DNA of 64,000 nt, taken from the NCBI GenBank assembly GCA_947494205.1, contig CANLUH010000004.1, forward strand, positions 152,773 to 216,772, read 5' to 3'. The position numbers and the translations under genes were made by a program. The notes below the pieces were generated by a model. It did not search any database, was not told the DNA's origin, and saw only the letters and a program-made list of their open reading frames with translations. This stretch comes from an uncultured Flavobacteriaceae bacterium. Lineage in GTDB: Bacteria > Bacteroidota > Bacteroidia > Flavobacteriales > Flavobacteriaceae. Position 1 is the first letter of the stretch; each line of letters opens with the position of its first letter. Below, one piece after another: positions 1 to 64,000 of this stretch.

Positions 1-1
1 C

Positions 2-826
2 ATGGCCATTAAAGCCGCTAAAGATTTATTACGTAAAAGCGGCACAAACCCTGAAGACATAGAACTAGTAATAGTTTCTACTGCAACTCCAGACATGAAA
101 GCAGCCACTACTGCTGCATATACTGCAACTCAAATAGGAGCAACAAATGCTTTTTCTTTCGATTTAGAAGCAGCCTGTTCAAGTTTCCTATTTGGCATGG
201 CCACTGCCGCCAGATACATAGAATCTGGAAAATACAAAAAAGTACTATTAATAGGAGCAGATAAAAATTCTTCTATGATTAATCCAAAAGATAGAGCAAC
301 ATGCATTATTTTTGGAGACGGTGCAGGAGCAGTTCTATTTGAACCTAATGAAGAACAATTAGGTTTACAAGATGAGTATTTAAGAAGTGATGGTATTGGT
401 AGAGAATTTCTACAAGCCAAAGTGGGAGGCTCATCGTACCCAATGACAGCAGAAGCATTAGCTAACGAAGAACATTACGTTTTTCAAGATGGAAGAACAG
501 TATTTAAAAATGCTGTATCTAATATGGCAGATGTTGCCGTTAAAATTTTAGAACGTAACAATTTAACAAAAGAAGACATTGCATGGTTAGTAGCTCACCA
601 AGCAAACAAACGAATTATAGATGCTACAGCAAATCGTATAGAATTAGATCATAAAAAAGTAATGATGAATATTCATAAATATGGTAACACCACATCGGCA
701 ACGTTACCGTTACTTTTAAGTGATTACGAATCGCAACTAAAAAAAGGAGACAATTTAATATTTGCTGCTTTTGGAGGCGGATTCACATGGGGATCAATTT
801 ATTTAAAATGGGCTTATAACTCATAA
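2..826 (+). CDS. fabH: 3-oxoacyl-ACP synthase III (FabH), N-terminally truncated by window edge
   Basis: Translation shows the KAS III core (AACSSF active-site Cys region, HQANKRI and NTTSAT motifs, C-terminal GGGFTWGS). It is followed by accB-accC, as in the conserved operon. Confidence 0.85.
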   Translation: MAIKAAKDLLRKSGTNPEDIELVIVSTATPDMKAATTAAYTATQIGATNAFSFDLEAACSSFLFGMATAARYIESGKYKKVLLIGADKNSSMINPKDRATCIIFGDGAGAVLFEPNEEQLGLQDEYLRSDGIGREFLQAKVGGSSYPMTAEALANEEHYVFQDGRTVFKNAVSNMADVAVKILERNNLTKEDIAWLVAHQANKRIIDATANRIELDHKKVMMNIHKYGNTTSATLPLLLSDYESQLKKGDNLIFAAFGGGFTWGSIYLKWAYNS

Positions 827-862
827 TAAACCAACTAAACTAAAATTTAATACATTTTAATT

Positions 863-1345
863 ATGGATTTAAAAGACATTCAAAACTTAATCAAATTTGT
901 AGCTAAGTCTGGTGCTAGTGAAGTTAAACTAGAAACAGAAGATGTTAAAATCACTATAAAAACAGGTTCAGATACCGAAACAACTATTGTACAGCAAATG
1001 CCAATGGCAGCTCAAATGCCACAAATGGCAATGCCTACGCAACCAGTAGCTCCAGCTACGCCAGCTGTACCGGCAGAAAAAGCGGCTCCGGCTGAAGATT
1101 CTAAATATATTACTGTAAAATCTCCAATAATTGGTACTTTTTACAGAAAACCATCTCCAGACAAGCCTTTATTTGTTGAAGTTGGGCAAACTATAGCAGA
1201 AGGTGATGTATTATGTATTATAGAAGCTATGAAGTTATTTAACGAAATAGAATCTGAAGTTTCAGGTAAAGTTGTTAAAATATTAGTGGACGATGCTTCT
1301 CCTGTAGAATTTGATCAACCATTATTTTTAGTAGATCCATCTTAA
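863..1345 (+). CDS. accB: biotin carboxyl carrier protein of acetyl-CoA carboxylase
   Basis: Pro/Ala-rich linker and C-terminal biotinyl domain with the EAMKLFNEIE biotinylation motif. Sits directly upstream of accC. Confidence 0.9.
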   Translation: MDLKDIQNLIKFVAKSGASEVKLETEDVKITIKTGSDTETTIVQQMPMAAQMPQMAMPTQPVAPATPAVPAEKAAPAEDSKYITVKSPIIGTFYRKPSPDKPLFVEVGQTIAEGDVLCIIEAMKLFNEIESEVSGKVVKILVDDASPVEFDQPLFLVDPS

Positions 1346-1424
1346 TTTGAAGTTTAAAGTTTTAAGTTTTAAGCATAGTAATGCATAAACGAATAAACCT
1401 ATAGACTCTTAAACTCATAAAGAT

Positions 1425-2777
1425 ATGTTTAAAAAAATATTAGTAGCAAACAGAGGTGAAATAGCATTACGTGTTATTAGAACCTGTAAAGAAATGGGCA
1501 TAAAAACGGTAGCTGTATATTCTACAGCAGATGCCGAAAGTCTTCACGTAAAATTTGCTGACGAAGCGGTTTGTATAGGACCAGCGCCAAGTAGCGAATC
1601 TTACTTAAAAATGTCTAATATTATTGCAGCAGCAGAAATTACAAATGCAGATGCAATACACCCGGGATACGGTTTTTTATCTGAAAACGCTAAATTTTCA
1701 CAAATTTGCGATGAACACGAAATCAAATTCATTGGAGCTTCGGCGGAGATGATTGATAGAATGGGAGATAAAGCCAATGCAAAAGCAACAATGAAAGCTG
1801 CTGGAGTACCATGTGTACCAGGAAGTGAAGGTATTATTGAATCGTTTGAAGAATGTGAAAAACTTGCTATTGAAACTGGTTATCCTGTAATGCTTAAAGC
1901 ATCTGCAGGTGGTGGTGGAAAAGGAATGCGTGCTGTTTGGAAACCTGAAGACTTAAAAGATGCTTGGGATTCTGCAAGACAAGAATCTAAAGCGGCCTTT
2001 GGAAACGACGATATGTACATGGAGAAACTTATTGAAGAACCTAGACATATTGAGATTCAAGTGGTAGGAGACTCTAACGGGAAAGCATGTCATTTATCTG
2101 AACGTGATTGCTCTGTACAAAGACGTCACCAAAAATTAACAGAAGAAGTACCTTCTCCGTTCATGACCGATGAGTTAAGAACTAAAATGGGAGAAGCCGC
2201 AGTAAAAGCTGCAGAATATATTAAGTATGAAGGTGCAGGAACTGTAGAGTTCTTGGTAGACAAGCACAGAAACTTCTACTTCATGGAGATGAATACACGT
2301 ATTCAAGTAGAACACCCAATTACAGAGCAAGTAATTGATTTCGATTTAATTCGTGAACAAATATTAGTCGCTGCAGGTGTGCCAATTTCTGGTAAAAACT
2401 ATACACCAAATTTACATTCTATAGAATGTAGAATTAATGCAGAAGATCCTTTCAACGATTTTAGACCTTCACCAGGAAAAATAACAACATTACATGCTCC
2501 AGGTGGTCATGGTGTACGCTTAGATACTCACGTATATGCAGGATACTCTATCCCGCCAAACTACGATTCTATGATTGCGAAGTTAATTACAACAGCGCAA
2601 ACTAGAGAAGAAGCTATTAACAAAATGAAACGAGCTTTAGATGAGTTTGTTATAGAAGGTATAAAAACAACAATCCCGTTCCATAGACAATTAATGGAAC
2701 ATCCAGATTATTTAGCAGGAAACTATACTACTAAATTTATGGAAGATTTTGTTATAGATAGAAACACAGAAGATTAA
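1425..2777 (+). CDS. accC: biotin carboxylase subunit of acetyl-CoA carboxylase
   Basis: 450 aa with an ATP-grasp fold, starting [17 protein letters not shown] and carrying the glycine-rich loop GGGGKGMR. Confidence 0.95.
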
Positions 2778-2782
2778 AATAA

Positions 2783-2813
2783 AAAAGCGAACTCGAATGA
2801 GTTCGCTTTTTTT
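2783..2813 (+). terminator. rho-independent terminator after accC
   Basis: Hairpin aaaaaagcGAACTCgaatGAGTTCgc followed by a T-run. Confidence 0.6.
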
Positions 2814-2845
2814 ATATAATTTCATATCCCAATAAAGAGTGTTTA

Positions 2846-3373
2846 CTACAAACTAAACTGTTCTTCAATTCTTGTAACTACCTGTGGTACTTCGTTTACT
2901 TTAAAATCTAAAACAAAGCGATACATCCCATTATCTATTTTAGAAATTAATAATTTCCCTTCCTTCACAGGGTAATATCCAGTCTGACCTCTACAAAAGC
3001 ATAACCGCCCAAATGAAACTTTAGCTTTAGTTAAATCTATATCTTCTAACTCAAGAGTTTCTATATCATTATCTATTTCCACATAAATCAATTCTCTGTA
3101 ACTACTATCTTGAACATCTGGAATAGGGTTTCTAACATACTCAAACTTCAATAACGTTTTAGTGCTATTTGAAAATTCAGGATAAGTGTCTCCAAACTTA
3201 CTAGCAATTCTAAACGTTTGTTTTTTTATAACTTCAAAAGTACACATGCCGTTTTTTGGACAAATAGACTCTTCCATTGCCTTTTTCTCTACATTATTAC
3301 TTTGGCTCATATTTTTTTGTGAGTTACAAGACAATAGTATTGTAATAAATATCGTATAAATTAATAATTTCAT
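2846..3373 (-). CDS. hypothetical lipoprotein
   Basis: N-terminal signal peptide with an LLSC lipobox. No recognisable catalytic motif. Confidence 0.5.
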   Translation of the reverse strand: MKLLIYTIFITILLSCNSQKNMSQSNNVEKKAMEESICPKNGMCTFEVIKKQTFRIASKFGDTYPEFSNSTKTLLKFEYVRNPIPDVQDSSYRELIYVEIDNDIETLELEDIDLTKAKVSFGRLCFCRGQTGYYPVKEGKLLISKIDNGMYRFVLDFKVNEVPQVVTRIEEQFSL

Positions 3374-3465
3374 ATCACAAATATATACTATTTAACGCTA
3401 TTCCTTTGGAAGTCTGTTATTCACAAAGTATATTTATAGATTAAAAGTTAAAAAAAAGTAATTTT

Positions 3466-6207
3466 ATGAAACAATTTTATTCTAGACTTGTTTTATTCTG
3501 TTTAACGTTCTTCATGTTTTCTGCATTTAGTTTTGCACAAAACGGAAGATCTTTATGGTCTAAGACATCGCAAAATCAATTATCTAAAAAAGCTCAAGTT
3601 TTTAGAAAGACACAGCCTATAAAGGCTAATTATTATCAATTAAATATTGATGGATTACAACAATTATTACAAAATGCACCAGAGAGAAATGCAAATGTAA
3701 ACTCTAATGTTATATTAAGCTTTCCGACTGCAAATGATACTTTTGAAGCTTTTAGAATTACTGAAGCTTCGGTAATGCACCCAGAATTACAAAATAAATA
3801 CCCAAACATTCGTTCTTATGCGGGGCAGAGTATAGATAACCCTGGAAGTTTAATACGATTCTCTATTACGCCTCAAGGTTTACACGCTATGTTTTTAGCA
3901 CCAGGTAAAGGGACAGAATATATAGACCCTTACACTAAAGTAGATAACAACTACATTGTTTATTCTAAGAAAGACCTGCCTGCTATAGATCAGCCATGGG
4001 AATGTGGTGTTATAGATGGAGGTACTGCTATAGATGAAAAAACATTAAGCAATAGCTATCAATTAAGAGATACTGGAGACGGTATGATGCGTGATTTTAG
4101 AACAGCAATTGCTACAACTATAGAATACTCTGAGTTTCATTGGTTAGCTGCTGGCTTAACAGCTGGAGATACAGAAGCTGCTAAAAGAACAGCTGTTATG
4201 GCTGCCATTGTAGTAACAATGACGCGTAATAATTTTCTTTACGAAAGAGATTTTTCTATTACAATGACATTAGTTGCGAATAACGACCTTATTGTTTTTA
4301 TAAACTCAGATAACTTTACTAATACAGATTCTGTTGCTTTAATTGCAGAAAGTCAAGTAGAGATAGATAATGCTATAGGTAATGCTAATTACGACTTAGG
4401 TCACACGTTTAGTACTGGTGGCGGTGGTTTAGCAACACTAAATTCACCATGTAACAATGCTACTAAGGCAAGAGGTATTACTGGATTAGGTTCTCCTGTA
4501 GGAGATGCTTACGATGTTGATTTTGTTGCACATGAGTTAGGACACCAATTTGGTGCTCCACATACTTTTAATGGGAATATGGGGAATTGTGCTGGTAACA
4601 ATAGAGAACCAACAAATGCTTATGAAGTAGGTAGTGGAACAACTATTATGGCTTACGCAGGTATTTGTGGAAGTGATAACGTACAAAGTAATAGTGATGC
4701 TTATTTCCACCAAAAAAGTTTACAAATGATTTGGGATAACGTTAACTCTGGGGTTAGTACTTGTGCTACGCAAACACCTACAGGTAACAGTGCTCCAACA
4801 TCTGAAGCAGGAGCCAATTATACAATTCCAGTATCTACACCTTATAAATTAACAGGATCATCTACAGATCCAGATGGAACAACATTACATACATATACTT
4901 GGGAACAATATGATTTAGGACAAGCAGGTTTACCAACAGATGCAAACCCAGGAGGACCAATGGTTAGATCTTTTGAAGGCACAACAAGCCCTTCAAGATA
5001 CATTCCAAGGCTTCCAGATTTATATGACAGTGCAGGAGGTTCTACTACATGGGAGAAATTAGCTTCTACAGCTAGAGATTTAAACTTTAGATTAACTGTT
5101 AGAGATAACGATGCTAACGGAGGACGCACTGCTGTAGATAATATGACAGCTACAACAGTAGCAGCTGCTGGACCATTTTTAGTAACTTCTCAAGCTGCAG
5201 ATCAATTAGTTTGGACACCTGGTAATACAGAAACAATTACATGGGATGTTGCAGGAACAACAGGAAACGGAGTAGATACTGCTAATGTAAATATTTTATT
5301 ATCTATAGATGAAGGTGTTACATATACTTCTTTAGCATCTAATGTGCCTAATGACGGTTCTCATGATATAACAGTACCAAACGTAGAAGCTCCATTTTGT
5401 AGAATCATGGTAGAAGGTGTAGGAAATATTTTCTTTAACGTAAACGAAAAATTCTTTGCTATAGGTGACTATACATATGTATTACAACCAGAAACATGTA
5501 CAGACTATCCTTTTAACGCAGGTATAGAAGTTGTAGAAAACAGTGGATCTTACACTGGTTATAACCTTAATATTCCAGATTCTAGAACCATTTCTGATTT
5601 AAATATTAATGTTAATATTACAGCAACTGAAAACTCAGATCTTTGGTATGCTGTTAGAGCACCATGGCAACCAGCAGGACTACAACAGTTAGCTTCTGGT
5701 ATTTGTTCAGGAACAGCAGATACAGATATTACTTTCGATGACGAAGGTGTAGCAGTAGACTGTGGAAACACCAATGCTGGTAACAACTATATTCCTCAAA
5801 TTGCCTTATCTTTTGCAGACGGACAAGACCCTCAAGGAACATGGGTATTCTTTTTAACAGATATAACGGTAAATGGCAGTTCGCACACATGGAACTCTAC
5901 AACAATTACTGTTTGTGAGCAAGAAACTATTCCTGTGTTAACAGTAGAACAATTTAACTTAGAAACAACATTCTCTGTATACCCTAACCCAAATAATGGA
6001 GAATTTACTATTAAATTTAGTGGCGCTTCAGGTAATGTAGATTTACAAGTATACGATATTAGAGGTCGTTCTGTATTTAATAAAAACTATACTGAAACAG
6101 GAGATTTTAACCAAAATATAAACTTAGGTAATGTACAATCTGGAATGTATATACTTAATGTAAATGATGGTTCTAAAACCGTAACAAAAAAGATTATTGT
6201 TCAATAA
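3466..6207 (+). CDS. secreted zinc metalloprotease (reprolysin/M12B-like) with T9SS C-terminal sorting domain
   Basis: Signal peptide and an HELGHQFGAPH zinc-binding motif. The C-terminal ~80 aa (YPNPNNGEFTIKF...KKIIVQ) is a typical Por/T9SS CTD. Confidence 0.8.
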   Translation: MKQFYSRLVLFCLTFFMFSAFSFAQNGRSLWSKTSQNQLSKKAQVFRKTQPIKANYYQLNIDGLQQLLQNAPERNANVNSNVILSFPTANDTFEAFRITEASVMHPELQNKYPNIRSYAGQSIDNPGSLIRFSITPQGLHAMFLAPGKGTEYIDPYTKVDNNYIVYSKKDLPAIDQPWECGVIDGGTAIDEKTLSNSYQLRDTGDGMMRDFRTAIATTIEYSEFHWLAAGLTAGDTEAAKRTAVMAAIVVTMTRNNFLYERDFSITMTLVANNDLIVFINSDNFTNTDSVALIAESQVEIDNAIGNANYDLGHTFSTGGGGLATLNSPCNNATKARGITGLGSPVGDAYDVDFVAHELGHQFGAPHTFNGNMGNCAGNNREPTNAYEVGSGTTIMAYAGICGSDNVQSNSDAYFHQKSLQMIWDNVNSGVSTCATQTPTGNSAPTSEAGANYTIPVSTPYKLTGSSTDPDGTTLHTYTWEQYDLGQAGLPTDANPGGPMVRSFEGTTSPSRYIPRLPDLYDSAGGSTTWEKLASTARDLNFRLTVRDNDANGGRTAVDNMTATTVAAAGPFLVTSQAADQLVWTPGNTETITWDVAGTTGNGVDTANVNILLSIDEGVTYTSLASNVPNDGSHDITVPNVEAPFCRIMVEGVGNIFFNVNEKFFAIGDYTYVLQPETCTDYPFNAGIEVVENSGSYTGYNLNIPDSRTISDLNINVNITATENSDLWYAVRAPWQPAGLQQLASGICSGTADTDITFDDEGVAVDCGNTNAGNNYIPQIALSFADGQDPQGTWVFFLTDITVNGSSHTWNSTTITVCEQETIPVLTVEQFNLETTFSVYPNPNNGEFTIKFSGASGNVDLQVYDIRGRSVFNKNYTETGDFNQNINLGNVQSGMYILNVNDGSKTVTKKIIVQ

Positions 6208-6228
6208 TAACAATAAAATTATATAGTA

Positions 6229-6263
6229 CTAAAAACTCCGAAAGTCTATTTTTCGGAGTTTTT
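6229..6263 (+). terminator. rho-independent terminator
   Basis: Hairpin aaaaCTCCGAAAgtctattTTTCGGAG followed by ttttttt. Confidence 0.6.
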
Positions 6264-6332
6264 TTATGCAACAACTTTTTCACTATTTTGCAAGATGTAT
6301 ATTAAAGTTACTTATACCATAAAATAATACTT

Positions 6333-7445
6333 ATGAATCTATCCTACTGGGAAATAAAAAGCTGGTTTACTAATGTAGATTATACAATAGTTGGTAGTGG
6401 TATTGTAGGACTTAATTGTGCCTTACAATTAAAAACACGATTTCCTAAAGCTAATGTTTTAATATTAGAAAAAGGCATGTTGCCCCAAGGTGCTAGCACA
6501 AAAAATGCTGGATTTGCATGCTTTGGTAGTTTAAGTGAGTTGATAGACGATTGTAATAATCATACAACATTAGAAGTATTAGAATTAGTAAAAAAGCGTA
6601 TTAATGGTCTACAATTATTAAGACAAACTTTAGGAGATGAATCTATTGATTATAAAGAACTAGGTGGTTACGAGTTGTTTTTAAAAAAAGATCCTGATTT
6701 TTATGACGATTGCCTTTCTAAGCGACACAGTATAAATACACTTCTAAAACCTATTTTTAATGATACCGTTTTCGACTTAAAAGATAACCAATTCCATTTC
6801 GAAAATATAAAACCACAATACAGTTTTAATAAATTTGAAGGACAGATTGATACTGGAAAAATGATGGAATCCTTACTTTTAAAAGTACAATCTAAGGGCA
6901 TTAAAATTATAAATAATTGTAAGGTTGAAGCATTTTCAGAGGATGCTAACTCTGTTAAAATAAAAACAAAAACATTCGAATTTTCTACATCAAAACTTTT
7001 AATAGCAACTAATGGATTTGCTTCACAATTATTAAACGAATCTGTAAAACCAGCTAGAGCTCAAGTTTTAATAACTAAACCCATTAAAAACCTACATATT
7101 AAAGGCACTTTTCATTTAGACAAAGGTTATTATTATTTTAGAAATATAGATAATAGAATATTATTTGGAGGCGGAAGAAACTTAGACTTTAAAACAGAAG
7201 AAACTACTACATTAGAACAAACAGAACTAATACAAAAATCTCTAGAAACACTATTAAAGAACACTATTTTACCAAATACACCTTTTGAAGTCGATCACCG
7301 TTGGAGTGGTATTATGGGGATTGGGCAACAAAAAAAAGCAATAGTAAAACAGCTTTCTAATAATGTATATTGTGGTGTTCGTTTGGGAGGCATGGGAGTA
7401 GCTATTGGTAGTTTAGTAGGTAAAGAATTGGGAGACATAATATAA
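6333..7445 (+). CDS. FAD-dependent oxidoreductase (DAO family)
   Basis: N-terminal Rossmann dinucleotide motif IVGSGIVGLNCALQL; ~370 aa. Confidence 0.7.
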   Translation: MNLSYWEIKSWFTNVDYTIVGSGIVGLNCALQLKTRFPKANVLILEKGMLPQGASTKNAGFACFGSLSELIDDCNNHTTLEVLELVKKRINGLQLLRQTLGDESIDYKELGGYELFLKKDPDFYDDCLSKRHSINTLLKPIFNDTVFDLKDNQFHFENIKPQYSFNKFEGQIDTGKMMESLLLKVQSKGIKIINNCKVEAFSEDANSVKIKTKTFEFSTSKLLIATNGFASQLLNESVKPARAQVLITKPIKNLHIKGTFHLDKGYYYFRNIDNRILFGGGRNLDFKTEETTTLEQTELIQKSLETLLKNTILPNTPFEVDHRWSGIMGIGQQKKAIVKQLSNNVYCGVRLGGMGVAIGSLVGKELGDII

Positions 7446-7513
7446 TGTATATCTACAACGTACTTTTCACTTACTTTTAGAATTAGTATATTTAAAATCC
7501 CTAAATGTAACTT

Positions 7514-9781
7514 ATGAAAAAATGGTTCCTCGTTTACTGCTTTCTAGTTATAGCGCCCAATACTATACTTGCGCAACATAAAACCGTAAAAACAACAGAA
7601 AAACAACTCAATACTTCTAACGACAGTATTTCTACTAAACTTACAGTATTAGCCTCTAAAGCTTTTAATTTTTACGAGAATGGTAATTATAGCCAATCGT
7701 TTCAAGCTAATTTAGAACTCTTAAAACAAGCACAGGCGGCAAACAATTTATACTACATACACAAAGGATATAGTAATCTTGGATACGATTATTTAATCCA
7801 AAAAGACACCACAAATGCTAAAGATAGTTTTGAAAAATCTAGAGCGTTTGCTGCTAAATCTGACAATAAAAATGCACTTGCCAACACATACATGGATTTA
7901 GGAAATCTATATGTTATGGATAAGTCGCAAATGGCAAAAGCTTATACATATTACGATAAATCTGTTTCAATATTTAAAAACTTTGAAGATGTTACAGGTT
8001 TAGTTGCTGCATATTTTAATATTCTTATAGCGGCAATGAAAGAGAATAACTTAGACAAAGCTGACATCTATATTAAAAAATTAGACACACTACTTGAAAG
8101 GAGCAAAGATTACGATGGTGCTAATTGTAAAATTGCTTTAAATAATATTACAGCCGATTTTTATACCAAAAAGAAAAACTACAAACTATCTAATACGCTT
8201 TTTCAAGACGTAATCACTAAAGGAGAACTTGCTCAATTATCTTCAGAGTTAGAAACAGCTTATTTTAAATATAGCGAAAGTCTTCATGCCCAAGGTAAAT
8301 ACAAAGAAGCTTTTAATGCTCGTAAAAAATATGAAATTTATTATAAGAAAAATGAAGCCGATAGACTTTCAAAAGAAAGCAAAATATTATCCAGTCAATT
8401 TAAAATTTCAGAATACAAAAAGGATTTAAAAAAAGCAGAATTAGAATCTCAACTTCAAAAAGTAAAAGCAGATAATCGCTCTATTCTTAACTTTATTTTA
8501 ATGAGTGTTTCTATCACGCTACTACTTATGTTTATCTATTTGTTTTTTGTTATAAAAAAACGAAAACAACTCTATAAAGCACTTAAAACAAAAAGCAAAG
8601 CTTATTTAAAAGCGAAACAAGAATCCGATAAGTTAGCAAAGGTAAAAAGTAACTTTTTCTCTACAGTAAGTCACGAATTAAGAACACCTCTTTATGGCGT
8701 CATTGGTTTAAGCTCTATTCTTTTAGACGATGATTCATTAAAAGAAGAGCATAAAAAAGATTTAAAATCCTTAAAATTCTCAGCCGATTATTTATTAGCA
8801 CTAATAAATGATGTATTGCTTATAAACAAAATAGATTCTAATAAAGTAGATAACGATAATCGTCCTTTTAATTTAAAAGAGCTTATTAATACGATTATAA
8901 CTTCTTTTGAATTTATGTGCATACAAAACAACAATAAAATTAATATATCTATAGATAATAATATTCCCCAATCTATTCGCGGCAACTCAATAAGCCTCTC
9001 TCAAATACTAATGAATTTAGTGAGCAATGCCTGTAAATTCACAGAAAATGGTACTATAGATTTACAAATAACCTGCAAACCGCCTGTTAACAATACTATA
9101 GCCCTTACTTTTTACATAAAAGACACAGGTTATGGTATCTCTAAAGAAAAACAAAAAACTATTTTCGAAGAATTTAAACAAGGCGATACCGTTAGCGTAA
9201 ATTATCAAGGAACAGGTTTAGGTTTACCAATAGTAAAAAAATTAATACAGCATGCTAAGTCCGAAATACATGTAGAAAGTGAAGTAGGAAAAGGATCTAC
9301 ATTTTATTTTACTTTACTTTTCGATTTAATTACGATACAAAATAACACCTCTATAGTAAAGGATACGCCTCAATTATATGATGCTAAAACATTAGAAGGC
9401 AAACATATTCTTATTGTAGACGATAACCGTATAAACCTAACAGTTACAGAAAAAATTCTATCTAAAAACAATGTAAACTGTACAAAAGCAATTAATGGAG
9501 CTATAGCTGTAGATTTAGTAAAGAAGCATACCTTCGACCTCGTATTAATGGATATTAATATGCCCATTAAAAATGGCTTAGAAGCAACAAAAGAGATAAG
9601 AGAGTTTAATACAGAATTGCCAATTATTGCCCTTACAGCAGTAGAAATAGAAGAAATGCGCCAAAAAATATATCAATCTGGAATGAACGATATTATAATA
9701 AAACCTTATGATATTGTTACATTTAAGCAATCCATCACGAAAAACTTAATTTCGCCAAAAATCAAAGTATCTGTCAATTAA
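7514..9781 (+). CDS. hybrid sensor histidine kinase/response regulator with periplasmic TPR repeats
   Basis: Signal peptide, TPR-like repeats and a TM helix. H-box SHELRTPL, HATPase motifs (DTGYGIS, GTGLGL), and a C-terminal receiver domain (ILIVDDNRINL...LVLMDINMP). Confidence 0.85.
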   Translation: MKKWFLVYCFLVIAPNTILAQHKTVKTTEKQLNTSNDSISTKLTVLASKAFNFYENGNYSQSFQANLELLKQAQAANNLYYIHKGYSNLGYDYLIQKDTTNAKDSFEKSRAFAAKSDNKNALANTYMDLGNLYVMDKSQMAKAYTYYDKSVSIFKNFEDVTGLVAAYFNILIAAMKENNLDKADIYIKKLDTLLERSKDYDGANCKIALNNITADFYTKKKNYKLSNTLFQDVITKGELAQLSSELETAYFKYSESLHAQGKYKEAFNARKKYEIYYKKNEADRLSKESKILSSQFKISEYKKDLKKAELESQLQKVKADNRSILNFILMSVSITLLLMFIYLFFVIKKRKQLYKALKTKSKAYLKAKQESDKLAKVKSNFFSTVSHELRTPLYGVIGLSSILLDDDSLKEEHKKDLKSLKFSADYLLALINDVLLINKIDSNKVDNDNRPFNLKELINTIITSFEFMCIQNNNKINISIDNNIPQSIRGNSISLSQILMNLVSNACKFTENGTIDLQITCKPPVNNTIALTFYIKDTGYGISKEKQKTIFEEFKQGDTVSVNYQGTGLGLPIVKKLIQHAKSEIHVESEVGKGSTFYFTLLFDLITIQNNTSIVKDTPQLYDAKTLEGKHILIVDDNRINLTVTEKILSKNNVNCTKAINGAIAVDLVKKHTFDLVLMDINMPIKNGLEATKEIREFNTELPIIALTAVEIEEMRQKIYQSGMNDIIIKPYDIVTFKQSITKNLISPKIKVSVN

Positions 9782-10459
9782 ATGAAAAAACTATTTCGCT
9801 TTGTCATGAAACTATGCTTTTGGTTAGTTCTTTTCTCTTTTGCTATTGTTTTACTCTTTAAATGGGTTCCTGTACCAGTAACTCCGTTAATGATCATTCA
9901 AAAAACTGAAAGTAATAAAAGGCAACAAAAACATACTTGGGTACCTTTAAAAGCAATATCTAAAAAACTACAGTTAGCTGTTATTTGTAGCGAAGACCAA
10001 TTCTTTTTAAACCATAATGGTTTCGACTTAAAAGCCATTGAAAAAGCTTATGAATACAATAAAAAAGGGAAACGCATTAAAGGCGCCAGTACTATAAGCC
10101 AGCAAACCGCTAAAAATGTATTTTTATGGCCAGAACGCAGTTGGTTACGCAAAGGCTTAGAAACGTATTTTACATTTTTAATAGAACTCACTTGGTCTAA
10201 AGAACGTATTTTGGAAGTCTACCTTAATAGTATAGAAATGGGAAATGGTATTTTTGGTGCAGAGGCAGCAGCACAATATTGGTTTAAAAAACCAGCCTCT
10301 AAATTAACAACATACGAAGCTGCTGCCATTGCCTCTATTTTACCAAAACCAAGACAATATAAAGCTAACCCTGCCACAAATTATATCCAGAAAAGAAAGC
10401 AATGGATTGTAAAACAAATGCAGTATTTTGGCCCTTTAAATTTTGAAACCAAAGAATAA
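9782..10459 (+). CDS. mtgA: monofunctional biosynthetic peptidoglycan transglycosylase
   Basis: N-terminal TM anchor and GT51 motifs (EDQFFLNHNGFD, GASTISQQ). Confidence 0.85.
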   Translation: MKKLFRFVMKLCFWLVLFSFAIVLLFKWVPVPVTPLMIIQKTESNKRQQKHTWVPLKAISKKLQLAVICSEDQFFLNHNGFDLKAIEKAYEYNKKGKRIKGASTISQQTAKNVFLWPERSWLRKGLETYFTFLIELTWSKERILEVYLNSIEMGNGIFGAEAAAQYWFKKPASKLTTYEAAAIASILPKPRQYKANPATNYIQKRKQWIVKQMQYFGPLNFETKE

Positions 10460-10461
10460 AT

Positions 10462-10914
10462 ATGTCTTTAATAAAAGAACAGCTTTTTACGCAATGTTTA
10501 GCATTTATAGACAATCGTTTATTAACGGTTAAAAGCACCATGCAAGAACTACAAGAATCGCTACTTTCTGAAACTAAAAGTAGTGCCGGAGACAAACACG
10601 AAACCGGACGTGCCATGCTTCAATTAGAACGTGAAAAAGCAGGAAATCAATTAGCAGAAATACTAAAAATAAAAGAAAACCTTTCAAAAATTAATACAAA
10701 CAACACTTCAGAAACCATACACTTAGGAAGTGTCGTTTATACAACACAAGCCAATTATTATATTGCTATTAGTGCAGGAATTATTACAATAGACAATATT
10801 AATTTTTACGCCATTTCACCAATTACCCCAATAGCCAAATTATTATTAGCAAAAACAGTTAATGATACCATAACTTTTAGAACTACAACCTTTACAATTA
10901 CTAACGTTATTTAA
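10462..10914 (+). CDS. hypothetical protein
   Basis: 150-aa ORF immediately upstream of the PKS operon. It may belong to that operon, but no motif was recognised. Confidence 0.4.
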   Translation: MSLIKEQLFTQCLAFIDNRLLTVKSTMQELQESLLSETKSSAGDKHETGRAMLQLEREKAGNQLAEILKIKENLSKINTNNTSETIHLGSVVYTTQANYYIAISAGIITIDNINFYAISPITPIAKLLLAKTVNDTITFRTTTFTITNVI

Positions 10915-10970
10915 TTTTCATTTAAGACAGAATCGGCTTACCTTAGTAAAAAAACAGATTTTAGTAGTCA

Positions 10971-12110
10971 TTGAATTTAAATACTCTACATGCAGATGTT
11001 ATAATAGTTGGCGGAGGCTTAGCAGGTTTATCTTGTGCTATTCACTTATCTAAACAAAACACTTCTGTTTTACTCATAGAAAAAAATAACTATCCTAAAC
11101 ATAAGGTTTGTGGTGAATATATAAGTAACGAAGTTCTACCCTATCTTAACTTTTTGGATATTGATGTGTTTAACTTAGGTGCTAAAAAAATCAATACCTT
11201 CGAATTATCTACACAGCAAAACAAATATATAACCGCAACACTACCATTAGGCGGTTTTGGCATTAGTCGTTACTGTCTAGATAATGCAATGGTAGAAAAA
11301 GCTAAAGCGCAACAGGTTGAGATTATACAAGATACTGTTGAAGATATTCGTTTTTTAGATAATACGTTTTCAGTAGGAACAAAAAGTAATGGGACTTTAC
11401 AATCAAAAATTGTTATTGGTGCTTATGGGAAACGCGCTAATTTAGATGTAAAACTAAACCGTCGTTTTATTAAAAATAAGTCGCCGTTTTTAGCAGTAAA
11501 AACACATTTAAAAGGCGAATTCCCTTCAAATACAGTAGCACTTCATAATTTTAAAGGTGGGTATTGTGGTGTTTCGAAAGTAGAAAACAACAACATCAAC
11601 CTGTGCTATATTACGAGTTTTGAAACCTTCAAAAAACATAAAAACATTGAAGACTTTCAAGAAAAAATACTGTTTCAGAATACATTTTTAAAACAAATCA
11701 TTTCTGAAACTGAACCCGTTTTCAAACAACCCTTAACCATTAGTCAAATTTCTTTCGAAACTAAAAACCCTATAGAAAATCATATCATCATGTGTGGTGA
11801 TAGCGCTGGCATGATTCATCCATTATGCGGTAATGGTATGAGTATGGCCATACGAAGTGCACAAATGGCCTCTTTAGCGATTATTGAGTTTCTTAATAGC
11901 GATATTCCTAATAGAAAAAGAATGGAAAAACAGTATCTTAGAGCATGGAACAGTGAATTTAAAACACGTTTAACAACAGGACATATTGTTGCAAAACTAT
12001 TCAGCAAACATAAAATAGCAGAAATTTTAGTATCTGGATTAAAGCGATTTCCTAAACTATTACCATTTATCATAAAACGAACACATGGTAAAACAATGCA
12101 AGTAAAATGA
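10971..12110 (+). CDS. FAD-dependent monooxygenase/oxidoreductase (SrsC-like)
   Basis: GxGxxG motif (IIVGGGLAGLSCA). Its stop overlaps the start of the methyltransferase gene. Confidence 0.7.
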   Translation: MNLNTLHADVIIVGGGLAGLSCAIHLSKQNTSVLLIEKNNYPKHKVCGEYISNEVLPYLNFLDIDVFNLGAKKINTFELSTQQNKYITATLPLGGFGISRYCLDNAMVEKAKAQQVEIIQDTVEDIRFLDNTFSVGTKSNGTLQSKIVIGAYGKRANLDVKLNRRFIKNKSPFLAVKTHLKGEFPSNTVALHNFKGGYCGVSKVENNNINLCYITSFETFKKHKNIEDFQEKILFQNTFLKQIISETEPVFKQPLTISQISFETKNPIENHIIMCGDSAGMIHPLCGNGMSMAIRSAQMASLAIIEFLNSDIPNRKRMEKQYLRAWNSEFKTRLTTGHIVAKLFSKHKIAEILVSGLKRFPKLLPFIIKRTHGKTMQVK

Positions 12111-12817
12111 GCGTATTAGTTAATACAAAATACAGAAGCGAAGAAGAAGAAATTATGGACGATTTGGATTACAATGGTCCAATACTTCATGATGCGTTAG
12201 ATAAACTTGCCAAAATAAACCATTGGTTAGGTGGAAATAAAGTAACTATAAACGGATTAAAAAAAATACTGAAACACCACCCAAAAGATAAACCAGTAAC
12301 CATTATTGATTTAGGTTGCGGAGGTGGTGATATTTTAAGAGACATTGCTAACTTTGGTAAAAAAAACGGTTATCAATTTCAATTAATTGGAATAGATGCC
12401 AATCCTAATACTGTTGAATATGCAAATAAATTATCGCATAATTACGATATTGATTTTAAAGCTATGGATATTTTTTCGGAAGACTTTAAAACACTAGAAT
12501 ACGATGTGGTGATTGCAACATTATTCTTTCATCATTTTAAAGAAGAACAACTGCTTCAATTCTTAAAACCAGTATTAAAAAAAGCCAATTTAGGTGTTGT
12601 TATTAACGATTTACACAGACACCGATTAGCCTATTATCTTTTTAAGTTAATATGCACAACGATTAGTAACAAAACCATTATAGAAGACGGATTAACGTCA
12701 GTTTTAAGAGGTTTTAAACGAAAAGATTTAATACAACTATCCAGACAACTAGATGTAAATTATACCATACAATGGAAATGGGCGTTTCGTTTTTTATGGA
12801 TTTTAAAAAATAATTAA
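12107..12817 (+). CDS. SAM-dependent methyltransferase (SrsB-like)
   Basis: Motif I IIDLGCGGGDIL; overlaps its neighbours at both ends. Confidence 0.75.
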   Translation: MSVLVNTKYRSEEEEIMDDLDYNGPILHDALDKLAKINHWLGGNKVTINGLKKILKHHPKDKPVTIIDLGCGGGDILRDIANFGKKNGYQFQLIGIDANPNTVEYANKLSHNYDIDFKAMDIFSEDFKTLEYDVVIATLFFHHFKEEQLLQFLKPVLKKANLGVVINDLHRHRLAYYLFKLICTTISNKTIIEDGLTSVLRGFKRKDLIQLSRQLDVNYTIQWKWAFRFLWILKNN

Positions 12818-12844
12818 AGTGCCTTAGTACCACTAAAAATAAAT

Positions 12845-13897
12845 ATGAGCGTAAAAATAACAGCAGTAGCAAAACAATTACCGCAATATAGCCGTGAAAC
12901 CAAAGACATTATTCCGTTATTAAAGGTTTGGCTAGAGGGTAAAGAAGAGCGTTTTCAAAGAAAAGTTGTGAAGCTTTTTGAAGGTGCTGGTGTAGACAAA
13001 CGCTATTCTATTATGGATCCTTTGGAGGTATTTACTAAAACATCTTTTGAAGAAAAAAATGACATTTACGCTAGCGAAGTAGTTAAATTAGGAGAACAAT
13101 CGCTTATAAAAGCATTACACAAAGCAAACCTACAACCCACAGACATAGATTATATTATTACGGTAAGCTGTACAGGAATTATGATTCCTTCTATGGATGC
13201 CTACCTTATTAATAATTTAAAAATGAAACAAGACATTGTACGTTTACCCGTTACCGAAATGGGTTGTGCAGCAGGTGTTTCAGGAATTATTTATGCCAAG
13301 AACTTTTTAAAAGCAAACCCCAATAAACGTGCTGCAGTCATTGCTGTAGAAGCGCCAACGGCAACGTTTCAGTTAGACGATTATTCTATGGTAAATATTG
13401 TTAGTGCTGCTATTTTTGGAGATGGTGCTTCTACTGTTATATTGTCTTCTCATGAGAATGAAACAGGACCAAAAATTATAGACGAAGCCATGTATCATTT
13501 CTACGATAAAGAAAACATGATGGGCTTTAAATTAGTGAATACAGGTTTACAAATGATTTTAGATAAGGAAGTACCAGAAACTATTGCGGCACATTTTCCA
13601 AACATAATTCATCCGTTTTTAAAACAAAACGATTTAACTATCGAAGACATTAATCATCTTATATTTCATCCTGGCGGGAAAAAAATAGTACAAACTGTAG
13701 AACAATTATTCGGTGTTTTGGGTAAAAACATAGACGACACCAAAGCCGTTTTAAAATTATACGGTAATATGAGTAGTGCCACTGTTTTGTATGTTTTAGA
13801 GCGTTTTATGGATAAACAATTACCCAAAGGAGACCGCGGCATCATGTTAAGTTTTGGTCCAGGGTTTTCGGCACAACGTATTTTATTAGAATGGTAG
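12845..13897 (+). CDS. type III polyketide synthase (alkylresorcinol/alkylpyrone synthase-like, SrsA-like)
   Basis: Chalcone-synthase-like fold with an active-site Cys in the MGCAAGVSG context. 350 aa, which is distinct from FabH. Confidence 0.8.
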   Translation: MSVKITAVAKQLPQYSRETKDIIPLLKVWLEGKEERFQRKVVKLFEGAGVDKRYSIMDPLEVFTKTSFEEKNDIYASEVVKLGEQSLIKALHKANLQPTDIDYIITVSCTGIMIPSMDAYLINNLKMKQDIVRLPVTEMGCAAGVSGIIYAKNFLKANPNKRAAVIAVEAPTATFQLDDYSMVNIVSAAIFGDGASTVILSSHENETGPKIIDEAMYHFYDKENMMGFKLVNTGLQMILDKEVPETIAAHFPNIIHPFLKQNDLTIEDINHLIFHPGGKKIVQTVEQLFGVLGKNIDDTKAVLKLYGNMSSATVLYVLERFMDKQLPKGDRGIMLSFGPGFSAQRILLEW

Positions 13898-13898
13898 T

Positions 13899-14696
13899 AT
13901 GACACAGGAATTTAAACATAAAAATTATTGGGCATTAATTCTAGGAGGTTCTAGCGGTCTCGGTTTAGCAACGGCAAAAAAACTAGCTAAACACGGTATG
14001 AATATCTGTATTATTTATAGAAACCCAAGACATCAAGAAGATACAATTACTTCAGAGTTTAATAATATTAAAGCAGAAGGTGTTGCATTTAAAGCGTTTA
14101 ATGTTGATGCATTTAAAGCAGAAAAACGACAAACTATCATTTCAGAGTTACAAGATTTTTTTGGTACAGAAGGCAAAATAAGAACGCTGGTACATAGTGT
14201 CGCAAAAGGCAATTTAAAACCTATGATTTCTGAAGACAAACCCATGCTACAAACAGACGATTTTAATTTAACCATAAATGCCATGGCTATTAGTTTGTAC
14301 GATTGGACTAAAGCCCTTTTTGAAGCACAATTATTCGCCAACGATACTCGAATTATAAGTTTTACAAGTGAAGGTAATACTAAAGCTTGGCAAAATTACG
14401 CAGCAGTTTCGGCTGCAAAAGTAACTTTAGAAGCCATTACTAGAAATATCGCTTTAGAATTTGCACCTTTTGGTATTAGAGCCAATTGTATTCAAGCTGG
14501 TGTTACAGACACTGCTTCTTTACGTAAAATTCCTGGAAGCGAACAGCTAAAAGCACATAGTCTAAAACGAAATCCGTTTAAACGATTAACACAACCTGAA
14601 GACGTCGCGAATGCTGTGTATTTACTTTGCAAAGACGAAGCCCGTTGGATTAACGGCTGTGTAATTCCCGTAGATGGAGGCGAACATATTAGCTAA
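13899..14696 (+). CDS. SDR family reductase (enoyl/ketoacyl-ACP reductase-like)
   Basis: Gly-rich NAD(P) motif ILGGSSGLGLA and a YxxxK-type region (YAAVSAAK). Confidence 0.75.
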   Translation: MTQEFKHKNYWALILGGSSGLGLATAKKLAKHGMNICIIYRNPRHQEDTITSEFNNIKAEGVAFKAFNVDAFKAEKRQTIISELQDFFGTEGKIRTLVHSVAKGNLKPMISEDKPMLQTDDFNLTINAMAISLYDWTKALFEAQLFANDTRIISFTSEGNTKAWQNYAAVSAAKVTLEAITRNIALEFAPFGIRANCIQAGVTDTASLRKIPGSEQLKAHSLKRNPFKRLTQPEDVANAVYLLCKDEARWINGCVIPVDGGEHIS

Positions 14697-14702
14697 AAAA
14701 AT

Positions 14703-15158
14703 ATGAACAGTCAAGACATTATAAACCAATTACCCTATACGCCTCCATTTCTATTTGTGGACGGCATTAGCGCCGTTTCTAATGAAGGCATCACAGGACA
14801 TTACACGTTTAAAAAAGACGCTTATTTTTATAAAGGCCATTTTAAAAATAATCCCATGACCCCTGGCGTTATACTTACAGAATGTATGGCGCAAATTGGC
14901 TTGGTTTGTTTAGGTATTTATCTCTTGAAAGATAGTCTTTCGGATGAAAATGCACCACAAATTGCGCTAACGTCAAATACTGTAGATTTCTTTTTACCCG
15001 TATTACCAGAAGAAACGGTGACTGTAGTTTCAGAAAAACAAGTGTTTCGTTTTAATAAATTAAAATGCAGTGTAAAACTCTTTAATGCCAAAAACGAACT
15101 CGTTTGTAGAGGACAAATTTCGGGAATGTTGCATACTAATTCTACAACAATAACATGA
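14703..15158 (+). CDS. FabZ/FabA-like 3-hydroxyacyl-ACP dehydratase (hotdog fold)
   Basis: Motif HFKNNPMTPGVILTECMAQIG matches the FabZ catalytic-His region. Confidence 0.75.
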   Translation: MNSQDIINQLPYTPPFLFVDGISAVSNEGITGHYTFKKDAYFYKGHFKNNPMTPGVILTECMAQIGLVCLGIYLLKDSLSDENAPQIALTSNTVDFFLPVLPEETVTVVSEKQVFRFNKLKCSVKLFNAKNELVCRGQISGMLHTNSTTIT

Positions 15159-16426
15159 AAACAAGAGTCGTTATAACAGGTTTAGGAGTTGTTGCACCAA
15201 ATGGTGTTGGGATTGATGCCTTTACCAAAGCTATTAAACAAGGACAATCTGGGATTACGTACCATCAAAATCTAAAAGACTTAAATTTTTCGTGCTGTAT
15301 TGGTGGTATTCCAACCATTTCTGAAGCTAAAAAATTAGAATACTTAACACCTTTACAATTACGAGGCTTTAATAGCAATGGTATTTTATACGGTTGTATT
15401 GCAGGTATGGACGCTTGGACAAATGCTGGATTATCAATTAATTCTGAAAGCGCGTTAGATTTCGATAGTGGAACTATTTTTGGAGCTGGCACTTCTGGCG
15501 TAGATAAGTTTAGAGAAGCCATTTATAAAATAGACGATAAACAAGTAAAACGTTTAGGTAGCACAGCAGTAGTGCAAACTATGGCAAGTGGTGTTAGTGC
15601 TTTTTTAGGTGGTATTTTAGGTTTAGGGAACCAAGTAACTACAAACTCTTCGGCCTGTACAACTGGAACCGAAGCCATTTTAATGGGTTATGAACGCATT
15701 AAAAACGGACAAGCTAAACGTATGCTTGTTGGTAGTTGTAGCGATGACGGCCCCTACATTTGGGGTGGTTTCGACGCCATGCGTGTTATGGCTTATAAAT
15801 ACAATGATGCACCAGAAGATGGTTCAAGACCATTAAGTGATTCTGCCAACGGATTCGTTCCTGGAAGCGGCGCTGGTGCTTTGGTTTTAGAATCTTTAGA
15901 AAGCGCGCAAGAACGTAACGCGACTATTTATGCCGAAGTATTAGGTGGTACTATTAATTCTGGCGGACAACGTAATGGTGGCACATTGACTGCGCCAAAT
16001 CCAAAAGCGGTACAACGTTGCATTACAGACGCCATAACGCATGCGAATATAACGCCACAAGATATTGATGCCATAAACGGGCATTTAACAGCAACGTCTA
16101 AAGATGCATTAGAAATTGAAAATTGGACAAAAGCCTTACAATTAAATGGAAGTGATTTTCCTTATATTAATACTTTAAAATCGATGACGGGACATTGTTT
16201 AGCTGCCGCAGGAAGTATAGAAAGTGTTGCTACCGTTTTACAACTTAGTAATCAATTTATATTTCCTAATATTAATTGCGATACTGTACACCCTGAGATT
16301 TTAAAATTAATTACTGAAGACCGGATTCCTAAAACACTATTAAAAACCAACATTAATATTATTACAAAAGCAAGTTTTGGTTTTGGAGATGTTAATGGTT
16401 GTGTTATCTTTAAAAAGTATACTTAA
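15155..16426 (+). CDS. beta-ketoacyl-ACP synthase (KAS I/II family)
   Basis: Active-site Cys in NSSACTTGTEAI and the GHxxxAAG motif (MTGHCLAAAG). Confidence 0.85.
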   Translation: MKTRVVITGLGVVAPNGVGIDAFTKAIKQGQSGITYHQNLKDLNFSCCIGGIPTISEAKKLEYLTPLQLRGFNSNGILYGCIAGMDAWTNAGLSINSESALDFDSGTIFGAGTSGVDKFREAIYKIDDKQVKRLGSTAVVQTMASGVSAFLGGILGLGNQVTTNSSACTTGTEAILMGYERIKNGQAKRMLVGSCSDDGPYIWGGFDAMRVMAYKYNDAPEDGSRPLSDSANGFVPGSGAGALVLESLESAQERNATIYAEVLGGTINSGGQRNGGTLTAPNPKAVQRCITDAITHANITPQDIDAINGHLTATSKDALEIENWTKALQLNGSDFPYINTLKSMTGHCLAAAGSIESVATVLQLSNQFIFPNINCDTVHPEILKLITEDRIPKTLLKTNINIITKASFGFGDVNGCVIFKKYT

Positions 16427-16635
16427 CAAAAGAATATTCGACGTCAGTTCGAATGATTCTGAAGCATGAGGAATCGTATCGAGAACTAATTCTGAATAAA
16501 AATCCTTATTCTCGATACAAATTTTACTCATTCTCAATCGTATAAATGCACTCGAATTGACGAATTTTATAATAATGTAAATGAGTTACATAAAAACTAA
16601 CTATAAAAAGATTCCCGCCTACCTGGGAAGTGAGC

Positions 16636-16887
16636 ATGACAACAGAAGCACTAATTACTAAATTAAAAACCATCGTTAAGCCTTATATTCAAGATGAAGC
16701 AGCGTTTAACAATCTTACCGAAGAGACCGATTTTATTAACGATTTAAAAATAAATTCTGCCAACTTAGTAGATGTAGTTTTGGACATTGAAGATGAATTT
16801 GATATTAGACTTGAAAACGACGATATGGAAAAAATGCTAAATGTAAAAGCAGCCATGGACATTGTTAACGAAAAATTGAAAGGGTAA
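16636..16887 (+). CDS. acyl carrier protein
   Basis: 84-aa acidic protein with a DLKINSANLVDVV phosphopantetheine-attachment Ser context. The track ORF starts at GTG 16630; the ATG at 16636 is more likely the start. Confidence 0.75.
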   Translation: MTTEALITKLKTIVKPYIQDEAAFNNLTEETDFINDLKINSANLVDVVLDIEDEFDIRLENDDMEKMLNVKAAMDIVNEKLKG

Positions 16888-17468
16888 TGATTGGTAATGA
16901 CATTGTCGATTTAAAACAAGCTGCTAAAGATTCTAATTGGCAACGCCCGCGTTTTTTAGATAAAGTGTTTACCAAACACGAACAACATTATATTAATACG
17001 TCTCAACAAAAACATGAAATGGTTTGGCTATTATGGAGCATGAAAGAGGCTGCTTATAAAATTCATGTACAGCAATTTGGAACGCGTTTTTTTAATCCTA
17101 AAAAATTGAATTGCACACTAAATTCTGATACTACAGGCATAGTTTCGATTGACAATCTCAGTTATAAAACTAAATCTATAATTACTGAAGACTATATTTA
17201 TACAACTGCAACTTCTGAAGATGTAAACACAATAACAAGTACTTGTTTTGAAATTGAGACCACTGATTATAAAATGCAATCAAAAACACTTAAATCTCGA
17301 TTTTTACAAGATTTTGCTAAAACCAATGCTATAGCTTTAAACAATTTATCTTTAACTAAAAGTGAAATTGGAATACCTCAACTATTTAAAGACAATATTA
17401 AAGTTGACTTGTCTTTATCGTTTACGCATCATGGAATGTTTTGTGGGTATGGGTATTGTAAACGATAA
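16887..17468 (+). CDS. 4'-phosphopantetheinyl transferase
   Basis: PPTase motifs GNDIVD and WSMKEAAYK. The start overlaps the ACP stop. Confidence 0.7.
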   Translation: MIGNDIVDLKQAAKDSNWQRPRFLDKVFTKHEQHYINTSQQKHEMVWLLWSMKEAAYKIHVQQFGTRFFNPKKLNCTLNSDTTGIVSIDNLSYKTKSIITEDYIYTTATSEDVNTITSTCFEIETTDYKMQSKTLKSRFLQDFAKTNAIALNNLSLTKSEIGIPQLFKDNIKVDLSLSFTHHGMFCGYGYCKR

Positions 17469-17503
17469 AATCATTGTACGATAGTTTTGTCGTACAATAC
17501 GTC

Positions 17504-18220
17504 TTATTCTGCAAATACAATAGTTGTATCTTCTAGTTTATGTTCAATAATATACCTTGCCAAATTACACCAAATGGTTACACGGTCTAAAATCCAAGCA
17601 TCTGAAGTTATGACGACAGCTTCACTTTCGGCTAAATAGTTGTCGGGATTATTTTCTAAAATAATGTCCCAATTATAGTTTTCTTGCTCTGCTAATTCTC
17701 GTAGTTTAGTTTTTAATCGTCCACTATTAGACACTGGTTTGTCTAAAACCCAAAGTACACTTTTCACCTCAGCTTGTTTTAAAACGGCCCCAATTAGTAA
17801 TAACGCTTGCTCTGTTTGTTGTACACGTTTATACGTGCCATAAACACTAGATAAATCGCGATAACAATGATCTAATCCTTTAAATATATACCCTTGAGAT
17901 AAGGCACTTTCTAAAATAATAATGAGATTAAAACCATCGATAATAATATCTTTACCTTTTAAAGCTTCTAGAGTAATACAAGTAGATACACGTTGTTCTA
18001 TTTGTTCTTTTGAAGCACTCATACCTTGCAGAGCTTGTTGCTGTCTTACATTAAGTCGGTATCTGTTTCCTACTAATTGTACAGATGATTTTTGAGCATA
18101 ACCTCTAGATAGCAAGTAACACATATCTGTTACAGCCTCTTTAAGTTTTTCTTGCATTTTTAGAGTCCCAAACAATAAATCGTCTCTCCCCTCTTTTCCT
18201 CTATTTTTTAGGTTGCTCAT
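17504..18220 (-). CDS. hypothetical protein
   Basis: 238-aa ORF with no recognised motif. It borders the island's left edge. Confidence 0.4.
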   Translation of the reverse strand: MSNLKNRGKEGRDDLLFGTLKMQEKLKEAVTDMCYLLSRGYAQKSSVQLVGNRYRLNVRQQQALQGMSASKEQIEQRVSTCITLEALKGKDIIIDGFNLIIILESALSQGYIFKGLDHCYRDLSSVYGTYKRVQQTEQALLLIGAVLKQAEVKSVLWVLDKPVSNSGRLKTKLRELAEQENYNWDIILENNPDNYLAESEAVVITSDAWILDRVTIWCNLARYIIEHKLEDTTIVFAE

Positions 18221-18326
18221 TCTATTTATATTCTTTGAAAGACTGTTTTGTTTTTAATTGGGTTTCGCCTTTAGCCTGTCTTGAGCGGAGTCGAAAGGCT
18301 CAACCTGACATAATTAATACTTAAAA

Positions 18327-18378
18327 TAAAGTAAGCGAGATTCGAACCCGCATCTCCTGCGTGACAGGCAGGTGTTTT
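18327..18378 (-). pseudogene. 3'-terminal fragment (~50 nt: anticodon stem through acceptor 3' strand) of tRNA-Asp(GTC); direct repeat of the intact gene at 19021-19092
   Basis: aaagtaagcgagaYtcgaacccgcatctcctgcgtgacaggcaggtgtttt is identical, bar one nucleotide, to the 3' half of the downstream tRNA-Asp. The upstream D-arm/acceptor 5' side is diverged and does not fold. Confidence 0.55.
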
Positions 18379-18517
18379 CCGATTATTATTAGTGCTTTCT
18401 TTGTTTTTATATACCCAATCATTCAAAGTTCGAGCTTTATTTATGAATGCTTATTAAAAGATGAAATCAGTTCTTTATTTTTCTTATCCAATAATAAAAT
18501 ACATTTCTAGACCTTTT

Positions 18518-18895
18518 TTATTTTTTCATAATTTGCTCAACATATCTTTTATGGTTTTCATATCCATTCTTCTTTGGATTTTTCAAATCTATCATACTTC
18601 CTAATCCTGTATCGAAAATTTGCCAATCATGAAGTTTTGCAAGTTCAATCAATTCAAACAACCCATTTTCACCATATAAACTCAGCATCATATTACTTAC
18701 TGGCTCATTACTAATAAAAAAGTCAATCGAGAAGTCTTTTCCTTTTATCTCTCGATGATTCTCATCTTCAATAATATCACTAAATGAACTTTCAAGAATT
18801 CCTGTAAAATCAATCGATTCAAGTTTACCTTCGTCCAATTCTTCAATTGATTTAATAATCTCCTTTGACTTAAATATTACAATATCCCAGCTCAT
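18518..18895 (-). CDS. hypothetical protein
   Basis: 125-aa acidic ORF lying between the tRNA-Asp fragment and the intact tRNA-Asp. Confidence 0.35.
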   Translation of the reverse strand: MSWDIVIFKSKEIIKSIEELDEGKLESIDFTGILESSFSDIIEDENHREIKGKDFSIDFFISNEPVSNMMLSLYGENGLFELIELAKLHDWQIFDTGLGSMIDLKNPKKNGYENHKRYVEQIMKK

Positions 18896-19020
18896 ATTTT
18901 ATTTAGTTAATTTTTTCAACAATCTAATATTTCAAATATAGTAAATCGTTGAGATTATGTATTACTGATATAATCCATTTTAAGTATTCTTTTCGATAGA
19001 AGAATTATTGTAAAGTAAGC

Positions 19021-19092
19021 GAGACTCGAACCCGCATCTCCTGCGTGACAGGCAGGTGTTTTTCCAGTTAAACTATTACTTTCTTTATTTGA
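19021..19092 (-). tRNA. tRNA-Asp(GTC)
   Basis: Manual cloverleaf: acceptor AAAGTAA/TTACTTT, D-stem GTTT/AAAC, anticodon arm CCTGC-CTGTCAC-GCAGG, T-arm GCGGG-TTCGAGT-CTCGC. Confidence 0.7.
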
Positions 19093-19102
19093 TGAAGTAG
19101 GC

Positions 19103-19175
19103 GAGATTCGAACTCGCAACCTCCTACCTGGCAGGCAGGCGCTCTTCCCATTGAGCTACTACTTCTTGTATTATT
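19103..19175 (-). tRNA. tRNA-Gly(GCC)
   Basis: Acceptor GAAGTAG/CTACTTC, D-arm GCTC-AATGGGAA-GAGC, anticodon loop CTGCCAG, T-arm GCGAG-TTCGAAT-CTCGC. Confidence 0.7.
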
Positions 19176-19180
19176 ATTAG

Positions 19181-19250
19181 GAAAGTACATTGGACTCGAA
19201 CCAATATTTCGGGTATGAGACCGACGATTTCCAGTTATCTTAGTACTTTC
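19181..19250 (-). tRNA. tRNA-like element with CAT-containing anticodon-like loop (degenerate; possible Met-like pseudogene)
   Basis: Perfect 7-8 bp acceptor (GAAAGTA/TACTTTC) and a good T-arm (ATTGG-TTCGAGT-CCAAT). The D-arm and anticodon stem do not pair canonically. Confidence 0.3.
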
Positions 19251-19402
19251 TTTTTGGGGAATGAGCAGGATTACTCACGCCATTTTATTTTTGTTAATAG
19301 GTGTTCATGAATACTTCGTATTTGAACCCGCATATACAACTTGGCTAGTTGTCGTTTTCCATATTTTAACCACCATTCCCATTTATATCATTAAAAAAAG
19401 TA

Positions 19403-19475
19403 AAGCGCATGTGAGGCTCGAACTCACGACCCTTAGGTTGTCTGCCTAATGCTCTTCCAACTGAGCTAACACGCT
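19403..19475 (-). tRNA. tRNA-Val(GAC)-like with A at position 33
   Basis: Acceptor with two G-U pairs, D-arm GCTC-AGTTGGAA-GAGC, anticodon arm TTAGG-CAGACAA-CCTAA, T-arm GTGAG-TTCGAGC-CTCAC. The track ORF 19261-19449 is an artefact overlapping this and other elements. Confidence 0.5.
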
Positions 19476-19485
19476 TTACAGTATT

Positions 19486-20853
19486 TTACCACGGACTTAC
19501 TTTATAATCTTTTAATAACGTTCCTACTAATATAGCATTTCCATTTAAGGCCTCTATAATTGGATACAATATTCTTGCTGCTCCATCTACTGAATCTAAA
19601 GGCGGAATATAGCCTTCTTCAAATTGTTTTTTACGCAATGCTTCTTTTGCTCCAGTAGAGATCCAACCCACATCTACTGCGTACATATAAATGTTATCTT
19701 TTTTATAATCTGTTCCAGACGTTTTTGTTAGCATATTTAATGCGGCTTTTGTCATATTAGTATGCGGATGAAAAATCGTTTTATTACTATAGTTAAAAAT
19801 ACCTTCAGAAGAGGTCACATTAATAATAAAACGTTGATTAAATTCTGAATTCTTAAACAATGGAGTCAATTCTTTAATCATAAAATAAGGCGATATTTGA
19901 TTAATTAAATTCACTTCTAACAACTCGTACATAGACACTTCTTCTAGCGTAGAATTCCAACTTGTTTTGGTACGTTCATCTACGGGTTGCCCAAATCTAT
20001 TCATTTCGAAATCTTTATTTTCTGATGTATCTGCTAAGAGTTTCACATCTTCTATAACTGCTGTTTCATTTGGAATTAAATGTGTTTCTCCAGTATATGA
20101 TTCTACTAACTTCTGCTCTTTTTTTACTATTGGCAAGTAATAATTATCATCGTATTTTATTGTTTGTGCTGCATTATTTATAAGAATATCTAAAGTGCTG
20201 TACTTCGATTTGTAATAAGAAATAAAGTGTTCTACTGCTTTTAAATTACGTAAATCTAATCCGTAAATAGTAAGCCTATCTTTCCATAAGTTATAATCGC
20301 TTTCTTTTTTAAAACCTTCTAATGCTAGAGCTGGAAAACGTGTGGTTAACATAACATTTGCATCGGCTCGTAATAATTTTAAAGCGGTTGCAAATCCTAC
20401 TTTTACGCGACCTCCAGTAATAATAACATTTCTATTTTTTAAATCTACTGTTTTAAAACGTTGGTTGTAATTAAATTCTGCGCAGTCTGGACATAAACGG
20501 TTATAGAAAAAATGTAACTTATTGAAATCGGTACCACAACAATAACATCCTTTTGATTTATTTAATAGTTTATAAGTAGTATCCTCCTTGTTATCATCTG
20601 CATATAGCGTTTTATTTCCCAATGCATTTTTTGAAATTACAGTACTTTTTATTGTTACTATATCTTCGGCTTTTACTTTAGTAAAAGCTTCTTTTGTTTT
20701 ATATTTTTTTGCTGTTTTATAAACCTTGGTTATTAATCCTGATAGTAGTGGGTTATCGGGATTATTAAATGGGTCTTTTTTAAGTTCGTTTAAAACCTTA
20801 ATACAGTGTTCCCATTCTTCTTGAGTGTAATTATATGATTCGAATGTATTCAT
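19486..20853 (-). CDS. Zn-ribbon-fused SDR-like oxidoreductase
   Basis: N-terminal CxxC...CxxC (CYCCG...CPDC) followed by a Rossmann motif ITGGRVKVGFATALKLL and NNAAQ. Catalytic residues are atypical. Confidence 0.55.
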   Translation of the reverse strand: MNTFESYNYTQEEWEHCIKVLNELKKDPFNNPDNPLLSGLITKVYKTAKKYKTKEAFTKVKAEDIVTIKSTVISKNALGNKTLYADDNKEDTTYKLLNKSKGCYCCGTDFNKLHFFYNRLCPDCAEFNYNQRFKTVDLKNRNVIITGGRVKVGFATALKLLRADANVMLTTRFPALALEGFKKESDYNLWKDRLTIYGLDLRNLKAVEHFISYYKSKYSTLDILINNAAQTIKYDDNYYLPIVKKEQKLVESYTGETHLIPNETAVIEDVKLLADTSENKDFEMNRFGQPVDERTKTSWNSTLEEVSMYELLEVNLINQISPYFMIKELTPLFKNSEFNQRFIINVTSSEGIFNYSNKTIFHPHTNMTKAALNMLTKTSGTDYKKDNIYMYAVDVGWISTGAKEALRKKQFEEGYIPPLDSVDGAARILYPIIEALNGNAILVGTLLKDYKVSPW

Positions 20854-20861
20854 CTTTACTA

Positions 20862-30208: not shown

Positions 30209-31237
30209 CTAATTGAATTCGTTAGAATAGGCTTTTTCGAATGCTGGACGGATGTATTTCCAGATAATTTTATCGTAGTTTTTTTTGTTTTTTATAGCAA
30301 ATAAAACTGCTGGATAGGTACAGGTTTTAAAATAACCCGCCGTCTCTCTATCTGTACTTAATTCTTTATATTCTGTCTTCGAAATAGTTTCAATAGTTTT
30401 AAATTGTTCTCTTAATTGTGTTTCTACTTTTTTTACCCATGTAAAAAATTCGTCTGGGACATCTTCAATCCACTGGGTTAATTCTCCTTCTTCCTTTAAT
30501 GTTTCCCATATGGTTAAAGATGATATTTGTGTTACAATTCTATGTAAATCTATATAATCTTCGAATTTAATTTTTACTCTAAATCCGTTTTCATATTGAA
30601 TAACAAATCCTTCTTTATTTTTCCAGTTTAATGCTTTTAATGCTCTTAAACTATTATAATGGTAGATTTCTGGTAATGGGAATCCTATATTTTTAAGAGC
30701 TTCTGCTTTACCTGTTTTAGTATCTACAATAGCAATTAATACTAAAGCTTCTTCCGTACCATAATCTACTATAATTCTGTTTTCTGGGTAAATAATTTCG
30801 AACACATAGGTTTTACTTTTATCTAAGTTTGTAATTACTGAAGCATATTTACTTTGTAACAAATGGTTTGCTTTTTTAGCTTGCTTACTTGTAAACGAGC
30901 CTCTTGTAGCAATATATGGTTTGTTTTCTAACCAATATAAAATACCTAGTGAACCATCCATTTTTTCGAATACTTTAAACGATTCGTTTGGCAAAGCACC
31001 ATAACCCACTTCTTCTACATTAAAAAATTTAGGAATAGAGTGTGCTACAACAGTATAGTTTTCGTCTAAAATTAAACCTCTACATTGTAACGTTTCCTTA
31101 GTCCAATATTGCTCGTACTGCGTTGCTTGCGTGTAGTTATAAATCCACAGATTTGCTTCTGGATGTTTACATTTATGAATGTATCCTTTAGCGATTGCGT
31201 CTTCTAATTTTTCGATGTTTAATACTGTAGGTTTCAT
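30209..31237 (-). CDS. RNA ligase, Rnl1-like (ATP-dependent tRNA repair ligase)
   Basis: Covalent nucleotidyltransferase motif I KMDGSL (T4 Rnl1 has KEDGSL); ~340 aa. Sits in an operon with Pnkp. Confidence 0.75.
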   Translation of the reverse strand: MKPTVLNIEKLEDAIAKGYIHKCKHPEANLWIYNYTQATQYEQYWTKETLQCRGLILDENYTVVAHSIPKFFNVEEVGYGALPNESFKVFEKMDGSLGILYWLENKPYIATRGSFTSKQAKKANHLLQSKYASVITNLDKSKTYVFEIIYPENRIIVDYGTEEALVLIAIVDTKTGKAEALKNIGFPLPEIYHYNSLRALKALNWKNKEGFVIQYENGFRVKIKFEDYIDLHRIVTQISSLTIWETLKEEGELTQWIEDVPDEFFTWVKKVETQLREQFKTIETISKTEYKELSTDRETAGYFKTCTYPAVLFAIKNKKNYDKIIWKYIRPAFEKAYSNEFN

Positions 31238-31450
31238 TTTATTATTAATTACAGTACAAATATGAAATGAGATTACGCAATAGTTTTGCGTAGTTTAATT
31301 TTTTATGTTTTAGAGTAGAAAATAGTTGCAATTACAAATAGAACATGAATCTGCGTAAGCGATTGCAGCGGCATCCTTTTGCTTTTTCTGCAAAAGATAT
31401 AGCGAAAAGCGCGACCCAAACCTTTTTCTGGTTTGGGTTACGCCATAATA

Positions 31451-32551
31451 TTACTTATTTACAGAGAAAATATCTTTTAATTGTTCTATAACATTACCGT
31501 TGCCCGATACTGTAATTTCCCCAATTTTATCTGCAATCTTCTCTACATATTCCATTTCTTTTAACTTAAACAACATGGTATTGTCTTCCATTAATTTAGC
31601 GGTATTTAACAAGCTTCTTGTAGAGGCTGTTTCCTCACGTCTTGTTACTACATTGGCTTGCGCTTTTTTATGTGCTATTAATACTTGGTTCATGATCTCT
31701 TTCATATCACCTGGTAAAATAACATCTCTAATACCTGTATGCAATACGGTAACACCTAGCTTGTTTGCTTGTGTTTTTACGTCTTGTAAAACAGCATTTG
31801 CAATGGTTTCTTTTTGCTCTAGCAATTCATCTAGAGTATAAGCACCAACAAAGGCTCTTAAAGCTAATTGTAGTGTAATGTACAATTGTTTTTCGTAGTC
31901 TTTATTATGCATTAAAGCGGTTTCTATATTCGCTACTTTATATTGTGCGTAAAAGTTTATACGAACGGTTGCTTTATCTTTTGTTAATAATTCTTGACCT
32001 GAAACTTCCAATTGTAATTGACGTAAATCGGCTTTAGCTATTTTAATGGTTTTATCGTTTCTCCAGAAATGATATGTACCATGATCTAAGGTTTTAGCAT
32101 ATTTATCGTTTACTATCATAATCGCTTTTTCGTATGCTGCGACTTCGAACGTACGGATGTATTGACGTAAGGCTGCATTATTATATAAAGCCACATCTAT
32201 GGTTTCTGGAATGTTAATATTTGTAAAATCTACGGTTATAAATTTATAATCTATTAGACTATTCCAGTAGGCATGACGTCCTGCTGTTAATACGTGTTTA
32301 AAGTTATTGTTGCTATATACCAAAACAATCTCGTTATCTTGAATATCTACAACAGTTAACAATTGTGCCAAAGCCTCATCTTGTAGTAAGATCTCCAGAG
32401 CTTTTGGCGCATTAAATGCCGCGGTTAAACTATACGTCATTACGCTTTCGTTAAACCATAACCAATGTTTGCCTTCTGTAATTACGCGTACGTAATTACC
32501 TTTTTTAAACACCAAGCCTACATTACCTGCATGAATTCTTACTTGTTTCAT
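31451..32551 (-). CDS. SPFH/band-7 (stomatin/prohibitin-like) domain protein
   Basis: C-terminal half shows an SPFH-like pattern (LALRAFVGAYTLDELL...VLHTGIRDVILPG). Confidence 0.75.
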   Translation of the reverse strand: MKQVRIHAGNVGLVFKKGNYVRVITEGKHWLWFNESVMTYSLTAAFNAPKALEILLQDEALAQLLTVVDIQDNEIVLVYSNNNFKHVLTAGRHAYWNSLIDYKFITVDFTNINIPETIDVALYNNAALRQYIRTFEVAAYEKAIMIVNDKYAKTLDHGTYHFWRNDKTIKIAKADLRQLQLEVSGQELLTKDKATVRINFYAQYKVANIETALMHNKDYEKQLYITLQLALRAFVGAYTLDELLEQKETIANAVLQDVKTQANKLGVTVLHTGIRDVILPGDMKEIMNQVLIAHKKAQANVVTRREETASTRSLLNTAKLMEDNTMLFKLKEMEYVEKIADKIGEITVSGNGNVIEQLKDIFSVNK

Positions 32552-32599
32552 TTCTTCTAATTTTTATTCTGAATTACTCCCAGAATTATTAAACATTTA

Positions 32600-34560
32600 T
32601 AATAGAATTCCTTTTACTTGGAATGGCTATTCTTTTAGTAAAAACAAATTGAAAGCAAACCATCTTTAAGGCTACGGAAATACAAGCGTTTTAGAGTATT
32701 CTACAAATCGTTTTTATTAACGTTTTATTAGTAGACCTTGTAGTTCTTCAAGATATTTCTAACAATAGGCTTTCTAAAAAGGAGATGCAAAACGGCTTTA
32801 AATACTTCTGTATTTCAAGGTGCCTTCTAGATTGTAAAAACAACGTGTTGCTTTTACCTGTTTACCTTCTCTTTGTTTTTGTTTTGCCATTTAACGTGTG
32901 GCTCACAGTGGTGGTCGATTTTTAAAAGAGACCTTCTTTGTGAAAAGGCGGGTTTTTAATCCGCATCCTACATTAACAGTGTAGTGCTCTACCGCTGAGC
33001 TATATGACCTTTACAGTTGTCATAACAGGAATCGAACCTGTGCTTGTCTATTGTTCTAACCTGACTGAACTATCTCAAATGAATTGAGAGTGGGAATCGA
33101 ACCCACGACCTATAGAGTGATGATTATTTTTTGGATAAACAATCGAAACCTTCAAGTCTAGTTGAACATAAATACCTAATACCTATTGGCAAGATTTTAT
33201 ACAATAGTGTTATACAGAAACACCCAACAAGACCAGCTTGATATTTTTATAATTCCCGCTTTCGGGGAATCTTATTCTAATAAATTTGTACCTCTTGCCG
33301 GATTCGAACCGGCACTTTCAGATAATTCTGAACAGATAGGCTCTAAATGCGCTTCCCTACTCTACATCTTGTGTATTTCGGTGCTTCTGCAAAACCTAGT
33401 CATTGGCGGGCGCGCCACCAACCACATAATCCTATCACTCCATGGCTACGAATCAAAATCTTTTTCCACAGCTCTTCCCTTTAAGCTAAAGAGGTATATA
33501 TTTTAAAAAACGCTTTGAGAATACTTACGTTTGTAGATGAGCTTTCCTAGTATTATAGCTTGTGCTTTCTCTAGTTTTCCACGTTATTCTAATTGCTTAG
33601 AGAATCACGTACTCACCCGATGCCTTATTACATTACAACTGTTCGGCAACTTAGACTTAGCTTGCATAGTGGTTTTATACCACGCTTTGCAATTACAAGG
33701 GTTGGCTCCCTCACTATTAATAGGCGTCCTCTTTACGAGGCGGCCTACTAGAATGTTCACCGCACAGTAAAGGCTTGCGACCTTTACCGCCCCATATATT
33801 ACAATGGGTTTAGGCAACTACTAACTGCTGTAACGCTCGAAGTCTTTTGCGTTTGCTCACCAATTGAGCCATATCAAATTATGGTTTAGATACTAGGAAT
33901 CGAACCTAGAAATAAAGTTTTGACCTAGGAAAAGGGCTTCGAAAATGGCTTCGTAGATTTTAGCCTACAAAATACCAACCTTTTCCTTGTGTGTTTCCCA
34001 ACACACCGTATTTTAAGTTACCGAATCGTTTCCCACCGGGTAACTTTAATACTGCAACACGCTCCGTTAGACTGGATAATCTATACGTAACCCATTACTA
34101 CAACTTTTCCTATTAGTGTCTCCACCTCAAGCCTATATAAAAGTCGGCTATAAATCCTTATTTACGCCAGCGGTTGCCCCTTGTAAATAGTTATTTATGT
34201 TAGTTGCTTGCTTACGTGTACTATAATCTAAATGACTATAGTCTCCATTTGCAGTGTCTGCAAATAGATTTATCCTTGTTACCAAGTTTATCTATGGACG
34301 ATAAGCCGCCCCATCATTTATAATAAATGATGATTTTTTTCTAATAGAAGCTATCAAAAAAGTATTAAAAAAAGCGTCATTCTAAATTCATTTCAGAATC
34401 CCATTAAATTGACTTACAATTGTTATGAGAAACCGAATCAAGTTCGGTTTGACGAAAATTTGCCTTTTAAGACAGTTTCATTTTATTTCAATGATCGTTT
34501 TATTAAACTTAGATAGCTTCTTTTTAAGGGCCTTCTAAATAATTACTCTGCAAATATTTC
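32600..34560. other. ~2-kb ORF-free, highly structured region containing tRNA halves/fragments (candidate large ncRNA or decayed tRNA array)
   Basis: Only short mutually overlapping ORFs. Several perfect T-arm hairpins (ACAGG-TTCGATT-CCTGT; GTGGG-TTCGATT-CCCAC; GCCGG-TTCGAAT-CCGGC) and a tRNA-Asn-like 5' half (GGTCATATAGCTCAGCGGTAGAGCACTACACTGTTAATGTAG) without matching partners. Confidence 0.35.
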
Positions 34561-34598
34561 ACAGTATTACGCAGTGTTTTTGCGTAGTAAAATTTATT

Positions 34599-36431
34599 TT
34601 AATTAAAAAGCTTTAAAAAACTATCTTTTTCTAGATTCTCTAAAGAAAAATCAAAATCTGCTTCATCTTTATAATCTGTAAGTTCGGCTCCTAAAGTTCT
34701 TACCAATGTATTAAATGATAATGGTTCGTTCCATTGTTGGTATAATGCTTTGGTGGCTACATTAGATATTTCTGAATTACCAGATACTCTAGTATGTCCT
34801 GCTCCAAAATTTAACAATACAAAACATTGTTTATTCTTTTTAGGAATCAACATTCCTAAAATGGTTTGCTGCTGTACAGATTCGCACTTAATATCTGCAA
34901 AAAGATTATTTGGATTCAGCATGTAATCCCTAGAAACTTTATCACCTTTTCCTATAATAATCTTGTAACTACAATCTGCAGCTCCAGAGTATACATTGTT
35001 TTGAACCAAAGTAGGTACATTTAAACCTTTATTAGCATACAAATACTCAACAGCTCCTTTTGGTGCCGATGTAATATCTCCAGAATACATTAAGTTACCA
35101 TCTTGCTGGTTATAGGTACTGTTCCAACCTACTTTACCAGCTATATTTAACCCTGATAAATCCAAATCATGGGCGCCCCAAGCATTCTCCCAATAGATAC
35201 CGACTGCTAATTTTTTTCCATAAAAACATGTTCCGGTAGGAATGTTACCTACATACATTTTCTCTGATGTTGGCAATGCATATGTAATATCCTCAGGAAA
35301 AAACAATCGTTTACCTGATAAATCGAAACGCTGTTTTAAATAATTAATTAAAAACTGATAATTTTCCTTAAATACAGTATTTTCTAAAATCACCTTTTTA
35401 TGCTTACCTGCTTTGTTTCTCTTTAAAAGATTAAAAAGCATATTATTCCTACTTGCAGCAGAAACCCCATCTGACTTTACCCAAGATTTTCCATTTCTAA
35501 TTCTATATAAAAAGGCATCTTGCCCCTGTTTTCTAGTATAGCAAGCTGATAAAGCTTTAAATAAAGCAAATGGTGTTGCATTATCTAACCAATGCACATC
35601 TTTATCTGTTAGAAAGGCATTAGTTACATCATTTAACGGATTTGAAACTAATGGTTTATGATGCGTTTTCGATAACTTACTGATTTTATTAATCGTTTTT
35701 GGCGCTTTATTTTTAAAGGCTAAAAACAAAGGCTTGAATCTGTTAAAAATTTCTGCCAATTTTTCTAAACCAAATTGCTTAAATGCTTGTGTTGGATTAT
35801 AAGAACTTTCCTTAATCAATGCTATTAATGCATCGTTTTTAATTAGCAAAGTCGTGTCTGTTGCTCTGTAAATAATATACCTAAAAAATTCAACTGCATT
35901 TTCTGGATAAATATTATAGTATTCCGCTAACTTAATAATCGCTTCTTTGTTTCTTATATTCTCTTTACCAGTAAAGGTATAGTTTAACTCATCTACTAAA
36001 ACTGTAATCAAATTATCTATAGTTTCTTCTTTAAGTGCCATACCGGATTGCAACATCGATAAACATTTCTGTCTCATTTCATCTACAGAATAGCCTTTAA
36101 TTACTTTATAAACTAGTTTTACATTTGGAACATTAAGCACTTCTTCTGGAATATAAATTGCTTCTTGAAAATCACTTCCATAAGTAGACATATAATGGTT
36201 AATCTGTTCTACATATAACTCATATTTTGAGCTATTTTTAACCTTAGCCCACGACTTATGAAAGGTTTTGTTTAAATCATTACCATTTAATGTTTCCTTT
36301 TTTAAGAAATCGATAATTCTATCTTTAGCCCAAAGTGCATTAGGCGCGATAATGAATCCATCTTCTGAGATGTATGGTTTTTCGTTTGATGTTTTCGCTA
36401 TAACTGCGTTAAATAATTTTAATGTATTCAT
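34599..36431 (-). CDS. large hypothetical protein (610 aa)
   Basis: Single long ORF with no P-loop or other motif recognised. Centrally placed between the ncRNA-like region and a tRNA-like cluster. Confidence 0.5.
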   Translation of the reverse strand: MNTLKLFNAVIAKTSNEKPYISEDGFIIAPNALWAKDRIIDFLKKETLNGNDLNKTFHKSWAKVKNSSKYELYVEQINHYMSTYGSDFQEAIYIPEEVLNVPNVKLVYKVIKGYSVDEMRQKCLSMLQSGMALKEETIDNLITVLVDELNYTFTGKENIRNKEAIIKLAEYYNIYPENAVEFFRYIIYRATDTTLLIKNDALIALIKESSYNPTQAFKQFGLEKLAEIFNRFKPLFLAFKNKAPKTINKISKLSKTHHKPLVSNPLNDVTNAFLTDKDVHWLDNATPFALFKALSACYTRKQGQDAFLYRIRNGKSWVKSDGVSAASRNNMLFNLLKRNKAGKHKKVILENTVFKENYQFLINYLKQRFDLSGKRLFFPEDITYALPTSEKMYVGNIPTGTCFYGKKLAVGIYWENAWGAHDLDLSGLNIAGKVGWNSTYNQQDGNLMYSGDITSAPKGAVEYLYANKGLNVPTLVQNNVYSGAADCSYKIIIGKGDKVSRDYMLNPNNLFADIKCESVQQQTILGMLIPKKNKQCFVLLNFGAGHTRVSGNSEISNVATKALYQQWNEPLSFNTLVRTLGAELTDYKDEADFDFSLENLEKDSFLKLFN

Positions 36432-36731
36432 TATTGTATTATTTTAAATAAGTGAGGTGTATGGTTTTGATTATCTGTCAATAAAATAGGAACACCTTTT
36501 ACCCATTATTTTTTTTAGACGAAGAGTAAATATCAGAATCCAAATCTGATGTCTAAATGACATCTATAGGAACTCTTTTTGTCTTTTAAGACGAAACGTA
36601 AAATAAACCACATACCCTTTCGGGTACTGGAATCGAACCAGTATATAGGAACGTTTTGTGTCTTTTACTAACGGAAAGTAATTTCTATTGTGAATGGTTA
36701 TAGGAACTTTCTATGTCAGTAATTTTTATTG

Positions 36732-36844
36732 TAGTCCAGGTGGGATTCGAACCCACGACCCGCGGATTATGAATCTATACAGGAACTTTTATTTGTCGAA
36801 AGCGAAAAGTAATTTCGCTGCTCTAACCTCTGAGCTACTGGACT
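36732..36844 (-). tRNA. tRNA-like element (Val-TAC-like arm) with ~45-nt insertion between anticodon arm and T-arm
   Basis: Acceptor AGTCCAG/CTGGACT, D-arm GCTC-AGAGGTTA-GAGC, hairpin GCGAA-ATTACTT-TTCGC, then the insertion, then T-arm GTGGG-TTCGAAT-CCCAC. Three degenerate partial copies (repeat unit containing TATAGGAAC) lie at 36566-36735. Confidence 0.35.
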
Positions 36845-37013
36845 ATTTTAATATTTTAAAGAACTTTTATTAAACTCCACCAGAATCATCTTCTAGCGGA
36901 GTCCTATTTTTAAAGTCTGATTTCAAAAAAGACTTTTAATTACTCTGCAAATATTTCACTCAATTACGCATTGATTTTGCGTAGTTCAAAAACATTTGAA
37001 AAATTGTTATTAT

Positions 37014-37499
37014 TTATACTACTTTATCGGCACAAGATGAGCTTGCAAATGCATACGGTTTCGCTTTAAAAACAAAACCCATTCCTAAAATGTAGCCCAT
37101 AGCATCTTTAAGTGCTACGTTAGATTCAAACTTTGGATCTGTATTAATATCCGCGTGTACCTCTAAATCAACATTATGTTTATCTAAAATATTACAGATA
37201 GCGTATGCTTCTTCTACAGACATTGTTACCTCTTTAAGCATACGTTCTTTAATACCTATTTGTTTAGTGCCTTTATAATTTCTCATAAACATAAAACCTC
37301 CTTTACCTTCACGTAATACCACAATAACTGTTGCGTATTCGATATGCGATTTATAGGCTTGTGAATCTGAACCCACACAAATTTTTAATCTATAGCCTGC
37401 CTTTTTCTCTTTTACAATAGCATTTTCAATAATCTCCGTAATGGGCTGATCAAAGACTTTACCGCTAAAGTTTCTCCATTTTTGTTGTGTAACTTTCAT
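37014..37499 (-). CDS. RNase H-like DUF458/YkuK-family protein
   Basis: 161 aa; the ICVGSDSQ...HADIN pattern is reminiscent of the YkuK family. Assignment is from memory and weak. Confidence 0.45.
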   Translation of the reverse strand: MKVTQQKWRNFSGKVFDQPITEIIENAIVKEKKAGYRLKICVGSDSQAYKSHIEYATVIVVLREGKGGFMFMRNYKGTKQIGIKERMLKEVTMSVEEAYAICNILDKHNVDLEVHADINTDPKFESNVALKDAMGYILGMGFVFKAKPYAFASSSCADKVV

Positions 37500-37571
37500 A
37501 AGTTCCCATTTTTAGTTAAATATTAATTTTGTGGAACAAACTGAATGAGCTCGTTCATTTTTATTTTAAAA

Positions 37572-37645
37572 TTGAAATATCAGGATTCGAACCTGAATCT
37601 TTCGCCGTATCAAAGCGAAGCTCTAACCAATTAAGCTATATCTCA
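37572..37645 (-). tRNA. tRNA-Ile(GAT)
   Basis: Acceptor TGAGATA/TATTTCA (one G-U), D-arm GCTT-AATTGGTTA-GAGC, anticodon arm TCGCT-TTGATAC-GGCGA, T-arm TCAGG-TTCGAAT-CCTGA. Confidence 0.65.
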
Positions 37646-37919
37646 ATTTATTTTGAGGAACATACTGAGATTAACTCGTTCCTTTATATTTTATTAAAAC
37701 TATACTCGTGAATGCACAGCATTTCGAACCCGTATCTTCTGGCTTAACTCAATAAATTCTATTTTTTAAATAGGATTCGTTGAATTCGCAAACTCATTTC
37801 AACCAGACGCATAGATCTACTTTGCTATTGCTCCTTTTTAGATGAATTAGAAATTATAAGTCAGTTTACCTCATTCACAACGAGGTGTTTTATCTAATAA
37901 ACCAAAATCATCATTTTTG

Positions 37920-37992
37920 TTGTGATAGAAAGAGTTGAACTTTCATCTACTCACGTATCAGGTGAGCGCTTTATCGATTAAGCTATATCACA
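37920..37992 (-). tRNA. tRNA-Ile(GAT), second copy
   Basis: Acceptor TGTGATA/TATCACA, D-stem GCTT/AAGC, anticodon arm CTCAC-CTGATAC-GTGAG, T-arm GAAAG-TTCAACT-CTTTC. Confidence 0.6.
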
Positions 37993-38179
37993 ATTTTGTT
38001 AACCTGATAGGATTAGTTCGCTTCATTTTTATTCTTTTAAAGCTGTGCTCATGAATACTAAAGTATTACGAACCTATACCTCAAGAGTCAAATGCTTTGC
38101 ATTCACGAATACCTATTTAAAAAACAGAAACGAATGAGCTAAAGTCTTGAATGCTACCATTACACTACAAGTTAGTTTG

Positions 38180-38252
38180 TAAGCTTAACAGGATTCGAAC
38201 CCGTATCACTAGATTCGTATTCTAGCATGTTATCCAATTACACTATAAGCTT
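38180..38252 (-). tRNA. tRNA-Arg(ACG)
   Basis: Acceptor AAGCTTA/TAAGCTT, D-stem GTGT/ACAT, anticodon arm CTAGA-ATACGAA-TCTAG, T-arm ACGGG-TTCGAAT-CCTGT. Confidence 0.65.
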
Positions 38253-38274
38253 ATTAATAATCCTTCAGGATTAG

Positions 38275-38348
38275 TTGAGATGCCAGGAATCGAACCTGAA
38301 CCCTTCGCCTTATGAGAGCGATGCTCTACCAGATTAAGCTACATCTCA
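38275..38348 (-). tRNA. tRNA-Met(CAT) (elongator or lysidine-Ile type)
   Basis: Acceptor TGAGATG/CATCTCA, D-arm GCTT-AATCTGGTA-GAGC, anticodon arm TCGCT-CTCATAA-GGCGA, T-arm TCAGG-TTCGATT-CCTGG. Confidence 0.65.
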
Positions 38349-38353
38349 ATTTG

Positions 38354-38426
38354 TTGAGGCAATAGGGATCGAACCTATGACTTTCACGATGTAAGCGTGA
38401 CACTCTTACCACTGAGTTATGCCTCA
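38354..38426 (-). tRNA. tRNA-Val(TAC)
   Basis: Acceptor TGAGGCA/TGCCTCA, D-arm ACTC-AGTGGTAA-GAGT, anticodon arm TCACG-CTTACAT-CGTGA, T-arm ATAGG-TTCGATC-CCTAT. Confidence 0.7.
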
Positions 38427-38436
38427 TTTTAATTTG

Positions 38437-38508
38437 TACTCCGTAAGGGAATCGAACCCTTATTTTCTGCTAGAAAGGCAGACGTCCTAACCGTTAGACG
38501 AACGGAGC
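38437..38508 (-). tRNA. tRNA-Glu(TTC)
   Basis: Acceptor GCTCCGT/ACGGAGT, D-arm GTCT-AACGGTTA-GGAC, anticodon arm TCTGC-CTTTCTA-GCAGA, T-arm AAGGG-TTCGATT-CCCTT. Confidence 0.7.
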
Positions 38509-38513
38509 TTTTG

Positions 38514-38585
38514 TCTAAGGGACAGGATTCGAACCTGTAACCTCCCGCGTCCAAGGCGGGTAAACAACCATTGTTATTCCCCTAA
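38514..38585 (-). tRNA. tRNA-Pro(TGG)
   Basis: Acceptor TTAGGGG/CCCTTAG (two G-U), anticodon arm CCCGC-CTTGGAC-GCGGG (perfect), T-arm ACAGG-TTCGAAT-CCTGT. Confidence 0.6.
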
Positions 38586-38594
38586 TTTTTTTTG

Positions 38595-38666
38595 CGGTTC
38601 ATACGAGAATCGAACTCGTATCTCTCGAGAGACAGTCGAGAAGGATAACCATTACCCCAATGAACC
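38595..38666 (-). tRNA. tRNA, anticodon ambiguous (GTC Asp-like or TGT Thr-like depending on stem register)
   Basis: Acceptor GGTTCAT/ATGAACC, T-arm ACGAG-TTCGATT-CTCGT. The anticodon region TCTCGACTGTCTCTCGAGA admits two registers. Confidence 0.5.
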
Positions 38667-38801
38667 AATTTTGTACATCTACCAAGATTCGAACTCGAAA
38701 CTATAGATTGGAAATGCTTTGCATTCACGAATACCAATTTAAAATTATAGAGTAGTGAGCTAAGTCTACTATGTTACCAATTACACTATAGATGCTTATT
38801 G

Positions 38802-38883
38802 TGGGAATGATAGGATTCGAACCTATTAAGCCTTGGCACCAGTTTTACAGACTGGCTCAACTCACCATCGTTGACGCATTCCC
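38802..38883 (-). tRNA. tRNA-Tyr(GTA)
   Basis: Acceptor GGGAATG/CATTCCC, D-stem TCAA/TTGA, anticodon arm CCAGT-CTGTAAA-ACTGG, 12-nt variable arm, T-arm ATAGG-TTCGAAT-CCTAT. Confidence 0.7.
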
Positions 38884-38894
38884 TTTTATTTTTG

Positions 38895-38967
38895 AGACAA
38901 GGATGAGAGTCGAACTCATAAAATTTAGTTTTGCAGACTAATGCCTTAACCATTCAGCCACCTTGTC
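38895..38967 (-). tRNA. tRNA-Cys(GCA)
   Basis: Acceptor GACAAGG/CCTTGTC, anticodon arm TTAGT-CTGCAAA-ACTAA, T-arm ATGAG-TTCGACT-CTCAT. Confidence 0.65.
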
Positions 38968-38973
38968 ATTTAG

Positions 38974-39045
38974 CGATACCGAAGGGATTCGAACCCTTAA
39001 CCTGATGGTTAACAACCAACTGCTCTGCCATTGAGCTACGATATC
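38974..39045 (-). tRNA. tRNA-Asn(GTT)
   Basis: Acceptor GATATCG/CGGTATC (one G-U), D-arm GCTC-AATGGCA-GAGC, anticodon loop TTGTTAA, T-arm AAGGG-TTCGAAT-CCCTT. Confidence 0.65.
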
Positions 39046-39050
39046 ATGTT

Positions 39051-39180
39051 TTGGAGTTACGAAGACTTACACTCCGTTTTGCAAATTGCAAATGAGCTTG
39101 CGAATTCAACGAAACTTATTTATCAAAATAAATTTCAGTGAGTTAAACCCGTTGTTTTAGCCAGTTAAACTATAACCCCA
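39051..39180 (-). ncRNA. tRNA-like element whose acceptor strands (GGGGTTA / TAACTCC) are ~115 nt apart; possible intron- or insertion-containing tRNA
   Basis: 5' side has acceptor plus a perfect D-arm GTTT-AACTGGCTA-AAAC. The 3' side has CGGAG-TGTAAGT-CTTCG plus a complementary acceptor strand. The intervening segment contains the palindrome TTGCAAATTTGCAA. Confidence 0.25.
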
Positions 39181-39188
39181 TAGTATTG

Positions 39189-39275
39189 CGGAGGACAAAG
39201 GAATCGAACCTTCACCGCCATATGGCGGACTTGTTTAGCAGACAAGCGCAACGAACCAACATTTGCCTATCCTCC
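39189..39275 (-). tRNA. tRNA-Ser(GCT)
   Basis: Acceptor GGAGGAT/GTCCTCC, D-stem GCAA/TTGC, anticodon arm CTTGT-CTGCTAA-ACAAG, long variable hairpin CCGCC-ATAT-GGCGG, T-arm GAAGG-TTCGATT-CCTTT. Confidence 0.7.
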
Positions 39276-39290
39276 ATTTAATTTATTTAG

Positions 39291-39363
39291 TCTGAGAGAC
39301 AGGAGTCGAACCTGCAACCTCTCGCATCCAAAGCGAGTAAACTATCCATCGTTATCCTCTCAG
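39291..39363 (-). tRNA. tRNA-Pro(TGG), second copy
   Basis: Acceptor CTGAGAG/CTCTCAG, anticodon arm CTCGC-TTTGGAT-GCGAG, T-arm GCAGG-TTCGACT-CCTGT. Confidence 0.6.
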
Positions 39364-39509
39364 TTTTGCGGAAGGAGTGGGAGTAGTTCATGTTTTTTCT
39401 ATTTTATTAAATAGGTATTCATGAATACTTTGTATTTCGAATCCACACGAGTCATTAACTCCGAACAGTTTTCAAGACTGTGGCCACCTCCTATTGCCCT
39501 TCCGTTTTG

Positions 39510-39582
39510 TTGACGCGGTGAGGATCGAACTCACGACCTCGGCATTAAAAGTACCTTGCTCTACCAACTAAGCTACACGTCA
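39510..39582 (-). tRNA. tRNA-Lys(TTT)
   Basis: Acceptor TGACGTG/CGCGTCA, D-arm GCTT-AGTTGGTA-GAGC, anticodon loop CTTTTAA (stem 4/5 paired), T-arm GTGAG-TTCGATC-CTCAC. Confidence 0.6.
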
Positions 39583-39809
39583 ATTTTTCTATATTTCTAT
39601 TTCAATGAACACCATAAAAAAAGCACCTCTTGTAACGGAAGGTGCTTTTTTTAAATCTATGTATACATCAACTCATGTATACACAACCTTCCTAGTATAT
39701 TTTATAAATCTTTCATCACAACTAAATGTTGCAACTGGTCTCGGCGAGCGAAACCAAAGATTTTGTTTAATTATATGTTGTAAATAATTCCTCATTATTG
39801 TTTTGTTAT

Positions 39810-40085
39810 TTTGATGGTGCAAATATGAAACGCTTTTTTGAATTACACAAGAAAAATTTAAATTTAATTAACTGATTATCAATTATTTATATTGTTTTTA
39901 GACACTATAATCCCTGTCCGTTTTTTAACGGATAATCAACATTTTTACAATAGCCTGTCTCACAATTGTTTTGCTGTTTCAAATTCTTATTTTACTGTTT
40001 TTAGTTTTTCAAATTCACTTAAAAATAATTTCAAAAAAAACGCCCAACTTTTAGGTTGGACGCTTTATGTTCTACTTTTAATTAT
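39810..40085. promoter_or_regulatory. conserved ~260-bp intergenic cassette (copy 2 of 3)
   Basis: Shares ggtgcaaatatgaaacgcttttttgaattacacaag...ccctgtccg...cctgtctcacaattg...aaaaaacgcccaacttttaggttggacgc with the copies at 23510 and 48495. Heads the large minus-strand tRNA array. Confidence 0.5.
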
Positions 40086-40220
40086 GGGTTAAATCATAAT
40101 TTATTTTTTTAAATAGGTATAAAACATCCTCTTAAGAAATTCAGTGCGATGACTGCTCTTCTATAATCATATTCACTAAAGCGCGATATGGGTTGTTTAT
40201 GTATTTGTTGTTTTCTCATC

Positions 40221-40520
40221 TTAATAATTCAAATGTTCTAAAACTTGTTCTATTCTTTTTTTAAATACTTCTTTATTTTCACATTGATTAAATAATCCAC
40301 TGGAAATATTTTTATGTGTTGACTTATTGATTTCTTTTACTAACTCTTCCAAATTATTTTTTATATCCAATTCATTATAATTTGTAATAATTTTCAGAAT
40401 ATTCTCTTCATCTAAAGCAAAAGCATCTATTCCACAACACTCAACTAAACAATGAATTTCTAAATCTTTCCAAAACTCTTCATTTTTTTCTAACAAAAAA
40501 TCTATTTCGAAATTTCCCAT
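40221..40520 (-). CDS. hypothetical protein
   Basis: 99-aa ORF downstream of two copies of the TACGCA-N8-TGCGTA operator-like motif (40546-40570 and 40716-40740). Confidence 0.35.
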   Translation of the reverse strand: MGNFEIDFLLEKNEEFWKDLEIHCLVECCGIDAFALDEENILKIITNYNELDIKNNLEELVKEINKSTHKNISSGLFNQCENKEVFKKRIEQVLEHLNY

Positions 40521-40769
40521 TCAACTATTTATTATTGACTCTACAAATATTCAGCTCTAATGCGCATTGTTTTTACGTAGTCAATTATTTTATTACAAAT
40601 GCTTTTAAAAACTCTGCCAGAATACAATTTCCGACAGAGCGTTTCTTAATTACTAAAAAATCAATTAATAGCACTAGTAACTAATTATTAATTACAGTGC
40701 AAATATTTAATAGTATTACGCAATGTTTTTACGTAGTAAATATTTTTATTAAAATTAATTATAGATTAT

Positions 40770-41822
40770 CTATAAGTTCTCTCTATTAGGGATTTCCTCT
40801 AAACTTAGCTCGAGAGCTAAGTTGATTATTTTCCTTGGTGTATATAACGTTTTTTCCAAATCACTTATTTGTAAGTTTTTCGAATTTGCTTTATAAAGAA
40901 AGCTACTGTAGCTTAATTTGGATATGCTTCTACCAAATTCATCTTTATATTTTTCTTTTAACTTTAAAGTAATTTCTTCTAATCGATTTTTTAATACTAC
41001 AATAGTCTTTAATAACTGATCAAGCCAGTTTTCAATCTCTTTCAAGAAATTCTTGACTTCAATTTCATTTTTATAGCTTAATTTTTTAATCTCATTACGA
41101 ATATGTTCAATCTTCATACCTTCCCAGTTTTTTGCTTTTAACACTGGTATTTGCCACTTTGACTGTGCTGCTTTCCAATAATCTGTTTTCACTTTTACTT
41201 GATGTATTTTAAATCCTGGAAGTTCAATAATAGTTAGATGTCCGCCATGACATGCTCCTGTATCTATACCATAAGTATTATTCTTAATTTTTGGAGTATC
41301 ACCAACGACATGATGCCCATAGATTATAGGTTTTGTTCCTTTGTAATAGTCTGACCAATATTTACCTTCTTCATATTTAGTTTCAAGATGCCTACTTCCA
41401 GAAGTTGTTCCAGCCAAAACTTCTTTCTTTTGCTCACTTAATATTTTGTCATGCTCAAAAAAAGCATGAACTATTATAGCGTCATTTGTTTCATAATAAT
41501 AAGGAAGTGTTTCTAACCATTCTTTAAATTCTTTATATTCATCAGCAAATTGAACTTTTACTATCTCTTGAGAATAACTTAAAACACCTCTTAAATGTTT
41601 TCTCTCATGATTACCCATTAACACTATTGCATTATCTCGTTTTTTAAAATAGTTATATAGTTCTAATGATTTGTTTCCTCTGTCTACAAGATCTCCGAGT
41701 GAAATTATTAAATCACTTTCGGTTATTCCTATTTGATTCGATAGTTCTATAAACTCATCATAGCATCCATGTAAATCTCCTACTATGTATGTTTTCTTCA
41801 TTTTTTTGGGTTTTAGACACAC
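40770..41822 (-). CDS. PPP-family (lambda-phosphatase-like) Ser/Thr or nucleic-acid phosphoesterase with C-terminal extension
   Basis: GDLHGCYDEF, GDLVDRGNKS and GNHE metallophosphatase motifs, plus a ~130-aa coiled-coil-like tail. Confidence 0.75.
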   Translation of the reverse strand: MCLKPKKMKKTYIVGDLHGCYDEFIELSNQIGITESDLIISLGDLVDRGNKSLELYNYFKKRDNAIVLMGNHERKHLRGVLSYSQEIVKVQFADEYKEFKEWLETLPYYYETNDAIIVHAFFEHDKILSEQKKEVLAGTTSGSRHLETKYEEGKYWSDYYKGTKPIIYGHHVVGDTPKIKNNTYGIDTGACHGGHLTIIELPGFKIHQVKVKTDYWKAAQSKWQIPVLKAKNWEGMKIEHIRNEIKKLSYKNEIEVKNFLKEIENWLDQLLKTIVVLKNRLEEITLKLKEKYKDEFGRSISKLSYSSFLYKANSKNLQISDLEKTLYTPRKIINLALELSLEEIPNRENL

Positions 41823-41861
41823 ATTAAGAGCTATTATAATTACTCTTAATGTGTAGTCATT

Positions 41862-42431
41862 CTATTTTCTTTTTTCAAATGGGGGCTCCCATTTTTTCAA
41901 TTTCATGATGGCTTTTACTTCAGCATAGGATAACGGATAAAAGTCATGACAGTCTACGCCTACATCGAATGCATTCATGGTTTCATCGTCTTGTAAGCTT
42001 CCGTGCGAGTGTCCGTATAAATGCCATGTTCCTCGAAAACTGGATCGCCAAACACGCATAGCGTAGTGTAACAATATAATTTTCTGTTTACCATTTGGTG
42101 CTTCTTCATCGGCAACATTTAATTCGAAATAGTCTTTTGTCCATTCAAATCGATTAGTATTAGACATCGCTGCGCCTTCGTGATTACCTTTTATTAAATA
42201 GATTTTACCATTTAATTGCTCTAAAATACCTTTCATTCTATCGGCTTTGCACAAGCCTAAATCTCCCAAATGATAGACCTTATCATTTTTACCAATTTTA
42301 CTGTTCCATCGTTTTATAAGTTCTTGATCCATTTCTTCTACTGTATTAAATGGACGGTTAGAGAACTTTATAATATTTTCGTGACCAAAGTGATGGTCTG
42401 ATGTAAAATATACATCTGTTGCATACTTCAT
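41862..42431 (-). CDS. calcineurin-like metallophosphoesterase
   Basis: DHHFGHE, GDLG and GNHE motifs; 189 aa. Confidence 0.7.
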   Translation of the reverse strand: MKYATDVYFTSDHHFGHENIIKFSNRPFNTVEEMDQELIKRWNSKIGKNDKVYHLGDLGLCKADRMKGILEQLNGKIYLIKGNHEGAAMSNTNRFEWTKDYFELNVADEEAPNGKQKIILLHYAMRVWRSSFRGTWHLYGHSHGSLQDDETMNAFDVGVDCHDFYPLSYAEVKAIMKLKKWEPPFEKRK

Positions 42432-42665
42432 TGTATTTATATTTTTTAATGTGATTGTCTAAAAACTATGCAACTCATTCATAATATGATTCTTTTTGAA
42501 TTCTCGTTTTGAATTACTCACTCTAATGTTTGCCTATATTATTGGTTTTAAATAAGCTTCGCTATTTTCTTAAAACCTTCCGATTTTTTCATTCTGAAAA
42601 AACCACCTTCCTTCAAATGAAGGAAGGAATAAACATCTGAATTTATTTTAAACAATCTCTATTGA

Positions 42666-43199
42666 TTATTTTTTCTTTTTACTCTTCTTATTCTTCGCTT
42701 TTGTTTTCTTCTTACTTGGTTTCATTTTACTCTTTATTCTGCTTATTTCAATATCAATATAGCTAATAAAAGAATCGTTATAACCAAATTGTTTAGCTGT
42801 CTTAAAGGCTTTTATAGCGTTTTTATACTGTTGTTTTATTTCAAACAATTGTCCTTGCTTATCCCAAATACAGCCTTTATCTATTCCTTTTACAGTTAAT
42901 GCAAAATCGATTAGTTTTTGTGCTTCATTAAAATCGTCATTCCACAATAATGTTTGTATATACTTATAATATACTTTTTGAAAATCCATTTTATTAGCTA
43001 ATGCTTCTGCATAATATATTTTTGCTTGTTCGTAATCTCCTAATTGCTCTGCTTGTATTTGCCCCATTAAATATAAAGCATATACATTTTCAGATTCGTA
43101 TGACAAAGCGTAGTTTAAATTTTCTACAGCTTCTTCTAACTCGTATGGATAAGCATCTATAGCTTTAAGCACGTAATTATTTAATAAACTTGTTTCCAT
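42666..43199 (-). CDS. TPR-repeat protein with lysine-rich C-terminus
   Basis: TPR-like Y/A/L periodicity and a C-terminal KKKTKAKNKKSKKKK stretch. Confidence 0.55.
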   Translation of the reverse strand: METSLLNNYVLKAIDAYPYELEEAVENLNYALSYESENVYALYLMGQIQAEQLGDYEQAKIYYAEALANKMDFQKVYYKYIQTLLWNDDFNEAQKLIDFALTVKGIDKGCIWDKQGQLFEIKQQYKNAIKAFKTAKQFGYNDSFISYIDIEISRIKSKMKPSKKKTKAKNKKSKKKK

Positions 43200-43296
43200 C
43201 GTTTTAAGTTTTTAAGATTAAAAGTAAGCGTGTCTCGATACACTTTTTATTCGTTTCTCTTAGAAAAACCACTCGACATGACGTACTTTTAAACTA

Positions 43297-43989
43297 TTAT
43301 TTTAATTCATTACGCAGGTCATTTTTTAATGTACTGCGTTGTTTTTTATAAGTTTTCACAACTTTGTTTTTCTTAAAATCGGATCCTTTAAAAACCTGTA
43401 TTGGGTTACCTCGTTCTAATTTTAAATGGTTTTCCCATTGATTTTTAATACTAGATTTAAGTGCTTTAAGTTGTAACTCGTTTACTTTTTCTTGTAAACG
43501 TATTCTTGCTATTTTTTTATTTTGATGTTGTGAGCGGCTATCCATTACTAACACTTGCGTATTAGTTGGTTTATGGATAGCCCTAATAGCGGAGCTCACT
43601 TTATTTACATGTTGCCCTCCTGGCCCTGAACTTCTTGTAGCTTGATAGTTAATATCTTTTTCATGTATCTGAAATTGTTGTTTTTGTTCAATTTCGTATA
43701 GCCCAACAAACCAGTTTTTACGTTTATGTTTTGGCCTAAATGTTGAAACTCCTATCCATTGTATTGTGCCTTTCCATTGATTTAAAAATGTACTTAGATC
43801 TTTTCCTTCCAACTGAATCGTGACAGATTGTAATGTCATGTTTTCAATTCCTTTTTCTCTTTGTAATATTTTATAATCTATAGTATTGCTTTTTACGGCG
43901 TCTAAAAATTTCTTTAATACTTGTGCTACAACCCAGCAACATTCTGCTGGACCTCGACCAGAGGTTATTTGTACTATTTTTGTTTCCAA
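43297..43989 (-). CDS. prfH: peptide chain release factor H-like (PrfH), GGQ-domain protein
   Basis: SSGPGGQHVNKVSSAIRAIHKPTNT...RSQHQNK matches the class-I RF catalytic domain. At 230 aa it lacks RF domain 1, as PrfH does. Located two genes from rtcB. Confidence 0.8.
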   Translation of the reverse strand: METKIVQITSGRGPAECCWVVAQVLKKFLDAVKSNTIDYKILQREKGIENMTLQSVTIQLEGKDLSTFLNQWKGTIQWIGVSTFRPKHKRKNWFVGLYEIEQKQQFQIHEKDINYQATRSSGPGGQHVNKVSSAIRAIHKPTNTQVLVMDSRSQHQNKKIARIRLQEKVNELQLKALKSSIKNQWENHLKLERGNPIQVFKGSDFKKNKVVKTYKKQRSTLKNDLRNELK

Positions 43990-43993
43990 TGTT

Positions 43994-44548
43994 TTATGTT
44001 TTTTCTAAAGGATTTTTAGAAAGTAATACATTACCTACTGGACTTTTACCTTTTTCAATGAGTTGTAACGCGGCTTTTACTGCCCAACATTTATCGCTAG
44101 AATGAATGTTAGAGTAATAGCTTAATAGTGTTTTAGGCTCTACTATTTTCCAGCCGTTTACTTCTATAGCTTCTACAGTAGCCGATTCGAAAAAGTCTAT
44201 AGTTACTCTTATTTGTTTTCCAGAGCTTAACCAATCAATCTTTTCGTAACGTCTAAAATTCTCATTACTTGGCATGTGATCGTATCTTGTCCACACTTTT
44301 TTAAAGCCTTCTTGTGCTAATATTACCATAACTTCTGCAACGTCTTTTGGACGCACAAAAATGTCTATATCCTTATGATCATGTGCATGTTTATATTCTG
44401 TATGGTCTTCTGGTGACATAAAATGCCATGCCCAACCTCCAGAGATTATAATCCATGATTTTAATTTATTTAAAATGTCCAAACCTTGTTCTATTCTATA
44501 GTTTGGCCATTGTTCTCCGTATCTTTTTATGTTATGATTTGCTCCCAT
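43994..44548 (-). CDS. hypothetical protein, possible minimal nucleotidyltransferase
   Basis: The ISGGWAW...HKDIDIFVRP pattern loosely resembles a GS/DxD NTase core. Assignment is weak. Confidence 0.35.
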   Translation of the reverse strand: MGANHNIKRYGEQWPNYRIEQGLDILNKLKSWIIISGGWAWHFMSPEDHTEYKHAHDHKDIDIFVRPKDVAEVMVILAQEGFKKVWTRYDHMPSNENFRRYEKIDWLSSGKQIRVTIDFFESATVEAIEVNGWKIVEPKTLLSYYSNIHSSDKCWAVKAALQLIEKGKSPVGNVLLSKNPLEKT

Positions 44549-44677
44549 TTTTTTTAGTCTTTAGCTATTAGCGTTAATTGAAATTCTACATTGCGTTAGG
44601 GATTGAGGCATTTGTTGAAGCTCCTCGCAGAGAGCGACTGCCAAAAGCCCGACCCTTGTGGTAACGCCAAAAACTTA

Positions 44678-46069
44678 TTACCTATCCATTCTCACAATTT
44701 TTGGCGTAAACTTACCTACAACCTCTACCAATTCTAATTGATTTTGCATGACTTTTTCTATGTTTTTATAAGCCATTGGTGCTTCGTCTATTCCGCCACC
44801 TATTAATGAGACTTCATGTTTTTGTAATTCTTTTTTAACTGCACTTTGCGTTAACTTCATTTTACATTGTCGTCTAGACAATAATCGTCCAGCGCCGTGC
44901 GATGCCGATTGTAAACTGTCCTTATTTCCTAATCCTCTTACTATAAATCCTGGCGCTGTCATAGACCCTGGGATAATACCTAATTCTCCTTTTTTGGCTG
45001 GTGTTGCTCCTTTTCTATGTACTATACATTCTTCACCATTTACCTCTTGTTTCCAAGCAAAATTGTGATGATTTTCTATTTTAGCAATTGGTCTTTCTCC
45101 TAATAGTTTTGCTATTCTTTTATGAATATCATCATGGCAAGCTTGCGCATAATCTCCAGCTAAATTCATGGCCAACCAATATTCTTGTCCGTCGTGCGTA
45201 TTTAAATCTAACCATGCTAAATGCTGTACATGTTTTGGCAACGGACATTGTTTTGTTGCTAAATAGGTATAGTGTTTTGCGATGTTAGCACCTAATCCTC
45301 GTGATCCACTGTGCGATAAAACGCCTAGATATTCTCCTATTGGTAAATCCCATTCGTTGTTTACATCTAGAATACTTACTTCTCCAAATTCTACAAAATG
45401 GTTTCCTCCTCCAGAGGTTCCTAATTGCTTATAGGCTTTATCTTTTAAGCGTTTTACTAACGGAATGGTTTTAAATTCGTCACGCTCAAAAACTGGGCTA
45501 TCATGTTTTATTTTATGCGTTTCGTACATTCCAAATTTGGTATGTTCGGATAAAATATTTTCCAATTGATGCTTTTTCCCCTTTAAGTAAGAAGCTTTTA
45601 CTGGATAAATGGTTAAACACATTCTGCACCCAATATCTACACCTACCCCATAAGGTATTACTGCATTTTTTGTGGCTAATACACCACCAATTGGTAAGCC
45701 ATAACCTACATGTGCATCTGGCATTAAAGCCCCTGCAACAGAAATTGGCAATTTTAAAGCATCGTATAATTGGTATTTTGCCTGCTCTTCAATTTCGTTT
45801 TCGCCATAAATATGGAATGGTGCTCTGTGAGTGTTTAACTTTTGTTTTGTTACATGTACAGGATCTAACAGACTTTCTGCTATTTTCCCCCAAACGCCAT
45901 CACCTTTATAGTGTTCTGGATTTAATAATACCTTTTTTGCTTCTGTTAATATTTTTTCTTTTTTTACTCGTTTCTGATAACGATTAATCTGACCTAAAGT
46001 CACATTAATACTATTGTTCTTTGGAAAGCCTAATTTTATTAAGTCTTTTCCGCTTAATTTTTTTCCCAT
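44678..46069 (-). CDS. rtcB: RNA 3'-phosphate/5'-OH ligase RtcB
   Basis: 463 aa with the C-terminal SASHGAGRLLSRRQ signature and an internal conserved His-rich region typical of RtcB. Confidence 0.9.
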   Translation of the reverse strand: MGKKLSGKDLIKLGFPKNNSINVTLGQINRYQKRVKKEKILTEAKKVLLNPEHYKGDGVWGKIAESLLDPVHVTKQKLNTHRAPFHIYGENEIEEQAKYQLYDALKLPISVAGALMPDAHVGYGLPIGGVLATKNAVIPYGVGVDIGCRMCLTIYPVKASYLKGKKHQLENILSEHTKFGMYETHKIKHDSPVFERDEFKTIPLVKRLKDKAYKQLGTSGGGNHFVEFGEVSILDVNNEWDLPIGEYLGVLSHSGSRGLGANIAKHYTYLATKQCPLPKHVQHLAWLDLNTHDGQEYWLAMNLAGDYAQACHDDIHKRIAKLLGERPIAKIENHHNFAWKQEVNGEECIVHRKGATPAKKGELGIIPGSMTAPGFIVRGLGNKDSLQSASHGAGRLLSRRQCKMKLTQSAVKKELQKHEVSLIGGGIDEAPMAYKNIEKVMQNQLELVEVVGKFTPKIVRMDR

Positions 46070-46114
46070 TGTTTTTCGTTTTAAGAAAAGGTGCTTTTTA
46101 TTTACCTTCTCTTT

Positions 46115-47497
46115 TTAATACATTGACATTCTTAAAATTAAATACGCAATCCAGAAGATTACTTTTAAAATTAACACCAAATTATAATCACCAGCTTCGT
46201 TTCCAGACATCTGTCTTCTTTCTATTAATCTGGCATGTGCAGTTCTTTCTTGATTTTGGGGCTGATATGGTCTTTCATACCCCATTTCTCTTTTGCGTCT
46301 AACTTGCGAATTACTAATCCAAAGGTTTATTAACTCGACAGATTTACTATCAATTTCTTGATTGCATTTTGCCTTAGCTTGAACAATTTCAAAACTTGGC
46401 AATTCTATTTCAACAGTTGCTAGTCGTTTCATTGGTTCGCCTTCAACTTCTCGCCTTAAAGAAAAAATGGAACACCTACCTTCATCACAATCTTCAGCAT
46501 ATTCAGAAACACAGTGCTGCATTTCATTACCTTCATCATATAAATCCCCTGAATTTAAAAGCTCTTCTGTTTTATAAACAACAGTTTTGCCTTCCACATT
46601 TTCTTCAATCCGTAAATGTTTAATCCCTGAAGATTTCCACGAAAAAACGTCTCCTTTTTCTTTTAAATAAACATTACGATGCCATTCTTGAGTTTGATTT
46701 AACAAAACGTCTAATGTTCTATTTTTAATTGAATAGGATTGATTTTCACGGTATTTATATGCTAAATAATCGACTACTTCATTTAGTTCATTAGTATTTA
46801 AATTTTCTTCTTTTGAAAAAAACTGAACTACCGATGTCCAAAAATCTTCCTGAGCTTCTCGAAATATTGATAATCTTGAAAAAGCTATTATTTTCGCTGT
46901 TTTTGTTGAAGCTCCAAAACCTAATGCCTGCGCATAACGTAAAGCAGCATTTACAGACATAATACATGTTATATTTCTAAATTCATGCGCCATTTTAACT
47001 GTTAGGTTTATTGGCATATTAGGCAAACTTTTTACACTTTTTCCTTTTCCTAATTGAATATACCAAAGCATCTGTTTTTTATTATTTATAAAAAATGATT
47101 GCTCTAAAAACTTTGGCGTTTCATAGAGTGCAAAACAGTACTTAATTATCGAACTTAGTAGCTCTGCTTCCTCTATTGAATCCTTTCTCCAGCCTTCGAT
47201 ATCCCTTTTAATTCTATCTCCAAAACCACTGATATTGTGTAAAACTTCAACATTATTATAATTTCTTAATAAAGCATAACATTTTTGATTATATAACTGA
47301 ATCAAAAGCTTTTTAAAAACATCTCTTTTCCATATGTGTCTTTTCTTACTCGTTTTAGAGAAAAATTCTCTTAGCATTGATTCTATTGTCCCTTTATAAC
47401 GGGTTGGTTGATTTTTTTCGTTATATATTCTTTCAACTAATTTTACATAACTACCTTTTTCTATATTCTTGTTTTTTATTTCCCAATTTGTTTTCAT
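46115..47497 (-). CDS. hypothetical protein (460 aa; possible PcfJ-like/zincin-like EMQHC motif)
   Basis: Long ORF with a C-terminal GNEMQHCVSEYAEDC motif. No secure family assignment. Confidence 0.4.
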   Translation of the reverse strand: MKTNWEIKNKNIEKGSYVKLVERIYNEKNQPTRYKGTIESMLREFFSKTSKKRHIWKRDVFKKLLIQLYNQKCYALLRNYNNVEVLHNISGFGDRIKRDIEGWRKDSIEEAELLSSIIKYCFALYETPKFLEQSFFINNKKQMLWYIQLGKGKSVKSLPNMPINLTVKMAHEFRNITCIMSVNAALRYAQALGFGASTKTAKIIAFSRLSIFREAQEDFWTSVVQFFSKEENLNTNELNEVVDYLAYKYRENQSYSIKNRTLDVLLNQTQEWHRNVYLKEKGDVFSWKSSGIKHLRIEENVEGKTVVYKTEELLNSGDLYDEGNEMQHCVSEYAEDCDEGRCSIFSLRREVEGEPMKRLATVEIELPSFEIVQAKAKCNQEIDSKSVELINLWISNSQVRRKREMGYERPYQPQNQERTAHARLIERRQMSGNEAGDYNLVLILKVIFWIAYLILRMSMY

Positions 47498-48494
47498 TTT
47501 AAAGTTCGCTACTAAAGGTTATTGCCCATGTAAAACCACTTAAAATCTTAACACATAGTATGAATTTATATGTGTATGAAATTATTTTCTAATTTGACTT
47601 TTGCTACGTAATGAAAAAGTATTGTTTTAATTAATAATTATTTTGAACTTGTGTATTATATATAAGCTCAAGAAAACTTTATTTATAAGCTTCTTTTTGG
47701 AATATTAATATAGCATCGTGTTTTTATTTTATGCTTTCTTTCATAAACTGAAATAGAATGCATAACCGTTTTACACCATTACTTAGCTTATTATACTATT
47801 TTTACTTAGCACATAAATAGCCCTATAGATAAGACTCTTAGGAATTTGACGTAGCTAGTTTTTATTTGGTTACCCTCAAAATTTCTCTTTACCTGCTTAA
47901 TAAACGTCGGACTTCCTTTTGTCTTTATTTTTTATGTTTTCTGGTTTCTTTAGACGTTTTAATAATTGTTTGCCTGTTTAGATGATTCCAGTATCACTCC
48001 CGATGTGGAATCGGTATTTAGATTGTATGTAAGTGTTTCATTTTTAAATTTTGTGTTGTGAATTGCATTTTGAATCGTGTCGACTACGACCAAACTACCA
48101 TTCTGGTTGTGTTGTTTCATACCAATTACAACTTAAATCGAGCTAAATAAAACGCCCTTTTTTCCTTTATTTATTATTAAAAAAAGAAACCGTAACTATG
48201 GCTATGATTTATTTTTTATAATTCAACTAAAGAAAAAAATCATCATTTTATTTTAATCTCTTTTTAAATTATAATTGGTATAACTGTTTGGATGTTTTTT
48301 AGCAGACTTGCTAATGACTGAAAACAAAAAACCCGAAACAGTTTTTAAATTGCTTCGGGTTTTTCATTTATCTATGAAAAGTGGTATTAACTATACGCTC
48401 GAAGCACAACAAAAGGTAGAATTCCTTTTGGATCGGTTTGATTAGATATAAATAAACTCATACTTCGATTTTAGTTAAACTTAATTTTGTTGCT

Positions 48495-48745
48495 TTATTG
48501 CGATGCAAATATGTAATGTATTTTTCAATTACACAAATAAAATATCGATTTTATTTCATTGATAATCAGGTATTTAAAACCAAATAAGACAATATTATCC
48601 CTGTCCGAATAGCTTCAGATTTGTAATCCCTTGGCGATGCGCTATGTAGTTATTTAAGACACAACTTCTAGGCATTCATAGATTTTTAAAATTTTTATAA
48701 AAAAAACGTCCAAATTTAATTATTTGGACGTTTTTTTTTATTTTC
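48495..48745. promoter_or_regulatory. conserved ~260-bp intergenic cassette (copy 3 of 3)
   Basis: cgatgcaaatatgtaatg...ccctgtccg...aaaaaaacgtccaaatttaattatttggacgttttttttt. On the minus strand it faces the ORF-free 47500-48490 stretch. Confidence 0.45.
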
Positions 48746-48931
48746 TAAACTGTATCTATCTATTAAAATGCTTATAATATCGCAGTTTTTCGCCCTGATT
48801 ATGTAATTCAAATAGATTCATACAAGTATTTATTTTAATTTTTTTGTGCTTTTATGCAGTGCAAATATGTGATTTTTATTTTAATTTAAGAAAAAAAGCT
48901 ATGATTTTTATAAAATCATAGCTTTTCATAA

Positions 48932-51001
48932 TTATAATACTACTTGGTTAAAAACCGTTTCTGTTACTTTATTATACCTTAATAAAGTTAAAGATATTGT
49001 TCCTCTACCACTAGTTAAGGTCCTTAAATCGGAGATGTAACCAAATGTTTCTAATAAAGGTACTTGGGCACGTATCTTTCGTTTAGTTCCATCTTCTTTT
49101 ATTTCCATAATAATGCCTCTTTTTTTATTAATGTCTGATGTTACTTTTCCTAAATAATCTTCAGGACATTCAATTTCGGCATTCATTATAGGTTCTAACA
49201 GCATAGGTTTTGTTAAAGTTGCTACTTGTTTAAAACCATGTTTAGCAACAATTTCAAAATCTAATGGGCTAGAATCTTCTGCATGAACCTTTCCGTCTAA
49301 TAAAACCACACGCATCGTTTCTACAGGGTAACCTGCTAATATTCCAGATTGCATAGCTTCTAAAAAGCCTTTTTCAACATTTGGAATAAATTCTTTAGGA
49401 ATGTTTCCACCTTTAATTTCATTTACAAATTCTAATCCCTTTTGTTTTTCTACACTAGGACCCAATGTAAATTTAATTTGGGCGAATTGTCCGTTTCCTC
49501 CATTTTGTTTTTTAAAGACTTCTGTATGTTCTACGGTTGTCTGTAATCGTTCTTTAAAGGATACTTTTGGATTCCCTTTTTGAATGGCTACTCCAAATTC
49601 TGATTTCAACTTTTCTAATCGTACATCTAAATGTAACTCTCCCATACCATGCAAAATGGTTTGCCCTGTTTGCTGATCGAAAGACATTTTTAATGATGGA
49701 TCTTCGTCTAAAATTTTAGCAATAGCTTCTCCAAAATGTTTTTCGTCATCTTTAGATTTTGGTTCCACTGCTATACTTATAACAGGTTCTGACACATCAA
49801 TAGATTCTAGAGTAAATGCATCGTCTAGTTCACACAACGTATCTCCAGTTTTTGCATTTTTTAATCCTATTAATGCTACAATATCTCCTGCTTTAGCTTC
49901 TTTTAGTTCTATAAATTTATCGGCTTGAATTTTTAAAATTCTACTTACTCTATTTTTTTGTTGAGATCTAGAATTTAAAATAGTCTCGCCTACTTTAATA
50001 GCACCAGCATACACTCTAACCATAGCTAAACTTCCTACGTAATTATCTGAAACAACCTTAAATACTAATCCTGTAAATGGTGTACTAACAGAACGTAATC
50101 TACGTTCTTCTTCATTATTTTTATTTACACCTTTTATATACTTAATATCATCCGGCGCTGGTAAGTATTGCGAAATAGCGTTTAATAATGGCTGCACACC
50201 TATATACTTAAACGATGAACCACAAAGCACTGGTACTGCTTGTTGTTTTATTGTAATAGCTCTAATAGCATGCATTAGTTCTGTATTACTAATCGGTTCA
50301 TTTTCCAAATACTTAATCAGTATAGTTTCATCAAAACCAGAAACTGTTTCTATAAGTTGTTCTTTCCATTGCAACAGTAATGGCTTTAAATCTTCAGTGA
50401 CTACTTTCTCTTCCCAAGTATGTCCTAAATCATTCGTATTCCAATACATTGCTTTTTCTGTTATAAGATCAATAATGCCTATAAAATCATCACCTTCTCC
50501 AATAGGAATTTGAAGCACCATTGGTACTGTATTTAATTCTTGTTGAATAGCACTTACAACTTTAAAAAAGTCTGCACCGATTCTATCCATTTTATTAATA
50601 AAACACAATTTTGGAATACCATATTTATTAGACTGACTCCAAACGGTTTCAGATTGCGGCTCTACACCTGATGATGCACAAAATAAAGCTACAACACCAT
50701 CTAATATTCTTAATGAACGTTCTACTTCTATAGCAAAATCTATATGCCCAGGCGTATCTATTATATTAATTTGATGTACCATCTCATTATAACTCCAATC
50801 TGCTGAAATTGCCGATGACGAAATTGTTATGCCTCGTTTTGCTTCTTGAGGATCACTATCGGTTACTGTATTACCATCATCTATATTTCCTGGTTTATGT
50901 ATGGTTCCTGTATAATACAATATACGTTCTGTTGTTGTCGTTTTTCCTGCATCTACATGGGCTATTATTCCTATATTTCTAAGTTGTTTATCTCGTTTCA
51001 T
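48932..51001 (-). CDS. elongation factor G paralog (EF-G-like translational GTPase)
   Basis: 689 aa. G1 motif AHVDAGKTTTTERILYYTG and DTPGHIDF, followed by the full EF-G domain II-V length. Longer than RF3. Confidence 0.85.
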   Translation of the reverse strand: MKRDKQLRNIGIIAHVDAGKTTTTERILYYTGTIHKPGNIDDGNTVTDSDPQEAKRGITISSSAISADWSYNEMVHQINIIDTPGHIDFAIEVERSLRILDGVVALFCASSGVEPQSETVWSQSNKYGIPKLCFINKMDRIGADFFKVVSAIQQELNTVPMVLQIPIGEGDDFIGIIDLITEKAMYWNTNDLGHTWEEKVVTEDLKPLLLQWKEQLIETVSGFDETILIKYLENEPISNTELMHAIRAITIKQQAVPVLCGSSFKYIGVQPLLNAISQYLPAPDDIKYIKGVNKNNEEERRLRSVSTPFTGLVFKVVSDNYVGSLAMVRVYAGAIKVGETILNSRSQQKNRVSRILKIQADKFIELKEAKAGDIVALIGLKNAKTGDTLCELDDAFTLESIDVSEPVISIAVEPKSKDDEKHFGEAIAKILDEDPSLKMSFDQQTGQTILHGMGELHLDVRLEKLKSEFGVAIQKGNPKVSFKERLQTTVEHTEVFKKQNGGNGQFAQIKFTLGPSVEKQKGLEFVNEIKGGNIPKEFIPNVEKGFLEAMQSGILAGYPVETMRVVLLDGKVHAEDSSPLDFEIVAKHGFKQVATLTKPMLLEPIMNAEIECPEDYLGKVTSDINKKRGIIMEIKEDGTKRKIRAQVPLLETFGYISDLRTLTSGRGTISLTLLRYNKVTETVFNQVVL

Positions 51002-51468
51002 TATATATAATTTTTAGTTTACTCCATAAAAAAAGCCTCCCAAAATGAGAGGCTCTTATTAAAGTATTATTAATAGCTTACCTCTTCCACTGTTTAGGGA
51101 ATTTGATTATTGATATTAATTTTAAAGTAAGCTTCATTGTAATTTGTTTGTTTTTTTAATCTATTCTTTTTTTTGAAATAGGTAGAATAAAAAAAGGCTT
51201 CCTAAAAAAGAAAGCCTTAAAATTATATATTAAAGTTTTTCAGTTTAGGACACATTTTCTACTCTACCAAAATACACAGTTCTGATAGCGCCATTGCAAG
51301 CGATGATGTTTCTATTTATCCTAATTGTTTTCATTTTTATTTGACTAATTGAGCTGCAAATATTGGAATTTATTTTTCAATTCTCAAAATTTATTTTTTC
51401 AAGCTCTTAAAATTTGGCTCCATAATACGAAGTATTATATTTTTTTAAATATGCAAGTTTTTTTTCCT

Positions 51469-51999
51469 CTAGTGCGTATTTTTCAAATTAAACGGTTGTA
51501 ATGCTAACTCTAATTTTACTTTTATGTTATCAATTTCTCGAGTTTCTTGAATTATTTTAATCACTTGTTCAGAGTAAAATTTCGCTTCTATTTCTATATT
51601 TCCTACGTAACAAAATCCATCTTCTACATAATCGAAATAATCTTTTAATCTGTATAATTCCCATAGTATTAAATAATCAGTATCGTAATTAAAACCTTGA
51701 GCCAAATAATTTATTATTTTATGGGTTTCTTGGTGTGTTTTAGTACTAGTTATTTTTGAACAAATTTCTTTTATTTCCAGGATTTCTGCATAACTACTAT
51801 CTAAAGAATTCAATACTATACTTTTTAAGTCTGACATCCATGATTTTCCTCTAAAATTGATTGTAATCACATCAAAATACAACAAGTTATTTTCTAGACT
51901 ACCTAAGATTTCTTCTGAAGTATAGAGCCAATTTTCGAATTCTGAAACAGTTATTTTATCTACTAATACATTGAATATTTTAAGTTTAAGTGCCTCCAT
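51469..51999 (-). CDS. hypothetical protein
   Basis: 176 aa with no motif recognised. Terminator hairpin at ~51028-51058 on the minus strand. Confidence 0.35.
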   Translation of the reverse strand: MEALKLKIFNVLVDKITVSEFENWLYTSEEILGSLENNLLYFDVITINFRGKSWMSDLKSIVLNSLDSSYAEILEIKEICSKITSTKTHQETHKIINYLAQGFNYDTDYLILWELYRLKDYFDYVEDGFCYVGNIEIEAKFYSEQVIKIIQETREIDNIKVKLELALQPFNLKNTH

Positions 52000-52100
52000 T
52001 TTTTAATGCTTTTAAACAAAGGTTTTAGATTAATACGCAATCATTTTGCGTATTAATCATTTTAATATAAATTAGATGAAGATTATGGCCATTTTAAACT

Positions 52101-54407
52101 ATGAAAAACATTCTTTTCTGCTTCTTATTTTTAATACTTCCGTTTCAATTTGCAAACGCACAATTAAATGCTTCTGAAAAAGAAATATTGTCTAAAGCAC
52201 TAGTAAAAAGGGTTAATGATTTAAGAAAAAAACTTAGCAAGCATCCTCTTAAAAGAGATACAGATTTAGTAAAAGCAGCACAATTACATTCGGATTACAT
52301 GGTTAAAAAAAACTCTTTAAACCATAACCAAATAGGCACAGAGTTTCCTAAACCGAAAGACCGTATTTTACATTTCAACAAAAGCTTTATTAGTTTTGGA
52401 GAAAATGTTTTATATAGTAAACCTGTACGGTATCCTCTAAACAAAAAAGCACTAAACAAATTAGCTTTCGATATGTTTCGAGCTTGGAAAGCCTCCCCTG
52501 GTCATTATGCAAACATGATTTCGGATGTATTTACTTATGGTGATTTCGCCTTTACACTACACCCAAAATCTAAACGTGTTTTTGCGACTCAAGTTTTTGG
52601 TAAAAAAGGTTACATTATTCCTAATCAATTGTCCTCTAATGCTTTTTCTGTAAAGAAAGGAGACAATACCTGTGCGAGCCTCATAGGAAATAACAGTAAT
52701 ATTATTGTAAATATTGGCAATAGAATTAGTGTTAAAAATGGAGAGGTTATTTATGGCGGCCATAAAATTGAAACCATAAAACGGATTTTAAAAAATGAAA
52801 ATGACGGCATCGCTGTAGATTTAATTGCTAGAGACCAAATGACATGTGGTGAGGACAATATATTAGATGCTTCAGAAATTTACGATGGGGTTATGCTAAA
52901 ACCAATATATAGGGATGCTGTTTTTTCTAATAATATGGCAAAAAACAACAGACGTCTTATTGTTTCCTTAGGTAAAATTCCAGAACATTTAAAGTCTAAA
53001 AAAATAAGTCCTAATATTATTGTTATTAAAGATGGCAAAAAATGTAGCTATACGCAACCTGCATATATTCCTTCTGGTCGGTACGATTTACGTGCCATAG
53101 CGCCTATTATAAATAGACCAAATATTGCTTTAAAAACAGAAGGCGTTAATAGTATTCATCAAATTCATTTTGATTTTGAAACAGGAAAAACAACGCCTAT
53201 AAAAGATCCTATTATAGACTTCAACATTGGTAAATTACATTCTATAGATATTAAAAGTTTTACTTCTGTAGATGGTACTGCATCTGCAAATGCCGTTTTA
53301 CATAAAAAAAGAGCTGAATACATTAATTCCTACTTAACAAGAAACATTAAAACTGAACATGTACCTATTGTTATTGAGGCTAAAGAAAACTGGGATTTAT
53401 GTAATTATCAAATTGAACTTTTGGGCTTAGAAAACACTTATAATTCTCAAAAAGACATTCGTAATTATATTAAAAAAAATGCTTCCGGTACTTGGAAAAA
53501 TGCTTTACAAAAGCAACGCCAATCTAAAGCCATTTTATACCAATATGGTACTTGGGACACATCACATTCAAATTATTTAAACTATAATTTAATGGATGCT
53601 TTGCTTAATAATAATTTTGATTTAGCAAACAAGGCGTTAGCCACAATGTACGATAGCGAGCAGAGTAACCTCTTTTTAAATGAAGAATTCATTATTAATA
53701 AATTATTTGATAAAAAAGAATTGGTACAAAACGTATCTGCTTTATTACTTAAAAACATTGGTTATTACGACTTAGATAATGTCGTCTTTTTTGTTAGAAA
53801 CTGGTTATCGCAACCCGAACTGTTATCTAAAGATGCTCAAAAAAACTTATTGAATTTATATGCTATTACTAGCAGACAATTATTGAGGTATTGGGATACT
53901 AGCATCGAAGATTTCTCGAAAGTTTTACATCCAAAAAAGGTAGAACCTTTATTTGAAAGTTATAAATCTGAAGACACTGTTAATCCTTTGTTTTTAAACT
54001 TTCACATGGCAAGTATAGAATATTATGCGCAAATAAATTACAGTTCTAAAATTGATGAATCTTTCGATTTTATCACCGACTACTTTAGAAGTGTTTCGCT
54101 TACCATTCAAGATGATATTGACTTGGCTTTATTTTTTAATAGCTGGAGTATGTATCACTTAACAAAAGAATCTTTATTACATCGTTATCATGACAAGACA
54201 CTAAACGAAGCAGCTTGTTTTTTATTGCTTCAAACGTATGTAGCAGACAATAGCGACTCTAATCCTGAGATTCTATTCAATTTAAATAAGCTAGCAATTA
54301 AATTTAATAAAACCCGCTGGTGTAAATGGATTAATAAAGACTTTCAGAACCTAAGTAACGAAAGCATAAAAAACCTTTATTGTAAAACTTGTAATACAGA
54401 AAATTAA
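52101..54407 (+). CDS. secreted CAP/SCP-domain protein with large C-terminal region
   Basis: Signal peptide. The N-terminal ~150 aa resemble a CAP (PR-1-like) domain (HSDYMV...HNQ...GENV). The remaining ~600 aa have no recognised motif. Confidence 0.5.
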   Translation: MKNILFCFLFLILPFQFANAQLNASEKEILSKALVKRVNDLRKKLSKHPLKRDTDLVKAAQLHSDYMVKKNSLNHNQIGTEFPKPKDRILHFNKSFISFGENVLYSKPVRYPLNKKALNKLAFDMFRAWKASPGHYANMISDVFTYGDFAFTLHPKSKRVFATQVFGKKGYIIPNQLSSNAFSVKKGDNTCASLIGNNSNIIVNIGNRISVKNGEVIYGGHKIETIKRILKNENDGIAVDLIARDQMTCGEDNILDASEIYDGVMLKPIYRDAVFSNNMAKNNRRLIVSLGKIPEHLKSKKISPNIIVIKDGKKCSYTQPAYIPSGRYDLRAIAPIINRPNIALKTEGVNSIHQIHFDFETGKTTPIKDPIIDFNIGKLHSIDIKSFTSVDGTASANAVLHKKRAEYINSYLTRNIKTEHVPIVIEAKENWDLCNYQIELLGLENTYNSQKDIRNYIKKNASGTWKNALQKQRQSKAILYQYGTWDTSHSNYLNYNLMDALLNNNFDLANKALATMYDSEQSNLFLNEEFIINKLFDKKELVQNVSALLLKNIGYYDLDNVVFFVRNWLSQPELLSKDAQKNLLNLYAITSRQLLRYWDTSIEDFSKVLHPKKVEPLFESYKSEDTVNPLFLNFHMASIEYYAQINYSSKIDESFDFITDYFRSVSLTIQDDIDLALFFNSWSMYHLTKESLLHRYHDKTLNEAACFLLLQTYVADNSDSNPEILFNLNKLAIKFNKTRWCKWINKDFQNLSNESIKNLYCKTCNTEN

Positions 54408-54409
54408 AA

Positions 54410-56131
54410 ATGGCTGTAAATAAAAATGCATTAATTCGCTATAAAACTATAGACAAGTGTCTGCAAAATAACTTTAGACAATGGACACTCGATGATTTAA
54501 TTGAAGCTTGCTCGGATGCTCTTTACGAGTACGAAGGTAAAGACGTAGATGTTAGCAAACGTACGGTGCAACTGGACATACAAATGATGCGTAGTGATAA
54601 GTTAGGTTACAATGCGCCTATTGTAGTTTATAACAGGAAATTTTATAAGTATGAAGATGCTGATTACAGCATTACAAACAGCCCTATTTCTAATCAGGAT
54701 TTAACAAAACTATCGGAAGCCGTTTCTTTTTTAAAGCAGTTTCAAGGGTTTTCTCATTTTGCAGCATTAAGAAGCATGGTTCAAAAGTTAGAAGATCATG
54801 TTTATACACAAAAAACACATGAAAAATCATTAATTGCTTTCGAAAAGAATGACAATTTAAAGGGTCTTGATTTTCTGGATGAGTTGTATCAATTTATTCT
54901 AAAAAAGCAAGCTATAGAATTAACGTATCGTTCGTTTAAAGCGCGTTCTGAAAATACATTTACATTCCATCCGTATTTATTAAAAGAGTTTAGAAACCGA
55001 TGGTTTATTATTGGTAAAAAAACAAAAGCTGAAGGTATTTTAAATTTAGCTTTAGACCGTATTATTAGCATTAAAAAAAGCGAAAAACCATATTTTTTTG
55101 ATGCCTCATTCGACTCCGAAACGTATTACAAAGATGTCATTGGGGTTTCTGTAAGCCCTAAACTACAAACGGAACAGGTTATATTTTATGTTATACATAA
55201 GCATGCGCCTTATGTGGAAACTAAACCATTTCACTATTCGCAACGCGTTATAGATAGAGATAATTACGGTGTTACTTTTGCTTTAGATGTGCAACATAAT
55301 TTTGAATTAGAAAAAGAGATGCTTAGTCTTGGGGAGCATATTAAAGTGATTGCTCCAGAGCGTTTAAAACGTAATATAAAAGACCGTTTATATCACGCTA
55401 TTGACACTTACGAAACGGAGATTACCGAAAGAGGATTAAAAGCCATAGAAAAGCAATTAGAATATAAAGGGTTTACCATTTTAAATCATTTATACACTAA
55501 ACGAGATATTAAAAAACTAAAGGCGAAATTAGATGCTTACATAAAACAAAACAACGAAAAACGTTTTGGTATGCGTGCTGTTTTACAGAAAATACCAGAA
55601 TTAAAAGACATTCTTTTTAATAGAAATTTAAAGAAATTGGTTAAAGCTATAGATAAACATGCTTTTTTAACGAAAGCAATTTATTTTGATAAGCAACCTG
55701 AAGATAATTGGTATGTAACTTGGCATCAAGATATTCCTATTAATGTTACTAATAGAATAGAAACAGATGGTTTTAAATCTTGGACGACTAAGGATGGCGT
55801 TATTGGTGTGCGTCCGCCAGAAGACATTACTAAAAACACATTTTCTATTCGCATTCATTTAGATGATACTACAGATAGTAATGGTGCTTTAAAGGTTATT
55901 AGTGGTTCGCATAAAAAGCGTTTAAATGATGAAGAAATAAAACTAATTTCGGAACATTCTATTCCTTTTATTTGCGAGGTAAATTCTGGTGGTGTACAGG
56001 TTTTAAAACCATTATTATTACATGCGTCTTCTAAATCGAAATCGCAAAAAAGACGCCGTGTTTTACACTTAGAGTTTTCATCTATTGCATTGCCTAATGG
56101 TTTGGAGTATGCTGAAAAAGCAATATTATAA
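54410..56131 (+). CDS. HTH-WYL transcriptional regulator fused to PhyH-like Fe(II)/2-oxoglutarate dioxygenase domain
   Basis: N-terminal wHTH, then a WYL signature (FTFHPYLLKEFRNRWFIIG). C-terminal ~230 aa carry WHQD (HxD) and GSHKK motifs typical of phytanoyl-CoA dioxygenase-family enzymes. Confidence 0.6.
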   Translation: MAVNKNALIRYKTIDKCLQNNFRQWTLDDLIEACSDALYEYEGKDVDVSKRTVQLDIQMMRSDKLGYNAPIVVYNRKFYKYEDADYSITNSPISNQDLTKLSEAVSFLKQFQGFSHFAALRSMVQKLEDHVYTQKTHEKSLIAFEKNDNLKGLDFLDELYQFILKKQAIELTYRSFKARSENTFTFHPYLLKEFRNRWFIIGKKTKAEGILNLALDRIISIKKSEKPYFFDASFDSETYYKDVIGVSVSPKLQTEQVIFYVIHKHAPYVETKPFHYSQRVIDRDNYGVTFALDVQHNFELEKEMLSLGEHIKVIAPERLKRNIKDRLYHAIDTYETEITERGLKAIEKQLEYKGFTILNHLYTKRDIKKLKAKLDAYIKQNNEKRFGMRAVLQKIPELKDILFNRNLKKLVKAIDKHAFLTKAIYFDKQPEDNWYVTWHQDIPINVTNRIETDGFKSWTTKDGVIGVRPPEDITKNTFSIRIHLDDTTDSNGALKVISGSHKKRLNDEEIKLISEHSIPFICEVNSGGVQVLKPLLLHASSKSKSQKRRRVLHLEFSSIALPNGLEYAEKAIL

Positions 56132-56154
56132 ACTATTTAATTATATTTATTAAA

Positions 56155-56955
56155 ATGATACCAGAATATATACTAAACAGAAAAGGCCCTAGAAGTTTAA
56201 AAAACCTTAACCCTGAAGTTATTGACTACCTTAACAAAGGACTTGTTGAAACTAAAAACTTAATGGAATGGCTAGCAACTGATCAATTAGAATTATTAAA
56301 ACTAGTGCTCTCCGAGATTAATAAAAAAGAATGGTATCCAGATTTTGAAACTGCTGTTAATGCACAGAAAAAACCAACGGCAAATAGTAATACAAAAGTT
56401 ATTGGACACACCTTAGGGATGCTTACTAAAGAAGCTACCATTTATAAAACATTAAAAACGCACACTTCCGATTTAGTACGTTGTTGGGCCTGTTGGGCCG
56501 AAAGTATACATCATGATGCGACTTATGATTTATTAAAAACTATGAAACCTTATACAGCAGACACTCATTTTGGTGTTAGGGAGGTTGTTATTTTTGCAAG
56601 TAAAGAACGAATGATTGAAGACCTTGACACGGCAATAAATATCCTCTCTAAGTGGACAACGGACAAAGATGAAAACATACGTCGTTTTGCTGTCGAGTCT
56701 TTACGCCCTGTTGGTGTATGGACAAAAAAAATAATGGCTTTTCAAGAACAGCCCGAAAAAGGATTGTCTTTAATAGTTCCTCTAAAATCGGATACTTCAA
56801 AATATGTTAGAGATTCTGTTGGCAATTGGTTAAATGACGCTAGTAAATCACAACCAGATTGGGTTAAATCTATTTGTAATGAATGGGATATACAATCTCC
56901 AACTAAAGAAACTAAGTATATTATAAAAAAGGGCTTACGTACTATTAATAAATAA
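56155..56955 (+). CDS. DNA alkylation repair protein (AlkD/AlkC-like HEAT-repeat glycosylase), tentative
   Basis: ~266-aa helical-repeat protein. Family assigned from overall pattern and genomic context only. Confidence 0.45.
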   Translation: MIPEYILNRKGPRSLKNLNPEVIDYLNKGLVETKNLMEWLATDQLELLKLVLSEINKKEWYPDFETAVNAQKKPTANSNTKVIGHTLGMLTKEATIYKTLKTHTSDLVRCWACWAESIHHDATYDLLKTMKPYTADTHFGVREVVIFASKERMIEDLDTAINILSKWTTDKDENIRRFAVESLRPVGVWTKKIMAFQEQPEKGLSLIVPLKSDTSKYVRDSVGNWLNDASKSQPDWVKSICNEWDIQSPTKETKYIIKKGLRTINK

Positions 56956-57010
56956 TAGATTTATAATTTATATATAATTTTAAAAATTACTTTCATTAAA
57001 AAGATAATGT

Positions 57011-57307
57011 CTATGACATTGGTAATATTTCTATTACTATTCCATAAACATGTTTTGTCCATCCGTTAATTCTACCGCGATTATTACCTATTAACAACCC
57101 GCGTTTATTGTTTTTGCCTTTTACAAGGTGTGTAAAACAATTACCTCTTACTTTACAATACACAATATCTCCTGTGTCGCAGTCTTCCCATGTAATGGGC
57201 TTAAGCTTTACTGGTTGTTTAGATTTTAGTAATGGCAACATAGAATTACCAGGTTCTTTTGAAATAATGGTTTCCCCATTTTGTAGTTTTTGAATTTTCC
57301 AATTCAT
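57011..57307 (-). CDS. small S24/S26-like peptidase-fold protein
   Basis: GNSMLPLL...GDIV resembles the Ser-protease motif of signal peptidase/LexA/UmuD. Only 98 aa. Confidence 0.45.
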   Translation of the reverse strand: MNWKIQKLQNGETIISKEPGNSMLPLLKSKQPVKLKPITWEDCDTGDIVYCKVRGNCFTHLVKGKNNKRGLLIGNNRGRINGWTKHVYGIVIEILPMS

Positions 57308-57405
57308 AATTTTTAATTTTAAACATTATGTAAGTCATTATTAACTTACATAGCCTTCAAAATTTTTCAAAAGTGTTTCAATGAACTGATACAAAGGTAT
57401 ACAAA

Positions 57406-58317
57406 TTAATTTTTACTTATTAAATACAGTAATGCTTCTTTTTCTATTTCAGAATGGTGCTCAAAAAATATTTTTCCTTCCTCATAAACTCCTTCAATTA
57501 AATAATAGTGTCCTTTAAAATACGATTGCTTCACCGTTACTTTTAAATCTGAGTGTTCTACAACTTGTAATTGATTAGCATAAACAATATAGCCGTTTAT
57601 AATATTAAATTCTTCGAAAAAAGAGGCTACTAAAGGCAATTTAGGTTTTTTATACAACGCTTTGGGAGTGTCTTTCGCTACTATTTTATTATCATCTAAA
57701 ACAATAAGTGTATCGGCGTAACCTAATACATCTTCTTTGTCATGCGTTGCAACAATACAAGCTATATTTTTAGCTTTTAAATAGCTAAATATGTTACGTC
57801 GTAAGGATTGTTTTTTAAAATTATCTATATGACTAAACGGTTCGTCTAACAAAATAATTTCGGGTTGCTTTGCCAATGCTCGTGCTAATGCTACACGCTG
57901 TTTTTGTCCACCACTTAATAGTTTTACTTTAGTTTTTGCGAAAGCTTCAAGTTCTACAACTTCTATTAATTCTGCAACACGTTGTTGTTTTTCTTCAGGA
58001 AAGAAATTAGACATGTATTTGCCTATATTTTCTTCTACAGAAATAAAAGGCATTAAGTCGAATTCTTGGGTTACATACTTCATAAAATCGTAACCAACTA
58101 CCAGATTAAATTTTGGTCCTAATATTTCTTCTGTTTTCCAAAATAATTGCCCTTCGTCTAAATCGTATTCACCGTATAATACATTTAAAAGTGTACTTTT
58201 TCCAGAACCACTTTCTCCTATAATAGCTATGTATTCCCCTGCTTCAACTTGAAAGGAAAGATTATTTAAAACCTTGGTTTTGTCGTAACTAAAGCTAATA
58301 TTATTTACTTGAAGCAT
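57406..58317 (-). CDS. ABC transporter ATP-binding protein
   Basis: Walker A GESGSGKST, signature LSGGQKQR, Walker B ILLDEP. Confidence 0.85.
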   Translation of the reverse strand: MLQVNNISFSYDKTKVLNNLSFQVEAGEYIAIIGESGSGKSTLLNVLYGEYDLDEGQLFWKTEEILGPKFNLVVGYDFMKYVTQEFDLMPFISVEENIGKYMSNFFPEEKQQRVAELIEVVELEAFAKTKVKLLSGGQKQRVALARALAKQPEIILLDEPFSHIDNFKKQSLRRNIFSYLKAKNIACIVATHDKEDVLGYADTLIVLDDNKIVAKDTPKALYKKPKLPLVASFFEEFNIINGYIVYANQLQVVEHSDLKVTVKQSYFKGHYYLIEGVYEEGKIFFEHHSEIEKEALLYLISKN

Positions 58318-58344
58318 ATATTAATTTGAATTACAAAAATAACA

Positions 58345-58378
58345 TAAAAAAAGCCACCTTATGTAAGGTGACTTTCTT
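58345..58378 (-). terminator. rho-independent terminator of the prolyl oligopeptidase gene
   Basis: Minus-strand hairpin aagaaaGTCACCTTAcataAGGTGGC followed by ttttttt. Confidence 0.55.
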
Positions 58379-58398
58379 CATTTTACAATCTCTTTTTA

Positions 58399-60597
58399 TT
58401 AGTCTTTAAACTCGTCTTTCATTTTACTTGGCAGCACATCGAATCCCATATTAAACAATGTGAATCCGTAGATATCTGCATATTGTTCTATAGTTTTACT
58501 TACTGGTGTTCCAGCGCCATGCCCTGCATCTGTTTCTATACGAATAAGTGTTGGGTTAGTTCCCGTTTGCTTGTCTTGTAATTCGGCAGCAAATTTAAAA
58601 CTGTGTGCTGGTACTACACGATCATCATGATCTCCTGTGGTTACCATAGTTGCTGGATATTCTACTCCTGGTTTTACATTATGTACTGGGGAGTAGCCTT
58701 TTAAATAATCGAACATTTCTTTACTTTGCTCCGAAGTACCGTAGTCGTATGCCCAACCTGCACCTGCTGTAAAGGTGTGGTAACGTAACATATCTAAAAC
58801 ACCAACGGCTGGTAATGCTACTTTCATTAAATCTGGTCGTTGCGTCATGGTTGCGCCTACTAATAGCCCTCCGTTAGATCCTCCACGAATTGCTAAATAA
58901 TCTGAAGACGTGTATTTGTTTGCGATTAAATATTCGGCTGCAGCTATAAAATCATCGAATACATTTTGCTTTTTAAGTTGTGTTCCTGCATCGTGCCATT
59001 CTTTTCCGTATTCTCCTCCTCCTCGTAAATTTGGTACAGCATAAATTCCACCTTGCTCCATCCAAACGGCATTTGCGATACTAAATGATGGTGTTAAGCT
59101 AATATTGAATCCGCCATATCCGTATAATATAGTTGGATTTTTACCATTTAATTTTATTCCTTTTTTATGTGTAATAATCATAGGTACTTTTGTACCATCT
59201 TTAGAGTTGTAAAACACTTGCTTACTCTCGTAATCGTCTGAATTAAAATCGATTTTAGATTTTCTGAATAGTTCCGATGCTCCAGTTTTTATATCATATT
59301 TATAAGAGTTACCAGCTGTTACATAGTTTGTAAAAGAATAGTATAATTCTTTTGCTTCTTTTTTAGCTCCAAAACCACTTGCTGTTCCTACTCCTGGTAG
59401 TTTTATTTCTCTAACTAATGTTCCTAAATAATCATACTGTAATACTTTAGAGACTGCATCTACCATATAACTCGCAAAGAAATAACCTCCTCCAGTTGAA
59501 GGGCTTAATACTTGTTTGGTTTCTGGTATAAAATCTACCCAATGTTCTGGTGTAGGATTCGCTGCATCTACAGTTACTACTTTTCTATTTGGTGCATTTA
59601 AGTTTGTTACAATGTATAGTTTACTGCCTTCGTTTTCTATAACATAAGTATCACTATCTGTATGACCAACAATTTCTATCAGTGATGCATTGGCTTTAGT
59701 TAAGTCTTTTATGTATAGTTTATTTCCTGAAGTTGATACTCTTGGAGAAATTAACAGATATCTATTATCCTCGGTTACTGTTGCGTAAATATACCTGTGC
59801 TTTTCTGCTTCGGTTCCTCCATAAATAAGTTCATCTTCTTTTTGTGAGGTTCCTAATTTATGGTAATATACTTTGTGCTGGTCTGTTTTAGCAGATAATT
59901 CACTTCCCTTAGGTTTATCGTAACTTGAATAATAAAAACCTTCGTTTTTATACCAAGACATACCACTAAATTTTATATCTACTAAAGTATCTTCTACAAT
60001 TTCTTTAGTTTCTACATTCATTATTAATATTTTACGCCAATCGCTTCCGCCTTCAGAAATACTATAGGCCAACGTTTTTCCATCTTTAGAAAAACTTGTT
60101 CCACCTAATGAAATGGTTCCATCTTCTTTAAAGGTATTAGGGTCTAAAAATATAGTTGCTGTTTCTGGACTATCTCCTGTTTTATATCTATAAATTACAT
60201 ATTGATTTTGTAACCCATCATTTTTATAGAAATAGGTATAGTCTCCTTCTTTAAAAGGTGAACCTACTTTTTCGTAATTCCATATTTTAGAGAGTCTTTC
60301 TTTTAACTCATCACGGTACGGTATATTATCTAAATAACCATAAGTGGTTTCATTCTGTTTACTTACCCATGCTTCTGTTTCTTTACTTCTATCATCTTCA
60401 AGCCATCTGTAAGGATCTTTTACATCTGTTCCAAAATAGTTGGTTACAGTATCTACTTTTTTTGTTTCTGGATAGGTTACTGCTATTTCTTTTCTTTTCA
60501 TACTTTCTTTCTGCTCTTCTTTACAGGACATAATTACTGAAAGGGTTAATAAGCACAGTGCTACTTTTTTCATAGTTGGTTTTTTTATGAAATTCAT
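58399..60597 (-). CDS. prolyl oligopeptidase family serine peptidase (S9A)
   Basis: Lipoprotein-type signal peptide, beta-propeller N-domain, and a catalytic [10 protein letters not shown] nucleophile elbow with downstream D and H. Confidence 0.85.
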
Positions 60598-60803
60598 ATT
60601 CGTTTTAACTAGAAATGGTTAGTGTTTTCTAATAAGAACAGTATAAAAATAAACAAAAAGCGCTTATATAATTATATAAGTTATTATTTAACATGTTATG
60701 GTCTTATTTTAGAAGCTCATACTATCAAAAAAAAAAAAGCTAAATAATGATTTCATTATTCAGCTTAAACTATAAATAGTATTAAAATATTTGTTTTTCT
60801 GTA

Positions 60804-63800
60804 TTAATTCAAAATTAATTTCTTTGTTATTTTTCCTTTGTTTGTAGAAAGGTTTAAAAAATATATTCCTGGCACATAATTACTAATATCTAATGGATAA
60901 GCATTATTATTAGGTGTTATTTTTATTTGTTCTAAAACTTGCTTACCAGTAATATCATAAACACTTAAATTAAAGTTTTCATTGTTTTTTGTTTTAATAT
61001 TAAATATGCCTTTTGAAGGGTTTGGAAATACTAAAAAACCAGAAAGCTCAAATTCTTCACTATTTAATGTGCTTTGACTTCCTACTACAAAGTTATCTAT
61101 AATGGCGCCTTCTTCACTATTTGGGAAATAGGAATCGTAAACAAATCGTAACATTACGCTCGTTTCACTTGCTAGTAAAGCTAAGCTATGATTATATGAG
61201 GTTAATGTTGTGTCTTGACCTGTCCATTGTGCGCCTACACAATCAGTACAACTAGAATTTCCATTATTATACCAGTTTAAATCTGTTGAAGTTCCTAAAA
61301 CTATCCAGTTAACACCTTGATCTATTGAGTATTCCATATACAAAACATCTCTTTCAAATTGCAAATCGTAAGCTAAATCAAACTGAACTAATGGATCTGT
61401 AATTGTAGTCAAATCGTAACATTCTGATAATAAGTAGGTTTTAACCCTAAAAGGAGGTACTCCACTTAAATTTGTACCATACATTTTATTAGTAGGATTA
61501 GTATTATCATTTAAGTTTGTTCCTGTAGGAATACCTCTTTCCCATACTTGTTCTAATTTATCACCTTCACTGTAGCTTGTTAATTTGTCACCGTCTGTTT
61601 CAAATGTATTTATAACTTCTGGTGTTCCTTGTGTATTATTAACATAAATAAAACTAATTCCTAATTCATTATTTATTGCATGTGCATCGTTTACAGTGTT
61701 AATAGTTGCCGAAAACTGGTGTGCGCCTCTTGTTAATGGTAATTGTGGCAAATTGATTGTTGTTGTCGCTTCAGACACTAGGTTACCTGTCCAAATATAG
61801 TTTAAGTTCGTTCCGTCTATAGTGTAGTCAACCTGTATCTCTGTTATTGTGCTTAATCCGTTATTTTTTACTATAATTTCTGGATTAACAGTAGCATTAC
61901 ATTCTATTATTTCAGTAGTATTAAGTCCTTGAACTTCCACAAATCTTATATCTGTTGGTGCTAATTCTATAGGTAATTCAGACTGCCACATACCTCTACC
62001 ATATGTTGCTGCCGTTATTTTATTATCTACTATATTTATTTCAATATCTCTTACTGGTGAATTTGGTAAGTTGGTGTTAAATAATTCCCAAGTCAATGTA
62101 TCATCATCATACCTGTACACACCTATACTAGTTCCTAAATATAATGGGTTTTTAGAATGTAAATCTTGGTGTTTAATGCTATTTTTTGCTACAGCAGGTA
62201 GGCCATTAGAAATGCTATTAAATGTTAATCCGCCATCTGTAGATTTATAAACAAATCCATTACCTGAGGTGGTAACATATACAATATTACTATCTGAATG
62301 ATTTATTTCTATAGATGTTATGACTTGGTTAGAAGGAATATTTGGCGTAAATGCTGTATGATCTACAGTTGTAAAGCTTACTGCTCTATCTATAGTTTTA
62401 CTTATAGTTCTATTAACACCAACAAACATTATATCGGGGTTTGCTTCATCTACTTCTAAAACGTCTATTGTATCTCCAAAATCTGGAGAAATTGGAGATA
62501 AATAAAATTGGTTAGGGGATGCACGTGTATAAATTTTGGTATATCCAGCATATACTTTACTATCACTACTAACAACTAATGGCGTAACCCAATTACCTGT
62601 TGTAGAAGGAAAAGTCCCTAGGCCATAACGATCTGTCCCGGCAAAATCTACATAGTTTAAGGTTGTTCCATTTTGTTGAAATCCATAGTATATATTAGGG
62701 TTTCCCGGATCTATTGCTGCATCCATTCCATCACCACCATGATAGTGTCTCCATTGGTCACCATATAAGCCAAAACCACCATTATCTTGCAATCCTCCTG
62801 CTAGTCTATTTGATGAGTACTTAGATGTTGCAACACGATAAAACTGGCTTATTTGCATATTTGCTGTTTTGTCTGTAAAACTCAAGCCTTGATCTGTAGA
62901 TGTGTAGAACCCACCATCTGAACCTACTAATAATTCTCCATTAGAAACACCTAAGTAATGAATATCTGCATGTGTGTAAGCTTCATTAGAAACAAAGGCA
63001 TTGCTCATTTTTGTCATTGTTGCTTGTCCAGTATTATCTACTATACCTTTCCATATATTTAGTACACCAGTGTAAAACTCATTTTCATTAGAATCTGAAA
63101 CCGCAAAAGCCATATCAAACCAACTTTGCGGAGATTCAAAAATATCACTTCCACTAGGAGCATAAACAGAGTTAAATGTTCCGCCAGAATCTATAGATCG
63201 ATACACCCCTCCAAATCCGTTAGAACTTGTTGCAACAAAAACATATACCATGTTTGGATTTGCATTAGTAACCCCCATAACTAATCGAGAAGCCCCAGTA
63301 GGCAAGCCCATACTATTAGCGATAAAAGTATCTCCAGAATCTGTTGATTTATATAACGTATTAGAAGACGCCGCATAAAGTGTGGTAGGGTCTTGTGGTT
63401 TAACTTTAAGGTCTCTTATATTAACGCCTTGTGTTCCATTTTGATTTGTCCAATTAACTCCTGAATCTGTAGACTTGAATACACCATTATTTGTAGCTAC
63501 CCATATAGTATTAGAATTATTAGGATGAACATAAATATCATTCATTTTACTCGGGGTATTACCAGCAGTTATACTTAACCCTGTTGCTACCCATGTTACT
63601 CCTGCATCTGAAGATTTCCATACACCTATACTACTGGAGTCACTCCCGTCATCATCACCTGTAGCGATATAAATAGTACCTGGGTTTCCATAATCTATTG
63701 CTATTCCTGAGACTCCTATTTGAGGTAAAAAATCAGTTGTTGTAGACCAGGTCGCACCATTATCTGTTGTTTTCCATATACCTCCTGCTGGAGCTCCTGC

Positions 63801-63959
63801 ATAATACACACCACTATTAACAATATCTTTCACTGCAACATTTATACGGCCTTGACCGCCTGTTGTAATATTTCCATGCCCAATATGAGAGAAAGGACCA
63901 ACTGGTTGCCAATTACTTTCATCGACTAAAGCTGTTTTTTGGGCTATTTTATTTTTCAC
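60804..63959 (-). CDS. BNR/Asp-box repeat (GH74/sortilin-like) secreted protein with T9SS C-terminal sorting domain
   Basis: At least 8 S-x-D-x-G-x-T-W/F Asp-box repeats (TTDNGATW, SSDAGVTW, STDSGVNW, STDSGDTF...). The C-terminal FPNPSKGIFNIK...KKLILN is a T9SS CTD. Confidence 0.75.
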   Translation of the reverse strand: MKNKIAQKTALVDESNWQPVGPFSHIGHGNITTGGQGRINVAVKDIVNSGVYYAGAPAGGIWKTTDNGATWSTTTDFLPQIGVSGIAIDYGNPGTIYIATGDDDGSDSSSIGVWKSSDAGVTWVATGLSITAGNTPSKMNDIYVHPNNSNTIWVATNNGVFKSTDSGVNWTNQNGTQGVNIRDLKVKPQDPTTLYAASSNTLYKSTDSGDTFIANSMGLPTGASRLVMGVTNANPNMVYVFVATSSNGFGGVYRSIDSGGTFNSVYAPSGSDIFESPQSWFDMAFAVSDSNENEFYTGVLNIWKGIVDNTGQATMTKMSNAFVSNEAYTHADIHYLGVSNGELLVGSDGGFYTSTDQGLSFTDKTANMQISQFYRVATSKYSSNRLAGGLQDNGGFGLYGDQWRHYHGGDGMDAAIDPGNPNIYYGFQQNGTTLNYVDFAGTDRYGLGTFPSTTGNWVTPLVVSSDSKVYAGYTKIYTRASPNQFYLSPISPDFGDTIDVLEVDEANPDIMFVGVNRTISKTIDRAVSFTTVDHTAFTPNIPSNQVITSIEINHSDSNIVYVTTSGNGFVYKSTDGGLTFNSISNGLPAVAKNSIKHQDLHSKNPLYLGTSIGVYRYDDDTLTWELFNTNLPNSPVRDIEINIVDNKITAATYGRGMWQSELPIELAPTDIRFVEVQGLNTTEIIECNATVNPEIIVKNNGLSTITEIQVDYTIDGTNLNYIWTGNLVSEATTTINLPQLPLTRGAHQFSATINTVNDAHAINNELGISFIYVNNTQGTPEVINTFETDGDKLTSYSEGDKLEQVWERGIPTGTNLNDNTNPTNKMYGTNLSGVPPFRVKTYLLSECYDLTTITDPLVQFDLAYDLQFERDVLYMEYSIDQGVNWIVLGTSTDLNWYNNGNSSCTDCVGAQWTGQDTTLTSYNHSLALLASETSVMLRFVYDSYFPNSEEGAIIDNFVVGSQSTLNSEEFELSGFLVFPNPSKGIFNIKTKNNENFNLSVYDITGKQVLEQIKITPNNNAYPLDISNYVPGIYFLNLSTNKGKITKKLILN

Positions 63960-64000
63960 TTCTAAATAAGTTTCCCATAACTCGGCTGTTGTTGGGAGTG

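What the first reader, a model, noticed from the sequence alone, without database searches (positions are those of the whole stretch)
37570..39585. Dense tRNA array: about 17 tRNAs in 2 kb on one strand, with duplicated isoacceptors
Manual folding gives, in order on the minus strand: Lys(TTT), Pro(TGG), Ser(GCT), an insertion-bearing tRNA-like element, Asn(GTT), Cys(GCA), Tyr(GTA), Asp/Thr-like, Pro(TGG), Glu(TTC), Val(TAC), Met(CAT), Arg(ACG), Ile(GAT) and Ile(GAT).

Several share nearly identical D- and T-arms (for example the Met and Ile genes), which implies in-array duplication and anticodon switching. Spacers are 5-15 nt. Together with the second cluster at 19.0-19.5 kb and the third at 22.9-23.3 kb, this is the 'tRNA array' architecture seen in phages and in some Firmicutes and Actinobacteria. 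It is rarely reported in Bacteroidota.
Basis: seen in the sequence. Interest (0 to 1): 0.75.

Follow-up and report, generated by a model that had tools for sequence, protein, structure and literature searches.

The report
Stress-gated spare tRNA array, partly interrupted
The flagged stretch is a real array of 20 spare tRNA genes inside a bacterial RNA-repair island; it appears to switch on when protein synthesis falters, and a quarter of its genes are split by a tiny, apparently undescribed mobile DNA element that lands in tRNA loops.

Summary
The tRNA array is real. ARAGORN and Rfam confirm 14 intact minus-strand tRNA genes in 37571-39582. The five long gaps hold five more tRNA genes (Ser-TGA, Ala-like TGC, Gly-TCC, Gln-TTG, Phe-GAA) plus a degenerate His-like gene, giving 20 genes.

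The array is not a phage cluster. It is a long tRNA array (L-array type) with conserved gene order in at least 11 Flavobacteriaceae genomes. It lies inside a ~34 kb island of RNA-repair and translation-rescue genes.

1. **Interrupted genes.** A 50-55 bp element without inverted terminal repeats splits these genes. It sits in the T loop or the anticodon loop, in either orientation. It is absent from the same genes in other genomes, and it also occurs in a group II intron and an IS3 transposase gene. It most likely moves as DNA. Splicing by the island's ligases is not excluded.

2. **Leader-peptide attenuator.** Each array is preceded by a conserved promoter, a 40-41-codon leader ORF and overlapping antiterminator and terminator hairpins. 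This predicts that the array turns on when translation stalls.

The array itself is a known kind. The regulation and the loop-targeting element look new.

The parts
39820..39850 (-). Putative Bacteroidota-type promoter of the array: TTG, 20 nt, cATATTTG
   Evidence: Read from the sequence. It is nearly invariant in 9 aligned upstream regions. Assigning it to the -33/-7 promoter type rests on my knowledge of the Bacteroides consensus TTTG/TAnnTTTG.
39673..39795 (-). Leader ORF: 40 codons plus TGA (MRNYLQHIIKQNLWFRSPRPVATFSCDERFIKYTRKVVYT)
   Evidence: An ORF of 40-41 codons sits at the same place in 12 of 12 leaders. Indels are in multiples of 3 nt, so the frame is kept. The codon-position test shows that the peptide sequence itself is not under selection.
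39686..39692 (-). 5' strand of the antiterminator, GGAAGGT. It lies 4-6 codons before the leader stop codon.
   Evidence: It pairs with ACCTTCC at 39637-39643. The helix is 7 bp in nearly all of the 12 leaders. The second leader in the window has a compensatory GGGAG/CTCCC version. The nascent-RNA fold shows this helix in 12 of 12 leaders.
39660..39683 (-). Middle hairpin, with the leader stop codon at the start of its loop
   Evidence: 92% of cells are paired over 12 sequences, against 37-69% when the partners are slid.
39614..39648 (-). Intrinsic terminator (AAAGCACCT ... AGGTGCTTT plus a T run) directly upstream of tRNA-Lys. Its 5' half overlaps the 3' strand of the antiterminator (39637-39643).
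   Evidence: 99% of cells are paired. One pair covaries: A-U in 7 sequences and G-C in 5. It is the minimum-energy structure of the full leader in 12 of 12.
37571..39582 (-). tRNA array 1, 20 genes. In order: Lys 39582-39509, Ser(TGA)* 39503-39369, Pro 39363-39290, Ser(GCT) 39275-39188, Ala(TGC)-like* 39179-39053, Asn 39045-38973, Cys 38967-38894, Tyr 38883-38801, Gly(TCC)* 38795-38673, Asp 38666-38594, Pro 38585-38513, Glu 38508-38436, Val 38426-38353, Met 38348-38274, Arg(ACG) 38252-38179, Gln(TTG)* 38174-37998, Ile 37992-37919, degenerate His-like 37911-37841, Phe(GAA)* 37834-37655, Ile(GAT, Met-derived) 37646-37571. An asterisk marks an interrupted gene.
   Evidence: Intact genes: ARAGORN and Rfam. 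Interrupted genes: ARAGORN with introns allowed, alignment of each gap to intact orthologues, and removal of the inserts in silico.
39385..39437 (-). Mini-element copy in the T loop of Ser(TGA), same orientation as the gene
   Evidence: nhmmer E=1.4e-8.
39094..39148 (+). Mini-element copy (subfamily 2) in the anticodon loop of the Ala-like tRNA, opposite orientation to the gene
   Evidence: E=3.9e-9.
38716..38765 (+). Mini-element copy on the 5' side of the anticodon of Gly(TCC), opposite orientation
   Evidence: E=1.1e-10.
38093..38143 (+). Mini-element copy on the 5' side of the anticodon of Gln(TTG), opposite orientation
   Evidence: E=5e-11.
38015..38068 (-). Mini-element copy in the T loop of the same Gln(TTG) gene, same orientation
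   Evidence: E=1.6e-8.
37746..37798 (-). Mini-element copy (subfamily 2) on the 3' side of the anticodon of Phe(GAA), same orientation
   Evidence: E=1.7e-10.
37672..37724 (-). Mini-element copy in the T loop of Phe(GAA), same orientation
   Evidence: E=1.8e-10.
22867..23482 (-). Second leader and array. Leader ORF 23482-23360, terminator about 23332-23305. Then Leu(TAG) 23275-23201, Leu(TAA)* 23197-23033 (mini-element in the T loop at 23096-23050, plus an unrelated 43-nt insert at 23173-23131), Gln 23027-22956 and His 22940-22867.
19010..19476 (-). Third tRNA cluster: Val(GAC), a Gly(GCC)-like tRNA (about 19380-19257) with a T-loop mini-element at 19329-19271, an odd CAT-type tRNA 19249-19180, Gly(GCC) and Asp(GTC).
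   Evidence: E=1e-8. The Gly(GCC)-like reading is my own inspection of the sequence.
17504..51001 (-). Surrounding RNA-repair and translation-rescue island, all on the minus strand. Genes: DUF434/DUF5616 17504-18220; Rnl2-type ligase 21831-22829; RlaP 23942-25012 and 25994-26740; RNase T-like exonuclease 26908-27471; T4-type PNKP 29307-30188; Rnl1-type ligase 30209-31237; Band 7 31451-32551; 610-aa protein with no known domain 34599-36431; PF04308 RNase H-like 37014-37499; DUF6331 40221-40520; metallophosphoesterases 40770-41822 and 41862-42431; TPR 42666-43199; RF-1 domain protein (PrfH-like) 43297-43989; RtcB 44678-46069; PcfJ-like 46115-47497; EF-G paralogue 48932-51001.
   Evidence: Pfam and PHROGs scans. 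Synteny with relatives by tblastn.

Best explanation
The flagged span is a long array of supernumerary tRNA genes (L-array type), with 20 genes on one strand.

**Setting.** The array is the promoter-proximal part of a transcription unit inside a ~34 kb chromosomal island of a Psychroserpens-like flavobacterium. The island encodes RNA-repair and ribosome-rescue functions: RtcB with a PrfH-like factor, T4-type PNKP, Rnl1- and Rnl2-type ligases, RlaP nucleotidyltransferases, an exonuclease, phosphoesterases and an EF-G paralogue.

**Proposed regulation (inferred).** Transcription starts at a Bacteroidota-type promoter and passes through a 40-codon leader ORF. If a ribosome translates the leader to its stop codon, it covers the GGAAGGU segment. 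The terminator then forms just upstream of tRNA-Lys and the array stays off. If ribosomes stall or are missing, for example because tRNAs or rRNA have been cut by toxins or because of drugs or starvation, GGAAGGU pairs with ACCUUCC in the 5' half of the terminator. RNA polymerase then reads through into the tRNA genes, and probably into downstream genes. The cell would gain a nearly complete spare tRNA set together with repair enzymes.

**The interrupted genes.** Individual genes of the array are dispensable enough that five of the 20 carry a 50-55 bp mobile mini-element. The element has no inverted terminal repeats and contains hairpins. It enters T-loop-like 7-nt loops (TTNGAA^N) in either orientation. 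It most likely moves as DNA and inactivates the copy it enters.

**Shown versus inferred.** Shown here: the genes, the synteny, the conserved ORF and helices, and the presence/absence pattern, orientations and non-tRNA sites of the element. Inferred: the direction of the switch, co-transcription with downstream genes, the spare-tRNA role, and how the element moves.
For: **Array**
- 14 tRNAs are called by ARAGORN and 13 of them by Rfam at its gathering score.
- The gaps align to intact orthologues with one or two 50-55-nt inserts.
- Removing the inserts in silico restores an ARAGORN-callable tRNA with the expected anticodon in 15 of 21 genes.

**Conservation**
- The PF04308 neighbour gene has 575 relatives in Bacteroidota genomes.
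- The 12 closest relatives (L002-L013), assigned to Flavobacteriaceae genera where a genus is named, carry an array directly upstream. In 11 of them (L002-L012) the gene order is the same as here.
- RtcB, PrfH, TPR and a phosphoesterase lie upstream of those arrays. Band 7, RlaP, Rnl2 and the 610-aa gene lie downstream.

**Island content**: Pfam and PHROGs scans.

**Known precedent**
- L-arrays are supernumerary, spread by horizontal transfer, and sit next to RNA-processing genes including rtcB.
- In Anabaena the array is induced by translation inhibitors.
- They have been recorded in Bacteroidetes (PMC8421152).

**Attenuator**
- The leader ORF is present in 12 of 12 leaders with frame-preserving indels.
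- The terminator is 99% paired and has a compensatory pair.
- The antiterminator is 7 bp, with one compensatory variant. One pair switches U-A to U-G exactly where the terminator covaries.
- The nascent RNA folds into the antiterminator and the full leader into the terminator in 12 of 12.

**Element**
- 42 copies align end to end once the opposite-strand copies are reverse-complemented.
- All nine copies in the window lie in tRNA loops.
- The same tRNA gene is uninterrupted in some genomes.
- Copies also occur in a group II intron, in an IS3 transposase gene and in intergenic DNA.
Against: **Limits of the evidence**
- No expression data exist. The direction of the switch is a model.
- The terminator is thermodynamically stronger than the antiterminator, and strand displacement could restore it even without a ribosome.
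- The antiterminator is supported mostly by invariance. It has one compensatory change, and 14 of 500 shuffles reach the observed covariation score.
- The leader shows no third-position bias. Translation is therefore inferred only from the conserved frame, start codon and stop codon.
- Whether the array is redundant with the rest of the genome's tRNA set cannot be tested from the window.

**Points against simple inactivation by the element**
- Exons of interrupted genes are as conserved as intact genes.
- Genes with two or three inserts still fold as cloverleaves.
- This fits recent or recurrent insertion. It fits equally well with removal of the insert from the RNA.

**Transposase.** No transposase that shares the element's ends was found.
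Confidence: 0.6

Rival explanations
1. The inserts are true introns. The interrupted pre-tRNAs are cut at both junctions by an island nuclease and rejoined by RtcB or by the PNKP/Rnl pathway. Candidate nucleases are the PF04308 RNase H-like protein next to the array, the DUF434/DUF5616 protein, or an unknown one. The genes would then be functional, and the repair island would double as a bacterial protein-dependent tRNA-splicing system.
For: - Exons of interrupted genes match intact orthologues as well as intact genes match each other. For Ser TGA in L003 versus L007 the exons are 92% identical, the element is 65% identical, and the background for intact genes is 84%.
- 15 of 21 genes become canonical tRNAs after removal of the inserts, including genes with two or three inserts.
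- Inserts occur only in the two exposed loops. One class lies 3' of the anticodon, overlapping the canonical 37/38 intron position within the boundary ambiguity.
- When folded, the element brings its two ends next to each other.
- Three RNA ligases and a PNKP are encoded nearby.
Against: - The same element occurs in both orientations relative to the tRNA transcript. Two unrelated RNA sequences would therefore have to be recognised and removed.
- At column pair 22-60 (T and G flanking helix P3), T/G is kept in all 13 opposite-strand copies. If those two positions pair, the transcript of those copies carries a C-A mismatch there. This ties the structure to the element's own strand rather than to the RNA.
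- Copies also sit in an IS3 transposase gene, in a group II intron and in intergenic DNA.
- I saw no bulge-helix-bulge motif in the folds, and RNAalifold finds no consensus structure.
- 5 of 21 genes remain uncallable with the matching anticodon after removal of the inserts, and spliced genes have more G-U pairs than intact ones, 2.6 versus 1.6.
- The arrays also contain truncated tRNA remnants.
Confidence: 0.17
2. The array is part of a phage, prophage or other recently acquired phage-derived region, and the tRNAs serve phage translation.
For: - T4-like Rnl1, Rnl2 and PNKP genes match PHROGs families.
- A GOLLD-like RNA lies 3.6 kb away. To my knowledge GOLLD is often phage-borne.
- Individual tRNAs match phage tRNAs at about 80% identity.
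- The tRNAs are low in G+C and atypical.
Against: - None of the 36 ORFs scanned matched a capsid, tail, terminase, portal, integrase or replication family. Only 10 of the 36 were scanned against a phage family library.
- There is no extended match in 50,697 phage records. Pattern scans of IMG/VR for the mini-element found a single true copy, and that one is not in a tRNA gene.
- The same island is present on contigs of 0.24-1.6 Mb in several genera.
- T9SS-secreted host proteins lie on both sides of the island, several kb beyond its ends.
Confidence: 0.06
3. This is the housekeeping tRNA operon of the organism. The genes are its only or main copies, inherited vertically, with no special stress role.
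For: - Gene order is conserved across genera.
- The window covers nearly all amino acids.
Against: - A quarter of the genes are interrupted or degenerate, and different genes are hit in different genomes.
- Some tRNAs are unusual: 75-nt Leu tRNAs without a long variable arm, an Ala tRNA with an odd T loop, and Rfam scores as low as 33-48 bits.
- A terminator stands between the promoter and the first tRNA.
- The array is embedded in accessory repair genes whose arrangement is shuffled between genomes.
- Published L-arrays are supernumerary (PMC8421152).
Confidence: 0.07
4. The array RNAs are decoys rather than working tRNAs. They would soak up anticodon nucleases or other tRNA-targeting toxins, and insert-bearing copies would still serve that purpose.
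For: - The sponge idea has been proposed for L-array tRNAs (PMC8421152).
- It would explain why loop insertions are tolerated while the tRNA body stays conserved.
Against: - An insert in the anticodon loop destroys the very site that most anticodon nucleases recognise.
- 23 of the 26 Anabaena array tRNAs are aminoacylated in vivo (PMC8421152).
- No toxin gene was identified in the window.
Confidence: 0.08

Closest known systems
[quoted passage not shown] PCC 7120 trn operon (Santamaria-Gomez et al. 2021, PMC8421152)
   Same: - Tens of tRNA genes on one strand with very short spacers and no periodic pattern.
- Patchy distribution among related taxa.
- Some pseudogenes within the array.
- A neighbourhood rich in RNA-processing and translation genes, including rtcB.
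- A link to translational stress: shown by experiment in Anabaena, predicted here from the leader.
   Different: - Different phylum, and a much larger linked repair gene set.
- The predicted control is a leader-peptide attenuator. [quoted passage not shown]
- A conserved upstream block with two GACAG..TATTGT repeats also exists here.
- Genes are split by a loop-targeting mini-element.
- No HNH homing endonuclease gene was seen next to the array.
Ribosome-mediated transcription attenuators (trp/his/thr leaders; antibiotic-sensing leaders such as ermC, vmlR or yxjB)
   Same: A short leader ORF, an intrinsic terminator, and an alternative helix that overlaps both the end of the ORF and the 5' half of the terminator. 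Rfam gives a weak, sub-threshold Thr_leader match at 39614-39684.
   Different: - There is no run of codons for a single amino acid. The leader uses 19 of the 20 amino acids, including rare codons (AGG, ATA, CGC-TCG-CCG), so it would report general translation capacity.
- What it controls is a tRNA operon. I found no precedent for that in four literature searches.
- The peptide sequence is not conserved in the way a drug-sensing arrest peptide would be.
Small non-autonomous bacterial insertion elements: hairpin elements without inverted terminal repeats, of the IS200/IS605-derived (PATE) or REP type, and classical MITEs
   Same: - Very short and non-coding, with many diverged copies.
- Conserved hairpins and precise empty sites.
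- A preferred short target (..SGAA^A..).
- No or an ambiguous target duplication (an A run of 2-3 nt at both ends).
- Found in several unrelated genomic contexts.
   Different: - No inverted terminal repeats, so it is not a classical MITE.
- At 50-55 bp it is shorter than the PATEs I know of. The left hairpin abuts the end of the element instead of lying about 20 nt inside it.
- Both orientations occur within a single co-oriented array, which is not the single-strand bias expected of IS200/IS605-type single-strand transposition.
- It is strongly confined to 7-nt T-loop-like hairpin loops of tRNA genes.
- No partner transposase has been identified.
Archaeal and eukaryotic protein-spliced tRNA introns, and bacterial group I introns in tRNA anticodon loops
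   Same: Short inserts in tRNA genes at the anticodon loop and T loop. To my knowledge both positions are known for archaeal non-canonical introns. An RtcB ligase is encoded nearby.
   Different: - I saw no bulge-helix-bulge motif, and the scans named no splicing-endonuclease family.
- The inserts occur in both orientations and also outside tRNA genes.
- They are far too small for a group I intron, and no Rfam intron family matches in the array region.

Membership tests
tRNA (Rfam RF00005 / ARAGORN cloverleaf) | Covariance-model score at or above the gathering threshold of 29 bits, and a cloverleaf with an anticodon | tested here: met
   14 genes are called by ARAGORN. 13 of them score 33-69 bits at the gathering threshold. 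Tyr scores 41 bits and Ser GCT matches only the related tRNA-Sec model, below threshold. Of the five interrupted genes, three are callable after removal of the inserts, and Gly and the Ala-like gene also with relaxed or intron-aware settings. Ser TGA in the window is not callable.
L-array (long tRNA array, PMC8421152) | Many tRNA genes on one strand, close enough to be co-transcribed, with no periodic pattern | tested here: met
   20 genes in 2.0 kb, all on the minus strand. Spacers between intact neighbours are 4-21 nt. No repeating unit is present.
L-array (long tRNA array, PMC8421152) | Patchy phylogenetic distribution and signs of horizontal transfer | tested here: inconclusive
   Among the 80 loci kept from 575 relatives of the neighbour gene, the 12 closest, assigned to Flavobacteriaceae where a genus is named (L002-L013), carry an array at that position. 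The Saprospiraceae and Lewinellaceae homologues lack it. Flanking genes are shuffled between genomes. No phylogenetic incongruence test was done.
L-array (long tRNA array, PMC8421152) | Supernumerary: adds redundant isoacceptors to a complete housekeeping set | not testable with these tools
   Only a 64 kb window and 20 kb loci are available. Indirect support comes from the interrupted and degenerate members and the atypical tRNAs.
L-array (long tRNA array, PMC8421152) | Neighbourhood enriched in RNA-processing and translation genes such as rtcB | tested here: met
   RtcB, a PrfH-like protein, PNKP, Rnl1, Rnl2, two RlaP genes, RNase T and an EF-G paralogue are present. The neighbourhood is conserved in relatives.
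L-array (long tRNA array, PMC8421152) | Silent in normal growth and induced by translational stress | not testable with these tools
   This is predicted only from the leader structure.
Ribosome-mediated (leader-peptide) attenuator | A conserved short ORF in the leader | tested here: met
   An ORF of 40-41 codons is present in 12 of 12 leaders, with 3-nt indels only. No third-position bias was found.
Ribosome-mediated (leader-peptide) attenuator | An intrinsic terminator before the first regulated gene | tested here: met
   A 9-bp stem followed by a T run. 99% of cells are paired, and pair 167-185 is A-U in 7 sequences and G-C in 5.
Ribosome-mediated (leader-peptide) attenuator | A mutually exclusive antiterminator whose 5' strand lies within ribosome reach of the leader stop or regulatory codons | tested here: met
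   GGAAGGU lies 4-6 codons before the stop codon and pairs with ACCUUCC in the terminator. There is one compensatory variant, so covariation support is modest.
Ribosome-mediated (leader-peptide) attenuator | A run of regulatory codons for the sensed amino acid | tested here: not met
   The leader contains 19 different amino acids and no run of one codon type. It would act as a general sensor, unlike the trp, his and thr leaders.
Classical MITE | Inverted terminal repeats and a fixed-length target-site duplication | tested here: not met
   The ends (AAATGC... and ...GAGCTAA) are not inverted repeats. Only an ambiguous run of 2-3 A residues is shared by both ends.
IS200/IS605-derived or REP-like hairpin element | Subterminal hairpins, no inverted terminal repeats, no duplication, a short specific target 5' of the left end, and seamless empty sites | tested here: inconclusive
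   Helices P1 and P3 are 84% paired, against 38% or less when slid. The target is ..SGAA^, and orthologous sites without the element are seamless. However, RNAalifold finds no consensus structure, the hairpin spacing differs from IS608, and both orientations occur within one array.
IS200/IS605-derived or REP-like hairpin element | A partner Y1 transposase or RAYT with matching ends | not tested
   No such gene appeared among the ORFs scanned in the window. No long element with the same ends was found in 1.5 Mb of held loci. Whole genomes are not available.
Protein-spliced tRNA intron (archaeal/eukaryotic type) | A bulge-helix-bulge motif at the exon-intron junctions, and a single orientation relative to the transcript | tested here: not met
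   Minimum-energy folds show no such motif, by my inspection. 13 of 42 copies are in the opposite orientation to the tRNA gene.
Group I intron in tRNA | A catalytic core of more than 200 nt that matches the Rfam intron models | tested here: not met
   The inserts are 47-55 nt. No intron family matches in 32500-40800 even at E<=1.
Phage tRNA cluster | Embedded among phage structural and replication genes | tested here: not met
   No such genes were named, and only matches to individual tRNAs were found in the phage database.

The most novel reading that the evidence does not exclude
The 50-55-nt inserts are removed from the RNA. The flavobacterial repair island would then contain a protein-dependent bacterial tRNA-splicing pathway, made of an island nuclease plus RtcB or the PNKP/Rnl ligases. 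It would act on a mobile mini-intron that targets T-loop-like loops, and all of it would be switched on by a leader-peptide sensor of translation failure.
Probability: 0.13. Interest if true: 0.92.

Novelty: new variant of a known kind. Interest (0 to 1): 0.66.

Why it matters
Long tRNA arrays are known, but their regulation and purpose have been worked out in only one cyanobacterium.

**A testable switch.** Here the sequence alone suggests a simple mechanism: a leader ORF that reports whether ribosomes can finish translating. This switch is physically joined to a spare tRNA set and to one of the largest collections of RNA-repair genes seen in a single locus. If confirmed, it would show how bacteria link 'translation is broken' to 'replace the tRNAs and repair the RNA'. 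That is relevant to toxin warfare, phage defence and antibiotic tolerance.

**The mini-element.** It is of interest in its own right. It is among the smallest mobile elements, it picks out T-loop-like hairpin loops, and it offers a natural test of whether bacterial RtcB ever splices tRNA.

**A practical point.** Standard tRNA finders miss a quarter of the genes in these arrays.

Tried and rejected
**Searches that found little or nothing**
1. Phage origin. BLAST of 36400-40300 against 50,697 phage records matched only individual tRNAs.
2. IMG/VR pattern scans for the element gave one true copy (L083, not in a tRNA gene). The other hits were chance matches in coding DNA.
3. PLSDB BLAST with an element consensus gave no match.
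4. A search for a long autonomous element with the same ends in 1.5 Mb of held loci found none. It did reveal a second copy in the group II intron contigs.
5. NCBIfam on 10 island proteins (eight with no Pfam match, plus the PF04308 and PcfJ-like proteins), and a PDB sequence search with the 610-aa protein, gave nothing.
6. Four literature searches for interrupted bacterial tRNAs, MITEs in tRNA genes, or leader-controlled tRNA operons turned up no precedent.

**Ideas tested and dropped or weakened**
1. Known ribozyme or intron in the inserts. The Rfam E-value scan of 32500-40800 names none.
2. RNAalifold on 42 element copies returned no consensus structure. The helices I propose therefore rest on pair counts for a structure I specified and are only modestly supported.
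3. A wobble-pair test for RNA-level selection in opposite-strand copies found no adaptation to the transcript.
4. A codon-position test on the leader ORF showed no third-position bias. I dropped the idea that the peptide sequence itself is conserved.
5. My first reading of the Gly gene's anticodon loop, by eye, was Leu(TAG) or a suppressor. This was wrong, and alignment to intact orthologues corrected it.

Full report
**1. Checking the observation**

ARAGORN finds 21 tRNA genes in the window, all on the minus strand. Fourteen lie in 37571-39582: Lys TTT, Pro TGG, Ser GCT, Asn GTT, Cys GCA, Tyr GTA, Asp GTC, Pro TGG, Glu TTC, Val TAC, Met CAT, Arg ACG, Ile GAT and Ile GAT. The others form two smaller clusters at 19010-19476 and 22867-23275.

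Rfam's tRNA model confirms 13 of the 14 at its gathering score, with 33-69 bits. Tyr reaches 41 bits in the E-value scan. Ser GCT is matched only by the related tRNA-Sec model, below its threshold. Its 'Asp/Thr-like' gene is Asp GTC.

The description is incomplete, however. Spacers of 4-21 nt occur only between intact neighbours, and there are five gaps of 134-272 nt.

**2. What the gaps are**

I searched one representative genome for each of 185,579 bacterial and archaeal species for relatives of the gene just downstream of the array (PF04308, 37014-37499). This gave 575 hits in Bacteroidota, of which the best 80 were kept.

The twelve closest loci carry a tRNA array in the same position. They come from Psychroserpens (88-90% identity), Winogradskyella, Flavivirga, Dokdonia, a Flavobacterium MAG and unnamed Flavobacteriaceae and Bacteroidota MAGs. 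Eleven of them (L002-L012) share this gene order: Lys, Ser-TGA, Pro, Ser-GCT, an Ala-TGC-like tRNA, Asn, Cys, Tyr, Gly-TCC, Trp, Arg-TCT, Asp, Glu, Val, Met, Leu-TAG, Leu-TAA, Arg, Gln, Ile, His, Phe. L013 has a shorter array in a different order. The Saprospiraceae and Lewinellaceae homologues have no array.

Every array has gaps, but at different genes. I aligned each gap to the intact tRNAs of the other genomes. Most gaps turn out to be a tRNA gene split by one to three inserts of 47-55 nt, at two fixed places: the anticodon loop and the T loop after GGTTCG.

In the window the five gaps are:

| Gene | Coordinates | Insert position |
|---|---|---|
| Ser-TGA | 39503-39369 | T loop |
| Ala-like TGC | 39179-39053 | anticodon loop |
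| Gly-TCC | 38795-38673 | anticodon loop |
| Gln-TTG | 38174-37998 | both loops |
| Phe-GAA | 37834-37655 | both loops |

There is also a degenerate His-like gene at 37911-37841. That makes 20 genes, in the family's usual order.

Removing the inserts in silico restores an ARAGORN-callable tRNA with the expected anticodon in 15 of 21 interrupted genes across the genomes. This includes one gene with three inserts.

**3. The insert is one mobile element**

When the inserts on the 5' side of anticodons are reverse-complemented, all inserts align end to end as a single family.

In its own orientation the element reads as follows:
- a flank ending in ..T-N-(G/C)-AAA;
- a hairpin, ATGC-nnn-GCAT;
- TTCAYGAA;
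- an A/T-rich hairpin;
- CRTGAGCT, followed by AA.

A second subfamily (AAATGAG-n5-GAATTCAACGAATCC...TTGAGTT) has the same layout.

The two helices I named are 84% paired, against 38% or less when the partners are slid, and they show some compensatory changes. RNAalifold on its own finds no consensus structure, and the single-copy folds are weak, at -3 to -13 kcal/mol.

There are no inverted terminal repeats. The only repeat at the ends is a run of 2-3 A residues, so a 2-nt duplication cannot be told apart from no duplication.

A profile search finds nine copies in the 64 kb window, all inside tRNA loops, and none in about 1.1 Mb of Saprospiraceae and Lewinellaceae loci.

The element is not confined to tRNA genes:
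- A context-free pattern scan of metagenomes gave 12 hits. Seven are in tRNA arrays and four in a group II intron. The last is in an IS3 transposase gene, at the junction of its two reading frames.
- The three group II intron contigs with an Rfam intron match carry a second copy.
- There are also an intergenic copy (L010) and one in an IMG/VR contig (L083).

The insertion sites resemble the 3' side of a T-loop-like 7-nt loop (TTNGAA^N). That motif is the T loop itself on the sense strand. It is also the reverse complement of many anticodon loops, and the sense strand of the Ser-TGA and Phe-GAA anticodon loops. This explains the link between site and orientation.

**4. DNA parasite or intron?**

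Points favouring movement as DNA:
- Both orientations occur, even within one gene.
- The element is found in unrelated contexts.
- The T/G at column pair 22-60 is kept in all 13 opposite-strand copies, where it would be a C-A mismatch in the transcript.
- I saw no bulge-helix-bulge motif.
- The arrays also contain truncated tRNA remnants and other kinds of insert.

Points favouring removal from the RNA:
- Exons of interrupted genes are as similar to intact orthologues as intact genes are to each other. The element at the same site has diverged much more: for Ser-TGA in L003 versus L007, exons are 92% identical and the element 65%.
- Genes with several inserts still form cloverleaves.
- The ends of the folded element lie side by side.
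- The locus encodes RtcB, Rnl1, Rnl2 and PNKP.

I favour a DNA-level element that colonises a redundant array. I keep the intron reading as a serious rival at about 0.15-0.2. One tRNA-seq experiment would decide between them.

**5. Context**

T9SS-secreted host proteins at 3466-6207 and 60804-63959 lie on either side of a block of minus-strand genes spanning 17.5-51 kb. In order, the block contains:
- DUF434/DUF5616;
- an Rnl2-type ligase;
- two RlaP nucleotidyltransferases;
- an RNase T-like exonuclease;
- T4-type PNKP;
- an Rnl1-type ligase;
- a Band 7 protein;
- a 610-aa protein with no known domain;
- PF04308 (RNase H-like);
- the array;
- DUF6331;
- two metallophosphoesterases;
- a TPR protein;
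- an RF-1-domain (PrfH-like) protein;
- RtcB;
- a PcfJ-like protein;
- an EF-G paralogue.

RtcB-PrfH is a known module for ribosome rescue and 16S rRNA repair (PMC9304027). RlaP proteins are nucleotidyltransferases found alongside RNA ligases (PMC12776372).

The same genes flank the array in the relatives, in shuffled order. No scanned ORF matched a phage structural or replication family, and the phage database holds no extended match.

This fits the published 'L-array' class: long, supernumerary, horizontally spread arrays whose neighbourhoods are enriched in RNA-processing genes including rtcB. In Anabaena such an array is induced by ribosome-targeting antibiotics. The class has been recorded in Bacteroidetes among other phyla (PMC8421152).

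**6. How it is probably controlled**

The arrays at 39.6 kb and 23.3 kb, and the arrays of ten related loci, are all preceded by the same leader. It consists of:
- a Bacteroidota-type promoter (TTG, 20 nt, cATATTTG; 39850-39820);
- a 40-41-codon ORF (39795-39673);
- a hairpin holding the stop codon at the start of its loop;
- an intrinsic terminator (39648-39614) directly upstream of tRNA-Lys.

The ORF is open in 12 of 12 leaders, and its length changes only in steps of 3 nt. Its codons show no third-position bias. What seems to be conserved is therefore the act of translating it, not the peptide. In the window it uses 19 of the 20 amino acids and several rare codons.

The terminator is 99% paired and has one covarying pair. 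GGAAGGU lies 4-6 codons before the stop codon and can pair with ACCUUCC in the 5' half of the terminator. This helix is present in nearly all leaders. In the window's second leader it changes in a compensatory way, to GGGAG/CUCCC. It also tolerates the terminator's covariation through a U-G pair.

RNAfold predicts the antiterminator for the nascent transcript and the terminator for the complete leader in 12 of 12 cases.

The model follows from this. A ribosome that reaches the stop codon masks GGAAGGU and transcription terminates. Stalled or absent ribosomes leave it free and transcription continues into the tRNAs. The anatomy is classical attenuation, but the signal sensed would be general translation capacity. 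That matches the stress induction known for the Anabaena array. The direction of the switch remains an inference.

**7.

- 'In-array duplication and anticodon switching' holds for one gene. The last Ile-GAT is 82-86% identical to Met-CAT genes and 68% identical to Ile-GAT genes.
- As a whole, the array is inherited or transferred as a unit, not built locally.
- 'Phage-like architecture' is right in form but not in origin.
- 'Rarely reported in Bacteroidota' is only partly right.

**8. Verdict**

The flagged object is a genuine member of a known class, a long tRNA array. On that basis alone it would be of moderate interest.

Two features lift it. One is a conserved leader-peptide attenuator in front of a tRNA operon. 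The other is a 50-55 bp element that targets T-loop-like loops and interrupts a quarter of the genes. I found no precedent for either in four literature searches. Both lead directly to experiments.

Noticed in passing
window 33510-33987 (-): A GOLLD-like large structured RNA matches the full length of the Rfam model at 136 bits (E=1e-36), just under the gathering score of 150. It lies between the 610-aa gene and the Band 7 gene of the repair island. No GOLLD match at gathering score was found within 10 kb of the arrays in 7 relatives.
   Followed up: partly
window 32948-33153 (-): A cluster of tRNA-like modules lies just downstream of the GOLLD-like RNA. It includes a YrlA (bacterial Y-RNA-like) match at 35 bits (below threshold, 33023-33132), a partial tRNA match at 32948-33002 (34.8 bits) and a tmRNA-like fragment. 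No Ro60/Rsr gene was identified among the ORFs scanned.
   Followed up: no
window 36450-36844 (-): A tRNA-Met(CAT) gene at 36844-36731 (Rfam 52 bits) carries a different 40-nt insert in its anticodon stem. The insert is one copy of a unit (TTAC...AAAGTTCCTATA) that is repeated four more times in the next 300 nt. Some of those copies are followed by T-arm-like hairpins. Locus L010 has two similar insert-bearing tRNAs downstream of its PF04308 gene (10734-10847 and 10857-10973).
   Followed up: partly
window 39901-39980 (-) and about 23598-23676 (-): A conserved block of about 80 nt lies 60-150 nt upstream of the array promoter. It contains two direct repeats (GAGACAGnCTATTGT and CGGACAGGGAnTnTATTG) and is nearly invariant in 9 leaders. 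It may be an operator for a transcription factor, reminiscent of the direct repeats that control the Anabaena array.
   Followed up: partly
window 23201-23275 (-), 23033-23197 (-); L002-L009: The array's Leu(TAG) and Leu(TAA) tRNAs are 75 nt long with a short variable region. They lack the long extra arm of normal bacterial tRNA-Leu. One relative (L010) has a normal 87-nt Leu(TAA).
   Followed up: no
window 23131-23173 (-); L009 8341-9544: Other, unrelated small inserts also split array tRNAs. In the window, a 43-nt insert with the hairpin GAAAAAACAATTGTTTTTTC sits in the D region of Leu(TAA). In L009, G+C-rich hairpin inserts of 55-180 nt are present. The arrays seem to collect several kinds of small insertion.
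   Followed up: no
L093 2107-2160 and 2425-2479; L097; L099; L091: Metagenomic contigs carry the mini-element inside a group II intron. In L093, L097 and L099 two copies bracket the Rfam D1-D4 match, in the same orientation as the intron. L091 shares the flanking sequence but has one copy and no Rfam intron match. The flanks have diverged between contigs, so the intron appears to have spread while carrying the copies.
   Followed up: partly
L095 1053-1103 (= L094 48-98): A copy of the mini-element lies inside an IS3-family transposase gene, at the junction of its two reading frames (target GGAA^AAGATG), on the strand opposite to the ORFs.
   Followed up: partly
window 18327-18395 (-): A truncated duplicate of the tRNA-Asp gene at 19010-19082 (Rfam 34.9 bits). 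The 3' two-thirds are nearly identical and the 5' part has been replaced.
   Followed up: no
window 19180-19249 (-): An odd 70-nt tRNA that ARAGORN calls 'tRNA-???', with a 2-base anticodon. By eye it is a CAT-type (Met or Ile2-like) tRNA with an irregular anticodon loop.
   Followed up: no
window 31345-31420 (+): A Flavo-1 RNA (Rfam RF01705, 53.6 bits, above threshold) lies on the opposite strand between the Rnl1-type ligase gene and the Band 7 gene.
   Followed up: no
window 34599-36431 (-) and seven other ORFs (18518-18895, 20862-21557, 24993-25988, 27516-28568, 28629-29294, 43994-44548, 51469-51999): Eight island proteins have no Pfam or NCBIfam match. The 610-aa protein also has no PHROGs or PDB sequence match, and it is conserved next to PF04308 in L010 and L012. 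These are candidates for the unknown nuclease or other repair functions.
   Followed up: partly

What the first reader, a model, noticed from the sequence alone, without database searches (positions are those of the whole stretch)
43297..46069. PrfH-NTase?-RtcB module (rRNA/tRNA break repair coupled to a release-factor paralog)
A 230-aa GGQ release-factor paralog lacking the codon-recognition domain (PrfH-type) lies two genes from a full RtcB. RtcB-PrfH pairs are thought to rescue ribosomes with nuclease-cleaved rRNA.

Here the pair is split by a 184-aa possible minimal nucleotidyltransferase and is embedded in the tRNA/RNA-repair island. This suggests a more elaborate module than the known two-gene pair.
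Basis: partly seen in the sequence, partly recalled or inferred. Interest (0 to 1): 0.7.

Follow-up and report, generated by a model that had tools for sequence, protein, structure and literature searches.

The report
Extended PrfH-RtcB ribosome repair operon
This marine Flavobacteriaceae chromosome carries the flavobacterial form of the PrfH–RtcB system that frees and re-seals toxin-cut ribosomes, with a small uncharacterised nucleotidyltransferase and a TPR protein as fixed extra partners; the module is real and strongly conserved, but this kind of enlarged gene cluster was already noted by computational analysis in 2019.

Summary
On the minus strand lie an intact RtcB RNA ligase (44678-46069), a 184-aa protein (43994-44548) and a true PrfH (43297-43989). 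PrfH passes NCBI's PrfH model and matches the solved Capnocytophaga gingivalis PrfH over its full length, including the basic C-terminal tail. The 184-aa protein has the motifs and predicted fold of a minimal Pol-beta nucleotidyltransferase (NTase). It belongs to no curated family and is not an RlaP.

The link is not chance. In all 87 fetched loci that encode a relative of this NTase, prfH is next to it. rtcB is there too, except in two loci where the held DNA starts at the NTase gene. The usual order is X-RtcB-NTase-PrfH-TPR.

The unit is larger than the finding's coordinates. It includes the TPR gene (42666-43199) and a PcfJ-like gene (46115-47497). The PcfJ-like gene sits where the usual basic protein X survives only as a pseudogene.

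The window also holds a real RNA-repair and tRNA island.

Burroughs and Aravind (2019) described TPR and Pol-beta NTase genes accreting around PrfH-RtcB. PrfH with the C-terminal tail was characterised in 2026. So this is a member of a known kind. What the NTase does remains untested.

The parts
47652..48116 (-). Decayed remnant (pseudogene) of 'X'. X is the ~230-aa, very basic (pI ~10) protein that precedes and overlaps rtcB in most related loci.
   Evidence: blastn and tblastn against close relative L006. The alignment shows the start codon changed from ATG to AAG, a ~160-nt internal deletion and a missing 3' end. No ORF longer than 26 aa remains in that frame.
46115..47497 (-). PcfJ-like protein, 460 aa, with a conserved EGxxMxHCVxEY...C motif and a conserved hydrophobic C-terminal helix. 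It occupies the slot just upstream of rtcB that X fills elsewhere.
   Evidence: Pfam PF14284 PcfJ, 56 bits. The same PcfJ-like-then-rtcB arrangement occurs in 7 other loci, none of which has X. There is no profile similarity to X.
44678..46069 (-). RtcB 3'-phosphate/5'-OH RNA ligase, 463 aa, with an N-terminal extension of roughly 90 aa (pI 9.7) relative to the 379-position E. coli-type RtcB model.
   Evidence: Pfam RtcB 276 bits. Active-site positions are conserved against Pyrococcus RtcB. It is below the cut-off of TIGR03073 release_rtcB (148 versus 272), and NF007153 aligns only to residues 92-458. pI.
44591..44668 (-). A ~78-nt GC-rich structured repeat inserted in the rtcB/NTase spacer. 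It is a passenger element, not specific to the module.
   Evidence: It is present in the same spacer in only 4 of the 87 other module loci. The core sequence is found on 114 metagenome contigs, none flanked by the module's RtcB or NTase. Covariation supports nested helices.
43994..44548 (-). 184-aa minimal Pol-beta-superfamily nucleotidyltransferase of an uncurated, narrow family. It has a His-rich KHAHDHKDID active-site strand.
43297..43989 (-). PrfH of the PrfH-CT subfamily. It is a GGQ peptidyl-tRNA hydrolase with a ribosome-damage recognition domain and a basic C-terminal tail. It has a TTG start 4 nt after the NTase stop codon.
   Evidence: TIGR03072 223 bits, above the 166.65 cut-off. 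9mor_A match over residues 1-226, E 7.5e-79. N50 and GGQ are read directly from the sequence.
42666..43199 (-). TPR protein, 177 aa, with a Lys-rich C-terminal tail (KSKMKPSKKKTKAKNKKSKKKK).
   Evidence: Pfam TPR_19 and other TPR models. It lies directly after prfH in 78 of 87 loci, and 48 of those 78 have a strongly basic tail.
42606..42627 (-). Terminator-like hairpin (9-bp stem followed by a T-run). Probable 3' end of the transcription unit.
   Evidence: Consensus scan. This is a pattern match only.
41862..42431 (-). Metallophosphoesterase, 189 aa. A facultative neighbour that is probably a separate transcription unit.
   Evidence: Pfam Metallophos. phrog_547 phosphoesterase, E 6.5e-53. It lies near the module in only 7 of 87 loci.
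40770..41822 (-). Lambda/NinI-type and Pnkp-phosphatase-like metallophosphoesterase, 350 aa. A lineage-specific neighbour.
   Evidence: Pfam Metallophos. Partial NCBIfam matches to ApaH and to the bacterial Pnkp phosphatase domain. Found only in the closest relatives L006 and L007.

Best explanation
This is the Flavobacteriia form of the PrfH-RtcB ribosome rescue-and-repair operon. It is transcribed as PcfJ-like, RtcB, NTase, PrfH, TPR.

[quoted passage not shown] PrfH enters the empty A site, recognises the damaged site and uses GGQ to release the peptide. In PrfH-CT proteins the basic tail also lets the factor rescue non-stop ribosomes. After the subunits separate, RtcB re-seals the 3'-phosphate and 5'-OH ends.

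Inferred here: the 184-aa enzyme is an active template-independent nucleotidyltransferase that works with RtcB in the RNA-healing step. It would restore or tag the 3' end of cut and trimmed rRNA or tRNA. This is the role proposed for RlaP enzymes in other repair cassettes.

Also inferred: the TPR protein with its lysine tail, and the basic X protein (here replaced by a PcfJ-like protein), dock the enzymes on the ribosome or RNA.
For: PrfH identity and subfamily: with PMC12829566.

RtcB is intact.

NTase fold and catalytic motifs.

Strict genomic coupling:
- 87 of 87 NTase loci have prfH adjacent; the dominant order is X-RtcB-NTase-PrfH-TPR.
- Genes are tightly spaced or overlapping.
- In Aquimarina the same gene set appears in a different order (RtcB-PrfH-TPR-NTase), which argues for selection on the set rather than inherited synteny.

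The NTase appears to follow RtcB rather than PrfH, on a small sample:
- Two Capnocytophaga PrfH-CT loci have X and PrfH but no RtcB, NTase or TPR match within 8 kb.
- A homologue only 40% identical sits directly upstream of an RtcB gene.

All partner proteins are basic (pI 9-10), as expected for ribosome or RNA binders.

The module often lies within 10 kb of other RNA-repair genes in marine Flavobacteriaceae: RlaP, Pnkp, Rnl2, a DEDD exonuclease and a second RtcB.

Published proposal of the same role for this kind of NTase: PMC6514570, section 2.4.
Against: No experiment exists on the NTase, TPR, X or PcfJ-like proteins.

An NTase leaves a 3'-OH end, whereas RtcB needs a 3'-phosphate. The RlaP authors raise the same chemical mismatch (PMC12776372).

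The NTase is not markedly basic (mean pI 7.4).

Its two nearest structural neighbours modify antibiotics, not RNA.

One distant homologue lacks two of the three catalytic Asp residues.

Operon structure is inferred from spacing and one terminator-like hairpin only. Bacteroidota promoters are not covered by the scan.

The 'NTase follows RtcB' inference rests on three loci.
Confidence: 0.7

Rival explanations
1. The NTase is a small-molecule (antibiotic) nucleotidyltransferase. It would inactivate an aminoglycoside- or lincosamide-like compound that attacks the ribosome. The operon would then combine drug inactivation with ribosome rescue, and the NTase would not act on RNA ends.
Confidence: 0.1
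2. The NTase acts on a protein rather than on RNA. It could prime or regulate RtcB (an Archease-like activator or a nucleotidylating enzyme), or it could nucleotidylate the invading toxin or a ribosomal component.
For: The NTase tracks RtcB in the few informative loci. This RtcB is outside the proteobacterial RtcB2 equivalog and has an extra basic N-terminal segment. An unusual invariant His/Cys cluster lies beside the DxD motif.
Against: There is no precedent in this fold subgroup among the top structural hits, and no direct evidence. RtcB enzymes guanylylate themselves (general knowledge).
Confidence: 0.1
3. The 184-aa gene is a hitch-hiker, for example a MenT- or AbiEii-like toxin or a mobile gene, with no functional tie to PrfH and RtcB.
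For: It has structural similarity to MenT1, MenT3 and MenT4 toxins. The locus is a hot spot for insertions: a dispersed repeat, the PcfJ-like gene, and Ntn-hydrolase-like or zinc-ribbon genes in other genomes.
Against: Co-occurrence is 87 of 87 across several genera of Flavobacteriaceae plus Chryseobacterium (Weeksellaceae), at amino-acid identities from 94% down to about 60%. The set is retained when the gene order changes. There is a 4-nt junction with prfH. No PADLOC or PHROG hit.
Confidence: 0.04
4. The 230-aa ORF is a truncated housekeeping prfA or prfB pseudogene.
For: It contains the RF-1 GGQ domain.
Against: It passes the PrfH equivalog cut-off but scores 105 against 370 for prfB and 68-74 against 400-423 for prfA. 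It is collinear over its full length with solved PrfH structures. There are thousands of homologues of the same length.
Confidence: 0.01

Closest known systems
E. coli rtcB2-prfH operon (Tian et al. PNAS 2022, PMC9304027; Maviza et al. 2022, PMC9223846)
   Same: A GGQ release-factor paralogue lacking domain 1, encoded with an RtcB ligase. The demonstrated sequence is rescue of colicin E3- or CdiA-damaged 70S ribosomes followed by re-ligation of 16S rRNA. The window's PrfH matches EcPrfH at E 3.3e-42.
   Different: The E. coli unit has two genes. Its PrfH is 204 aa with no C-terminal tail. Its RtcB2 belongs to the TIGR03073/PRK09588 type (~379 aa), a model the window's RtcB fails (148 versus 272 bits). 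It has no NTase, TPR, X or PcfJ-like genes.
PrfH-CT of Capnocytophaga gingivalis (Tian et al. Sci Adv 2026, PMC12829566; PDB 9mor, 9mq4)
   Same: Same subfamily (Flavobacteriia cluster, 225-250 aa). The full-length alignment includes the basic tail and N50. It is expected to rescue both damaged and non-stop ribosomes.
   Different: In the two Capnocytophaga loci fetched, prfH is flanked by X (and a zinc-ribbon gene in one). No rtcB, NTase or recognisable TPR lies within 8 kb. The paper does not discuss accessory genes. In the window, X is a pseudogene.
Extended RFH(PrfH)-RtcB neighbourhoods of Burroughs and Aravind 2019 (PMC6514570, section 2.4, Fig. 4G-I)
   Same: They describe accretion of (1) a TPR gene, (2) a previously uncharacterised Pol-beta NTase unrelated to RlaP, (3) a zinc-ribbon protein and (4) a charged helical protein without homologues. 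These match the TPR, the NTase, the zinc-ribbon gene seen in 8 loci, and X found here.
   Different: That description is computational only, and its supplementary gene lists were not available to me. I found no mention there of a PcfJ-like gene replacing X, of an Ntn-hydrolase-like insert, or of the linkage to a larger Rnl1/Rnl2/Pnkp/RlaP/tRNA island.
RlaP (PF10127) RNA-ligase-associated NTases (PMC12776372)
   Same: Pol-beta NTases encoded beside RNA ligases, including RtcB. They are proposed to add nucleotides to damaged RNA 3' ends before ligation.
   Different: The 184-aa protein gives no PF10127 hit. Two true RlaP genes in the same window score 99 and 239 bits. It is smaller and has a distinct His-rich motif.
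Minimal NTases LnuA, ANT(2'')-Ia and MenT/TglT tRNA-modifying toxins
   Different: Only 12-17% identity. No sequence-level match to any solved structure, even with a family profile. The genomic context is different.

Membership tests
PrfH (peptide chain release factor H, TIGR03072 / IPR017509) | Scores above the curated equivalog cut-off and below the prfA and prfB cut-offs | tested here: met
   223.2 bits against a 166.65 cut-off. prfB 105 against 370; prfA 68-74 against 400-423.
PrfH (peptide chain release factor H, TIGR03072 / IPR017509) | GGQ domain present; release-factor domain 1 absent; remodelled recognition domain retained | tested here: met
   SSGPGGQHVNK is in the sequence. It aligns to prfB positions 118-316 only. 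It is collinear with PrfH structures 9mor and 7sa4.
PrfH (peptide chain release factor H, TIGR03072 / IPR017509) | Encoded with an RtcB ligase | tested here: met
   rtcB is two genes upstream on the same strand. The arrangement is conserved in the related loci.
PrfH (peptide chain release factor H, TIGR03072 / IPR017509) | Peptidyl-tRNA hydrolysis on ribosomes with a cleaved decoding centre | not testable with these tools
   Shown only for the E. coli and C. gingivalis proteins (PMC9304027, PMC12829566).
PrfH-CT subfamily | 225-250 aa with a conserved basic C-terminal tail; Flavobacteriia cluster; N50 | tested here: met
   230 aa. The tail FKKNKVVKTYKKQRSTLKNDLRNELK aligns with the CgPrfH tail to residue 226, and N50 is present. 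Nearest relatives are Flavobacteriaceae.
RtcB RNA ligase (PF01139) | Family HMM above threshold, with metal-binding Asp/Cys/His residues and the GMP-accepting His | tested here: met
   276 bits against a cut-off of 27. DIGC, NHF, HSGSRG, HHN and SHGAGR align with the Pyrococcus RtcB catalytic positions.
PrfH-associated RtcB2 equivalog (TIGR03073 release_rtcB / NF007153) | Scores above the curated cut-off | tested here: not met
   147.9 against 271.8 and 183.9 against 407. This is a different RtcB clade with an extra N-terminal segment, so it works like RtcB2 but is not a member of that equivalog.
Pol-beta superfamily nucleotidyltransferase | hG[GS] ... [DE]x[DE] ... third carboxylate, on the alpha/beta NTase fold | tested here: met
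Pol-beta superfamily nucleotidyltransferase | Nucleotidyl transfer activity and substrate | not testable with these tools
   No experimental data were found for this family.
RlaP (PF10127) | Match to the family HMM | tested here: not met
   No hit for the window protein or for any of 26 family members. The positive controls in the same window score 99.5 and 239 bits.
ANT(2'') (PF10706) / NTP_transf_5 (PF14907) | Score at or above Pfam's gathering threshold | tested here: not met
   18.1 against 21 and 18.0 against 31.2. 9 and 18 of 26 members match weakly and none reaches threshold.
Extended RFH-RtcB system (Burroughs and Aravind 2019) | TPR gene and Pol-beta NTase gene adjacent to RFH-RtcB | tested here: met
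   Both are present in the window and conserved: TPR in 78 of 87 loci, NTase by construction of the survey.
Extended RFH-RtcB system (Burroughs and Aravind 2019) | Zinc-ribbon protein and/or charged helical protein without homologues | tested here: not met
   No zinc-ribbon gene is in the window. The charged protein X is only a decayed remnant. A PcfJ-like gene sits in its place.

The most novel reading that the evidence does not exclude
The 184-aa enzyme founds a new class of RtcB-partnered RNA-end-healing or RNA-tagging nucleotidyltransferase. It would be needed when the toxin-cut 16S rRNA or tRNA end has been trimmed. X and the membrane-anchored PcfJ-like protein would be interchangeable adaptors that bring the repair enzymes to damaged ribosomes. 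Flavobacteria would then run a five-protein ribosome repair machine, and the experimentally studied two-protein system would be only its core.
Probability: 0.3. Interest if true: 0.6.

Novelty: new member of a known kind. Interest (0 to 1): 0.38.

Why it matters
PrfH-RtcB is the only known pathway that both frees and mends a ribosome whose decoding centre has been cut by a toxin. All experiments so far used two proteins. In Flavobacteriia the genes for a nucleotidyltransferase, a TPR protein and a basic protein are held together with them as tightly as the two core genes are to each other. This suggests that repair in vivo needs more steps: end restoration, docking, and perhaps membrane localisation. 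The NTase is small, soluble-looking and confidently modelled, so it is an easy biochemical target. For genome annotation, the family is currently labelled 'hypothetical protein' and could be named.

Tried and rejected
- Phage origin. The window looked phage-like at first (21 tRNA genes, low GC, weak hits to a 735-kb uncultured phage). I rejected this because of 76-95% nucleotide synteny with a closely related metagenome contig, 84-90% identical NTase orthologues in Bizionia, Lacinutrix and Winogradskyella genome contigs, and housekeeping flanking genes.
- Sequence searches of the NTase against solved structures, as a single sequence and as a family profile, found nothing. PADLOC and PHROGs also found nothing for the NTase, X or TPR.
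- Profile-profile comparison of X with the PcfJ-like protein showed no relationship (probability 0.1). The swap is therefore non-homologous.
- Structure prediction of the PcfJ-like protein failed. The single-sequence model has pLDDT 35.6 and was not searched; only the C-terminal helix is confident.
- I first suspected the GC-rich 78-nt element between rtcB and the NTase gene was a module-specific RNA, by analogy with Y RNA in rsr-rtcB operons. I rejected this because it occurs on 114 metagenome contigs, none with the module's RtcB or NTase beside it.
- Exact-sequence look-ups of the window's own NTase and PrfH found no contig on record. The source organism is known only as an unnamed NCBI contig of 425,962 bp, close to Pontimicrobium and Winogradskyella.
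- The supplement of PMC6514570 and the 2016 Burroughs and Aravind paper were not available. The afdb50 fold library was not available.
- The two look-ups of distant NTase homologues P0161 and P0125 gave contigs too short to show context.
Full report
**What is at the coordinates.** The minus strand carries a tight run of ORFs:
- a PcfJ-like protein, 46115-47497, 460 aa
- RtcB, 44678-46069, 463 aa
- a 184-aa ORF, 43994-44548
- a 230-aa ORF, 43297-43989, with a TTG start 4 nt after the preceding stop
- a TPR protein, 42666-43199, 177 aa
- two metallophosphoesterases, 41862-42431 and 40770-41822
- DUF6331, followed by a tRNA array

The finding's coordinates span exactly the prfH-to-rtcB stretch.

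**PrfH.** The 230-aa protein scores 223.2 bits on NCBI's PrfH equivalog TIGR03072 (cut-off 166.65). It scores far below the cut-offs for prfB (105 against 370) and prfA. Against solved structures it aligns over residues 1-226 with C. gingivalis PrfH (9mor_A, E 7.5e-79) and with E. coli PrfH (7sa4, E 3.3e-42). The N-terminal match confirms the TTG start. GGQ, N50 and the basic C-terminal tail are all present.

It therefore belongs to the PrfH-CT subfamily. Tian et al. (PMC12829566) found this subfamily almost only in Flavobacteriia. They showed it releases peptides from ribosomes cut at A1493/G1494 and also from non-stop ribosomes. The refuting scenario in the finding, a truncated prfA or prfB, is excluded. 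One detail is wrong: PrfH lacks release-factor domain 1, not the codon-recognition region, which it keeps in remodelled form (PMC6514570).

**RtcB.** It scores 276 bits on Pfam RtcB. The Asp/Cys/His metal ligands and the GMP-accepting His align with Pyrococcus RtcB. It fails the proteobacterial 'release_rtcB' equivalog (148 against 272 bits). It also has about 90 extra basic N-terminal residues relative to the 379-position E. coli-type model. It should do the RtcB2 job but is not a member of that equivalog.

**The 184-aa protein.**
- Pfam gives only sub-threshold hits: NTP_transf_5 and ANT(2''), E about 3e-3. 18 and 9 of 26 family members respectively show these hits, and none reaches threshold. 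NCBIfam, PADLOC and PHROGs give nothing.
- The family is narrow: 584 clusters at 90% identity and 111 representatives at 50% among 1.84 billion proteins. Sources usually label it 'hypothetical protein'.
- An alignment of 26 members shows invariant S36, G38, D60 and D62 and nearly invariant G37 and D118. This is the Pol-beta NTase signature. There is also an unusual invariant His/Cys set: H42, H49, H54, H56, H58, H149 and C154.
- The AlphaFold model is confident (pLDDT 88.4, pTM 0.84).
- It is not an RlaP. There is no PF10127 hit, while two real RlaP genes in this window score 99 and 239 bits.

The 'possible minimal nucleotidyltransferase' reading is supported. The substrate is unknown.

**Is the three-gene arrangement meaningful?** Exact-protein look-ups gave 7 loci. 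A scan of one genome per species found 234 stretches encoding a relative, and the best 80 were fetched with 10-kb flanks. I scored all 87 loci by tblastn with the window's proteins.
- Every locus has prfH next to the NTase gene.
- rtcB is present in 85. In the other two (L001, L002) the held DNA begins at the NTase gene; L014, a longer fetch of the same contig as L001, shows an rtcB match about 200 nt upstream of it.
- TPR follows prfH in 78.
- The dominant order, in 38 loci plus variants, is X-RtcB-NTase-PrfH-TPR. X is a ~200-250-aa, very basic protein (pI ~10) with no Pfam family.
- Junctions are short or overlapping.
- In one Aquimarina locus the same set appears as X-RtcB-PrfH-TPR-NTase. 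The set is kept when the order changes.

The loci span several genera of Flavobacteriaceae plus Chryseobacterium, with NTase identities down to about 60%. This meets the 'hardening' criterion stated in the finding.

**Which partner does the NTase follow?** Two Capnocytophaga PrfH-CT loci, one with a PrfH 92% identical to the experimentally studied protein, have X (plus a zinc-ribbon gene in one) and PrfH. They have no rtcB, NTase or recognisable TPR within 8 kb. Conversely, a homologue only 40% identical to the NTase lies immediately upstream of an RtcB gene, whose N-terminus carries MPDVH...DIGCG. On this small sample the NTase tracks RtcB. That places it in the RNA-sealing step rather than the peptide-release step.

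**How this window differs from its relatives.** The window is syntenic at 76-95% nucleotide identity with a metagenome contig, L006. There, X (230 aa) overlaps the rtcB start. In the window X survives only as a remnant at about 47652-48116. Its start codon is mutated, about 160 nt are deleted and the 3' end is missing. The PcfJ-like gene sits between the remnant and rtcB.

This is not a one-off. Seven other loci have a PcfJ-like gene directly upstream of rtcB and no X. The two proteins are unrelated. The PcfJ-like proteins share an HC...C motif and a conserved hydrophobic C-terminal helix.

Other genomes carry further inserts between the NTase gene and prfH: a 313-aa Ntn-hydrolase-like protein (AAT/CBAH) in 8 loci and a ~200-aa zinc-ribbon protein in 8 loci. 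A terminator-like hairpin follows the TPR gene at 42627-42606. The likely unit is therefore PcfJ-like-RtcB-NTase-PrfH-TPR. The two phosphoesterases are facultative neighbours, found near the module in 7 and 2 of 87 loci.

**Context.** The 'tRNA/RNA-repair island' claim is right. The window holds:
- 21 tRNA genes
- an Rnl2 ligase, 21831-22829, which passes TIGR02307
- two RlaP NTases
- a DEDD exonuclease, 26908-27471
- a T4-type Pnkp, 29307-30188
- an Rnl1-like ligase, 30209-31237
- an RNaseH-like protein

In other marine Flavobacteriaceae the module is often within 10 kb of some of these genes: the DEDD exonuclease in 16 loci, RlaP in 8, DUF434 in 9 and a second RtcB in about 14. In Chryseobacterium it sits among ordinary metabolic genes. 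The module is self-contained and only loosely tied to the island.

**Mechanism.** The first steps were shown experimentally for orthologues. A toxin cuts h44. PrfH recognises the damage and releases the peptide, and the C-terminal tail adds non-stop rescue. The ribosome is taken apart and RtcB re-ligates the 16S rRNA (PMC9304027, PMC12829566).

The remaining steps are inferred:
- The NTase acts on RNA 3' ends alongside RtcB, restoring or marking trimmed ends.
- TPR, X or the PcfJ-like protein act as basic docking factors.

The main objection is chemical. NTase products end in 3'-OH while RtcB needs 3'-phosphate, the same problem raised for RlaP (PMC12776372). A small-molecule substrate is the chief rival, because the closest folds include antibiotic NTases.

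**Comparison with the literature.** Burroughs and Aravind 2019 (PMC6514570) already list a TPR gene, a 'previously uncharacterized' Pol-beta NTase unrelated to RlaP, a zinc-ribbon protein and a charged helical protein as accretions around RFH-RtcB. They propose the RlaP-like role. The experimental PrfH papers do not mention these genes. No paper in the held library combines PrfH with this NTase beyond that one.

**Verdict.** The system is a new member of a known, computationally described kind. There is one minor undescribed twist, the PcfJ-like gene replacing X. The open and readily testable question is what the NTase does.

Noticed in passing
window 44591-44668 (- strand), in the rtcB/NTase spacer: A ~78-nt GC-rich element (GGCGTTACC...GTCGCTCTCTGCGAGGAGCTTCAACA...TAACGC). 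It is 97-99% identical in the same spacer of L011 and L018, although the flanking genes are far more diverged. Its 27-nt core occurs on 114 marine metagenome contigs in unrelated contexts. An alignment of 91 copies shows nested helices with strong covariation (for example one pair is GC 40, AU 38, CG 11; covariation score 0.277 against 0.072 in shuffles, 0 of 500 shuffles as high). Rfam 15 has no match at E<=1. It looks like an undescribed structured dispersed repeat, RNA or MITE/REP-like, of marine Flavobacteriaceae.
   Followed up: partly
window 43200-43296, in the prfH/TPR spacer: A second insertion of about 93 nt relative to close relative L006, where this spacer is 4 nt. It has only weak 44-nt matches in L044 and L046. 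It may be another small repeat.
   Followed up: no
window 21831-31237 (- strand): A dense RNA-repair cassette: Rnl2-family ligase (21831-22829, passes TIGR02307), RlaP-domain protein (23942-25012), full RlaP (25994-26740), DEDD/RNase T-like exonuclease (26908-27471), T4-type polynucleotide kinase-phosphatase (29307-30188) and Rnl1-like ligase (30209-31237). Unknown ORFs and tRNA genes are interspersed.
   Followed up: partly
window 36732-36844 and 19180-19249 (- strand): Two odd tRNA-like calls. Rfam's tRNA model matches a 113-nt stretch at 52 bits that ARAGORN does not report; it may contain an insertion or intron. ARAGORN reports a 'tRNA-???' with a two-base anticodon loop call at 19180-19249.
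   Followed up: no
window 48932-51001 (-), 52101-54407 (+): A solitary EF-G gene that passes the EF-G equivalog (832 bits against 659) and a 768-aa CAP-domain ORF. Both lie in stretches absent from the otherwise syntenic relative L006, where about 0.6 kb and about 0 kb occupy those positions. This is an EF-G gene outside any visible str operon, about 3 kb from a ribosome-rescue module.
   Followed up: partly
L008, L017, L019, L022, L023, L041, L048 (about 10550-11620) and L010 (12791); L009, L020, L025, L060, L064, L074, L081, L086: In other genomes, extra genes are inserted between the NTase gene and prfH. One is a 313-324-aa Ntn-hydrolase-like protein (Pfam AAT, 51 bits; CBAH weak) in 8 loci; in L010 it lies downstream of the module. 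The other is a ~200-aa multi-CxxC zinc-ribbon protein in 8 loci. The Ntn-hydrolase partner is not in the list quoted from the 2019 paper.
   Followed up: partly
L202 and L203 (Capnocytophaga PrfH-CT loci): The lineage whose PrfH-CT was studied experimentally has X-(zinc ribbon)-PrfH with no rtcB, NTase or recognisable TPR within 8 kb. X is therefore the most persistent partner of PrfH-CT, and it is the one gene that has decayed in this window.
   Followed up: partly
L207 36-797 (protein P0125): A distant NTase homologue (44% identity) is fused to a C-terminal zinc ribbon. It has Val in place of two of the three catalytic Asp residues (DHKDVVIH, TVVFF), so it is probably inactive.
   Followed up: no
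window 46115-47497; A5 alignment: All eight PcfJ-like proteins placed upstream of rtcB end in a conserved hydrophobic helix (LVLKIIFWILYFILR), the only confidently modelled part. This suggests a tail-anchored membrane protein in a ribosome-repair operon.
   Followed up: partly
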